Shown in pieces: positions 1 through 64,000 of a stretch of DNA of 64,000 nucleotides; the stretch's first letter is position 1, and each line of letters opens with the position of its first letter. The translations under genes were made by a program, and so were the position numbers. Under the pieces are notes generated by a model. The model was not told the DNA's origin and did not search any database. It saw only the letters and a list, made by a program, of their open reading frames with translations. The DNA comes from Candidatus Cryptoclostridium obscurum (GTDB lineage Bacteria; Bacillota; Dehalobacteriia; UBA7702): contig CAJFVQ010000038.1 in the NCBI GenBank assembly GCA_904420535.1, positions 8,539-72,538 of the forward strand, given 5' to 3'.

Positions 1-1
1 C

Positions 2-286
2 GATACGGAAAAAGACTACGCTTACAACGAAGAAACTTCAGAACGAAGAGATGACAGTGAAAGTGGTTCCGAGGAAACAACTACCAGAAAAGAAATGGTA
101 TTGTTGGATGGGGATACCTCACCTGTAGTCATTGGTGAAGTGCTTCCTGAAATTGTCGGAGTGATTGTTGTTGCCGAAGGAGCCTATCAAGCCGACATTC
201 GTGAATCGCTAAGTGAAGTTGTTTCAACTTATCTTGGCATTGGAGCCAATCGAATTGAAATTACTGCAATGGAGGCGGGATCATAA
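2..286 (+). CDS. spoIIIAG: Stage III sporulation protein AG, C-terminal part (5' end lies upstream of the window)
   Basis: Frame is open from the window edge to TAA 284-286. An acidic/Ser-Thr linker precedes a C-terminal GVIVVAEGAYQADIRESLSEVVSTYLGI segment typical of SpoIIIAG. The stop overlaps the next start (ATAATG). Confidence 0.75.
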   Translation, partial: DTEKDYAYNEETSERRDDSESGSEETTTRKEMVLLDGDTSPVVIGEVLPEIVGVIVVAEGAYQADIRESLSEVVSTYLGIGANRIEITAMEAGS

Positions 287-810
287 TGCAAAAATGGAAT
301 TTTCCAAAAGGGCAGGGGAATGGCCTCAAACCATGGATGAAAGTGACACTGTTGGTGTTAGCGGTCGTGGTGTTAATCACTATTTTTGCCGTACCTCGCC
401 TGGACGAATCATCCAAAGAAGATCCGTCAGTGGAGGACGTTGCTACTGGAGTGATCTATGAACAAGACTTTTTCGCCGATTATCGGAGAAAACGGGAGAG
501 TTGGCGAAGTGATGAGGAAGATCTTTACCGCAGTATTATCAATGATGACTATATGGATGCTGCGGACAAAAGTGCGGCCTCTGCAGATTATGATCTATAT
601 CTTCGCCGTTGCGAACTGGAAGATAAAGTGGAGGAGATTTTAAAAGGTCGCGGTTATTCCGATGTTATTTTTTCTATTGAGGATAATCTTTCATTTTTAA
701 TTTTGCAAAAAGATTCTCTCTCCGAAGAAGAAAGAAATGATTTATCCGCTTTTGTAGAAGCATATGCCGGGGTAGATGGAGAAAAACTCACAATATTTAC
801 GGCAAAGTAA
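286..810 (+). CDS. spoIIIAH: Stage III sporulation protein AH-like
   Basis: 174 aa with one N-terminal TM helix (VTLLVLAVVVLITIFAV) followed by an acidic extracytoplasmic domain. It is translationally coupled directly after spoIIIAG, as the last gene of a spoIIIA operon. Confidence 0.7.
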   Translation: MQKWNFPKGQGNGLKPWMKVTLLVLAVVVLITIFAVPRLDESSKEDPSVEDVATGVIYEQDFFADYRRKRESWRSDEEDLYRSIINDDYMDAADKSAASADYDLYLRRCELEDKVEEILKGRGYSDVIFSIEDNLSFLILQKDSLSEEERNDLSAFVEAYAGVDGEKLTIFTAK

Positions 811-828
811 AAATATCCCAAAAAAGAA

Positions 829-857
829 TTGTTATTTGAGTATGATTTTGATATAAT
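829..857 (+). promoter_or_regulatory. Sigma-A-type promoter candidate for the asp23/nusB operon
   Basis: TTGTTA (829-834), 17-nt spacer, TGaTATAAT (extended -10, TATAAT 852-857). Confidence 0.5.
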
Positions 858-937
858 ATAAATAAACATTTATGATACGAATTTTAAATCCTCATAGCTA
901 TCCTTTGGGGGATATTTACAATTACGGAGGAATCGAT

Positions 938-1357
938 ATGTCTGATACGAAAAATATGAATGACGCTCTTGAAACCAAGACTCCGGTAACCAGTGTCAGG
1001 ATCGCCGATGATGTGGTATCGGTCATCGCTTCTATGGCGGCGAGCGAAGTGGAAGGCGTCGGCGGCATGACGGGTAGTCTTGCCGGAGATCTGGTGGAAA
1101 AATTGGGAAAAAAGAATTTATCCAAGGGGATCAAAGTAGATGTCACCGATACAAGTGTTGCCATTAGTCTCAGTTTGTTGATGGAGTATGGTTATAAATT
1201 GCATGAAGTTGCAAAAAATGTGCAAAAAGCAGTCAAAAACGCGGTAGAAGCCATGACAGGACTTACTGTTTCCGAGGTCAATATTATGATTCAGGGGATC
1301 GTATTTCCCCAGCCCGAAGATGGTACGGAGGAGGAAACACAGACTTCCGAATCATAA
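938..1357 (+). CDS. Asp23/Gls24 family alkaline-shock/envelope stress protein
   Basis: VRIADDVVSVIASMAASEVEGVGGM is a typical Asp23 family N-terminus. Start moved to ATG 938, preceded by GGAGG (926-930); the ORF-track start at 872 has no SD. Confidence 0.85.
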   Translation: MSDTKNMNDALETKTPVTSVRIADDVVSVIASMAASEVEGVGGMTGSLAGDLVEKLGKKNLSKGIKVDVTDTSVAISLSLLMEYGYKLHEVAKNVQKAVKNAVEAMTGLTVSEVNIMIQGIVFPQPEDGTEEETQTSES

Positions 1358-1383
1358 GATTATGATTAGTCTGTGAAGATCAG

Positions 1384-1968
1384 ATGTCTCATTTTAATAA
1401 ATTGATAAGTATGGTTTTCGGTTGTGTTCTGGTGGCTTGGGGGATTGTCAATCTGCTGGACGGTTTATTTCACAGTCGCTTGACAGTGTTGATCACCCAG
1501 ACTATCGCGGACCACGGTGCCTTGGCTTTTGGATTTGCACTGCTATTGTTGGGAGGCTGTATCATTATTTTGAATCTCGTCATCCGCCCCCAGAGGACAG
1601 TCAAAGTTCCTGGAAGTAGTTCCCAAAAAACAGTTCAAGTGGCTTTGAGCACCATAGAGTCTATGGCCAAAAATGCAGCATTAGCAGTACCGGGTGTAAG
1701 TAACGTCAATACGAAAATTAAAAATAGCCGCCGTGGATTGATCCTTGATATTAGTATCCATATGGAATATCATGATAAAATAACCGCTGTGACGGAACAG
1801 TTGCAGGACGATATCAAAACCTTGATTGAATCAGGAACAACCGTTCCGGTGCATTCGGTACAAGTGACAGTGGTAAAAGCCGCTGGAGAAAAGGATGCCG
1901 CTGGTTATCGAAGCAATCAGAAAGCGGCAACACGGCAAAATCACGGCGACAGAGAGGGAAAACAGTGA
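1384..1968 (+). CDS. Membrane-anchored Asp23-domain protein (AmaP-like anchor)
   Basis: Two N-terminal TM helices followed by an Asp23-like segment (ALSTIESMAKNAALAVPGVSNV). Sits directly downstream of asp23. Confidence 0.7.
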   Translation: MSHFNKLISMVFGCVLVAWGIVNLLDGLFHSRLTVLITQTIADHGALAFGFALLLLGGCIIILNLVIRPQRTVKVPGSSSQKTVQVALSTIESMAKNAALAVPGVSNVNTKIKNSRRGLILDISIHMEYHDKITAVTEQLQDDIKTLIESGTTVPVHSVQVTVVKAAGEKDAAGYRSNQKAATRQNHGDREGKQ

Positions 1969-2396
1969 ACAGACATCAGGCGAGAGAAACTGCCTTCCGT
2001 ATGATTTTTCAAATGGATGTTGGCAAAAATGAGTATGAAACCGCGAAAGAAACAATGTGCGAAGCGATTGCAGATGGGTACATTTCCACGGAGGATTGTC
2101 CATATATTGAAGATGTTGTCCAAGGGGTCGCAGAAAAACGCGCTGCATTGGACGATTTTATTATGGCCCATGCCAAAGGTTGGAAGTTGGAGCGTATCAA
2201 TCCTGTTGATCGTAATTTAATTCGTCTATGCCTCTATGAAATTCAATACTTGAAAGATGTACCTTTTGAAGTCGCCATAGATGAGGCTGTGGAATTGGCA
2301 AAATCTTACGGTGAAGAGGAATCGTATGCTTTTGTCAATGGGATCCTTGATAATGCGAAAACTCTTGTTGCGGATGATCAAAAAAATGAAGTTTAA
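1965..2396 (+). CDS. nusB: Transcription antitermination factor NusB
   Basis: MNRHQARETAFRMIFQMD N-terminus and the AIDEAVELAKSYG motif. GTG start overlaps the upstream stop (GTGA). Confidence 0.92.
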   Translation: MNRHQARETAFRMIFQMDVGKNEYETAKETMCEAIADGYISTEDCPYIEDVVQGVAEKRAALDDFIMAHAKGWKLERINPVDRNLIRLCLYEIQYLKDVPFEVAIDEAVELAKSYGEEESYAFVNGILDNAKTLVADDQKNEV

Positions 2397-2414
2397 CAGG
2401 AAGTAATCAAAACA

Positions 2415-3374
2415 ATGATTTTAGCCATTGATACTAGTTGTTACACGACTTCCATGGCCCTGATGGATATGGAAGGCAATCTTTTGTCCGATCAGAGGAG
2501 AGTCTTGGATGTTCCCCTAGGGGAACGTGGGTTATCCCAGTCCGAGGCTCTTTTTCAGCATCATCGAAACCTTCCTTTGCTGATAGAAAAAGTGGCACAA
2601 GATTACGATTTGCGGAATTTGGCAGCGCTCGGTGTGAGTACACGTCCTCGCCCAGTAGAGGGATCTTATATGCCTGTTTTCCTCGGAGGAGAACAAACGG
2701 CTTCTGTGATTGCCGCTTCACTACGGGTACCGTTGCACCGGTTCAGTCACCAAGAGGGGCATATGATGGCTGGTCTCTTTTCTTCAGAATTCCGACCTCA
2801 CAACGGCCATAAATTTTTTTTGGTACATTTTTCCGGCGGTACTTCAGAAATCCTTTTGGCGGAAAAACATGGCAACGGTGATTATCTTTTGACATTGTAT
2901 GCATATGGAAACGATCTCCATGCAGGTCAATTTGTCGACCGGATTGGGGTATTGCTGGGATTAAAATTTCCCACCGGCGCAGCGCTGGAACGTTTGGCCG
3001 CCCAATACCAAGGCGAAGTTCCCAAAATCAAAACCTGGGTGAAAGGAAAGGAATTTTCTTTTTCCGGTCAGGAAACCGCTATTCGGCGCCTTGTCGAAAA
3101 GGGGCTTCCCCATGGTGCGGCGGCCCGTGCCGTGGAAGAGACCATTGCCAGAACCATGATAAAAGTGTTATCCAATGCTATGGAAGAAACAGGGATCTTT
3201 GATATTTTACTGGTTGGCGGCGTGATGTCCAACCAGTTGATTGCCGATAGATTGAAACGAAAATTACCAACAGCGCGTCTTTGGTTTACGGCTTCCCGGT
3301 ATGCTTCTGATAATGCAGTGGGAATTGCGGCGATCACCAGAGAAAATTTATGCAATGAATCATATGGAAAGTGA
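2415..3374 (+). CDS. TsaD/Kae1 (peptidase M22, ASKHA fold) family paralog
   Basis: ILAIDTSCYTTS N-terminus and an HQEGH metal-binding H-x3-H motif, as in N6-threonylcarbamoyladenosine synthase family proteins. Divergent and short (319 aa). Confidence 0.75.
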   Translation: MILAIDTSCYTTSMALMDMEGNLLSDQRRVLDVPLGERGLSQSEALFQHHRNLPLLIEKVAQDYDLRNLAALGVSTRPRPVEGSYMPVFLGGEQTASVIAASLRVPLHRFSHQEGHMMAGLFSSEFRPHNGHKFFLVHFSGGTSEILLAEKHGNGDYLLTLYAYGNDLHAGQFVDRIGVLLGLKFPTGAALERLAAQYQGEVPKIKTWVKGKEFSFSGQETAIRRLVEKGLPHGAAARAVEETIARTMIKVLSNAMEETGIFDILLVGGVMSNQLIADRLKRKLPTARLWFTASRYASDNAVGIAAITRENLCNESYGK

Positions 3375-4606
3375 ATCTTGAAACAATGGCAGAACGAAAA
3401 GTTGTGACAGTAAGTCAGTTAAATTATTACATTAAAAAACGTTTTGAAAATGATGAAGCATTAAAAAACCTATGGATTGAAGGAGAAATTTCTAACTTTA
3501 AAGCACATTCCTCCGGGCATCTCTATTTCGGTTTAAAAGATGAGACCTCTTTTTTGCGGGCAGTTATGTTTCGCAGTAGTGCTTCTAAACTGAAATTTCG
3601 CCCAGAAAACGGCCAGAAAGTTATGGTCAAAGGCTCAGTATCCGTTTATGAAAGAGACGGGCAATATCAGCTTTACGTCAGTTCTATGGAAGTAGCGGGG
3701 GTCGGTGACCTCTACGTTGCCCTTGAACAACTAAAAAAGAAATTAAATGCGGAAGGACTTTTCGACCCTTCTCATAAAAAATCAATTCCGCTTTATACCC
3801 CAAAAATCGGAGTGGTGACGTCACCGACAGGGGCTGTATGGCACGATATTCAGAACGTATCAACAGCACGTTTCCCTTCGATCAGTTTATTGCTCTATCC
3901 CGCGGCAGTCCAGGGCGATGCTGCAGAATTTGAGGTGGCCGCGGGGATTGCATATTTCAACCGTCGTGACGATGTGGGGCTCATTATTGTAGGACGTGGT
4001 GGCGGCTCTATCGAAGATTTATGGGCATTCAATAGCGAAACCGTCGCCAGGGCAATTTATCGTTCTCGTTTACCGGTAATCTCTGCTGTGGGACATGAAA
4101 CAGACTATACCATTGCGGATCTTGTAGCGGACCAACGAGCGGCTACGCCTTCTCATGCCGCAGAAATGGCGGTTCCTGCTTTGAGTGATTTGAGAAAACA
4201 TTTGGCGATGCTAAATCATTCCTTGGACAGTCAAGTTAGCTTTCGGATCTCATCCTATCGCGACCGGCTGAAAAAAATTGCGGAAAGTTATATTTTCCAG
4301 CAAAAGGATCAGCTGTTCCGCAATCAGATCCAGCAAGTGGATATGTTATCCCAGCGACTGGATGCGGTATTCCAAGAATCCTATCAAGAAAAAAAGAACA
4401 ATTATCGAATTTTGGCAGAAAAACTTGCTATGCTCAGTCCCTTACACACTTTAGAGCGTGGTTACAGCATCTGTCTAAAGGACGGAAAGCTGCTTCATGA
4501 CGCTTCTGCGACCGAAAAAGGTGATTCCGTAATAGTGCAGTTATCGAAGGGACATTTAAAGTGCCGAATCGAAGAAGGAAACGAGGAAAATTATTATGAC
4601 AGATAA
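3371..4606 (+). CDS. xseA: Exodeoxyribonuclease VII large subunit
   Basis: VSQLNYYIKKRFE...LWIEGEISNFKAHSSGHLYFGLKD OB-fold N-terminus, catalytic core and coiled-coil tail. GTG start overlaps the upstream stop; ATG 3386 is an alternative start. Confidence 0.92.
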   Translation: MNLETMAERKVVTVSQLNYYIKKRFENDEALKNLWIEGEISNFKAHSSGHLYFGLKDETSFLRAVMFRSSASKLKFRPENGQKVMVKGSVSVYERDGQYQLYVSSMEVAGVGDLYVALEQLKKKLNAEGLFDPSHKKSIPLYTPKIGVVTSPTGAVWHDIQNVSTARFPSISLLLYPAAVQGDAAEFEVAAGIAYFNRRDDVGLIIVGRGGGSIEDLWAFNSETVARAIYRSRLPVISAVGHETDYTIADLVADQRAATPSHAAEMAVPALSDLRKHLAMLNHSLDSQVSFRISSYRDRLKKIAESYIFQQKDQLFRNQIQQVDMLSQRLDAVFQESYQEKKNNYRILAEKLAMLSPLHTLERGYSICLKDGKLLHDASATEKGDSVIVQLSKGHLKCRIEEGNEENYYDR

Positions 4607-4904
4607 ACAGAAGATACCCTTTGAAGATGCTGTAAAAGAATTGGAAAAAGCAGTGAAGATTATGGAGAGCGGCGATTTGGGACTCGATCAGCTGCTGGAG
4701 CAATATGAAAGGGGCATCCATCTTTTGCGCTGTTGTGAAGCGAAATTAGCGGAAGCTGAGGGAAAAATAGAGGTTCTGACCCAAAAGGAAATTAAAACAG
4801 AATGTATTGAAAAGGCGGAAGTGCAAGATGGTTCAATGCCAGAGGAGACTGAAGAAATACCTCTTCCAGAGGAACCATTGACCGACGAAAACACTCTATT
4901 TTGA
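4596..4904 (+). CDS. xseB: Exodeoxyribonuclease VII small subunit
   Basis: FEDAVKELEKAVKIMESGDLGLDQLLEQYERG is the typical XseB helix pair. Overlaps the xseA stop. Confidence 0.9.
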   Translation: MTDKQKIPFEDAVKELEKAVKIMESGDLGLDQLLEQYERGIHLLRCCEAKLAEAEGKIEVLTQKEIKTECIEKAEVQDGSMPEETEEIPLPEEPLTDENTLF

Positions 4905-4913
4905 GGTTTTGCC

Positions 4914-5789
4914 ATGGATATTCAAAAAATCTTAAGGGGAAAACAGGAACAGTTCGAAACCTATATTGCCGATTTACCTCGCATGGAATCGGGAACTTTA
5001 CGAGACGCTATGGCGTATAGTTATTTAGCACAGGGAAAAAGACTGCGTCCATCTTTATTTCTTTTGGCAGCAGAGACCTTTGGCGCTGATTCCCAAGATC
5101 TATTGCCTTTTGCCGCAGGGATTGAGATGATTCATACCTATTCTTTGATTCATGACGATTTACCGGCAATGGACAATGATGATTACCGCCGTGGTAAGCC
5201 GACGTGTCACAAAATATTTGGCGATGGTATGGCGGTTTTAGCAGGTGATGGACTTTTGACCGAGGCCTTTCAGATGATGATATCAATAAGAGATATCGTG
5301 GAGCCTGCAAGACTTTTGGGAGCGCTGGAAATGGCTGCCTCTCATAGTGGTATTCAAGGAATGGTCTATGGACAAAGTCTCGATATTGAAGGAGAGGGAA
5401 AACCCCTGACTTTAGAGGAATTAAAAACAATCCATTATTATAAAACAGGTGCGCTTTTGAGTTTTTCCATGGCGTCCGGTGCTTTATTGGCTGGTGCCAA
5501 AGAAGATGAAGTTAAGGCGATGGATTTTTATGGTCGAAAGTTTGGACTGGCTTTTCAAATAACCGATGATATTCTTGATGCTACTGGTTCTTTTGAAACT
5601 TTAGGAAAGCCCATCGGCTCTGATCAGAAAAGTCATAAAACAACTTATGTTACTTTGCTGGGGATTGAAGGAGCAAGATCTGAAGCCCGAAAAGCAATGA
5701 AAGAGGCAAAGGTGAGCATTTCAAAGATTTCCAGAGATCTGGCGGTATTTCATTCCTTGGGAAAATATGTAATAGAGCGAGACCGTTAG
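4914..5789 (+). CDS. ispA: Farnesyl/geranylgeranyl diphosphate synthase (polyprenyl synthetase)
   Basis: First Asp-rich motif LIHDDLPAMDNDDYRRG and second motif FQITDDILD. Confidence 0.93.
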   Translation: MDIQKILRGKQEQFETYIADLPRMESGTLRDAMAYSYLAQGKRLRPSLFLLAAETFGADSQDLLPFAAGIEMIHTYSLIHDDLPAMDNDDYRRGKPTCHKIFGDGMAVLAGDGLLTEAFQMMISIRDIVEPARLLGALEMAASHSGIQGMVYGQSLDIEGEGKPLTLEELKTIHYYKTGALLSFSMASGALLAGAKEDEVKAMDFYGRKFGLAFQITDDILDATGSFETLGKPIGSDQKSHKTTYVTLLGIEGARSEARKAMKEAKVSISKISRDLAVFHSLGKYVIERDR

Positions 5790-5806
5790 GTCACCCTTTT
5801 CAGCAC

Positions 5807-5835
5807 TTGAATTATTGTTTGAATTTCTGTAAAAT
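5807..5835 (+). promoter_or_regulatory. Possible dedicated promoter just upstream of the OLE RNA
   Basis: TTGAAT (5807-5812), 17-nt spacer, TAAAAT (5830-5835). The predicted start falls about 7-10 nt later, at the 5' arm of the closing helix. Confidence 0.35.
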
Positions 5836-5844
5836 ATAATATAA

Positions 5845-6420
5845 ACAGGTGATGCGGTATTCTAGTCAGCAATTCTTTGTCTGAAGGCGGGCCTAAAAAT
5901 CCGTTAAGAGCACATCGATGAAGTTTCTGGTGTTGGCTTCTTACGCCCAGTTTGGGGCTGATACTGGAAGTTAAGGTTATAGGGGAACCATCAATGGCAT
6001 GATGATCTTACCCTGTTTCCGTGGAGACCCAAAACTGTGGGGAACTTTTTTTGGTCGGAAAGGGAACTATGGCTTGGGAAGAACCTGCATTCGGATGCAC
6101 TGGGTGCAGTGTAGCTTGACTTGCGTGGTTAAGGTGGAATATCAGAACAGCTTGGATGATCACCCGGACCAAGGTTTTATCCGAGTTATGAAACCGGTAC
6201 TGCAAAAGAGTCTAAGACATCGAGGCGCTGCCGAGGAAAACTCCTAGACCGTTTATTTTATAAGGCTTAACCGGGATTAAAGTACGGACTAAGTGGCAAT
6301 CCGGTACCGTTAAGGATTTTTGAGTAAAGGGAAACCGCCCCACCGGCGACGGTGAGGTTCAAAAATGGGAAAGCCTTCCGGACCAAAGCCGTAGCGTTTA
6401 CCGGCGAAGTTGTCACCTGT
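5845..6420 (+). ncRNA. ole: OLE (ornate, large, extremophilic) RNA, about 575 nt
   Basis: 657-bp gap between ispA and the next start, with no credible ORF. Nested long-range helices: 5845-5852/6413-6420, 5886-5890/6335-6339 and 5895-5902/6314-6321. Many local hairpins, including a GNRA-capped stem at 6341-6354. The context ispA | RNA | 4-TM protein | dxs is diagnostic for OLE. Confidence 0.85.
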
Positions 6421-6446
6421 TTTATCTATATGAGAGGAACTTTATT

Positions 6447-7034
6447 TTGTCAAACAAAAAAAGTGAACATAAACGGAAGGGTGCATTGAAACACTTTTTA
6501 CTGGTGTTCCTTGGTACCCTTTTTTTAGGAGCATTGATTAGTACCGTAACTACGGCAGCAACGGAGCATATGGGGACCATGATCACTGTACTCATTGTGC
6601 TGCTGTTTGTTATTTTTATTGGAATTTTGTTTGATGGTATTGGTGTAGCGGTGGCTGTGGCAGATCCGGCTCCTTTTCATGCTCGGGCCTCGCGCCGGGG
6701 ACCGGGAGCAAAGGTCAGTTTGAAATTAATGCGTCGTGCCAGCGTTGTGGCAAATATATGCTGTGACGTTGTGGGAGATATCTGTGGTATTGTTTCCGGT
6801 GCTTTAGGAGCTACCATCGCTTTGTTATTGATCGATAAGCTGAATTTTCACGCCTTATTTGTTTCTTCTTTGGTTTCGGGAATGGTAAGCGCTTTTACAG
6901 TAGGCGGAAAGGCGCTAATGAAGACTCTGGCAATTTCAGAAGCAAATAAGATCATGAAATGGGTCGGAATTTTATTGGATTATAAGAACTGGTCTCTTTT
7001 ATGGTCCACAAAAAAGGATGGAAAAGGAGCATAA
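6447..7034 (+). CDS. oapA: OLE-associated protein A (small 4-TM membrane protein)
   Basis: 195 aa with a basic N-terminus (KKSEHKRKGALKH), about four hydrophobic helices and a DVVGD (D-x3-D) motif in a TM segment. TTG start, with GAGAGGA SD 8 nt upstream. Lies directly after OLE and before dxs. Confidence 0.8.
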   Translation: MSNKKSEHKRKGALKHFLLVFLGTLFLGALISTVTTAATEHMGTMITVLIVLLFVIFIGILFDGIGVAVAVADPAPFHARASRRGPGAKVSLKLMRRASVVANICCDVVGDICGIVSGALGATIALLLIDKLNFHALFVSSLVSGMVSAFTVGGKALMKTLAISEANKIMKWVGILLDYKNWSLLWSTKKDGKGA

Positions 7035-7040
7035 ACCGAA

Positions 7041-8918
7041 ATGTATGATATTTTGGGGCAAATCAACAGTCCCGATGATGTAAAAAAACTAAATTCTGCG
7101 GAACTGACTTCTCTGGCGAAGGAACTCCGACAGTTTATGATCGAGCATGTTTCCAAAACAGGTGGCCATCTTGCCCCAAGTTTGGGCGTAGTTGAATTGG
7201 TATTAGCTCTTTGCAGAGTTTTTGATTTTCCGCGGGATCGTTTGATTTTTGATGTAGGCCATCAATGTTATGCTTACAAGATTTTAACTGGAAGGCGCGA
7301 TGAGTTTGCTACTCTACGCCAAACTGACGGTATCAGCGGTTTCCCAAAAAGCGAAGAAAGCGAATATGATGCTTTCAATACAGGACACAGCAGTACTTCA
7401 ATTTCCGCTGGATATGGTATGGCTGTTGCCCGAGATTTACAAGGGGAAGATTATCATGTAATCAGCATCATTGGCGATGGTGCTTTAACCGGAGGAATGG
7501 CTTTTGAAGCTTTAAATAATGCTGGCAGCAGCGGAAAAAATTTTATTGTGATTCTAAACGATAATGCCATGTCCATTTCGCAAAACGTTGGCGCTATTGC
7601 AGATTATTTGAGCCGTTTTCGAACGGCTCCGCAATATGAACGAAGAAAACGAGCCGCAGAACGCTTTTTTAATCGTTCCTCTTTTGGGCAGCGAATTTTT
7701 GGTCGTTTACGTCGCATTAAAGATAGTTTGAAATATCTTGTCGTGCAAGGGGTTATATTTGAAGAGTTTGGTTTTACCTATCTTGGTCCCATCGACGGTC
7801 ATAACATCGATATGATGCAATCATATCTCAAAATCGCCAAAAATTTAAATGGCCCTGTTTTGCTCCATGTTCATACCAAGAAAGGACGAGGGTATCTTCC
7901 TTCGGAAACGGATCCCGATCGCTTCCACGGTATTGCTCCATTTGACCCTGAAAGTGGAAAATTGGTTCAAAAAGGACCTAAGAAGTTGACATTCAGTCAA
8001 AGCTTCGGCGATACTTTGTTGGAAATGGCATCTTCCGATGAGAAAATATGTGCCATTACTGCTGCTATGCCCAGCGGTACAGGTCTATGTCCTTTTGCCG
8101 ATACATTCCCCAACCGCTTTTTTGACGTTGGAATTGCAGAACAACATGGAGTAACCTTTGCTGCTGGTTTAGCGAAAGCCGGAATGCACCCTGTCGTTGC
8201 CATTTATTCATCCTTTTTGCAACGTGGATTTGACCAGGTATTCCATGACGTTTGTTTGCAGTCGCTGCCGGTGATCTTGGGGGTTGATCGTGCCGGGATT
8301 GTGGGCGAAGATGGGGAAACCCATCAAGGTATTTACGATATTGCATATTTGCGAATTTTACCAAATATGACACTAATGGCCCCCTCAACTCATAATGAGA
8401 TGGTTGATATGTTGCGTTTTGCAAAAGAATTAAACGCTCCGTGTGCATTGCGCTATCCAAGAGGTAATGTTTTAGAGTGGGACAAAGAGTTGGATTTACC
8501 TCCCCTTGTGTTGGGGCGAGGAGTATTTGTTTATGAAGGGAAAGACGTCATGCTGGTTCCTTTGGGAACCATGATGGAAGAGGCATTAAAAGTCCGGGAA
8601 TTTTTGGAAGAACGGGGAATTTCAACAGGCGTTTTCAATCCACGGTTTGTGAAGCCTTTGGATCATGATGCTTTGCGTCACATCGGCATTTCTTATAATT
8701 TAGTCGTTACTATGGAAGACCATGTAATCAATGGAGGGTTCGGCTCCGCTGTTGGTGAATACTATCATGAACAGGAAATAGACAGTGATCTTCTTTCCAT
8801 AGCTCTTCCCGACCATCCGGTCAAACAGGGAAAGAGAGAAGAAATCTTCAAAAAATACCAAATGGATGCAGAATCCATTACCGAACGCATTGTAAAACGT
8901 TTGGAGGAAAAACGATGA
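7041..8918 (+). CDS. dxs: 1-deoxy-D-xylulose-5-phosphate synthase
   Basis: GGHLAPSLGVVEL, the TPP motif IIGDGALTGGMAFEALNN and a transketolase-like C-terminus. 625 aa. Confidence 0.96.
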   Translation: MYDILGQINSPDDVKKLNSAELTSLAKELRQFMIEHVSKTGGHLAPSLGVVELVLALCRVFDFPRDRLIFDVGHQCYAYKILTGRRDEFATLRQTDGISGFPKSEESEYDAFNTGHSSTSISAGYGMAVARDLQGEDYHVISIIGDGALTGGMAFEALNNAGSSGKNFIVILNDNAMSISQNVGAIADYLSRFRTAPQYERRKRAAERFFNRSSFGQRIFGRLRRIKDSLKYLVVQGVIFEEFGFTYLGPIDGHNIDMMQSYLKIAKNLNGPVLLHVHTKKGRGYLPSETDPDRFHGIAPFDPESGKLVQKGPKKLTFSQSFGDTLLEMASSDEKICAITAAMPSGTGLCPFADTFPNRFFDVGIAEQHGVTFAAGLAKAGMHPVVAIYSSFLQRGFDQVFHDVCLQSLPVILGVDRAGIVGEDGETHQGIYDIAYLRILPNMTLMAPSTHNEMVDMLRFAKELNAPCALRYPRGNVLEWDKELDLPPLVLGRGVFVYEGKDVMLVPLGTMMEEALKVREFLEERGISTGVFNPRFVKPLDHDALRHIGISYNLVVTMEDHVINGGFGSAVGEYYHEQEIDSDLLSIALPDHPVKQGKREEIFKKYQMDAESITERIVKRLEEKR

Positions 8919-9706
8919 AGAAACGTTTGGATCAAATTTTGATGGAGCGTAATTTATTTCCCTCCCGGGAAAAAGCGCGCTCTGCCATTATGACAGGACG
9001 AATTCTCATCAAAGGTAAGAAGGAGACAAAGGCTGGAACCATGGTTCCGGAAGATGCTGTGATTGAAATGATAGGCAATGATTTGCCTTATGTCAGTCGC
9101 GGTGGACTAAAGTTAGAAAAGGCTGTTGATTGTTATCAACTGGATTTTAAAGGGAAAATTGTCTTGGATATTGGCGCGTCGACCGGTGGTTTTACGGATT
9201 GTTCTTTGCAAAACGGCGCTGCAAAAGTTTATGCCGTGGATGTGGGCTACGGTCAGCTGGCGTGGTCGCTTCGGAATGATGATAGGGTAATCGTTCTGGA
9301 AAAAACGAACGCCCGTTACTTATCTAAAGAGCAAATTCCGGAACCGGTGGACTACATTGTAATTGACGCGTCTTTTATTTCGCAAAAAAAACTGATCCCA
9401 AACTTGCTCCAATTCATGAAAGACGACACTTGCTTTATCACATTAATTAAACCGCAGTTTGAGGCGGGACGTGAGCAAGTAGGGAAAAAAGGAGTTGTGC
9501 GAGATCCTTCTATCCATATCGAAGTAATCACAGACCTTGTTTCCTTTTTTCATCAACAGGGACTGGCAATACGCGGATTAACATATTCTCCCATCAAAGG
9601 GCCGGAAGGAAATCGGGAATATTTGGTAATTCTCGAAAAAGGGGACGCAGTTGTTACAGCATACGAGATTTCATCTATTGTAAATGAAGCCTTCGAAACT
9701 GTATAA
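8915..9706 (+). CDS. tlyA: TlyA family rRNA (cytidine-2'-O)-methyltransferase
   Basis: N-terminal S4-like domain (RLDQILMERNLFPSREKA), FtsJ-type SAM motif LDIGASTGGFTD. Overlaps the dxs stop. Confidence 0.9.
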   Translation: MKKRLDQILMERNLFPSREKARSAIMTGRILIKGKKETKAGTMVPEDAVIEMIGNDLPYVSRGGLKLEKAVDCYQLDFKGKIVLDIGASTGGFTDCSLQNGAAKVYAVDVGYGQLAWSLRNDDRVIVLEKTNARYLSKEQIPEPVDYIVIDASFISQKKLIPNLLQFMKDDTCFITLIKPQFEAGREQVGKKGVVRDPSIHIEVITDLVSFFHQQGLAIRGLTYSPIKGPEGNREYLVILEKGDAVVTAYEISSIVNEAFETV

Positions 9707-9785
9707 AAAATTTTAGCATGAATATTCATCTACCTATTTACAGCAGGATGTTTTCGTTGTATATTATATATAGAGGTAACGGAAA

Positions 9786-10646
9786 ATGCGGAAAATCTGT
9801 GTTTTATCCAATTTGAGCAAAAACGGTGTACTAGATCAAGAAAGAGAAATTGTGAGCTGGTTAGAAGATCGTGAAGTAGATGTGCTCACTCCCGCCCATC
9901 CTTATGATGTTTTGGATCAGGATTTCCTCTTTCAGTATTTTGAAGGTGTTGCTTCTCAATGCGAGGCGGTACTCGTTTTAGGAGGCGATGGCACGTTATT
10001 GTCCGTAGCGCGCCAGGCCGCTTACTATAGTCTCCCTCTATTGGGTATTAATATGGGTCGTATTGGATTTTTGGCCGAATTGGAACAAGGGAAGGAACTT
10101 TTTCTCTCTCTGGAACGTATGCTGAATAAAGACTTTTTTCTGGAAGATCGTATGATGCTCCAGGTCAGTATCCGATGCAATGGCAGGAAATGGAAAACAT
10201 ATCACTGCCTTAATGATGGAGTGATTTTAAAAGATGATCGCTCCGGTCTGATCGAAATTACAGCATATATTGATGGTCGAGAATCCGTTTCATACCATGC
10301 AGACGGCATTATCGTAGCGACTCCGACCGGCGCCTCAGGTTATTCCTTATCTGCGAATGGTCCTTTGGTGTCTCCGGAGATGGAAGCGATTATCATAACA
10401 CCGATTTGCGCCCAATCCCTTTATAGTCGTCCTGTTGTGGCCGGCGCCGACCGTGTGATTACTGTGAAAACCAAAGTTTCGGAAGGCGGATGTTATCTGA
10501 GTATCGACGGGAAAACCGCTACTGTGCCATTGGCAGAGGGAGATGAGATTTTTTTTGAAAAATCTTCTATGAAAACTGTTTTTATCCGTCTGAACGGTAA
10601 AACGTTTTTTGATGTCTTGAATGAAAAATTGCGCGGTAGAAGATAG
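9786..10646 (+). CDS. nadK: NAD kinase
   Basis: GGDGTLL motif, plus NDGVI and ATPTGASGYSLSANGP motifs. Confidence 0.93.
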   Translation: MRKICVLSNLSKNGVLDQEREIVSWLEDREVDVLTPAHPYDVLDQDFLFQYFEGVASQCEAVLVLGGDGTLLSVARQAAYYSLPLLGINMGRIGFLAELEQGKELFLSLERMLNKDFFLEDRMMLQVSIRCNGRKWKTYHCLNDGVILKDDRSGLIEITAYIDGRESVSYHADGIIVATPTGASGYSLSANGPLVSPEMEAIIITPICAQSLYSRPVVAGADRVITVKTKVSEGGCYLSIDGKTATVPLAEGDEIFFEKSSMKTVFIRLNGKTFFDVLNEKLRGRR

Positions 10647-10737
10647 CGCTTTAGGGACAATTCCGAGACCCTTGGTAGTATTGTAATATGAAAATACTTG
10701 TTGTTAATGTTAAAAGCTTTGGCTGTGATGACTTGCG

Positions 10738-11301
10738 ATGAGAATACAAAAAACTGTTGTAGAAATGATCCATGACACCTTAGATTTTGTAGTAAATCAA
10801 GGAGATATTGTGGTTGATGCCACTGCGGGAAATGGTCATGACACATTGAAACTTGCGGAACTTGTAGGGGAAGATGGTCATGTCTATGCCTTTGATATCC
10901 AGCAAACAGCTTTAGATCACACCAAAGAGCGTCTGGCGGAAGCAGACTTTTTGCAAAGAGTAACCTTGTTACATTTGGATCATAGTATTATGGATACGGT
11001 GATAAAAGAAAAAATTGCTGCCGTTGTGTTCAATTTAGGATATTTGCCCGGTGGGAGTCATCAAATTATTACGGAGCCACGGAAAACCATTACCGCCTTG
11101 GAACATAGTTTGGAATTACTTCAATCCGGCGGTGTAATATTAATCGGGGTTTATTGGGGCCACCCCGGAGGAGAGATCGAAAAAAATGCAGTGGAGCAGT
11201 GGCTTCGCCAATTGCCTGCCGCAGATTATGACATCATGGAGACATCTTTTCCCAATCGACAAAAAGCGCCAATTGTAATCACATTGCAAAAGAAATGTTA
11301 A
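10738..11301 (+). CDS. Class I SAM-dependent methyltransferase, YtqB/MnmM-like
   Basis: GDIVVDATAGNGHDTLKLAELVG...VYAFDIQ matches the YtqB-type putative rRNA/tRNA methylase family. ATG 10765 is an alternative start. Confidence 0.75.
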   Translation: MRIQKTVVEMIHDTLDFVVNQGDIVVDATAGNGHDTLKLAELVGEDGHVYAFDIQQTALDHTKERLAEADFLQRVTLLHLDHSIMDTVIKEKIAAVVFNLGYLPGGSHQIITEPRKTITALEHSLELLQSGGVILIGVYWGHPGGEIEKNAVEQWLRQLPAADYDIMETSFPNRQKAPIVITLQKKC

Positions 11302-11313
11302 GGGAGAAATAAA

Positions 11314-11772
11314 ATGGGAACGAAAGCATCGCGACAGAAGATGATTCAAAAAATTATTGAAAAGGATGAAATCAGCACGCAGTTTGATTTGGCAGAACAA
11401 TTAAAAAAACATGGTTTCAATGTTACTCAGGCTACGGTTTCTCGCGATATTAAGGAAATCGGATTGATTAAAATTCCAATTGAGGGTAACCTTTCAAAAT
11501 ACAGCATGCCCGTGAATATTTCTATGGGAAATATCGCGGAACGTATGCGCCGTATGTTTATGGATAACGCTGTGTCGATTAATAGTGCGGAAAATATTAT
11601 TGTGATCAAAACATTACCCGGGACTGCCCAAGGTCTGGCTGCTTGTCTTGATCAAAGTAACTGGCCAGAAATCATTGGAACCATTGCTGGTGATGATACC
11701 ATAATGCTGGTAATTAAAGAAAAAAACCTTGTTGACAGTATCATGAAAAAATTTGATACCTTGATTAACTGA
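11314..11772 (+). CDS. argR: Arginine repressor
   Basis: RQKMIQKIIEKDEISTQFDLAEQLKKHGFNVTQATVSRDIKEIGL winged-helix domain; C-terminal GTIAGDDTIM arginine-binding motif. Confidence 0.93.
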   Translation: MGTKASRQKMIQKIIEKDEISTQFDLAEQLKKHGFNVTQATVSRDIKEIGLIKIPIEGNLSKYSMPVNISMGNIAERMRRMFMDNAVSINSAENIIVIKTLPGTAQGLAACLDQSNWPEIIGTIAGDDTIMLVIKEKNLVDSIMKKFDTLIN

Positions 11773-11791
11773 GTTACAAATGGAGGGAGAA

Positions 11792-13450
11792 ATGTTAGCG
11801 GAGCTTTATGTGAAAAACTTTGCTCTCATTGAAAACCTGCAAATTGAATTTCATGACGGATTGAATGTGATCACCGGGGAAACTGGTGCCGGAAAATCAC
11901 TTCTTACTGATGCCGTAGGCCTTTTGATGGGGGGCAGGGCAGATAAAGAGTTTATCCGTTACGGATGCGCAAGGGCTTTGGTAGAGGGTACTTTTACCGG
12001 CCCTTTTTCTGCTTCCCTCAATGATTTGCTGACAGAGAATGATATGAATGACGATGTCATTGTAATTTGTAGAGAAATTAGCGCGGAAGGAAAAAACCTT
12101 TGTCGTATTAACGGGCGCCGTGTCAGTCTTGGTTTTTTATCATCTTTGGTGCCTGGGCTGATGAATATGCACAGCCAAACGGAACATTTTTATCTGCTCC
12201 ATGAAGATCATCAACTTTCCTTGTTGGATCGTTTTGGCGGCGAGGAAATTATAAAAGCAAAAGATACACTATCATCGGCTTATCATCTTTGGCAAACTGC
12301 TGCAAATAAGCGTAAGGAATTGGAACAAAAGAACGAAGATCGTGAAAAAGAAATGGATTTTTTGCGATTTCGCATCAACGAATTACGGGAACTTGCGTTG
12401 GAGCCTGGCGAGGAAGAATCTTTACGACATGAGATTGCGCTCTTAAGTACCAGTGATCGCCGTTTTAGCGAGAGCGATACAATTTATCGTGCGCTTTCCG
12501 ATGCTACGGAATCCCTTTATCATGCCATGGAATCTGCCAAGCGCGCTTGCGATTTTGATGCTGATTTGGCAGAGTCGGCGGAATCTTTAACGGAATCTTA
12601 TTATAATATAGAAGATGCCTGCGAATTTTATCGACAATATCGTGACAGAATTGATTCTGATCCCTTAAGACTAAACGAAGCAGAGGAACGCCTGGATCGC
12701 ATTTTGCGTATGGGGAAAAAATATCACAGCGACTGCGACGGTATGATTGCATTGCTGTCATCTATGGAACAGGATTTGGCGACATTTGAAGATTTTGATG
12801 ACAATCTTACACGATTGCGCAAAGAAGAAGATGATGCTTACGCTCAAGTATTGCTCAAAGCCGATGCCTTATCGGAACTTCGTGCATCTGCAGCTGAGCG
12901 GTTAAGCAAATTGATTTTAGATGAGATTCAAAGTCTTATGCTGCCTGATGCAGTTTTTAACATAAAGCTGGATAAACAATCAATGACTAAGGAAGGACAA
13001 GATCGCGTCACTTTTATGATTAGCATGAATAAAGGGGAGCAACAAAAGCCCTTATCAAAAGTGGCCTCCGGCGGAGAAATGTCACGTATCCTTTTGGGGA
13101 TGAAGGTGATTTTAGCTCAGATGGATCAGGTTGGCACGATGATATTTGATGAAATTGACAGTGGGCTAGGTGGCAAAACCGCTACCAAGGTTGGTGAAAA
13201 GTTGCGCCGCTTGTCACGGGAAATTCAAGTATTTTCTGTGACTCATTCCGCGATTGTAGCAGCGTGTGCCGATTATCACTACCGTATTGAAAAACATGAC
13301 GAAGGAGCGCGTACCGTTACCACCATATCAGAATTGGATAGCGATGCTAGAAAAAGAGAAATTGCTCGAATGCTTTCAGGAAACGAGACCAGCGAGGTTT
13401 CACTTTCCCAAGCAGAATCTCTGATTGAGACAATGTCACACTATGATTAA
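11792..13450 (+). CDS. recN: DNA repair protein RecN
   Basis: Walker A GETGAGKS, long coiled-coil, C-terminal ASGGEMSRILL signature and FDEIDSG Walker B. Start set at ATG 11792, after GGAGGG. Confidence 0.94.
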   Translation: MLAELYVKNFALIENLQIEFHDGLNVITGETGAGKSLLTDAVGLLMGGRADKEFIRYGCARALVEGTFTGPFSASLNDLLTENDMNDDVIVICREISAEGKNLCRINGRRVSLGFLSSLVPGLMNMHSQTEHFYLLHEDHQLSLLDRFGGEEIIKAKDTLSSAYHLWQTAANKRKELEQKNEDREKEMDFLRFRINELRELALEPGEEESLRHEIALLSTSDRRFSESDTIYRALSDATESLYHAMESAKRACDFDADLAESAESLTESYYNIEDACEFYRQYRDRIDSDPLRLNEAEERLDRILRMGKKYHSDCDGMIALLSSMEQDLATFEDFDDNLTRLRKEEDDAYAQVLLKADALSELRASAAERLSKLILDEIQSLMLPDAVFNIKLDKQSMTKEGQDRVTFMISMNKGEQQKPLSKVASGGEMSRILLGMKVILAQMDQVGTMIFDEIDSGLGGKTATKVGEKLRRLSREIQVFSVTHSAIVAACADYHYRIEKHDEGARTVTTISELDSDARKREIARMLSGNETSEVSLSQAESLIETMSHYD

Positions 13451-13503
13451 TTAGAAAAGGATTATTTATACGTCCTTTTTCGGATTTCGGAATATTAAAA
13501 TAG

Positions 13504-13536
13504 AAAAAACGGACTGTTTCCAGTCCGTTTTTTTTT
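13504..13536. terminator. Bidirectional intrinsic terminator between convergent recN and the surface-protein gene
   Basis: AAAAAACGGACTG-TTTC-CAGTCCGTTTTTTTTT. The stem is flanked by an A-run and a T-run. Confidence 0.85.
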
Positions 13537-13587
13537 ATGAATGGATCAATTGACAATCATTTTTTGGTTGTGATAAAAAACAAAAAT

Positions 13588-16458
13588 TTAGCTACTGATA
13601 TTGTCATTCAATAAGTCTTCCTTTTTCAGTCTTTTATGATGAATGACCGCAGCAGTAATTATTCCTGCTGCTATAATCAACACAATGATGGAACCAATTA
13701 CAATCCAACGATGCTCCGACCAGAAAGAAGAAAGATGTTCCGAAACATTGCTTCCGCTGCTTTGAGAGCTTTGATCTTCATCCAGCAAAGAACCCGATTT
13801 TGCTCGTTTGGTAATAAAATAATCAGAGCAGTGGGTGATAATGAATCTTGTCGCGCCTGATTCTACCGTTACTTTATCAATATAGTCAGCTTTCATTTCT
13901 TCTACCAGATAGAAGAAAAGCAGATAATTCCCGTCTGTCAAAGACGTCTGCGGGATTTCAATGAGCGCTGCTCCCGGTATTTCACCTTCATGCATGAAGT
14001 GAATCATAAAAGGCTTTTCTGATAGTTCACGGATATTCTCTTCATTCTCACAATCCTTTTTGCCAAAGTAAATCTGCATATTAAAGTCCATAGGATTGGT
14101 AATATCCATGCCGTTAAACGTGATGGTATAAGCTTCGCCGTTTTCTGTAGTGCCATCAAGGATAAGATTAACATTTTGTCCTTGGATTTCCTCAAAAACA
14201 GACTTGGGAACGATGCCGTTGGAAAAATCAGCACTGCTGTATTGACGCATATGTTTGGATACTTTTTTCTGCGTGAGAATATAGTCTCCGCCGCGGTTCG
14301 CTTCAAAAGTCGCTCGCATATTTTTGAGCGACACCGGCATTTGCTCAAAATCATTTTGTGAGGCATTGTAATAATACATGGAGTAGTTGCTGCCGGTCAA
14401 ATCTACACTGAGTGTTACCGTTGCTTTACCGGGAAACTCTCCCTGGTGAGGAAAGTTTATGTAGTAAGCGTCGGAAACATAATTACGAATTATTTCACCA
14501 TTGGACGGCGCCGTAAGAATCCTGGCATCAAAGTTCATTGGTTTGCTGATGTCGGTACCTTTGAATGTGATAGTATAGGCATATTTATTATCACATACCC
14601 CGGTTATGGTATATTCCAAATCTTTTCCTGCAATCAGTTCAAATACTTCTTTGATAACAGTATTGTTTTGGAGTCCCTCGATAATTTTACGAGCAAGGAG
14701 TAAGTCACTGCTATGCTCCAAACTGTTTTGCTCTGTCTCAGAAAGCTCCAGATAGCGCTGATAAAGAGCGTTTACCGTATCTGCGTCACTGAGACGAATA
14801 TTGATAGGATTGATTAATGCGGCGATATCTTCGTCAAGTTTTTTTGCTGCATCAGTTTGTGTATTGCCGGGTTGGGGGTTATTGGGTGTTGTTTGGTTGG
14901 ATAATTCTTCAAGTTCATTCAAAAGAATTTGAAGCTTACCACGGTTGGTAATTTGCGATTTGTCGCTACTATTTAGCAGGTTGTACTTTTGGGCCGTGTT
15001 ATAGATAGTTTCCAAATCTTCCATTGTCGCTGTTTCGGGCAATTGCTCAATTTCTGTGATGATGGCTTCGATTTTCTGGGCGCTAACGTTGGATTCTTCT
15101 CGATAATCATACAGAGGTCGAAGACCGTTGACATAACGATAATAAGCCACCAAGGCATAACGTGCTTGATCTGTTGCAATATTGTTGCTTTGGCCGGCTG
15201 TGGATGAAGCGTGGATAAAACCGCCGTCACTGCTGTTGTAAAAATTCATGAGACCATCCAATACTGTTTTGCCGTTCCTGCTGATAAATCTTTGATCCGT
15301 AAGGGGATCGATATGAAATGCACATAAGGCAATCAATACTTGGGCAGTGCTTTCTGCATTTGCCACGGAACCGTTGCCATATCCGCCATTGTCCAGCTGG
15401 ATTTCTGAAAGGAGGGCGAAAGCTTCATCTACAATTGTTTTCACGGTTTTTCCGTTAGAATATACAGTTTCGGAATCGTAGTAAGGGACCAATGCTTGCA
15501 GTACAATAGCGGTAATATCAGGATCGCTGGAATTTCCGGATAAAGCAAAACCTCCATCTGCAAGTTGTTTTGAAATGAGATATTCTAGAATTGATTCCCG
15601 CGTAGTTGTAGCTTCTGTCGGAACCTCATACTGTTTACAGTCTAGGGCGATTAGACCGTAAGCTGCGGCGTTGATTCCTTGTTTCCACATTGGTGTCATA
15701 ATACTACTGTATATTCCATCTGCAAGTAAATTAACGGCCGCACCGTTGCTGTCACTGCCAAAAGATTTAGGGTTTCCTCCCAAAGCTGCCAATGAAAGAA
15801 TAGGACGTTGATATTCAGTGGCGGCAATATCGCTGAGAAATCCATTATTAACATATTTTTTTGTGACATAGTTTTCCAAACTTTGAAGGTAGGACTCTGT
15901 GTCATCGGGATAACCGAACCTTGCAATTCCCAACGCTAGCCAGTCGCATTCTGTTTGTCCAACGGCAGTCAGTGCATTTTCATTGAAAGCGTAAAATTGA
16001 TCTTGTTTTGCCCAATCAATCGTGTTTTTAATAGCATTTTCCAAATGATCCGTTAAATTGTTGACAGGGCGAAGTGATGAAGTGGTTGCCGTATGATCGG
16101 AATTCGAATCACTCTCCGTCGTTTCTTCTTCATTATCAATCGCGGCTTGTGATGCAGTGATCACTTGATCCGTAATATTATTGTAGCCTGATAAATAGGA
16201 ACGAATTTGCAGTTCCGTAAGACCGGCACTGTAAATATAAGCATGGGAAGTTCGATTGGCCAGTTCATCATATTCTACGTCCCAGATAAAGTGTCCACGT
16301 TCCATCATTACCTGTTGTAGTGTTTGTGCATTGGTCGTGCGTTCTGTTTGCTCCTCATCGCGGGGCGGATTGGAACTTGCATCATCATTACCGCTGCATC
16401 CCGTAAAAACAAAACACAATATCACAAATATCGCTGCAATTAAAGAGCGCTTTTTCAT
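13588..16458 (-). CDS. Large cell-surface protein: lipoprotein signal, prenyltransferase/squalene-oxidase-like alpha/alpha-toroid repeats, two tandem beta-rich domains, C-terminal TM anchor
   Basis: Lipobox FVFTGC. Repeated Q/x-DGGF/NGGY...T-A-x-V/A-L motifs (ADGGFALSGNSSDPDITAIVLQAL, DNGGYGNG..AESTAQVLIAL, SDGGFIHASS). Duplicated domain of about 135 aa (AYTITFKGTDISKPMNFD / AYTITFNGMDITNPMDFN). TM helix WIVIGSIIVLIIAAGIITAAVI near the C-terminus. Confidence 0.85.
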   Translation of the reverse strand: MKKRSLIAAIFVILCFVFTGCSGNDDASSNPPRDEEQTERTTNAQTLQQVMMERGHFIWDVEYDELANRTSHAYIYSAGLTELQIRSYLSGYNNITDQVITASQAAIDNEEETTESDSNSDHTATTSSLRPVNNLTDHLENAIKNTIDWAKQDQFYAFNENALTAVGQTECDWLALGIARFGYPDDTESYLQSLENYVTKKYVNNGFLSDIAATEYQRPILSLAALGGNPKSFGSDSNGAAVNLLADGIYSSIMTPMWKQGINAAAYGLIALDCKQYEVPTEATTTRESILEYLISKQLADGGFALSGNSSDPDITAIVLQALVPYYDSETVYSNGKTVKTIVDEAFALLSEIQLDNGGYGNGSVANAESTAQVLIALCAFHIDPLTDQRFISRNGKTVLDGLMNFYNSSDGGFIHASSTAGQSNNIATDQARYALVAYYRYVNGLRPLYDYREESNVSAQKIEAIITEIEQLPETATMEDLETIYNTAQKYNLLNSSDKSQITNRGKLQILLNELEELSNQTTPNNPQPGNTQTDAAKKLDEDIAALINPINIRLSDADTVNALYQRYLELSETEQNSLEHSSDLLLARKIIEGLQNNTVIKEVFELIAGKDLEYTITGVCDNKYAYTITFKGTDISKPMNFDARILTAPSNGEIIRNYVSDAYYINFPHQGEFPGKATVTLSVDLTGSNYSMYYYNASQNDFEQMPVSLKNMRATFEANRGGDYILTQKKVSKHMRQYSSADFSNGIVPKSVFEEIQGQNVNLILDGTTENGEAYTITFNGMDITNPMDFNMQIYFGKKDCENEENIRELSEKPFMIHFMHEGEIPGAALIEIPQTSLTDGNYLLFFYLVEEMKADYIDKVTVESGATRFIITHCSDYFITKRAKSGSLLDEDQSSQSSGSNVSEHLSSFWSEHRWIVIGSIIVLIIAAGIITAAVIHHKRLKKEDLLNDNISS

Positions 16459-16643
16459 TCTTTCTCCTTCTTAATCCTTAGAAATAAGGGATGATACAAA
16501 ATACAGGGTGACAGCAATACCCCCCTAAAAACAGTGATTCCAAATTTGAATACCTTAAATTTTTATTTTGGCAAACATAGGTATCGGATGAACCTTTCTA
16601 GAAGGCATGGCAATGTGCTTGATGTCCTAAAATTTTTTAGGTG

Positions 16644-16672
16644 AATATAACGGCTTTGTGGTGAAAAGTCAA
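16644..16672 (-). promoter_or_regulatory. Promoter candidate for the 956-aa surface-protein gene
   Basis: On the minus strand: TTGACT (16667-16672), 17-nt spacer, TATATT (16644-16649). Leaves a leader of about 170 nt. Confidence 0.45.
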
Positions 16673-16692
16673 TTTGTTGATTTAAAACAAAT

Positions 16693-17442
16693 TTATTCAA
16701 TCCAGTATTGCCCCAAGTCTTCACCAAGATCACAGGTATAGTGCCATTCAATGACATCGCCATCTTGAACTTGGTACCGGCTGCAGCCATAATTGGGATA
16801 CCATCCATTAACGCTATACATCCAACCGCTCAATTCTCCGCAATCAAACTCGTAAAGATTATTAATTCCTTCAATATAATGGGAATTGTACATTGGCGTC
16901 CATGAGTATTCCATATGGATTTTATTATTTTGACATTCACGGAGCAGTACGTCAAAGACAGATTCACCTTCATAAAAAGTTACAGTTTGCTTTTTATAAA
17001 TCACCCCGTTTGAAGGTACAAGGCTTTCTTTGTTTGCGGTAAGATCTTCCATATTACTTAAAATCGTGGAGCACTCAATATATAATGTGCATGTATGGGG
17101 TTTCGATTTATCTACTGTGGTATCATCGGGCTCTACAGGTTTCGGTTTTCCTTCAGGAATGGGATCGGTATGATATTGATCTTGACCGGATTCCGCATTG
17201 TAAGAGGTGCTGCTTTCTGCATTGGAATACTTGTCATAATCGGCGTTACTATCACCAACGTCGTCGACGTCGATATAACCGTCATCGTTTTCTTCCTGAT
17301 TTGCATTTTCTTGAGTTTCTGTAGCGGCCACTTCTGTATCGGAATTTCCTTCCGCTGCATTTTCATTGCCACAGGATGTGAGCATCATACCTAAACTCAA
17401 GATCATAATTAACAGCAACAATAAGATGCTTTTGCGTTTCAT
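16693..17442 (-). CDS. DUF4430 (transcobalamin C-terminal-like) domain lipoprotein
   Basis: Start moved to ATG 17442, after GGAGGAGG. Signal plus lipobox MLTSCGN, acidic low-complexity linker, then C-terminal VTFYEGESVFDVL...GELSGWMYSVNGWYPNYGCSRYQVQDGDVIEWHYT, typical of DUF4430. Confidence 0.85.
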   Translation of the reverse strand: MKRKSILLLLLIMILSLGMMLTSCGNENAAEGNSDTEVAATETQENANQEENDDGYIDVDDVGDSNADYDKYSNAESSTSYNAESGQDQYHTDPIPEGKPKPVEPDDTTVDKSKPHTCTLYIECSTILSNMEDLTANKESLVPSNGVIYKKQTVTFYEGESVFDVLLRECQNNKIHMEYSWTPMYNSHYIEGINNLYEFDCGELSGWMYSVNGWYPNYGCSRYQVQDGDVIEWHYTCDLGEDLGQYWIE

Positions 17443-17482
17443 GTTCTGCCTCCTCCTTTTGACTCTCTTTGTTTTTAGCATG

Positions 17483-17515
17483 AAAAAACACAGATAGTGC
17501 TAATAACTATCTGTG
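17483..17515 (-). terminator. Intrinsic terminator inside the 5' leader of the DUF4430 lipoprotein gene (attenuator candidate)
   Basis: Minus strand reads CACAGATAG-TTATTAGCA-CTATCTGTG followed by TTTTTT, located between the predicted promoter and the SD. Confidence 0.6.
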
Positions 17516-17590
17516 CCAGTAATTACCGGCACAAAAAGATGCTGCCATCACGTTGTGCCGATCTCAGTGATGCAATTTTCGCTTGTTGAT

Positions 17591-34304: not shown

Positions 34305-34346
34305 CCCGAAGTGAATGCGATCAAAGCACCGTTCACTTCGGGTTTT
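34305..34346 (+). terminator. Intrinsic terminator
   Basis: CCCGAAGTGAA...TTCACTTCGGG followed by TTTT. Confidence 0.8.
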
Positions 34347-34376
34347 CTATATTGTATTTTTTAAGGAGTAGCGACT

Positions 34377-35414
34377 ATGAATAAAAAAAAGGTTATATCC
34401 TTGATTATATTACCCTGTGCAATCATTTTCGCTGCATTGGTTTTTTGGCTATTTTATGATTTGGTGTTGTTGGTAATGGGCGGAGCTATCATTGCCTACT
34501 TGCTTTACCCTATGATGAATCATTTCAATGAAAAAGGAATGCCTAAAAAGGCATCCATCTTTTTAGTATACAGTATCGTTAGTATGATATTACTGTTCAT
34601 TTTATTCGTGTTTCTTCCGTATTTTTCCGGAGAATTATCCTCCTTTTGGGCAAAATTACCCCAGTTTATGGAATATCTCACATCCATTTGGCAACGGATC
34701 ATGGAAACAGTTCGTAACCTCCTTGGCACTGAGGGGTTTTCTTCCTTAGAACGCTATTTTACTTCATTTTTGCAAAATCGCTCCAGCGATTTTGCAGTAC
34801 GCACTTTAAATGGCATGATGGAATTACCACAAAAAATTACCTATTTATTATTATGCCCTGTTTTGGCCTATTACTTTTTACGGGATCATCAGAAAATAGG
34901 AGGAGTGCTCATCAGCATATTTCCTCCTCAACATCGCAGTTCTGTTTTGCTTTTGGCAAAGGAAACCAACGATGTTTTATGGGGATTTATTCGTGGGAAC
35001 CTTCTTGTCTCTCTGATTGTTGGCGTAATAACATTTCTGGGTTTATGGATTCTGGGCGTAGACTATCCTCTACTATTGGGAGTTTTATCAGGAATTCTTG
35101 ACATTATTCCGTATTTCGGTCCTTTCCTCAGCGCTGTGCCGATCCTGATGATTGCATCCTTTCAACCAGAAGTACATTTGATTCTTGTCATTATTCTTAT
35201 TATTGGAGTGCAACAGTTTGAAAATATTTTCGTCTCTCCCCGTGTCATCGGTGACCAGGTGGGACTACATCCCGTTTCCATTATTATTTTGGTGCTGATC
35301 GGCGGTTATGCCGGTGGTCTTCTTGGTATGGTTTTGATGATTCCTTTGGCGGCCATAGGCAAAGTTATTTTACGATTCTGTTATGAAAGATTTGTCTCAT
35401 GTGGTTCTGATTGA
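34377..35414 (+). CDS. AI-2E family transporter (PerM/YtvI-like permease)
   Basis: 345 aa, about 8 TM helices, with LLDIIPYFGPFL and QQFENIFVSPRVIGDQVGLHP motifs. Confidence 0.88.
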   Translation: MNKKKVISLIILPCAIIFAALVFWLFYDLVLLVMGGAIIAYLLYPMMNHFNEKGMPKKASIFLVYSIVSMILLFILFVFLPYFSGELSSFWAKLPQFMEYLTSIWQRIMETVRNLLGTEGFSSLERYFTSFLQNRSSDFAVRTLNGMMELPQKITYLLLCPVLAYYFLRDHQKIGGVLISIFPPQHRSSVLLLAKETNDVLWGFIRGNLLVSLIVGVITFLGLWILGVDYPLLLGVLSGILDIIPYFGPFLSAVPILMIASFQPEVHLILVIILIIGVQQFENIFVSPRVIGDQVGLHPVSIIILVLIGGYAGGLLGMVLMIPLAAIGKVILRFCYERFVSCGSD

Positions 35415-35503
35415 CATTTATGCAAGAAAATTCTATAATAACATGATGGAATCTTGTATTATTATCGTACTTTTTACATAAGAAGTTGCATTGGAGGAAA
35501 ATC

Positions 35504-38140
35504 ATGGAAGGAAATCAAATCAGAAAAGCATTCTTGGATTATTTTGAAAGCAAAGGCCATCAAAAGGTACCCAGTTCTTCCCTAGTACCACATAATGATC
35601 CCACTTTGCTTTTTACCAACGCGGGTATGGTTCAGTTTAAGGATGTATTCCTTGAGTTGGAAGAGCGTCCCTATAAAAGAGCAACTACTTCTCAAAAATG
35701 CGTTCGTGCCGGCGGAAAGCATAACGACCTTGATACTGTGGGAAAAACAGCTCGCCACCATACATTTTTTGAAATGCTGGGAAATTTTTCTTTTGGTGAT
35801 TATTTTAAAGAAGGAGCAATTACCTATGCCTGGGAATTTCTGACGCAAGTTCTAAAATTGGACAAAGATCGTCTTTATATTACAATCTATAAAGATGATG
35901 ATGAAGCAGGGGAGCTTTGGCAAAAAATTACCGGGATTTCTCCAGATCGTATCTATCGCCTTGATGAAAAAGATAATTTCTGGGCGATGGGCGACACGGG
36001 GCCTTGCGGCCCCTGCAGTGAAATTCATTATGACCGCGGCGAAGAGTTTGCCTGCGGCCCCGACTGCGGTATTGGTAAATGTGACTGTGATCGTTGGCTT
36101 GAAATTTGGAACCTTGTGTTTATGCAATATAACCGTGATGAAAAAGGAAATATGACTCCTCTACCCAATCCTTGCATCGACACGGGAATGGGACTGGAGC
36201 GTATTGCTTCAATTATGCAAAATGTTCCTTCAAATTACGACACAGATTTACTAAAAAAACTTATTAACTTCATCGAAAAGGAAACAAACATTGAGTATCA
36301 TAGTGATGAGCGCGGTTTCCCCATGCGCGTGATTGCTGATCATGCCCGTTCTTGTACTTTTTTGATTGCCGACGGTGTATTACCTTCCAATGACGGAAGG
36401 GGCTACGTGTTACGCCGAATTCTTCGGAGAGCAGTACGTTTTGCTCGAATTCTGGGTATGGAAGGCGTTTTTTTGGCCAAAGTCGTTCCCGTAGTTGTGG
36501 ATCTGATGGGAGAACAGTACCCGGAAATTCGCGAAAAACAGGATTTTATTATGAAAGTCATTGCCAACGAAGAAGAGCGATTCCATCTTACTTTAGCAGA
36601 TGGAATGAAAATGGTGGAAGATAAAATTGCAATCGCGAAAGAACAGGGAAAAACATTGATTTCCGGGGAAGATGCGTTCCAGCTTTACGATACCTATGGA
36701 TTTCCTATTGACTTGACAGAGGATGCCGCTGAAGAACAAGGTATGACCGTAGATATGAGCGGCTTTGAAAAATGTATGGAGGAACAGCGTATTCGTTCCC
36801 AGGAAGCTGGCAGTGCAGAAACAGGAAAAGAGCTTGCTCTGGTATTGTCCGGACTTTTGGGAGATATAAAGGCTACAAAATTTAGCGGTTATACAACCAT
36901 GGCAGATGAGGCCAAAGTCCAAGCAGTTATCCTCGGAGAAAGGAGAACCGATGCGATTTCCGCCGGTGAGGAAGGCTATCTTGTCTTGGATCGGACCCCT
37001 TGTTATGCAGAAATGGGGGGACAAGTTGGTGACCGTGGTCTTATCACTGTGGGAAGCGCCAAAGCGGAAGTGCTTACTACGTTCAATCTTCCCAACGGAA
37101 TCTATATTCATAAAGTCACTGGAATAAATGGGAATATCAAAGCCGGAGATATTTGTAGTGTAGAAGTGACGATTCCTTTGCGGAAAGCGACGATGCGGAA
37201 TCATACAGCGACCCATTTGATGCACAAGGCTCTCCGGGAGGTTCTTGGAGATCATGCCAATCAGGCAGGCTCTTTGGTAACAGAGGATCGTTTGCGTTTT
37301 GACTTTAACCATTTTTCTGCAGTAACACCGGAAGAGTTGCAAAAAATTGAGGATCGTGTCAATGCGGAAATTATGAAAGATTCAGAAGTTGTTACCAAGG
37401 AAATGGATCTTGAGGAAGCTAAAGCCCAAGGAGCTATGGCATTATTCGGAGAAAAATATGGCAGCCGTGTTCGATTTGTGAATATCGGCGATTGGAGCAA
37501 AGAACTTTGTGGGGGAACTCATGTATCCCGTACCGGAGAGATCGGCCTATTCAAAATTGTTTCTGAATCCAGCATTGGCGCGGGGCTTCGTCGTATTGAA
37601 GCAGTTACTGGCGATGCCGCGCGAGCCTATTATCAGAAAGAAGAAGACCGTTTGGCCGAATTAAGCAGTATACTCAAAGTGAAAAATGACGACCTAGTCA
37701 CTAAAGTCAAAGCCCTTTTAAGTGAATTAAAGGACAAAGAAAAAGAAATTGAAGCTTATAAGCAAGCGGCTGCCGAAGCAGGTGCCAAAAATGTTTTGGA
37801 ACAGATTGAAGCGTTTCCTTCTGGAAAAGGCCTTGTTGCCAACATGGGAAATATGGATATGAACGGACTGCGAGAAACAGCTGACCGTTTGAAAGAAGGT
37901 CGCAGTGATTTGGCCCTTGTTCTTTTTGCTATAGATCACAATAAGGTAAGTATTGTTGTAACAGCTGGAAAAGATTGGCAGGGAAAAGGCCTTCAGGCCG
38001 GTAGATTAATCAAAGAGATTGCCCCCATTGTGGGTGGCGGTGGCGGTGGACGTCCCGATATGGCCCAGGCTGGCGGGAAAGATACATCGAAAGTAGCCGA
38101 GGCAATGGCCAAGGCTAAGGAATTACTCGGTGCGATTTAA
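35504..38140 (+). CDS. alaS: Alanine--tRNA ligase
   Basis: IRKAFLDYFESKGH, FTNAGMVQFK, the HxxxH/CxxxH editing domain (HTATHLMH...CGGTH) and the C-terminal GGGGGGRPDMAQAGG DHHA1 motif. Start at ATG 35504, after GGAGGAAAA. Confidence 0.97.
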   Translation: MEGNQIRKAFLDYFESKGHQKVPSSSLVPHNDPTLLFTNAGMVQFKDVFLELEERPYKRATTSQKCVRAGGKHNDLDTVGKTARHHTFFEMLGNFSFGDYFKEGAITYAWEFLTQVLKLDKDRLYITIYKDDDEAGELWQKITGISPDRIYRLDEKDNFWAMGDTGPCGPCSEIHYDRGEEFACGPDCGIGKCDCDRWLEIWNLVFMQYNRDEKGNMTPLPNPCIDTGMGLERIASIMQNVPSNYDTDLLKKLINFIEKETNIEYHSDERGFPMRVIADHARSCTFLIADGVLPSNDGRGYVLRRILRRAVRFARILGMEGVFLAKVVPVVVDLMGEQYPEIREKQDFIMKVIANEEERFHLTLADGMKMVEDKIAIAKEQGKTLISGEDAFQLYDTYGFPIDLTEDAAEEQGMTVDMSGFEKCMEEQRIRSQEAGSAETGKELALVLSGLLGDIKATKFSGYTTMADEAKVQAVILGERRTDAISAGEEGYLVLDRTPCYAEMGGQVGDRGLITVGSAKAEVLTTFNLPNGIYIHKVTGINGNIKAGDICSVEVTIPLRKATMRNHTATHLMHKALREVLGDHANQAGSLVTEDRLRFDFNHFSAVTPEELQKIEDRVNAEIMKDSEVVTKEMDLEEAKAQGAMALFGEKYGSRVRFVNIGDWSKELCGGTHVSRTGEIGLFKIVSESSIGAGLRRIEAVTGDAARAYYQKEEDRLAELSSILKVKNDDLVTKVKALLSELKDKEKEIEAYKQAAAEAGAKNVLEQIEAFPSGKGLVANMGNMDMNGLRETADRLKEGRSDLALVLFAIDHNKVSIVVTAGKDWQGKGLQAGRLIKEIAPIVGGGGGGRPDMAQAGGKDTSKVAEAMAKAKELLGAI

Positions 38141-38170
38141 TTTCCACCGGGAAGGAAAGGTGGTTCTACT

Positions 38171-38434
38171 ATGAGTAAACCGACAAACTACGACGCAACT
38201 ATGGAATTCTGTAACGCCAAAGAAGTAGATGTCCCTGCGATTATTCGATCCGTAAATATTGCTCTTACGGAAAAAGGGTACGCTGCCACCAATCAAATTA
38301 CCGGTTATCTGATCTCCGGTGATCCGAGTTATATTACCAGTCATAACGACGCGCGCAATCTCATCCAAAAAGTAGAGCGCGATGATATTGTTGAAGTTCT
38401 GGTTCGCTATTATCTGGAGCATGCCTGTGACTAA
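38171..38434 (+). CDS. ireB: IreB family regulatory phosphoprotein (UPF0297, YrzL-like)
   Basis: 87 aa. GYAATNQITGYLISGDPSYITSHNDARNLI is the family hallmark. Confidence 0.9.
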   Translation: MSKPTNYDATMEFCNAKEVDVPAIIRSVNIALTEKGYAATNQITGYLISGDPSYITSHNDARNLIQKVERDDIVEVLVRYYLEHACD

Positions 38435-38435
38435 A

Positions 38436-39389
38436 ATGACATATCGTCCTTTGGGGCAGACGGGATTTATGGTTAGCCCAATCGCTTTCGGTGCATTGAC
38501 CATCGGACCGCTTCATAAAAATCTCCCATTATCTGAGGGAGCGGCAGTCATCCGCGAAGCGCTGGACTTTGGCGTAAATCTCATTGATACTGCAGAATGT
38601 TATGAGACCTATGACTACATTCGGGAAGCTTTAAAAGGACGAAAAGAAGAAATTTACATTACCTCTAAGTCCTATGCTTGGAATCGTTCCCTTATGGAAA
38701 AGGCTTTTGAAGAAGCCAGACGTAAATTGAATCGTGATAAATTAGATATTTTCCTCCTTCACGAACAGGAAAGCGGATTAACCATCAAAGGTCATTGGGA
38801 GGCAGTGGAATATCTTTTAGAACAGAAAGCAAAAAATCGTCTGACTGCAGTTGGTATCTCTACCCACGCTGTCAGTGCGGTATACGCCGCTGCGGATCTT
38901 GATGAAATGGATATTATTCATCCCCTAATCAACAAATACGGTCATGGCATCATTGACGGCACGCGCGATGATATGGTGAATGCCATCGCTTATGCGGCAA
39001 GAAAGGGGAAAGGGCTCTATGGAATGAAAGCCTTAGCCGGAGGGAAATTGGCTCATAAAGCCAAAGAATGTTGCCGTTGGGCTTATGAAATTCCCGGTTT
39101 ATCCTCCTTTGCTGTGGGAATGAAAAGCCGTTGCGAAGTTCGTATTAATGTGGCCTGGGCACTGGGAGAAGAACCGGATTCACAAGATCTGTCTGAATAT
39201 ATTGTGGAAAGACGGCATATTGAAGTAACAGACCGTTGTATTGCTTGCGGTCAATGTTTACGCCGTTGCGGTCAGCGGGCGATTTCGCTAAAAGAAAATG
39301 ATGCGAGGGCTTTTATTGATGAAAGCAAATGTGTTTTATGTGGTTATTGCCGCGATAATTGTGACCAGGACGCAATCAGTATTATTTAA
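38436..39389 (+). CDS. Aldo/keto reductase fused to a 2x[4Fe-4S] ferredoxin domain
   Basis: MTYRPLGQTGFMVSPIAFG...LIDTAECY AKR N-terminus. The C-terminus carries CIACGQCLRRC and CVLCGYCRDNC clusters. Start chosen at ATG 38436; 38421 is also possible. Confidence 0.85.
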   Translation: MTYRPLGQTGFMVSPIAFGALTIGPLHKNLPLSEGAAVIREALDFGVNLIDTAECYETYDYIREALKGRKEEIYITSKSYAWNRSLMEKAFEEARRKLNRDKLDIFLLHEQESGLTIKGHWEAVEYLLEQKAKNRLTAVGISTHAVSAVYAAADLDEMDIIHPLINKYGHGIIDGTRDDMVNAIAYAARKGKGLYGMKALAGGKLAHKAKECCRWAYEIPGLSSFAVGMKSRCEVRINVAWALGEEPDSQDLSEYIVERRHIEVTDRCIACGQCLRRCGQRAISLKENDARAFIDESKCVLCGYCRDNCDQDAISII

Positions 39390-39404
39390 GCGAGAAGGAG
39401 CAGT

Positions 39405-39851
39405 ATGAGAATTTTGGCGTTGGATGTGGGAACGAAAAACGTAGGGGTAGCAATCTCCGATCCTTTGGGAATTACGGCCCAAAGTTTACCCACGATTCGC
39501 AGAAAAGGAAATACAGAGCAGGAAATTGATAACCTTGCCGACATCGCGAAAGATATGGCAGTAAAAGCCATCGTTGTGGGGTATCCTCGCAATATGAACG
39601 GTACCGAGGGACCTTCTTGTGAAATGGCTAAAGATTATGGCGAGCTTCTGGGGAACAAAGTCAATCTTCCCATCGTCTATTGGGATGAACGACTCACCTC
39701 GAAAATGGCGGAATCTGCAATGTTGGAAGCTGACATGAGTCGCAAAAAACGTCGAAAAAACGTAGATTCTTTGGCTGCAATTCTAATTTTGCAAAGTTAT
39801 TTGGATTATTTAAAAAATCATCAATCTCAAGAGGTGCATTATGACAGATAA
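39405..39851 (+). CDS. ruvX: Holliday junction resolvase-like pre-16S rRNA nuclease RuvX (YqgF)
   Basis: MRILALDVGTKNVGVAISD N-terminus and VDSLAAILILQSYLD C-terminus. Confidence 0.93.
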   Translation: MRILALDVGTKNVGVAISDPLGITAQSLPTIRRKGNTEQEIDNLADIAKDMAVKAIVVGYPRNMNGTEGPSCEMAKDYGELLGNKVNLPIVYWDERLTSKMAESAMLEADMSRKKRRKNVDSLAAILILQSYLDYLKNHQSQEVHYDR

Positions 39852-40140
39852 AGATATGGAAATGTTGGAAAATGAAGAATATGAAGTAAATTTAGTCACT
39901 CTCATTGACGAAGATGGAACAGAGCGCGATTTTGAAGTTTTAGAAATCATTGAAGTGGATGGTGCGGAATATGTTGTGATAGCTCCCCCTGAAGGCGATG
40001 AGGATGAAGATGAAGCATTGATTTTCCGTTTAGAAGTTGACCCCAAAACCAAAGAGGAATTATTGGTGGATATCGAAGACGATGACGAATGGGATAAGGT
40101 CGCAGAGGTCTATATGGGGATGGTAGAGGAAGAAGAATAA
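39841..40140 (+). CDS. DUF1292 (UPF0473, YrzB-like) acidic protein
   Basis: LIDEDGTERDFEVLEIIEVDGAEYVV pattern. Its position after ruvX is conserved. Confidence 0.85.
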   Translation: MTDKDMEMLENEEYEVNLVTLIDEDGTERDFEVLEIIEVDGAEYVVIAPPEGDEDEDEALIFRLEVDPKTKEELLVDIEDDDEWDKVAEVYMGMVEEEE

Positions 40141-40169
40141 TTTTCCGACCATGATCAATGGTGTGAAAT

Positions 40170-41579
40170 ATGCAAGAAAACAAAAAAGAAATATCTGATA
40201 CAACAGAAAAAAAGGGCCGACTCAACAGAAAAAAGAAGCTTTGGCTCATTTTTGGCGGCATCGGTTTTTTTCTATTGCTATTCTTAGGCGCATTTTTCGG
40301 TTATGATTACTATGATGTCCATCAAGGAAAAATCGCTCAAAATGTTTATTTTTTGGGTGAAGATCTCAGTGGACTCAGCGAAAAAGAAGCAAGAGAAGTG
40401 ATTTCAGAAGCCTATGATGTGCAGATAGCCCGGAACATTCGGCTCTATACGGATAGTGCGGAATGGATCTATACTGCTGGGGATCTGGGGCTAATTCGTG
40501 ACGATGACAATATTTATAATGCTGCTTGTGAAGTGACCCGTGCCGGCAATATTTTTCAGCGTTATCAAGAACGATATCGCCAAAGACAAGACCAGGTCGA
40601 TTTGACTTCGGTTTTTCAAGTAGATGAAACAAAGATTGATCCAATTTTAACAGCCATTGCGGAAGAAATTGGAACCACAGCGCAAGATGCCTCCTTTGGT
40701 ATCAGTGATGATGGATCTATTTATATCAATCCTTCTGTGAATGGTTCTGCACTTGATGTAGACGCTACAAAAGAGCTAGTTTCTGCTGCATTATCTGACC
40801 GTACGATTAATGAAGTACAAGTAGTGATCAATACCAATGCGGTACCGGAAACAACAACTGAAGATTTGGAGGCTATGAAGATTAATGGCGTTCTTGCGAC
40901 TTTTAGTACAAAATACAATGCTGGTCAAGCTGATCGATCTCACAATCTTTGGCAGGCCTGCGAATATCTTGATATGACCATTATTGAGCCGGGAGCCACA
41001 TTTTCATTCAATGATACTGTAGGGCAACGAACTGCAGAACGGGGATTTCGTGATGCGGTTATCATTGAAAACGGTCAATTTACTCCTGGGATGGGTGGTG
41101 GAGTTTGTCAAGTGAGCACTACGGTTTATGGTGCGATCCTTCGTTGCCCTCAATTAACGGTCACGGAACGTAATCCCCATTCTCTGGTCATTGCCTATGT
41201 GGATCCGGGGCAAGATGCTATGGTTGCTTGGGGATCTTCAGATCTTAAATTTCGCAACGATTATGAAACTCCGGTGTTAATTCACGCATATTGCAGTGGT
41301 GGAACGATTACCGTAACATTTTATGGGAATACAGAATACAAACAAGATGTAGAAATCACCTCGGAAGTCGTTCGCTATATTCCTTATACTACAGAAACGG
41401 TCACCGACGAAAGCTTGGCTCCTGGTACGCAGCAAGTAAAATCCAGCGGTTCCAGAGGCTTAGAGGCCAATGTTTACAGGAGTATTATAAGTAACGGGCA
41501 AGTAATATCCACTGAAACCGTATCTACCAGCACTTATCGCGCTCAGAAACGAATTGTTCTGGTGGGACCGGATCAGTAA
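40170..41579 (+). CDS. VanW family protein with C-terminal G5 domain
   Basis: N-terminal TM helix; VanW core (FSFNDTVGQRTAERGF...GGGVCQVSTTVY); G5-like tail (VKSSGSRGLEANVYR...RIVLVG). Confidence 0.85.
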   Translation: MQENKKEISDTTEKKGRLNRKKKLWLIFGGIGFFLLLFLGAFFGYDYYDVHQGKIAQNVYFLGEDLSGLSEKEAREVISEAYDVQIARNIRLYTDSAEWIYTAGDLGLIRDDDNIYNAACEVTRAGNIFQRYQERYRQRQDQVDLTSVFQVDETKIDPILTAIAEEIGTTAQDASFGISDDGSIYINPSVNGSALDVDATKELVSAALSDRTINEVQVVINTNAVPETTTEDLEAMKINGVLATFSTKYNAGQADRSHNLWQACEYLDMTIIEPGATFSFNDTVGQRTAERGFRDAVIIENGQFTPGMGGGVCQVSTTVYGAILRCPQLTVTERNPHSLVIAYVDPGQDAMVAWGSSDLKFRNDYETPVLIHAYCSGGTITVTFYGNTEYKQDVEITSEVVRYIPYTTETVTDESLAPGTQQVKSSGSRGLEANVYRSIISNGQVISTETVSTSTYRAQKRIVLVGPDQ

Positions 41580-41637
41580 ATATATTTATAATATCGAATA
41601 TTGTTTGAACCACGAAACTAGCAAAGGATACAGTATT

Positions 41638-42645
41638 ATGAAAAAAGTAGTAATTATTTTAATCATTCTCGTCGTTCTGGCGGCCGTTGCAATACCGCTC
41701 TATCGGTATTTTATGCCTTATCGTGTAGATAGCGTTACTGTGGAAATTCCGGCCGAGACTACCTCATCGGAAATTGGATCTATCCTTGCCGATCACCATG
41801 TTATTCGCGGAGAATTGGATTTTAAAGTTTATTTAAAACTCTCTGGCAGAGGGAATGATTTGCAGCAGGGCAACTATACTTTTGACGGATCTTACAGCCT
41901 GAAAGAAGTGGTGGACCGTCTGGAAGAGGGCGGAGAAGATTCCGTTGGTACAAGGGTCACCATTCCAGAAGGATACAATATGGAACAGATCATTGCAACA
42001 CTGGAAGAAAAAGGCGTTACTACCAGGGAAGAATTTTTGGATGCTGCCGCCAATGGCGATTATAATTATGATTATATCGGTGAAAAGGGAGACGCTCTCC
42101 GTGTCCAAGGGTATCTTTTCCCTGAAACCTACCTTTTCGAAAAAGGTATTTCTGCATACGATGTAATTAATACCATGATTGCGCAATTTGACAGTTTACT
42201 GACAGACGAATGGAAAGCACAGTTAGCTACGCGGGGGCTTTCAATCCATGATTGGGTAACCATGGCTTCTATCGTTGAAAAAGAAGCTGTAGTGCAGGAA
42301 GACCGTCCCATTATTGCGGGTGTTTTTTACAATCGTCTGGATCAGGGGATGCTTTTGCAAAGCTGCGCAACAGTGCAATATGCTTTGGGAGAAGTAAAAC
42401 CCGTTTTGACCAATGAGGATGTTGCCGTCGATTCTCCTTACAATACCTATATCCATGAGGGGTTGCCGCCGACTCCCATTGCTTCGCCAGGAGAAGCCTC
42501 GTTAGAAGCAGCGCTGTATCCCGCCGATACGACTTATCTCTTCTTTGTGGCCAAGCCCAATGGCGCCCATATTTTTACCAATACTTATGAAGAACATCTT
42601 GCTGCCATTGAGGCTATTGAAAGAGGGGACTATGATAACGAATAA
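41638..42645 (+). CDS. mltG: Endolytic murein transglycosylase MltG (YceG family)
   Basis: N-terminal TM helix, plus EGYLFPETY, ASIVEKEA and YNTYIHEGLPPTPIASPG motifs. Start at ATG 41638. Confidence 0.93.
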   Translation: MKKVVIILIILVVLAAVAIPLYRYFMPYRVDSVTVEIPAETTSSEIGSILADHHVIRGELDFKVYLKLSGRGNDLQQGNYTFDGSYSLKEVVDRLEEGGEDSVGTRVTIPEGYNMEQIIATLEEKGVTTREEFLDAAANGDYNYDYIGEKGDALRVQGYLFPETYLFEKGISAYDVINTMIAQFDSLLTDEWKAQLATRGLSIHDWVTMASIVEKEAVVQEDRPIIAGVFYNRLDQGMLLQSCATVQYALGEVKPVLTNEDVAVDSPYNTYIHEGLPPTPIASPGEASLEAALYPADTTYLFFVAKPNGAHIFTNTYEEHLAAIEAIERGDYDNE

Positions 42646-43876
42646 ATGCTCTAGACCGGAAATTCTTTCCCCTGCCGGAGATATGGAAAAACTCCAGTTT
42701 GCCCTTGCCTATGGGGCAGATGCCGTATATCTGGCAGGGGAGCACTTTGGTCTTCGAGCCAAAAGCGGCAATTTTACCATGGATAAACTAGCCGAGGCCG
42801 TTAAAATCGCTCATAAGCAAAATGCTAAGGTTTATGTAGCTGCTAACATTTTTGCCCATAATCGTGATCTGATTGCTATAGGAAAATATTTTTGTGATTT
42901 GCGCGACATTGAACCCGACGGATTGATTATTTCTGATTTGGGTGTAGTTGCCTTGGCCAAAGAATTTGCCCCGGAAATCCCGATCCACATCAGTACCCAG
43001 GCAAATTCTGTGAATTGGCGTACTGTGGAAATGTGGCGGCGATTGGGTGCAAACCGCATAGTATTGGGACGGGAATTGACCCTTGAAGAAATCCGTGAGA
43101 TTCGCCAGCGGGTTTCCATTGATTTAGAAATATTCGTTCATGGTGCCATGTGTATGTCGTATTCCGGACGATGTCTTTTAAGTAATTATTTCACTGGTCG
43201 AGATGCCAATAGAGGCGCATGTACCCACCCATGCCGTTGGCAATATGCTCTGGTGGAATCTCAACGTCCCGGTGAATACTTTCCACTGGAAGAGGATGAT
43301 CGTGGGAGTTATATTATGAATTCCAAAGATCTAAACTTATTGGAATTTATGCCGAAATTTTTTGAAATCGGCATTCATTCTCTCAAAATCGAAGGCCGCA
43401 TGAAAAGCCCTTATTATACCGCTGTCACCACAAAAGTTTATCGTGAGGCTGTCGATGCTCTCATGGAATCACAGGAATTATTTCAGGAAAAGCTACCCTA
43501 CTGGCAAAGGGAGTTAGACAAAATCAGCCATCGCCAATATTGCCACGGTTTTCTTGAAGGACCTCCCCAATCTAAGGACCATCGTTATGATTCTTCCTCT
43601 TATATTCGCACTTATGATTTTATCGCTGTGGTTCGTGGTTATGATGAGAAAAAACGTTGCCTTGTTTTAGAACAAAGGAATCGTTTCCGTGTGGGTGACC
43701 AAATAGAAATTCTTTTACCTCAAGGGGATTATATTTCACAAACCATTCGTGAGATATATAATGAAGAATGGCAGTCGATTGATGTCGCTCCTCATGCCCA
43801 GATGGTAGTCTACCTTCCCAGATCGCAGCCGCTTCCCGTAATGTCGATTCTCAGGAGGAAATGCAATGAGCATTGA
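42632..43876 (+). CDS. Peptidase U32 family protein (YrrO/TrhP/RlhA-like RNA hydroxylation factor family)
   Basis: PEILSPAGD..LQFALAYGADAVYL, the IHISTQ motif and Cys-rich CTHPCRW. Start at ATG 42632, overlapping the mltG end. Confidence 0.88.
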   Translation: MITNKCSRPEILSPAGDMEKLQFALAYGADAVYLAGEHFGLRAKSGNFTMDKLAEAVKIAHKQNAKVYVAANIFAHNRDLIAIGKYFCDLRDIEPDGLIISDLGVVALAKEFAPEIPIHISTQANSVNWRTVEMWRRLGANRIVLGRELTLEEIREIRQRVSIDLEIFVHGAMCMSYSGRCLLSNYFTGRDANRGACTHPCRWQYALVESQRPGEYFPLEEDDRGSYIMNSKDLNLLEFMPKFFEIGIHSLKIEGRMKSPYYTAVTTKVYREAVDALMESQELFQEKLPYWQRELDKISHRQYCHGFLEGPPQSKDHRYDSSSYIRTYDFIAVVRGYDEKKRCLVLEQRNRFRVGDQIEILLPQGDYISQTIREIYNEEWQSIDVAPHAQMVVYLPRSQPLPVMSILRRKCNEH

Positions 43877-44099
43877 ACCTTTTACTTTACATGTCCAAAC
43901 AGCGCCTCATCATATTGATTTTTTAAATCGCGTTTTTGAGGCTTATGATCATTTAGCCATCGTTTCTACCCTTGACAATCAAGAAGGAATTGTTGCGATT
44001 CGCGGTTTTGGCAAGGTGGGGCCTGTGCGTCGTATCCTTAGAGGACTTCCTTTTTCTGCCAAAATTGTGTATAACTCCGCCGAAGATGTTACAAAATAA
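43866..44099 (+). CDS. DUF4911 domain protein
   Basis: 77 aa with IDFLNRVFEAYDHLAIVSTLDNQEGIVAIRG. Overlaps the U32 gene end, an association common in Clostridia. Confidence 0.75.
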   Translation: MSIEPFTLHVQTAPHHIDFLNRVFEAYDHLAIVSTLDNQEGIVAIRGFGKVGPVRRILRGLPFSAKIVYNSAEDVTK

Positions 44100-44170
44100 T
44101 ATCGGCAATCTGTACGGTTTATAGCAAAAAATATAGCAACTTATAAATAATTGATTTTGAGCTGCATATC

Positions 44171-44201
44171 ATGACCGGGATTTTGTCCCGGTCATTTTTT
44201 A
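44171..44201 (+). terminator. Intrinsic terminator
   Basis: ATGACCGGGA-TTTTG-TCCCGGTCAT followed by TTTTTT. Confidence 0.88.
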
Positions 44202-44219
44202 TTGTTAAAGGAGAATAAT

Positions 44220-45926
44220 ATGATTTCTTCAAAACGTATTTCATTTGTGATCACAATTTTTTTTATTTGTGCTGCCGCTGTAATACTCCGCCTCGGGTAT
44301 CTCCAACTTTTTCAACATAATGCCATGACAGAGAAGGCCGATAGTCAACAAATAAAAACAATGAATTTAAGCCAGAACTCCCGTGGCCGCATCCTGGATC
44401 GTAATGGGGCAACCATTACCAATCATGAAGAAACACCGTCCTTAATGATCTTTCCATCGTTGGTGGATGATGCTGATTCGACAGCATCTTCATTGGCTGA
44501 TATATTAATAATGGATCAAGATAGTATTTATCGAAAAATTGAGGGATTTGGTGATGAAGAGACAATGATTCGATATTTGCCTTTTGTGGCGAAATCAAAT
44601 CTAACTACCGAAGAGGTATCTGCAATACAATCGTTGAATGAGCCCGGACTCTTTATTGTAGGACAAGTTGGACGTTACCAAAGTGGACTACCTGCAATTC
44701 ATTTATTAGGTGAGCTCGGGACTGTTACAGAAAACGACCTTCTTTCCGGCAAAGCAGAATCCGGGCTTCATGAGGGAGACTTGGTTGGGTTAAGCGGGAT
44801 CGAACGTATTTACGACTCCGTTCTTCGGGGACAGGGAGGTGAAACCTTAGGCGTTGTGGTGGATGACAGAAATCGTCCCGTATACGATGATGAGTATTAT
44901 GTTATCAGTACCGAAGAGGTTTCATCAGGATCTGTTACATTAACTTTGGACCTGGAGATCCAGCAGGCTGTGGAGTCTGCTCTCGATGGAATGAACGGCG
45001 CGGCAGTGATCCTCGACTCTCAAACCGGTGATGTACTGGCAATGGCTTCGTCTCCGAAATATGATCCCAACCATGTGGAACCACTGATTTCTGATGACGC
45101 TTATATTAACAAAGCACTCAGCGCCTATCCTCCGGCATCTCTATTTAAGATCTTTTTATCTGCCATTGCCCTGGAAAACGGAATTATGCAAAGAGAATCC
45201 ATTGGTTACTGTGACGGTGTCTATCATCTGGAAAACGGTCAAGAGGTCCATTGTTGGGAAGAAGACGGTCACGGCTTCATGATCTTTGAAGAAGCGTTAT
45301 CATTGAGTTGTAATCCCGTATTCATCAATGTCGGGAAAAAATTAGGAATTGACCGTATTAAAGACGCTTTTGAGACATGGGGTTTGGATGAGGATACGTT
45401 AATTGGTTACCCTCTGGAGCATCGTTCTGAAATCCAAACAGCAGGAACAACGGAGGGGGATATTGCCAATTTATCTTTGGGAGAAAGCGGCGTAACCATG
45501 ACACCGCTGAATTTGGCCAAAATGATTAATGTCATTGCTTCCGGCGGTTTTTTAATGGAGCCAAGATTAGTGATGGAAGTAGATCCAGGCGACGGTGAGC
45601 CACCGAGATCTTATGCCCAATCATATCCCGTAAGAGTGATTCAAAGCAGCACAGCAGCAGAAGTAAAAGTAATGATGCAAAAGACATTTCAAACGGGGAC
45701 TGGAAAAAGTTTAAACCTCCAAAGTCTAGATCTCGCAGGAAAAACCGGAACATCAGAAACGGGGAATGTTTGGATCGGAGGTTTTTTCCCTTCAGAGGAA
45801 CCACGCTACACTATCGTTATTTTGGTGGAAGACGGATCGTCCGGAGTGGGGGACGGAGGTCCTGTTCTAAAGAAAATATGCGCTTATCTCAATAGCCTTA
45901 TCGTTGAAAGTAACGACTCTTTATGA
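44220..45926 (+). CDS. Class B penicillin-binding protein (FtsI/SpoVD/PBP2 family transpeptidase)
   Basis: N-terminal TM helix, with SxxK (ASLFK), SxN (SCN) and KTG (KTGTS) motifs. Start at ATG 44220, after AAGGAGAA. Confidence 0.92.
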   Translation: MISSKRISFVITIFFICAAAVILRLGYLQLFQHNAMTEKADSQQIKTMNLSQNSRGRILDRNGATITNHEETPSLMIFPSLVDDADSTASSLADILIMDQDSIYRKIEGFGDEETMIRYLPFVAKSNLTTEEVSAIQSLNEPGLFIVGQVGRYQSGLPAIHLLGELGTVTENDLLSGKAESGLHEGDLVGLSGIERIYDSVLRGQGGETLGVVVDDRNRPVYDDEYYVISTEEVSSGSVTLTLDLEIQQAVESALDGMNGAAVILDSQTGDVLAMASSPKYDPNHVEPLISDDAYINKALSAYPPASLFKIFLSAIALENGIMQRESIGYCDGVYHLENGQEVHCWEEDGHGFMIFEEALSLSCNPVFINVGKKLGIDRIKDAFETWGLDEDTLIGYPLEHRSEIQTAGTTEGDIANLSLGESGVTMTPLNLAKMINVIASGGFLMEPRLVMEVDPGDGEPPRSYAQSYPVRVIQSSTAAEVKVMMQKTFQTGTGKSLNLQSLDLAGKTGTSETGNVWIGGFFPSEEPRYTIVILVEDGSSGVGDGGPVLKKICAYLNSLIVESNDSL

Positions 45927-45934
45927 TAAAATAT

Positions 45935-45960
45935 TTACCAAATATTGATTGATTTGGTAA
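45935..45960 (+). promoter_or_regulatory. 9-bp perfect inverted repeat (operator candidate) upstream of the EIIC-like gene
   Basis: TTACCAAAT-N8-ATTTGGTAA, directly followed by TAATAT. There is no T-run, so it is unlikely to be a terminator. Confidence 0.4.
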
Positions 45961-45978
45961 TATCGGGGAGGAGCTTTT

Positions 45979-46998
45979 ATGGCAAAGGGAGTCGTTGGCA
46001 ATGTGTTAAAGCGATATTTTATCGACGCGATGAGCGCAATGGCCATGGGATTATTTGCATCTTTGATTATTGGGCTTATTATCTCTCAACTAAGTCTCAT
46101 TCCCGGACTTGGATTTTTGGGACGATATACTGAAGTGCTTTCCGCTTCTTCGCCGGTGGTAGGCGGTGCCATCGGCGCTGCCATCGCCTGGGGATTAAAG
46201 GCGAAACCTTTGGTAATTTTTTCAGCTGTTGCGGCAGGGGCTTTTGGCTATTCTGTTGGTGGTCCTGTAGGAGCCTATATTGGTGCGGTCGTTGGTTCAG
46301 AAATTGCTTCATTGGTGGCAGGAAAAACCAAAATAGATATTGTGATTGTTCCTTTTCTTACCATTGTAGCTGGAGGGATCGCATCGGGATTAACCGGTCC
46401 CTATATACAAGATTTTATGTTGGCTATCGGGAGCGCCATTAATATCGCTACAGAAATGTCTCCTGTTCCCATGGGAATTATCGTAGCGGTAATTGTAGGA
46501 ATGTGTTTAACAGCACCCATTAGCTCTGCGGCGATTTGTATTATGCTTGATCTCAGCGGGATTGCTGCAGGCGCTGCCGCCGTAGGATGTTCTGCGCAAA
46601 TGGTGGGCTTTGCTGTAATGAGTTTTCGTGAGAATGGATTCGGAGGTTTGATATCTCAAGGTTTGGGAACATCCATGCTGCAATTTGCCAATATTTTGCG
46701 CCGCCCACAAATTTGGATTCCCACCATTCTGGCCTCGGCAATTCTTGGTCCCATTTCCACCGCTGTTCTCCATATGACCAATACGGCGGTGGGAGCAGGA
46801 ATGGGGACTTCTGGCTTAGTGGGACAATTTGGTGCTTTTGCTGCTATGGCACCAACCACAGGCAATCTTCTTGTGCTGGTAGAAATTTTATTGATGCATT
46901 TTATCCTCCCTGCTGTGCTTGTTTTGGCTATTTCGCTTCCCATGCGAAAATTAGGTTGGATCAAGCCCCAAGATGTTACTTTACAAAAAGTAGAATAA
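45979..46998 (+). CDS. PTS EIIC-like membrane protein (PTS_EIIC_2 type), orphan
   Basis: LKRYFIDAMSAMAMGLFASLIIGLII N-terminus and a polytopic Gly/Ala-rich membrane protein of 339 aa. No EIIA/EIIB/HPr gene nearby. Confidence 0.7.
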   Translation: MAKGVVGNVLKRYFIDAMSAMAMGLFASLIIGLIISQLSLIPGLGFLGRYTEVLSASSPVVGGAIGAAIAWGLKAKPLVIFSAVAAGAFGYSVGGPVGAYIGAVVGSEIASLVAGKTKIDIVIVPFLTIVAGGIASGLTGPYIQDFMLAIGSAINIATEMSPVPMGIIVAVIVGMCLTAPISSAAICIMLDLSGIAAGAAAVGCSAQMVGFAVMSFRENGFGGLISQGLGTSMLQFANILRRPQIWIPTILASAILGPISTAVLHMTNTAVGAGMGTSGLVGQFGAFAAMAPTTGNLLVLVEILLMHFILPAVLVLAISLPMRKLGWIKPQDVTLQKVE

Positions 46999-47066
46999 AG
47001 AGTTTTTGAATGATCTTTTTATGCCGGTCGTTTTCAAACATTCATTCATTAAGACACGTGAATCCT

Positions 47067-47094
47067 TTGATTTGGTCATAAAATGTGATATAAT
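47067..47094 (+). promoter_or_regulatory. Promoter candidate
   Basis: TTGATT (47067-47072), 16-nt spacer, TGaTATAAT (TATAAT 47089-47094). Confidence 0.5.
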
Positions 47095-47136
47095 ACTTAT
47101 GAAAAAGTTTTAAATTTGATAGAGAGATGACTACCC

Positions 47137-48069
47137 ATGGCAGATTTTACGACCCATCATATTTTTGGACAACAAGTATTAGCAGCGGCAAAGCCAAATA
47201 TTATAACATGTATTGAAGAAAATTTGGGCGCTTTTTGTTGGGGGCTGCAAGGGCCTGATTTGCTTTATTTCCATCGTGCCGTTGTTGCAGGCAGTCCTTT
47301 GCCTCAATACGGACGTATGATCCATGGAGAAAAAACAGCAGAACTGTTTAAATTTCTAGTGAAGGATATCATCAGCCACCGCAAAATGTTGGACTTTGAC
47401 ATTCTTGCCGCGTATTATTTTGGCTTTTGTTGCCACTACGCACTGGATAGCAAAATTCATCCCTATGTTTTTTCCCGGCAATATCAAATAGAAGACGCTG
47501 CTTCGGAACCTCCGAAAGACAATAGTGCCCATTGGAAAGTGGAGTCGGGGATTGATAACGAACTCTATCCTATGGTTTGCGGAGAATCAATTGGCAACTT
47601 CAATGTGAACGACTATTACAATATTGATAAAGAATCACGCCGCATTATTGCCGGTTTGTTGAGCCGCGTTTTAAAAAGCGTTTATAGTGTTGATGTACGT
47701 CCACAAACCATCCAATCTTGCTTTGTAGATGGAATCTGGATTAACAAGCTTTTATATGATAAAAGCGGTATGATGAAACCTTTTGGCGCGATGGTGCAAT
47801 CTTTATTAAAGAACTATGGCAAGTTTGCGGCTCATTTTAAGACAGCGCCCAGCTCCACTGATGACTTCCTGAATTCTGCAAAGAAAACCTGGTATCATTG
47901 GGGAGAAAAGCGAGATCGTAATGAAAGCGTGATGGAATTAATGGATGAGGCCAAGGATATGGCGCTTCATTTATGGGACATCAGCGACAAGGCTTTTCAC
48001 ACCGGGAACCGTCATGCCGTAACTGATTATTCTTTTGCTCATACCTTTGTTGATGGAAAACGAATCTAA
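47137..48069 (+). CDS. Zinc-dependent phospholipase C-like family protein (function uncertain)
   Basis: MADFTTHHIFG N-terminus, with His/Asp residues distributed (HGEK, CCHYALDSKIHPY) as in the zinc_dep_PLPC-like superfamily. Confidence 0.6.
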   Translation: MADFTTHHIFGQQVLAAAKPNIITCIEENLGAFCWGLQGPDLLYFHRAVVAGSPLPQYGRMIHGEKTAELFKFLVKDIISHRKMLDFDILAAYYFGFCCHYALDSKIHPYVFSRQYQIEDAASEPPKDNSAHWKVESGIDNELYPMVCGESIGNFNVNDYYNIDKESRRIIAGLLSRVLKSVYSVDVRPQTIQSCFVDGIWINKLLYDKSGMMKPFGAMVQSLLKNYGKFAAHFKTAPSSTDDFLNSAKKTWYHWGEKRDRNESVMELMDEAKDMALHLWDISDKAFHTGNRHAVTDYSFAHTFVDGKRI

Positions 48070-48086
48070 AATAAGAGGTGAAACCA

Positions 48087-48467
48087 TTGAAAAGAATCAT
48101 TCAAACCAATGAGGCTCCACAAGCCATCGGACCTTATTCTCAAGGAGTAATTGCCAACGGAATGCTTTATGCTTCGGGACAAATTGCCATTGACCCCAAA
48201 GTAGGCGACATAGTAGCCAAAGATATTAAAGGTCAGGTAAATCAAGTTATGGAGAATATTGGTGCTTTATTGCGCGCCGCAGGTCTTGGCTATGAGGATA
48301 TTGTGAAAACTACAGTGTTTTTACAGGATATCGGCGATTTTACAACGTTTAATGAAATTTATGCTTCTTACCTCTCAGAGCCTTATCCAGCCAGAAGTGC
48401 TGTGCAGGTTGGTGCTTTGCCTAAGGGCGCCTTAATTGAAATTGAAATGATTGCACAAATGAAGTAA
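48087..48467 (+). CDS. ridA: RidA family reactive enamine/imine deaminase
   Basis: MKRIIQTNEAPQAIGPYSQG, with PARSAVQVGALPKGALIEIE at the C-terminus. TTG 48087 sits 8 nt after AGAGGTG; the ORF-track GTG 48078 lies inside the SD. Confidence 0.92.
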   Translation: MKRIIQTNEAPQAIGPYSQGVIANGMLYASGQIAIDPKVGDIVAKDIKGQVNQVMENIGALLRAAGLGYEDIVKTTVFLQDIGDFTTFNEIYASYLSEPYPARSAVQVGALPKGALIEIEMIAQMK

Positions 48468-48498
48468 ATTCTTTATTTGAGAAAACTGTGCGCATTTT

Positions 48499-48539
48499 CC
48501 CCTCCTTCTTCATATATTGAAAGAGAAGGAGGGGTTTTT
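48499..48539 (+). terminator. Terminator hairpin after ridA whose 3' arm is the SD of the next gene
   Basis: CCCCTCCTTCT (48499-48509) pairs with AGAAGGAGGGG (48524-48534), followed by TTTTT. The downstream ATG is at 48542. Confidence 0.7.
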
Positions 48540-48541
48540 CA

Positions 48542-49621
48542 ATGGAGAAAAAGCTCATCTCCCTGATTATGGCGGGGGGAAAGGGGGCACGGTTCTGGCC
48601 GTTAAGCAGGGAGAACTGTCCAAAACAATTTTTAAATATCGGTGGTGGTGACAGTCTTTTGGCGCGTACCTATCGTAGGGCATTGTTGGTTAGCAAAAAT
48701 ATACCGCCTTATATTGCCGCTGCAGATGATCAACTCCCTTTAGTACTATGCCATTGTGGTGCTGAAATTGAGCGCGAACAAGTGATTACTGAACCGTTGC
48801 CTCGAAATACAGCTGCGGCCATTTATTGGTCCTGTCTCAAAATCAGTCAAGATCATGATGATGGAATTGTGGCCGTTTTTCCCGCAGATCATCAAATTGG
48901 TGATGATAATCTTTTTATTGAAACGATTCAGCGTGCTGCTGCAGCGGCGGAACATAGCGGCGGCATCGTCGTAATTGGTATTCGGCCGAAATATATTGCC
49001 ACGGGTTACGGGTATGTGGAGCGAGGGCGAAAAGTAGAGATCGATGGATGCTCCTATTATAAAGTGCGCCGCTTTGTGGAAAAACCCCATCGAGAGAAAG
49101 CGAGGCGTTATTTAAAAAAAGGAACTTACAATTGGAACAGCGGAATTTTTGTGTTTACGCTAAAAAATATATTTCATTTTTATCAAGAACATCTTCCCGA
49201 GATGGTGGCAGCTTTTACTCCAATGAAGGATGCCATAGGAACCGAAAGTGAAAAAGATGTTTTATATCGTATATTTTCCGAACTCCCTTCTGTTTCTTTT
49301 GATGTGGGTATTCTGGAAAAGTCAAAAAATACTGCGATGGTGGAAACTCATTTTCCTTGGGACGATGTGGGAAGCTATAATAGTCTTGGTGCTCTTCTAG
49401 ATGATGATGAAAACGGCAACATTAAAAGCGGTAACATCATTACAAAAGACATGAAGAATTCAGTAATTATTGCAGATAACCGTCTTGTAGCTGTTATGGG
49501 GTTACGGGATGTGGTAATCGTGGAAGACCATGGCGTTTTATTGGTATGTCCTCGAAAACGGGTGGAAGAGATCAAAGAAATTGTTGCTTCTTTGGAAGGC
49601 GATAATCTTAATTATCTGTGA
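48542..49621 (+). CDS. Mannose-1-phosphate guanylyltransferase (nucleotidyltransferase family)
   Basis: MAGGKGARFWPLSR N-terminal signature, plus GYGYVE and WNSGIFVF motifs. Confidence 0.88.
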   Translation: MEKKLISLIMAGGKGARFWPLSRENCPKQFLNIGGGDSLLARTYRRALLVSKNIPPYIAAADDQLPLVLCHCGAEIEREQVITEPLPRNTAAAIYWSCLKISQDHDDGIVAVFPADHQIGDDNLFIETIQRAAAAAEHSGGIVVIGIRPKYIATGYGYVERGRKVEIDGCSYYKVRRFVEKPHREKARRYLKKGTYNWNSGIFVFTLKNIFHFYQEHLPEMVAAFTPMKDAIGTESEKDVLYRIFSELPSVSFDVGILEKSKNTAMVETHFPWDDVGSYNSLGALLDDDENGNIKSGNIITKDMKNSVIIADNRLVAVMGLRDVVIVEDHGVLLVCPRKRVEEIKEIVASLEGDNLNYL

Positions 49622-49632
49622 GGTGAAGCTAT

Positions 49633-51036
49633 TTGGATATCAATGAATCCATGTTTCGGGAATACGATATTCGTGGCAGGGTTTCTTCCGATGAATTAAA
49701 CGAACAGTCCGTTTCTGTCATTGCGACGGCCTACGGAACCTTTCTAAAAAGACGAGATATCGATAAAGTTGTAATAGGACACGACAATCGAGATTCTTCA
49801 CCAAAATTTACGGAAGTCGCTGCGGAAGCTTTTAGACGACAAGGAATCACTGTTTATGATATCGGCCTGTCGGTAACACCTATGGTATACTATGCCCAAT
49901 ATTATTTTCGCTGTCTCGGAGCAATGATGATTACTGCCAGCCACAATCCCAGCCAATGGAACGGCATGAAAATGGCGGTAGGATATTCCCGCACAATGAC
50001 TCCAAAACAGATTCGTGAATTAAAATATCTAATCAACAACCCACAAAAGATTAAAGAGAGAAATGGAAAGATAATCAAAGTAAATTTAAGGGATCAGTAT
50101 CTTAATCAAATTTCGGGCCGTTTTTCCCCGATAGACCAACATAAACTTCGTGTAGTTATTGATTGTGCCAACGGTGCTACAGGAGTTTTCGCATACGAGC
50201 TTTTTCAAATGCTGGGGTGCACTGTGTTTCCCATCCATTGTGACCCCGACCATCGATTCCCTAATTATTTCCCCAATCCTTCGGATTCTCAGGCGCGGAA
50301 ACGCATGAAAGAAATGGTCGTCCACCCCTATATTCGAGGCGATCTGGCCTTAGCATTTGATGGTGATGGTGATCGCTTGGGTGTGGTGGATAACCATGGT
50401 AATGATATTTGGAGTGATCGGTTATTAATTCCTATGGCCGCTTCCGTATTAAAGGAGCACAAAGGAGCTTCCATTGTTTACGATGTGAAGTGCAGCCGTG
50501 CGTTATCGGAATCCGTACAATCCCTTGGTGGGGTGGGAGTTATGGCGCCGACAGGACATTCCCATATTAAAGAAGCAGTGAGGCGCTATCAATCACCCTT
50601 GGGAGGGGAGAGAAGCGGACATATTTTTTGGAGTGGGAGCTACTATTGGGGATTTGATGACGCCTTGTTTGCAGGCGCTTCTCTGATTGCCCTAATGGCC
50701 AAAGGCGGCAATACCCTAGATGAACTTTTGCTGCCATATCCAAAATATGAAAGCTCACCAGAATATCATATTCCCTGTCCGGATGAAAGGAAATATCAAA
50801 TTGTCGATAAAATTAAAGCTAATATCCAAAAAGAGTACAGCGCAGAAAAGATCATCACCATCAACGGAGTTCGGTTGGAACTCGATGATGGGTGGGGGCT
50901 GATTCGCGCGTCATCAAATTTGCCAGAGCTGGTAGTGGTTTTGGAAGGAAAGACGAAACAAGATTTAATAGCGTTAGAAAAACAGTTTCATAAAATTTTG
51001 GAAGAATTTCCAGAATTGGGAACGTGGCAATATTAA
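49633..51036 (+). CDS. Phosphomannomutase/phosphoglucomutase
   Basis: YDIRG, the active-site loop ITASHNPSQWNGMK, the Mg site FDGDGDR and GGERSGH. TTG start after GAGGTGA. Confidence 0.93.
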   Translation: MDINESMFREYDIRGRVSSDELNEQSVSVIATAYGTFLKRRDIDKVVIGHDNRDSSPKFTEVAAEAFRRQGITVYDIGLSVTPMVYYAQYYFRCLGAMMITASHNPSQWNGMKMAVGYSRTMTPKQIRELKYLINNPQKIKERNGKIIKVNLRDQYLNQISGRFSPIDQHKLRVVIDCANGATGVFAYELFQMLGCTVFPIHCDPDHRFPNYFPNPSDSQARKRMKEMVVHPYIRGDLALAFDGDGDRLGVVDNHGNDIWSDRLLIPMAASVLKEHKGASIVYDVKCSRALSESVQSLGGVGVMAPTGHSHIKEAVRRYQSPLGGERSGHIFWSGSYYWGFDDALFAGASLIALMAKGGNTLDELLLPYPKYESSPEYHIPCPDERKYQIVDKIKANIQKEYSAEKIITINGVRLELDDGWGLIRASSNLPELVVVLEGKTKQDLIALEKQFHKILEEFPELGTWQY

Positions 51037-51038
51037 AT

Positions 51039-51076
51039 AAGAGGACATATCCTGAAATAGATATGTCCTCTTTTCT
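51039..51076. terminator. Bidirectional terminator between convergent genes
   Basis: AAGAGGACATAT-CCTGAAATAG-ATATGTCCTCTT followed by TT. Confidence 0.8.
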
Positions 51077-51088
51077 TACTGGTATACT

Positions 51089-51364
51089 TTAATCTAAAAA
51101 CTTTGTATATCCTCCGCCATATTGTACGCAGCGGGAGACACGACTTAAAGTAGCGGAGGATATTTCGGTTTCCTCTATCACCTGTTGATACGTTTTACCT
51201 TCTAGAAGCAGTTTTGCAGCACGAACTCTCTGAGCCATCTGCTCGATCTCTTTATAAGTGCAAAGATCGTCAAAAAGCAGTCTGCAATCTTCAACGGTTT
51301 TCATCGATACGATCAGTGCATAAAGATCATCTATCATTTCAGCAGTAACCTTTTTTGTCGTCAT
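51089..51364 (-). CDS. YerC/YecD family TrpR-related protein
   Basis: 91 aa. LCTYKEIEQMAQRVRAAKLLLEGKTYQQVIEETEISSATLSRVSRCVQYG is typical of this family. Confidence 0.88.
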   Translation of the reverse strand: MTTKKVTAEMIDDLYALIVSMKTVEDCRLLFDDLCTYKEIEQMAQRVRAAKLLLEGKTYQQVIEETEISSATLSRVSRCVQYGGGYTKFLD

Positions 51365-51379
51365 GGTGCTCAGAACCTT

Positions 51380-52135
51380 TCAAAAACTTTCGAGGGATTT
51401 ACATAAAAACGCTTTAGTTTTTTCGGATTTGGGGTGATTGAATACTTCATCGGGAGTTCCCATTTCCTCAATCAAACCATCTGCCATAAATATAATTTTA
51501 TCCGCTACATTTTTGGCAAATTCCATTTCGTGTGTTACTACAATCATGGTGCTATCATTGCTTTTTAAATTTTTTATGACCTTCAGAACTTCACCTGTTA
51601 GTTCAGGGTCCAAGGCAGATGTTGGCTCATCAAAACAGAGGATATCGGGTTTTAGCGCCAATGCACGGGCAATCGCCACCCGCTGCTGTTGCCCACCCGA
51701 AAGTTCACAGGGATAATTGTCAATTTTATCGGAAAGTCCCACCCGATCAATGAGACTGCGCGCGAGTTCCTCAATGGCTTCCGGCGAATCAATCTTTAAA
51801 AGAGTTGGCGCAAGGCTTACATTTTTCAAGACATTATATTGGGGAAATAAATTGAACGATTGAAACACGAGACCAAAATGAAGACGTTTCTTTCTGATTT
51901 CCGCATCGTTTTGCGTTTTTGCCGCTCCATCATAAATCACTTCAGAGTTTACCGAGATAGTACCACTGTCAGCAAATTCAAGAAAATTAAGGCAGCGCAG
52001 AAGCGTTGTTTTACCGCCGCCGGATGAGCCGAGAACAGCCAAAACTTCACCTTTTTCCAGAGAGAAACTGATGCCCTTCAAAACTTCGGTTTTGCCGAAA
52101 CTTTTTTTAATATTTTTTACTTCCAATACCGACAT
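51380..52135 (-). CDS. Amino acid ABC transporter ATP-binding protein
   Basis: Walker A GSSGGGKTT, signature LSGGQQQRVAIARAL and Walker B ILCFDEPTSALD. Start at ATG 52135, after GGGAGGG. Confidence 0.94.
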   Translation of the reverse strand: MSVLEVKNIKKSFGKTEVLKGISFSLEKGEVLAVLGSSGGGKTTLLRCLNFLEFADSGTISVNSEVIYDGAAKTQNDAEIRKKRLHFGLVFQSFNLFPQYNVLKNVSLAPTLLKIDSPEAIEELARSLIDRVGLSDKIDNYPCELSGGQQQRVAIARALALKPDILCFDEPTSALDPELTGEVLKVIKNLKSNDSTMIVVTHEMEFAKNVADKIIFMADGLIEEMGTPDEVFNHPKSEKTKAFLCKSLESF

Positions 52136-52149
52136 ACTCGTCCCTCCCA

Positions 52150-52806
52150 TCATTGGAAATAGCTCAATTTCTTTTCAATAAAACCAAAAAGTAATGTTAA
52201 AATACCACTAAACGCAAGATAAAATACACCTGTAAAAAATAGGGGCCAAATAATGCCGGCACTTTTGATAAACACTTGACCTGCCCAAATCAGTTCATAA
52301 ACAGCAATGATTCTGGCTAAAGAGGTATCTTTCACCAATGTGATAATTTCGTTACTCATTGGCGGAACAATTCGCTTTACTACTTGAAGCAAAACAATTT
52401 TAAAGAAGATTTGGGATTTTGTCATGCCAAGTACTTGGCCAGCTTCATACTGACCGCGGGAAATACTCTCGATTCCACCGCGATAAATTTCAGAAAAGTA
52501 ACAGGAATAATTAATGATAAATGCTACCAAAACGGCAATCAGCCGCCCGTCACTTCCACCGCCCCACACATTGTTGTTCAAAATCAAGCCGGGTCCGTAA
52601 TAAATAATGAGAAGCTGGAGCATCAAAGGAGTCCCTCTGACAACCCAGACAATGGTTTTTACCACTGCTTTCAGTGGTTTGAATCGGCTCATGGAACCGA
52701 ATGAGATAATTAAACCAATGGGCAGCGCACCTAACAAAGTGAAGAAAAATATCTTGATTGTCTGCAAAAAACCGCCGCTCAGTTCGATCATTACACTTTC
52801 TAACAT
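52150..52806 (-). CDS. Amino acid ABC transporter permease (His/Glu/Gln/Arg/opine family)
   Basis: 218 aa, about 5 TM helices and an EAGQVLGMTKSQIFFKIVLLQ EAA-loop. Confidence 0.92.
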   Translation of the reverse strand: MLESVMIELSGGFLQTIKIFFFTLLGALPIGLIISFGSMSRFKPLKAVVKTIVWVVRGTPLMLQLLIIYYGPGLILNNNVWGGGSDGRLIAVLVAFIINYSCYFSEIYRGGIESISRGQYEAGQVLGMTKSQIFFKIVLLQVVKRIVPPMSNEIITLVKDTSLARIIAVYELIWAGQVFIKSAGIIWPLFFTGVFYLAFSGILTLLFGFIEKKLSYFQ

Positions 52807-52839
52807 GATACCATTTCAATCCTTTTTCCGTACACAAGG

Positions 52840-52927
52840 AAAGGGCTGTCCTCAAAAGCTACGGCCAAGACCGCATGCAATCTTCATACAGCGCTGATCC
52901 TGACCGTTTGCTTTAGGACATCCCTTT
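52840..52927 (-). other. Long imperfect intercistronic hairpin between the binding-protein and permease genes
   Basis: AAAGGGCTGTCCT (52840-52852) pairs with AGGACATCCCTTT (52915-52927), with one mismatch. The stem is extended inward by AAAGC/GCTTT and ACGG/CCGT. Confidence 0.55.
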
Positions 52928-52952
52928 CATACAATTTTACGGTGAAATTGTT

Positions 52953-53756
52953 TTATTGTTGTTCAATTAAAGATTCTTGCACGCCATAAGTTTCTGCAAT
53001 TTCTTGCATACTACCGTCTGCATAGGAATCTACAAAGAACTGATTTAATAATTCTGCAAGATCGGAACCTTTTCTGAAGCCTACCCCGTATTCTTCAGAA
53101 TTTAAGGAAATTGTATAAGTTAAGTTTTCGTAGCTAGTTCCTTCGCCAATCATCGCACCAGCCATGAGGAGGTCGATCACGCAGGCATCAGAGGTACCTG
53201 CGGAGACTTCCATCAAAGCATCAGCTTGGCTTTGCAACGAAGTAACATTGCATCCTAAATCCTGCAAAGCAGCTTCCCCTGCGGAACCAGCTTCGGCGGA
53301 GAAGTTGAGATCCATAATGGACTCTTCGGTGGTGTAGTTTTCAGCCACTTCCGAGGGAACCACAACGACTTGCGCGTTATTGCAGTACGCGTTGGAAGTT
53401 TCCATAGATTCTTTGACCTCATCAGTCAGGGTCATACCGTTCCATACGCAGTCAATGCTTTCGGAATCCAGTTCCATAATTTTGTTATCCCAGTCGATGA
53501 CTACAAATTCGACTTCAACACCAAGGCTTTCGGCAAAAGCCGTTGCCATATCCGCGTCAAAGCCAACCCAATTGCCATTGTCATCTTTGTAATCCATAGG
53601 TTCAAACTCAGTAATACCGACAACAAGTGTGCCTTTTTCCTTTACGTATTCGGAATCCGTCTGTTCGCTGGTGGTATCGGCTGCTTCGTCGTTACTGCAG
53701 GCAGCGAAGCATAAAACCATGACCAATGCCATCATAATTGCTACAACTTTTTTCAT
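52953..53756 (-). CDS. Amino acid ABC transporter substrate-binding lipoprotein
   Basis: Signal plus lipobox CFAACS. LVVGITEFEPMDYKDDNGNWVGFDADMA is typical of the SBP family 3 fold. Confidence 0.9.
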   Translation of the reverse strand: MKKVVAIMMALVMVLCFAACSNDEAADTTSEQTDSEYVKEKGTLVVGITEFEPMDYKDDNGNWVGFDADMATAFAESLGVEVEFVVIDWDNKIMELDSESIDCVWNGMTLTDEVKESMETSNAYCNNAQVVVVPSEVAENYTTEESIMDLNFSAEAGSAGEAALQDLGCNVTSLQSQADALMEVSAGTSDACVIDLLMAGAMIGEGTSYENLTYTISLNSEEYGVGFRKGSDLAELLNQFFVDSYADGSMQEIAETYGVQESLIEQQ

Positions 53757-53797
53757 GCTTGATTCTCCTTTTCTTGTTCAAACTGTTGTGTGGAATT

Positions 53798-53826
53798 ATT
53801 ATACTTTATCGAACTAAATTTGTAAA
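53798..53826 (-). promoter_or_regulatory. Promoter candidate for the amino-acid ABC operon
   Basis: Minus strand: TTTACA (53821-53826), 17-nt spacer, TATAAT (53798-53803). Confidence 0.5.
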
Positions 53827-54011
53827 GTGAAATCAATACTTTTTTTAAAATTTAGTAAAGATTTTCTTTGATTCGTCTGAATGCTCTTTTTTATCGTGAT
53901 AATATTTATAGAACTTTAAATTATCTCATTTTCTTAAATTTTCATTGTAATCTATGAAAAAAGGTATTAAAATAGTAATATAAAGTTAGAAGTGTTTCAA
54001 TGCTCACTTTC

Positions 54012-54040
54012 TTGACTAGATTTTTGCAATTTGATAAAAT
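54012..54040 (+). promoter_or_regulatory. Promoter candidate for the pur operon
   Basis: TTGACT (54012-54017), 17-nt spacer, TAAAAT (54035-54040). Confidence 0.5.
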
Positions 54041-54075
54041 TAATTATTAAGTTTGTATATTTTTGGAGGTGCATT

Positions 54076-54600
54076 GTGGAAAATCCACGAGTAATCATTG
54101 TCATGGGCAGTGATTCTGATCTGCCACAGATGGCAGCAGCTGCTCAAATTCTAGAAGATTTGCAAGTTCCTTTTGGAATTCATGTATCGTCGGCTCACCG
54201 CACACCAGAAAAAACGCATCAGATCGTTGCCGAAGGTGAAAAAAATGGAGCCGAAGTTTTTATTGCTGCGGCAGGCGGTGCTGCTCACTTAGCCGGTGTT
54301 GTCGCTTCTGCCACTGCCTTACCGGTGATTGGTGTGCCCATTGCTACCAATGTGATGGGGGGGATGGATTCCCTTTTATCCACAGTGCAAATGCCTCCCG
54401 GGATTCCTGTTGCTACTGTCGCCATTGGGGGCGCAAAAAACGCCGGCATATTGGCAGCACAAATTCTTTCTGTAAAAGATCAATCTTTGCGGGACAGAAT
54501 TAGAAATTATCGTCAGACTATGGCCAACGGGGTCAAGGCAAAGGATGAAAAATTGCAGTCCATGACTGTTAAAGAATATTTGGAGCAAATGAAAAAGTAA
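54076..54600 (+). CDS. purE: 5-(carboxyamino)imidazole ribonucleotide mutase
   Basis: VIIVMGSDSDL, SAHRTP and AAGGAAHLAGVVAS motifs. GTG start at 54076, after GGAGGTG. Confidence 0.94.
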   Translation: MENPRVIIVMGSDSDLPQMAAAAQILEDLQVPFGIHVSSAHRTPEKTHQIVAEGEKNGAEVFIAAAGGAAHLAGVVASATALPVIGVPIATNVMGGMDSLLSTVQMPPGIPVATVAIGGAKNAGILAAQILSVKDQSLRDRIRNYRQTMANGVKAKDEKLQSMTVKEYLEQMKK

Positions 54601-54612
54601 GGAGAATCAAAT

Positions 54613-55905
54613 ATGATCAGTCGTTACAGCTTACCCGAGATGCAAGCAATTTGGGAACATGAGAACCGCTTTCAGCAAATGATGGAAGTTGAAATATGTG
54701 CTTCCGAAGCTATGGCGGAATTGGGATATATTCCTCAAGAGGCTGCCAAAAATATCCGCGAAAAGGCAGCCTTTGATGTGGACCGTATTGCCGAAATAGA
54801 ATCTGTTGTCAAGCATGATGTGATCGCTTTTCTCACCTGTGTTGGGGAATATGTGGGAGAAGATTCCAAATATATCCATATGGGAATGACTTCTTCGGAT
54901 GTTCTCGATACCGCACTGGGCCTCCAAATGCGAGACAGTGCGGATTTGTTGTTGGGAAAAGCGAGAAAACTCCGTTCCATTTTGGCGGATTTGGCAAAAA
55001 AATATAAATATACCATAATGACTGGACGTACCCATGGAATTCATGCAGAGCCCATCACCTTTGGTCTAAAAATGGCTTTGTGGACCATGGAAATGGATCG
55101 TAACATCGAACGCCTTATGGATGCCAAAGAGATGGTTTCTGTTGGGATGATTTCCGGCGCTGTTGGAACATTTGCTAATATTGATCCTCGGGTTGAAGAA
55201 AAAGTTTGCGCCCGTCTGGGATTAAAGCCGGAACCTGTTTCCACTCAGATTATTCAACGGGATCGTCATGCCGATTTCCTTACAACCATTGCTGTTTTCG
55301 GTGCGAGTCTTGAAAAATTTGCTACCGAAATCCGTAATCTCCAGCGTACCGATATTCTGGAAGCAGAAGAATCTTTTGAAAAAGGACAAAAAGGATCTTC
55401 CGCCATGCCCCACAAAAAGAACCCCATCACGGCCGAACGGGTTGCCGGTCTTTCTCGTGTGCTTCGCGGCAATGCTATGGCATCTTTGGAAAATGTGGCA
55501 CTGTGGCATGAAAGAGATATCACCCATTCCTCAGTGGAACGGATCATTCTGCCCGATTCTTGTCTCCTTTTAGATTATATGCTCCACCTCATGATCCGTA
55601 TTATGGAGCATATCGTGGTTCACGAAGATAACATGAAGGCAAATCTCGAAAAAACTTTGGGACTCGTGTTCTCTCAGAGAGTCATGCTGGCTTTGATCGA
55701 TAAAGGGATGCTTCGGGAGAAGGCTTATGAATGGGTTCAACGGAATGCCCTTTATGCCTGGGATACCAAAACTGATTTTGAATATCTTGTTTCTGAAGAC
55801 AAAGACATTGCCAAATATCTTTCCAAAGAAGAAATAGAAAATATTTTTGATTATAATTATCATTTGAAAAACATCGACTATATTTTTGAACGTATTGGAC
55901 TGTAA
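54613..55905 (+). CDS. purB: Adenylosuccinate lyase
   Basis: [22 protein letters not shown] and the signature [11 protein letters not shown]. Confidence 0.96.
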
Positions 55906-55918
55906 GGAGGAATCAATC

Positions 55919-56632
55919 ATGGTGAAAAAAATGGACATGCTTTACGAAGGAAAAGCCAAAAAAGTGTTTTTAACCGATGACCCTGATATTCTTTGGATTG
56001 AGTATAAAGATGACGCCACAGCTTTTGATGGGAAAAAAAAGGGGACCATCATGGGGAAAGGGGAACTGAACAATGCGATTTCCTCGATCTTTTTTTCAAT
56101 GCTGAAAGACCATGGTATAGAAAATCACTTTGTGGAAAAAATTTCCGATACAGAACAATTGGTCAAACGAACCGACATTATTATGGTGGAAGTGATTGTC
56201 CGCAATATTGCGGCCGGAGGCATGGCAAAACGTCTGGGCATTCCGGAAGGGACTCCTTTGAAGTCTACTGTTGTAGAATTTTGTTATAAATCCGATGAAT
56301 TAGGCGATCCTATGATCAATGATTACCATATCGCCGCTTTAGATTTGGCTACAAAAGAGCAAGTTGCAGAGATTACCGATATCACTTTAAAGGTAAACGA
56401 AGTGCTGAAACAATATTTGGCAGAACGTAAAGTAAAACTTGTCGACTTTAAACTGGAATTCGGCCTTTTCCATGGTAAAGTACTTTTAAGCGATGAAATC
56501 TCGCCCGATACCTGCCGCTTCTGGGATAGTGAAACTAATGAAAAATTGGATAAAGATCGCTTCAGAAGAGATATGGGTCATGTAGAAGACGCTTATCGGG
56601 AGATTCTCAAACGACTCACGGAAAAAGCGTAA
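55919..56632 (+). CDS. purC: Phosphoribosylaminoimidazole-succinocarboxamide (SAICAR) synthase
   Basis: [21 protein letters not shown] and LVDFKLEFG motifs. Start at ATG 55919, after AAGGAGG. Confidence 0.95.
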
Positions 56633-56657
56633 ATTGTAAACATAAAGGAGTATATCA

Positions 56658-57683
56658 ATGGGCGTAAGTTATAAAGATGCCGGCGTCGATATTGAGAAAG
56701 GTAGCGAAGCAGTGGAACTCATGCGCGACCACGTAAAATCGACGTTTCAAAAAGGCGTTCTGACCGATATTGGGAGTTTCGGTGGTTTGTTCCAACTGGA
56801 TACGGAAAAATATTCCCAGCCGGTTTTGGTCTCCGGAACCGACGGCGTTGGCACCAAATTGCGCATTGCCATGATGATGGACCGTCATGATACCATCGGT
56901 ATTGACGCTGTGGCCATGTGTGTGAACGACATTTTGGTGCAGGGGGCAACCCCTCTGTTTTTCCTGGATTATTTGGCCACGGGAAAGCTGGATCCTCAGA
57001 AAATCGCTGATATCGTAAAAGGCATTGCCGAGGGCTGCCGTCAGAGTCGCGCTTCTTTGATTGGTGGGGAAACCGCAGAAATGCCCGATTTCTATGGAAA
57101 AGATGAATATGATATTGCAGGGTTTGCAGTAGGCGTTGTCAATAAAGATAAAATTATTGATGGAAGCCGTACAGAGAAAGGCGATGTCATGCTTGCTCTG
57201 CCCTCTACCGGGGTTCATTCCAATGGTTTTTCCCTCGTTAGAAAGTTAGTTTTTGATACCGCACATTTGTCGGTGGATGATTATATTGAGGAACTGGGAT
57301 GTACCTTGGGAGAAGAGTTGCTACGACCCACAAAAATATATGTTGAGGAAATTTTACCTTTACTGGATCGTTTTGATATTCATGGAATGTGTCACATTAC
57401 CGGCGGTGGGCTCATTGAAAATATTCCTCGAAGTATACGCAAAGATCTCAATGCGGTGATTGATGTGGCTTGGCTGAAACCACCAATCTTCGAATATCTC
57501 CAACGGATCGGTGATGTCGATGACGTGGAAATGCATCGCGTTTTTAATATGGGCATCGGTTATATTGTAATTACGGATCAGGATACCGCTTGGGAAATTC
57601 AGGAGCGAAACCCCGCATTTTTCCAGATTGGATATTTGGAAGCAGGCGAAGGAAAAACTGAAATTATGGGAGTTACAATATGA
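56658..57683 (+). CDS. purM: Phosphoribosylformylglycinamidine cyclo-ligase (AIR synthase)
   Basis: SYKDAGVDI, SGTDGVGTKL, DAVAMCVNDI and GVHSNGFSL motifs. Confidence 0.96.
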   Translation: MGVSYKDAGVDIEKGSEAVELMRDHVKSTFQKGVLTDIGSFGGLFQLDTEKYSQPVLVSGTDGVGTKLRIAMMMDRHDTIGIDAVAMCVNDILVQGATPLFFLDYLATGKLDPQKIADIVKGIAEGCRQSRASLIGGETAEMPDFYGKDEYDIAGFAVGVVNKDKIIDGSRTEKGDVMLALPSTGVHSNGFSLVRKLVFDTAHLSVDDYIEELGCTLGEELLRPTKIYVEEILPLLDRFDIHGMCHITGGGLIENIPRSIRKDLNAVIDVAWLKPPIFEYLQRIGDVDDVEMHRVFNMGIGYIVITDQDTAWEIQERNPAFFQIGYLEAGEGKTEIMGVTI

Positions 57684-58237
57684 AACGATTTGTTGTTTTG
57701 GTTTCGGGAAGAGGTTCTAATTTTAAAGCTATTCTCGATGAGATCCAAAAAGGAAATATTCAGGGAGAAATTGTCGCTGTCATCTCAGACAATCATCATG
57801 CAAAAGCTTTAGATATTGCTCGGGATGCCGGGATTGAAGCAATTTTTGGTAACGCAAAATCGGAGGAATATCCGCAATGGCTATTGGGAACCGTTCAGTC
57901 CTATGAGCCTGACTACGTTTTATTAGCTGGTTATATGCGTATTGTACCACCGGAATTTGTATCTGCATTCCCTCAAAGAATTATCAACATTCACCCTGCA
58001 TTGTTACCGTCGTTTCCAGGACTTCACGGGCAACGGCAAGCCTTGGAATACGGCGTTAAAATTTCAGGCTGCACTGTCCATTACGTGGATGAAGGAATGG
58101 ATACTGGAAAGATCATTGCGCAGAGAGCAGTACCGGTTCTGGAAGGAGATACGGAAGAAACTCTTTCCGCGCGAATCTTGAAAGAAGAACATCAACTATA
58201 TCCCGCAGTCGTAAAAATGCTGGCGGAGCAAGAATAA
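57680..58237 (+). CDS. purN: Phosphoribosylglycinamide formyltransferase
   Basis: VVLVSGRGSNFKAI, LAGYMRI, NIHPALLPSFPG and GCTVHYVDEGMDTG motifs. Overlaps the purM stop. Confidence 0.95.
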   Translation: MKRFVVLVSGRGSNFKAILDEIQKGNIQGEIVAVISDNHHAKALDIARDAGIEAIFGNAKSEEYPQWLLGTVQSYEPDYVLLAGYMRIVPPEFVSAFPQRIINIHPALLPSFPGLHGQRQALEYGVKISGCTVHYVDEGMDTGKIIAQRAVPVLEGDTEETLSARILKEEHQLYPAVVKMLAEQE

Positions 58238-58299
58238 ATAGTTAGTGCAGGCAATGGCGGAATATCGCCATTGCCGCCACGCATATCAGAGGTATTCAT

Positions 58300-59562
58300 A
58301 TGAAAGTATTAGTAATCGGAAGCGGTGGCAGAGAACATGCCATTGCCGCAAAAATCAGCGAAAGCCCTCGATTGGAAAAACTTTATGCCGCCCCCGGCAG
58401 TGATGGTATGTCTTCCATTGCGGAATGCATTCCTTACAAAGTGACAGATGTAACGTCCATCGTCGACTTTGCAGTTAAAGAAAAAATAGATATGGTCTTT
58501 ATTGGCCCCGAGGTTCCTTTGCTTCTCGGCATGGCCGACGCATTGTTGGAAAAGGGAATCATGGTTCTAGGGCCCCGAAAAGACGCTGCGGAGTTGGAAG
58601 GCAGCAAAGCTTTTTCAAAGGGAATTATGAAAAAATACGGAATCCCCACCGGCGCTTATGAAGTATTTACCGAAAGCCAAGATGCCCTTGCATATTTGGA
58701 AACGGTCTCTTATCCCACTGTTATCAAGGCAGACGGCCTAGCAGCGGGAAAAGGCGTGATTATTGCGGAAAACAAGGAGGAAGCCCAAAGTGCTGTACGT
58801 AGCATGATGGATGATCGCGTCTTTGGTGATAGTGGGGCGCAAATTGTCATTGAAGAATTCCTGGAAGGAGAAGAACTGAGCCTTCTCGGTTTTACTGATG
58901 GCAAAACAATCATTCCCATGGTGCCTTCTCAAGATCATAAACGTATTTTTGATCATGATATGGGTCCCAATACTGGTGGCATGGGAGCATATGCTCCCGC
59001 TCCCATTGGTTCCTCTACTGTGATGGAAGACGCTATGGAAAAAGTGATGAAACCTTTGATCGCAGCCATGGCGAAAGAAGGAAAACCTTATTGCGGTGTG
59101 CTTTATGCAGGGCTGATGGTAACTGATCAAGGAATTAAAGTTTTAGAGTTCAACGCACGTTTTGGAGACCCCGAAACCCAGGCAGTGCTTCCACTGTTGG
59201 ACAGCGATATCATTACAATTACAGAAGCAATCAATCGAGGAACATTGGCGCAGACAGAAATCAAATGGAAAGATAAGTCTGCGGCTTGTGTTGTAATGGC
59301 AGCGAAGGGGTATCCTGGAAGTCCAGTAAAAGGCGACATCATTCACGGACTTGAGGATGAAGTGGGAGGAACCTTTGTTTTTCATGCAGGAACCGTAAAA
59401 AAGGACGGCATTTTCTATACCAACGGAGGCCGCGTCCTGGGCGTTACGGCATTAAGCGATGATTTAAAAAATGCCATTGACTTGGCTTATCAGCGAGTCG
59501 GAAAAATCAGCTTTGAAGGGTGCCAATTCCGTAAGGATATTGGGGCAAAAGCATTTAAGTAA
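58300..59562 (+). CDS. purD: Phosphoribosylamine--glycine ligase
   Basis: MKVLVIGSGGREHA, the ATP-grasp motif VIKADGLAAGKGV, EFNARFGDPE and GGRVLGV. Confidence 0.96.
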   Translation: MKVLVIGSGGREHAIAAKISESPRLEKLYAAPGSDGMSSIAECIPYKVTDVTSIVDFAVKEKIDMVFIGPEVPLLLGMADALLEKGIMVLGPRKDAAELEGSKAFSKGIMKKYGIPTGAYEVFTESQDALAYLETVSYPTVIKADGLAAGKGVIIAENKEEAQSAVRSMMDDRVFGDSGAQIVIEEFLEGEELSLLGFTDGKTIIPMVPSQDHKRIFDHDMGPNTGGMGAYAPAPIGSSTVMEDAMEKVMKPLIAAMAKEGKPYCGVLYAGLMVTDQGIKVLEFNARFGDPETQAVLPLLDSDIITITEAINRGTLAQTEIKWKDKSAACVVMAAKGYPGSPVKGDIIHGLEDEVGGTFVFHAGTVKKDGIFYTNGGRVLGVTALSDDLKNAIDLAYQRVGKISFEGCQFRKDIGAKAFK

Positions 59563-59597
59563 ACCGCAATAGGCACAACAAAAACGAAGGAGCAGAT

Positions 59598-61724
59598 ATG
59601 TTAGATTTTATAGAAAACCTCAATGAGGAACAACGGAATGCAGTGATGGCGGAGAATGGCCCTGTTTTGGTCATCGCCGGCGCCGGCTCCGGGAAGACGA
59701 GAGTTTTGACCTCTCGTATTGCTTATTTGATACAGGAAAAAAATATACATCCCGGAGAGATCATGGCGCTGACTTTTACGAACAAAGCAGCCAATGAAAT
59801 GCAAAGCCGTATCAGTAAGCTGATCGGGCAGGACATCTACGGACTGTGGGTCGGCACGTTCCATCGGATATGTCTGCGAATTCTGCGTATGGAAGGCGAG
59901 GCCATTGGTCTTGATCGTGACTTTGTAATTTACGACGATGCCGACCAGCGTTCTCTCATAAAAACCATTATGAAACAGCGCGGTATTGACGGAGATGAAA
60001 TCACCCCGGCGACGGCACTTCATATTATTGGCGACGCCAAAAATAAAATGCTCTCACCGGAAGCTTTTGAGGAAACGGCACTTACAGCGAAAGAGGAGAC
60101 TGTAGCGGAAATTTATGCCTCTTATGAAAAGAATTTAAAAGCGAACAATGCTTTAGATTTTGACGATTTGCTTCTCTATGCTGTAGAGCTTTTTACGCAG
60201 TGTCATGATGTTTTAACACGGTATCGCGACCGTTTCCAGTATATACTGGTGGACGAGTACCAAGATACCAACGAGGCACAATACTGCCTTCTGCGTCTTT
60301 TGGCGGGGAAACAAGGCAATTTGTTTGTGGTAGGTGATCCTGACCAAAGCATTTATGCGTTTCGTGGTGCTAAAATTGAAAATATCCTTAATTTTCAGGA
60401 GGATTATTCTGACGCGCAAATTTATCGTCTGGAAAAAAATTATCGTTCTACCTGTCAAATTCTCCGTGTAGCAAATGACTTAATCCGCCATAATATGAAT
60501 CGGTTGGAAAAAAATCTTTATTCCGATCGCGATGATGGACATGAAGTTGAATCTCTGATGCTGGCCGATGAAAAAGCCGAAGCAATCTATATCGCTGACG
60601 CTATTCGTAATTTGATGGATCGTGAGCATTATGGATTGAAAGATTTTGCCGTTTTCTACCGCACGCATGCCCAAAGCCGTATTTTGGAAGATATTTTAAT
60701 GCGGCGCCATATTCCCTACAAAGTGTTTGGTGGCCAGAAATTTTATGACCGAAAAGAAATTAAAGACACCATGGCCTATCTGCGTCTTATTATGAATCCT
60801 GGCGATAATATTAGCCTGCTGCGTATTATCAACGAACCTCGTCGTGGAATCGGCAATGTTACGTTGGAAAAACTAGAAGATAAAAGTGTTGAACAAGCAG
60901 TTTCCATTTGGGATTTTATGAAGGATGGTATTAACGATCCAGACTTTAAAGCTGCAGCCAGGAAATCACTTCAAGTGTTTATCGATGTAATGCAACACTT
61001 AATGCTATTTGCTACAGACCACAGCATAACTGAATTGGTCGATGAAATTTGGACCAGCACCGGCTATAAAGCCATGCTAGAACAAGAAAATACCGTAGAA
61101 AATATGAGCCGCTTAGAAAATATGGCTGAATTTCTCACGGTAACGAGAGATTACGATATTTCCAGTAGAGAGACCCCCGAAGGTGGGAGTCTTGCAGATT
61201 TTTTGGCTGGGATCTCCCTTAGTTCTGATTTGGATGCCATGGATGATGAGGAGTATCTTACTCTAATGACCATCCATATGGCCAAAGGTTTGGAATTTCC
61301 AGTCGTTTTTCTCATGGGGATGGAGGAAAATATTTTCCCTCACGTTCGTTCCATTCTTTCCGGCAGTGAACAAGACATTGAAGAAGAGCGCCGGCTTTGC
61401 TATGTAGGTGTAACCAGAGCCATGGACCGACTCGTAATTTTAAGGGCATATCGTCGGACTCTATGGGGACGCACTTCATACAACAAACCTTCGCGTTTTC
61501 TTGCAGAAATGGATCTTGCCGCTCCCAATATCATTGAACAAAAAGAAGTGCATCCCACTCCCATTCATGAATTTACTACTGGAGATAAAGTCCGCCACGG
61601 TAAATTCGGAGACGGTGTAATCATTGCACTGGACAAAGAAGAAGGGAAAGTCAAAATTGCCTTCCCGGATCTGGGAATCAAAGAATTTTTATTGGAATAT
61701 GCTAATTTGGAAAAATTAAACTAA
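59598..61724 (+). CDS. pcrA: ATP-dependent DNA helicase PcrA (UvrD family)
   Basis: LNEEQRNAV, Walker A AGAGSGKT, VDEYQDTN, TIHMAKGLEFPVVF and the C-terminal GDKVRHGKFGDG Tudor-like tail. Confidence 0.96.
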   Translation: MLDFIENLNEEQRNAVMAENGPVLVIAGAGSGKTRVLTSRIAYLIQEKNIHPGEIMALTFTNKAANEMQSRISKLIGQDIYGLWVGTFHRICLRILRMEGEAIGLDRDFVIYDDADQRSLIKTIMKQRGIDGDEITPATALHIIGDAKNKMLSPEAFEETALTAKEETVAEIYASYEKNLKANNALDFDDLLLYAVELFTQCHDVLTRYRDRFQYILVDEYQDTNEAQYCLLRLLAGKQGNLFVVGDPDQSIYAFRGAKIENILNFQEDYSDAQIYRLEKNYRSTCQILRVANDLIRHNMNRLEKNLYSDRDDGHEVESLMLADEKAEAIYIADAIRNLMDREHYGLKDFAVFYRTHAQSRILEDILMRRHIPYKVFGGQKFYDRKEIKDTMAYLRLIMNPGDNISLLRIINEPRRGIGNVTLEKLEDKSVEQAVSIWDFMKDGINDPDFKAAARKSLQVFIDVMQHLMLFATDHSITELVDEIWTSTGYKAMLEQENTVENMSRLENMAEFLTVTRDYDISSRETPEGGSLADFLAGISLSSDLDAMDDEEYLTLMTIHMAKGLEFPVVFLMGMEENIFPHVRSILSGSEQDIEEERRLCYVGVTRAMDRLVILRAYRRTLWGRTSYNKPSRFLAEMDLAAPNIIEQKEVHPTPIHEFTTGDKVRHGKFGDGVIIALDKEEGKVKIAFPDLGIKEFLLEYANLEKLN

Positions 61725-63731
<2,007 letters not shown>

Positions 63732-63747
63732 GAAAACAGGAGGTTGT

Positions 63748-64000
63748 CATGGGCCAAAATATCAGACGTATTATCGTTGAAAAAAAGCAGGGATTTAATG
63801 TGGAATCTCAGCATATTTTGAAAGATCTGATCCATATCCTCGGTTGTAAGGGGGTAAAAACTCTGCGTATCTTCAATGTATACGATGTGGAAGGGCTGTC
63901 CGAAGAAGAATTGGAGCTCGGAAAGAGGATGGTCTTTTCCGAGCCGCCGGTAGATTTCTGCTATGATGAGGAACTTCCTTTAAAAAGTGATGAACGAGCT
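63748..64000 (+). CDS. purL: Phosphoribosylformylglycinamidine synthase (large single-chain type), N-terminal fragment running off the window
   Basis: MGQNIRRIIVEKKQGFNVESQHILKDL...IFNVYDVEGLSEEEL matches the N-terminal domain of clostridial-type FGAM synthase. GGAGG SD. The frame is open to the window end. Confidence 0.8.

Follow-up and report, generated by a model that had tools for sequence, protein, structure and literature searches.

The plus-strand segment 5845-6420 of the 64-kb stretch of DNA analysed here (the window) is very probably an OLE RNA gene, and the open reading frame at 6447-7034 its membrane partner, oapA. OLE (ornate, large, extremophilic) RNA is a large non-coding RNA that associates with the membrane in Gram-positive anaerobes. 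To our knowledge, few bacterial non-coding RNAs without a known biochemical job are as large or as well conserved. An earlier note on this DNA had described a structured RNA, about 575 nt long and with its ends paired in a closing helix, and had assigned it to OLE as a known class, not a new one. Our analysis confirms the structured RNA and its closing helix, and we agree that the class is known.

The class assignment is carried by a covariance-model search, a check that the earlier note had proposed. The Rfam OLE model RF01071 matches 5833-6432 of the plus strand with 426.5 bits (E 6.7e-122), far above its gathering score of 50 bits, and the match is untruncated, spanning model positions 1-616 of 616. 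It is the sole Rfam match within the 64 kb, and RF01071 matches of equal strength occupy the syntenic gap of relatives. The window contains 150 of the 159 model pairs, 126 of which are canonical. OLE RNAs measure about 600 nt, of which some quarter is near-invariant; at 218 columns the other 111 OLE sequences show conservation of 95% or more, and the window matches 202 of these. The locus is an ordinary member of the class, apart from modest variation in a lineage that lacks helix P13. The features are collected in Table 1.

Table 1. Features of the OLE locus, in coordinates of the window
Feature	Position	Strand	Remarks
ispA (farnesyl diphosphate synthase)	4914-5789	+	Upstream neighbour; PF00348; NF045485, 337.8 bits (cut-off 275)
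Promoter-like site of ole	5807-5835	+	-35 TTGAAT 5807-5812, 17-nt spacer, -10 TAAAAT 5830-5835
OLE RNA gene	5833-6432	+	Limits from the Rfam model
OLE structured core, P1 to P1	5845-6420	+	576 nt
P1 5' strand (ACAGGUGAU)	5845-5853	+	Terminal closing helix; partner 6412-6420
P2 5' strand (GCGG..UCUAG)	5854-5865	+	Partner 6244-6252; 98.7% and 99.8% paired
P3/P3.1 5' strand	5867-5882	+	Partner 6215-6230
P4 hairpin (GGCGGG/UCCGUU)	5886-5905	+	A-rich loop CCUAAAAA; 99.7% paired, 5/6 pairs covary
GCACAUCGAUGAAG block (P4a / J4a-5)	5910-5923	+	Invariant or near-invariant columns
P5/P5.1	5924-5970	+	Loop ACGCCCAGU
P6/P6.1	5975-6020	+	Includes hairpin CAUCA-AUGGCA-UGAUG, 5989-6004
82-aa ORF	5999-6247	+	Inside the gap
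65-aa ORF	6008-6205	-	Inside the gap
P7	6028-6078	+	Variable stem, 51 nt (family median 44)
P8	6085-6109	+	Variable stem, 25 nt (median 30.5); short end of family range
P9 long arm	6118-6212	+	Base helices tested on the 112-sequence alignment; 95 nt vs 100 nt
Hairpin GAG-GAAAA-CUC	6233-6243	+	Domain 2, 5' of P2 3' strand 6244-6252; 99.4% paired
Hairpin UUAU-UUU-AUAA	6253-6263	+	Domain 2, 3' of P2 3' strand; 93.6% paired
Domain-2 core	6264-6411	+	P12 series, P14, P14.1, GGGAAAGCCU block
P12 series	6264-6274/6401-6411, 6283-6287/6389-6393, 6300-6305/6377-6382	+	Last-named helix is P12.2
P13 stub (ACCGUUAAGG)	6306-6315	+	10 nt: two C-G pairs, 5-nt loop
P14	6316-6323/6359-6366	+	
P14.1	6337-6345/6350-6358	+	GCGA tetraloop 6346-6349
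GGGAAAGCCU block	6367-6376	+	Present in the model match
P1 3' strand (GUCACCUGU)	6412-6420	+	Followed by U-tract 6421-6424
oapA	6447-7034	+	195-aa membrane protein, TTG start, GAGAGGAA 8-15 nt upstream
dxs (1-deoxy-D-xylulose-5-phosphate synthase)	7041-8918	+	Downstream neighbour; PF13292, E 4.8e-121

The gap that holds the RNA had been singled out in the earlier note as unusually large, and it is: 657 bp separate the ispA stop (TAG 5787-5789) from the next start (TTG 6447), as against at most 91 bp at every other junction of this co-directional gene string. Since ORF-based annotation leaves OLE blank, the correct label explains this "empty" gap, and it also accounts for the unnamed membrane protein next door. 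A reading in which the gap codes for a small protein, with the RNA-like features incidental, could draw on the two ORFs in it and on a purine-rich GGGGAA 12-17 nt upstream of ATG 5999, which weakens the previous statement that these ORFs are without Shine-Dalgarno sequences. Yet Pfam and NCBIfam have no family for either the 82-aa or the 65-aa ORF, in line with the earlier note; the 82-aa frame carries stops or frameshifts in the loci L120, L053 and L124, which makes the Shine-Dalgarno question immaterial; the longest plus-strand ORF has a median of 45 aa over 112 OLE sequences; and substitutions track base-pair covariation, not codon structure. The small-protein reading is effectively refuted, and we give it next to no probability.

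Comparative support for the fold

Helix pairing and covariation were tested on an alignment of 112 OLE sequences. With P1-P3 added to the consensus, 86.2% of cells are paired and 138 of the 180 pairs change on both sides. None of 500 shuffles reaches any of five structure measures, and sliding the partners by 1-3 columns lowers pairing to 39-47%. An all-against-all scan for pairable column runs was swamped by chance "pairing" of invariant blocks and was therefore replaced by explicit tests of named structures. Thermodynamic folding of the 576-nt RNA was not significant (minimum free energy, MFE, -186.5 kcal/mol, z = -1.59, 6 of 100 shuffles equal or better), so it is not counted as support for structure; it is the comparative evidence that counts. 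By this evidence, the window RNA can form covariation-supported P1-P12 and P14/P14.1, with P13 as a stub only.

The terminal helix P1, which is unpaired in the Rfam structure line, is paired in 86.5-87.9% of cells, with all of its 8-9 pairs changing on both sides, and also occurs in the MFE fold. In P2, G5856-C6250 is a compensatory pair of the window and L053, its nearest OLE relative (from a MAG labelled Peptococcaceae); the other 110 sequences have A-U. The palindromic CUAG block within the 5' strand of P2 has been named as one OapA-binding site (Lyon & Breaker 2025). The outer four and inner five pairs of P3/P3.1 covary strongly (inner helix 96.4% paired, 4/5 pairs covarying) and the three middle pairs are specific to the window; this stem has been proposed to span the membrane (PMC12265935).

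In domain 1, the columns of the P4 loop CCUAAAAA are invariant across the family, and this A-rich loop is a dimerisation contact in cryo-EM structures (PMC12265935). In the literature, the GCACAUCGAUGAAG block has two roles: it holds AUCGAU, a palindromic site for OapA, and it contributes the 5' portion of a k-turn recognised by OapC (e.g., Lyon & Breaker 2025). The helices of P5/P5.1 and P6/P6.1 are 96.0%, 97.3%, 81.9% and 99.6% paired, and the P5.1 and P6.1 loops hold the conserved, invariant GCC and GGC kissing-loop nucleotides. The distal P9 arm of the window's lineage is formed by 6151-6157/6179-6185 and 6162-6164/6173-6175, as in the MFE fold; L120 replaces A6156-U6180 and C6164-G6173 by G-C and U-A. 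Its apical loop is CGGACCAA (6165-6172), whereas 100 of the 112 sequences have the palindrome GGCC there, as is usual in the family. GGCC is missing in the window and L053, and the P9 tip reads GGACC, self-complementary only around a central A-A.

The earlier note had listed six helices, all of them exact complements at the positions given, of which three are borne out by the alignment. The closing helix 5845-5852/6413-6420 is real (86.5% paired, 8/8 pairs changing on both sides), as are CATCA/TGATG (99.6% paired, 3/5 pairs covarying) and CACCG-GCGA-CGGTG (88.5%, 4/5). CTTGG/CCAAG (6151-6173) is probably a coincidence: pairing stands at 47%, the region is variable and aligns poorly, L120 disrupts two of the five pairs, and the alternative 6151-6157/6179-6185 shows compensatory changes. 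The other two, GGCGG/CCGCC (5886-5890/6335-6339) and AAAAATCC/GGATTTTT (5895-5902/6314-6321), had been taken as a nested long-range architecture, which is not confirmed; both conflict with covarying local helices.

It might be argued that these two helices represent a real alternative or tertiary conformation linking domain 1 to domain 2, as both are exact complements in the window and GGCGG/CCGCC stays pairable in 94% of cells. None of the five GGCGG/CCGCC pairs changes on both sides, however, and each strand covaries with a local partner instead: 19 sequences have U in place of C in the 5' strand, and there the local partner in P4 has changed along with it (UA in all 19), with no change in the distant partner. 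The AAAAATCC/GGATTTTT pairing is found in 29.4% of cells and is rejected; its 3' strand covaries 8/8 with 6359-6366. In addition, the P4 loop has been seen by cryo-EM in an intermolecular A-A contact. We therefore consider a long-range conformation of this kind highly improbable and retain the local helices.

Domain 2 and the P13 stub

The core helices of domain 2, named according to Yang 2021, are 88-99.6% paired, with 10/11 covarying pairs in P12 and 8/8 in P14. At the four-way junction P12.2/P13/P14/P15, the helices P12.2, P14 and P14.1 are paired and covarying, and G6303-C6379 is a compensatory pair in this core. P13 is reduced to a stub without the GNRA tetraloop and the single-nucleotide bulge, corresponding to a deletion of model positions ~479-495. 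The P13 segment measures 20-23 nt and carries GGNRAC in 110 of the 112 sequences, a figure based on the length distribution and the near-invariant columns 822, 823, 826 and 827 (a GNRA detector demanding at least 3 bp flush with the loop undercounts, at 75/112). Only the window and L053 have segments of 10 and 9 nt. The same stub was found in L120, L122, L126, L127, L128 and L129, and it covaries among relatives (CC/GG, CU/AG, UUCC/GGAA).

The stub and the altered P9 tip, together with 16 departures of the window from positions that are at least 95% conserved, might be taken as the onset of erosion in a decaying, non-functional OLE relic. Against this, 6 of the 16 departures make up three helix-preserving compensatory pairs (5856/6250, 6119/6211 and 6303/6379), i.e., these changes of near-invariant nucleotides are double changes, which indicates that the fold is still under selection. 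The stub itself covaries; stub and GACCAA tip are kept together in L126-L128, whose OapA proteins are 53-59% identical, and L129 (48% identical) keeps the stub only. The bit score is no lower than those of relatives, and oapA is intact. A relic is accordingly a very unlikely description of this RNA, which we regard as an OLE RNA under selection.

In H. halodurans, binding of OapB requires the P13 GNRA tetraloop and the single-nucleotide bulge, which form its primary site (Yang 2021). With neither present in the stub, the primary OapB site is missing. Loss of P13 has also been reported in accepted OLE variants (Fernando & Breaker 2024), so it does not exclude membership in the class. The 15 small ORFs of the window that were searched include neither OapB (KOW) nor OapC (L7Ae); their genes are normally unlinked. 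Any OapB that the organism may have would be confined to the GCGA site of P14.1, which is weaker.

The window belongs to a sizeable lineage (with L053, L120, L122 and L126-L129 among its members) whose OLE RNA is P13-less but otherwise full-length, and the OLE particle of this lineage may be free of OapB at the primary site; we put the latter forward tentatively, as rather less likely than not. Instead of P13, these loci have a conserved mini-hairpin of 2-4 bp, and most of them carry a GACCAA-type loop in P9 in place of the GGCC kissing loop. Should OapB depend on P13 as in H. halodurans, the particle would either do without OapB or take it up through P14.1, with an altered fourth dimer contact. 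In that case the lineage would be a natural "minimal domain 2" that sorts essential contacts of the RNP from dispensable ones. The lineage shows that OLE can lose both the contact of P13 with OapB and the kissing loop GGCC, with the remaining RNA still under purifying selection. OapA identity among members of the lineage ranges down to 48%.

The membrane protein partner, transcription and gene neighbourhood

Naming the 195-aa ORF by sequence failed: it has no Pfam or NCBIfam match, a sequence search of the PDB was empty, and at relaxed Pfam E-values up to 10 only CNNM (PF01595) appeared, with E = 1.2. Its assignment draws on synteny, the DxxxD motif and the fold. In 109 of 119 genome loci, OLE is immediately followed, on its own strand, by an oapA homologue. 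The OapA-specific DxxxD motif is present as DVVGD (residues 107-111) and is kept in 107/107 OLE-linked ORFs and 120/120 homologues; D107 and D111 are invariant in an alignment of 59 homologues, and the ORF is intact with all invariant residues. CNNM domains do not have this motif, which is a hallmark of OapA, and the likeness of OapA to CorB has already been published. The protein has about four hydrophobic segments (Kyte-Doolittle) and, on a loop between TM helices, a conserved basic cluster at residues 73-100 (7 K/R, 1 D/E).

The structural model (pLDDT 81) predicts four long helices, at residues 5-41, 45-71, 98-132 and 136-164. Its top five PDB chains in Foldseek are MtCorB (7M1T, 7M1U) and CorC (7CFF) only, with probabilities of 0.99-1.00 and TM scores of 0.44-0.52 but weak E-values of 0.014-0.19; after these five, the Foldseek probability is 0.16 or less. 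By synteny, the DxxxD motif and this predicted CNNM/CorB-like fold, we identify 6447-7034 as OapA.

The promoter-like site 5807-5835 agrees with the consensus at 9 of 12 positions and, taken alone, is no better than chance in this region; the predicted transcription start is near 5842, just 5' of P1. Across the family, 66 of 112 OLE loci have a TTGNNN-N16-18-TANNNT site in the 75 nt preceding P1, versus 10.8% of shuffled upstream regions, with the -10 element ending 10-19 nt before P1. In B. halodurans, the proximal ole promoter is active and 5' ends map to the start of P1 (Wallace 2012, PMC3413148). From these parallels we infer that the site functions as the ole promoter in the window. No plus-strand terminator is predicted between OLE and oapA, so the two are probably co-transcribed. 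The OLE RNA would then be highly transcribed from its own sigma-70-type promoter, with read-through into oapA.

The missing terminator, the probable co-transcription and the 5' UTR position relative to oapA would also suit a cis-acting leader (riboswitch or attenuator) of oapA-dxs in place of a stand-alone RNA. The size of the element (about 576 nt), its more than 20 conserved helices and its match to OLE and to no riboswitch or leader family argue otherwise, as does the OLE RNA of B. halodurans, a single, exceptionally stable and highly abundant RNA that works with OapA from a distal locus (PMC3413148). The probability of a leader is accordingly slight, and we favour a stand-alone OLE RNA.

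The order ispA, OLE, small four-TM protein and dxs, which had been recognised beforehand, is correct and recurs in relatives. Around the locus lie Asp23/yqhY-like genes, nusB, xseAB, ispA, dxs, tlyA, nadK, argR and recN. Among these, yqhY is a high-ranking ole-linked gene and ArgR a candidate partner, and ole-linked processes include isoprenoid biosynthesis and DNA repair (Lyon & Breaker 2025). The window also encodes SpoIIIAH and SpoIID, and OapA relatives carry the labels Clostridiales, Bacillota and Dehalobacterium. Together with the Peptococcaceae label of L053, this is consistent with a host in Bacillota, the phylum in which OLE occurs, typically in anaerobes or extremophiles and often in spore formers.

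Proposed function and comparison with known systems

The OLE RNA would have two domains, domain 1 (P3-P9) lying in the cytoplasm and the other made up of P1, P2 and P10-P15. Dimers would form through the A-rich loop of P4 and through kissing of the P5.1 and P6.1 loops. OapA would bind the palindromic CUAG and AUCGAU blocks and keep the RNA in or at the membrane; recent cryo-EM suggests that OLE may cross it (PMC12265935). Most likely, OapA would be the basis of a CNNM-like device for transport of divalent cations (Mg2+), and the RNA would be its scaffold, with a regulatory or sensory role, standing in for the CBS and CorC domains carried by the all-protein relative MpfA. In this role it may couple membrane and ion status to tolerance of stresses such as alcohol, cold, excess Mg2+ and poor carbon sources. 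This transporter-regulator mechanism is a hypothesis derived from the literature.

Because a standard Rfam scan detects it, the locus brings nothing new on the OLE class itself. Its sole added value is comparative, in helping to rank the essential contacts of OLE. Compared with full-length OLE (RF01071; Halalkalibacterium halodurans, Clostridium acetobutylicum, C. botulinum), the window RNA is equally long, and its helices P1-P12 and P14/P14.1 follow one another in the same order with the same pairing. Both contain the invariant blocks GUAUUCUAGUCA, CCUAAAAAUCC, GCACAUCGAUGAAG, CAAUGGCAUG and CCGUGGAGA, and also common to both are GGAUUAAAGU..ACUAAGUGG, AAAGGGAAACC and GGGAAA.CC, the proximal promoter, the adjacent oapA and the ispA/dxs/xseAB/argR/recN neighbourhood. 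The window differs in its 10-nt P13 stub, in a P9 loop (CGGACCAA) that does not contain GGCC, and in a short P8.

Two divergent forms of OLE have been described (Fernando & Breaker 2024). Variant 1 (common in the TANB77 clade) shares the main deviation of the window, loss of P13, but has shortened P7, P8 and P9, whereas the window has a P7 of 51 nt (vs 44) and a P9 of 95 nt (vs 100). Variant 2 (RF39 clade) belongs to the same class and has the conserved core; it is without P7 and P8, both of which are present in the window RNA, which is thus not variant 2.

Among other large bacterial RNAs, GOLLD and ROOL, neither of which was matched by Rfam in the window, are likewise highly structured, homo-oligomerising and without a known biochemical function. 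They are unrelated to OLE in sequence and fold, phage-associated and nanocage-forming, and have no dedicated membrane protein partner. On the protein side, the closest systems are the CNNM-family Mg2+ transporters MpfA, CorB and CorC, whose transmembrane domains are matched by the predicted OapA fold. OapA differs from them in having four TM helices instead of three, in its DxxxD motif, in the absence of CBS and CorC domains and in its negligible similarity to PF01595.

Identity and surroundings of the RNA

The segment at 5845-6420 is an OLE (ornate, large, extremophilic) RNA under structural selection, and it adjoins an intact oapA gene. When the complete 64-kb window was searched with Rfam 15 at the gathering threshold, OLE (RF01071) was the sole match, with an E-value of 6.7e-122, and it extended untruncated from position 1 to 616 of the 616-position model. 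Both partners of 150 of the 159 model base pairs are present in the window, and 126 of these 150 pairs are canonical. The OLE interpretation, proposed in an earlier note from sequence alone, is therefore supported by a wide margin (426.5 bits versus a threshold of 50) in the covariance-model check that the note itself called for. As that note also said, the class is already known; it is found by a routine Rfam scan, and the novelty of the locus is low. Intergenic gaps at 23312-23875, 26173-26519, 41580-41832 and 53757-54030 (about 250-560 bp) gave no Rfam match at the gathering threshold.

Between the ispA stop codon (TAG, 5787-5789) and the following start codon (TTG, 6447) lie 657 bp, whereas all remaining junctions in the co-directional string (286-13450) are at most 91 bp, as the earlier reading of the gap had it. 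Upstream of the locus are xseA and xseB, and downstream are genes for a tlyA-like methyltransferase, nadK, an rRNA methylase, argR and recN. A TsaD/Kae1-like ORF of 319 aa (PF00814, E 2e-25) lies between nusB and xseA, a position usually occupied by folD in the B. subtilis gene order. Two Asp23-family (yqhY-like) genes stand side by side 5' of nusB, and argR lies 3' of the locus; yqhY is a top ole-linked gene and ArgR an unpublished candidate partner (Lyon & Breaker 2025).

Elsewhere in the window, a 956-aa ORF without a Pfam hit at an E-value of 1e-5 or lower is located next to two genes for DUF4430 proteins, one with S-layer homology (SLH) domains, and together these may form a cell-surface cluster. 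A small ORF with a homing-endonuclease-associated HNH_repeat adjoins an HTH_3 regulator; this segment (19202-20162), between the surface-protein genes and ruvCAB, may represent mobile-element remnants.

Coordinates of features in the window
Feature	Position	Strand	Remark
Asp23-family (yqhY-like) genes	872-1968		two genes
TsaD/Kae1-like ORF	2415-3374
Farnesyl-diphosphate synthase gene (ispA)	4914-5789		flanks gap upstream
Sigma-70-like site	5807-5835		TTGAAT, 17-nt spacer, TAAAAT
Rfam OLE match	5833-6432	+
P1 (closing helix)	5845-5852/6413-6420	+	can be lengthened to 5853/6412
P2 compensatory pair	G5856-C6250	+
P9 base compensatory pair	A6119-U6211	+
P9-tip alternative pairings	6151-6157/6179-6185; 6162-6164/6173-6175	+
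P12.2 compensatory pair	G6303-C6379	+
P13 stub	6306-6315	+	ACCGUUAAGG
P14	6316-6323/6359-6366	+
U-tract	6421-6432	+	UUUUAUCU
oapA	6447-7034	+	195 aa
dxs	7041-8918		flanks gap downstream
argR	11314-11772
956-aa ORF	13588-16458	-
DUF4430 genes	16693-17481; 17924-19171	-; +
HNH_repeat ORF	19202-19642
HTH_3 regulator	19905-20162

Comparative analysis of the structure

We used one almost invariant OLE block to gather 119 genome loci; alignment A1 combines the 111 that are complete with the window sequence (112 sequences in all; individual loci and relatives carry L numbers). The hosts include Bacillaceae, Paenibacillaceae, Alicyclobacillaceae, Syntrophomonadaceae, Clostridiaceae, Tissierellaceae, Thermoanaerobacterales and others, and the sequences are 54-76% identical to that of the window. 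Five records with the full OLE block (L025, L028, L032, L063 and L092) carry non-Bacillota labels (Varibaculum timonense, a Fibrobacter MAG, a Deltaproteobacteria MAG, Pseudomonas sp. ISL-84 and a Spirochaetia MAG). They are probably mis-binned or mislabelled contigs, which Fernando & Breaker likewise suspected behind their own 24 non-Bacillota matches. Two contigs of one Syntrophomonas MAG (L009 and L101, binchicken_co59_827) apparently contribute the same OLE region to the alignment, which suggests assembly redundancy and not two gene copies.

The structure tested on A1 consisted of the Rfam structure and three long-range 5'/3' helices, which are unpaired in the Rfam structure line and are named P1-P3 in the current literature (PMC12265935; Wallace 2012, PMC3413148); helix names were assigned from the text of the papers. 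Overall, 86.2% of cells were paired and 138 of 180 pairs changed on both sides. None of 500 shuffles reached any of the five measures, and shifting the 3' partners by 1-3 columns reduced pairing to 39-47%. Folding energy alone (MFE z = -1.59) would not have settled the helix question.

Searches found no protein-family match for either ORF in the gap, consistent with the initial impression that they resemble no family. A coding reading of the 82-aa frame was rejected because of stops or frameshifts in L120, L053 and L124; the longest plus-strand ORF has a median length of 45 aa over the 112 OLE sequences. That the RNA is a relic was likewise rejected, since conserved positions and compensatory changes are kept in the window. 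Among the 218 columns with a conservation of 95% or more in the other sequences, the window agrees in 202; six of its 16 departures constitute three compensatory double changes (in P2, the P9 base and P12.2), and four are lost P13 nucleotides. The double changes and this agreement indicate that the OLE fold is still under selection in the window's lineage.

The six complementarities listed in the earlier note are all exact at the coordinates given there, and half of them fail as helices: the structured object and its closing helix stand, but the nested long-range architecture does not. The closing helix, which is P1, is 86.5% paired, with covariation in 8/8 pairs. The CATCA-ATGGCA-TGATG hairpin (here named P6.1) is 99.6% paired, and CACCG-GCGA-CGGTG, corresponding to P14.1 with its GNRA loop, is 88.5% paired with 4/5 pairs covarying. 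In contrast, none of the five pairs of the GGCGG/CCGCC long-range helix changes on both sides despite 94% of cells being pairable, and these are pairable only because both strands are conserved. The GGCGG strand covaries with a local partner as P4 (99.7% paired, 5/6 pairs covarying); in 19 sequences C-G becomes U-A locally while the distant "partner" remains G. The CCGCC strand is part of covarying P14.1. The AAAAATCC/GGATTTTT long-range helix is paired in only 29% of cells. Its run of A residues forms the invariant loop of P4, which makes a dimer contact in the cryo-EM structures (PMC12265935), and the P14 strands covary in 8/8 pairs. Finally, CTTGG/CCAAG falls in the variable P9 tip, with 2/5 pairs broken in relative L120; the alternative pairings there, which are those of the MFE fold, show compensatory changes (A-U to G-C; C-G to U-A).

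P13 and the P9 tip in the window's lineage

P13 is the primary binding site of the partner protein OapB (Yang 2021). Its length is 20-23 nt in 110 of 112 aligned sequences; the two exceptions are the window, with a stub of 10 nt, and L053, with 9 nt. Among relatives fetched via their OapA proteins, a stub is also present in L120 and L122 (in both, OapA is 78% identical) and in L126, L127, L128 and L129 (identity down to 48%), and L124 and L125 have a 24-nt hairpin at P13 with a U-loop replacing GNRA. The stub covaries (CC/GG, CU/AG, UUCC/GGAA); a mini-hairpin is thus kept at the four-way junction, while the determinants for OapB have been lost. P14.1 still carries its GCGA loop, a weak secondary site for OapB (Yang 2021).

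In 100 of the 112 sequences a GGCC palindrome stands in the P9 apical loop, where it forms a symmetric kissing loop joining the two RNAs of the dimer (PMC12265935). In the window this loop is CGGACCAA, and GACCAA-type loops occur in most of its clade; GGACC can pair with itself only around a central A-A. According to Fernando & Breaker (2024), "variant 1" OLE RNAs often have no P13 OapB site. The defining trait of variant 1, however, is short P7-P9 stems, whereas the window has a P7 above the family median and an almost full-length P9. The P13-less state varies a known theme modestly and at the level of a lineage; this lineage, with its altered P9 tip, deserves a note for OLE specialists.

Expression, OapA and proposed function

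The sigma-70-like site ends 11 nt 5' of the well-supported part of P1. Taken by itself, this site is no better than chance; TTGNNN-N16-18-TANNNT occurs at the corresponding position in 66 of 112 OLE loci versus 10.8% of shuffled upstream regions. An extended TG is present in 56 of these 66 loci and absent from the window version. A TTGA.. / TGnTATAAT motif is conserved just 5' of OLE in most of the 112 loci (A1 columns about 130-180). In B. halodurans, such a proximal promoter increases the expression of OLE by a factor of more than 100, and the 5' ends lie at the P1 start (Wallace 2012, PMC3413148). No plus-strand terminator was predicted in the OLE-oapA interval, so ole and oapA are likely co-transcribed. 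The candidate promoter is probably used in the present organism. The putative oapA ribosome-binding site is GAGAGGAA. A U-tract directly follows the P1 3' strand, where the Rfam consensus is also U-rich; no local terminator hairpin was predicted there.

The 195-aa ORF was not recognized by Pfam, NCBIfam or PDB sequence searches. A homologue occurs directly 3' of OLE on the same strand at 109 of 119 loci; of the ten loci without one, seven are truncated close to the RNA. Residues 107-111 are DVVGD, matching the DxxxD motif described in the literature as distinguishing OapA; the motif is conserved in 120/120 database homologues and 107/107 OLE-linked ORFs; residues 73-100 form a basic cluster. 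In L123 (ENA ERZ28594273, KIMC21-1 metagenome scaffold_18683), whose OLE is identical to that of the window and which shares the xseA-xseB-ispA synteny, OapA is annotated 47 residues shorter (148 aa, later start), and thus the annotation of oapA varies.

An AlphaFold model of OapA (59 homologues, pLDDT 81) has four long helices, in line with the small four-TM protein first noted after the RNA. Its best five PDB matches are CNNM-family Mg2+ transporters only (MtCorB 7M1T, 7M1U; CorC 7CFF), with probability 0.99-1.00, TM-score 0.44-0.52 and weak E-values (0.014-0.19); matches beyond the top five have probability of at most 0.16. The predicted fold matches the OapA-CorB relationship described in the literature.

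Based on the literature, OLE RNA would be made at a high level, fold into two domains and dimerise via the loops of P4 and of P5.1/P6.1. OapA would bind two palindromic blocks that the window has, CUAG (P2) and AUCGAU (P4a). The particle would reside at the membrane, or possibly cross it via P3, and would help cells to tolerate alcohols, cold, excess Mg2+ and poor carbon sources. In the mechanism that seems most likely, OapA would form a CNNM-like cation transporter and the RNA would be its regulatory scaffold, one that would supply the sensing functions that CBS and CorC domains give the all-protein relative, MpfA.
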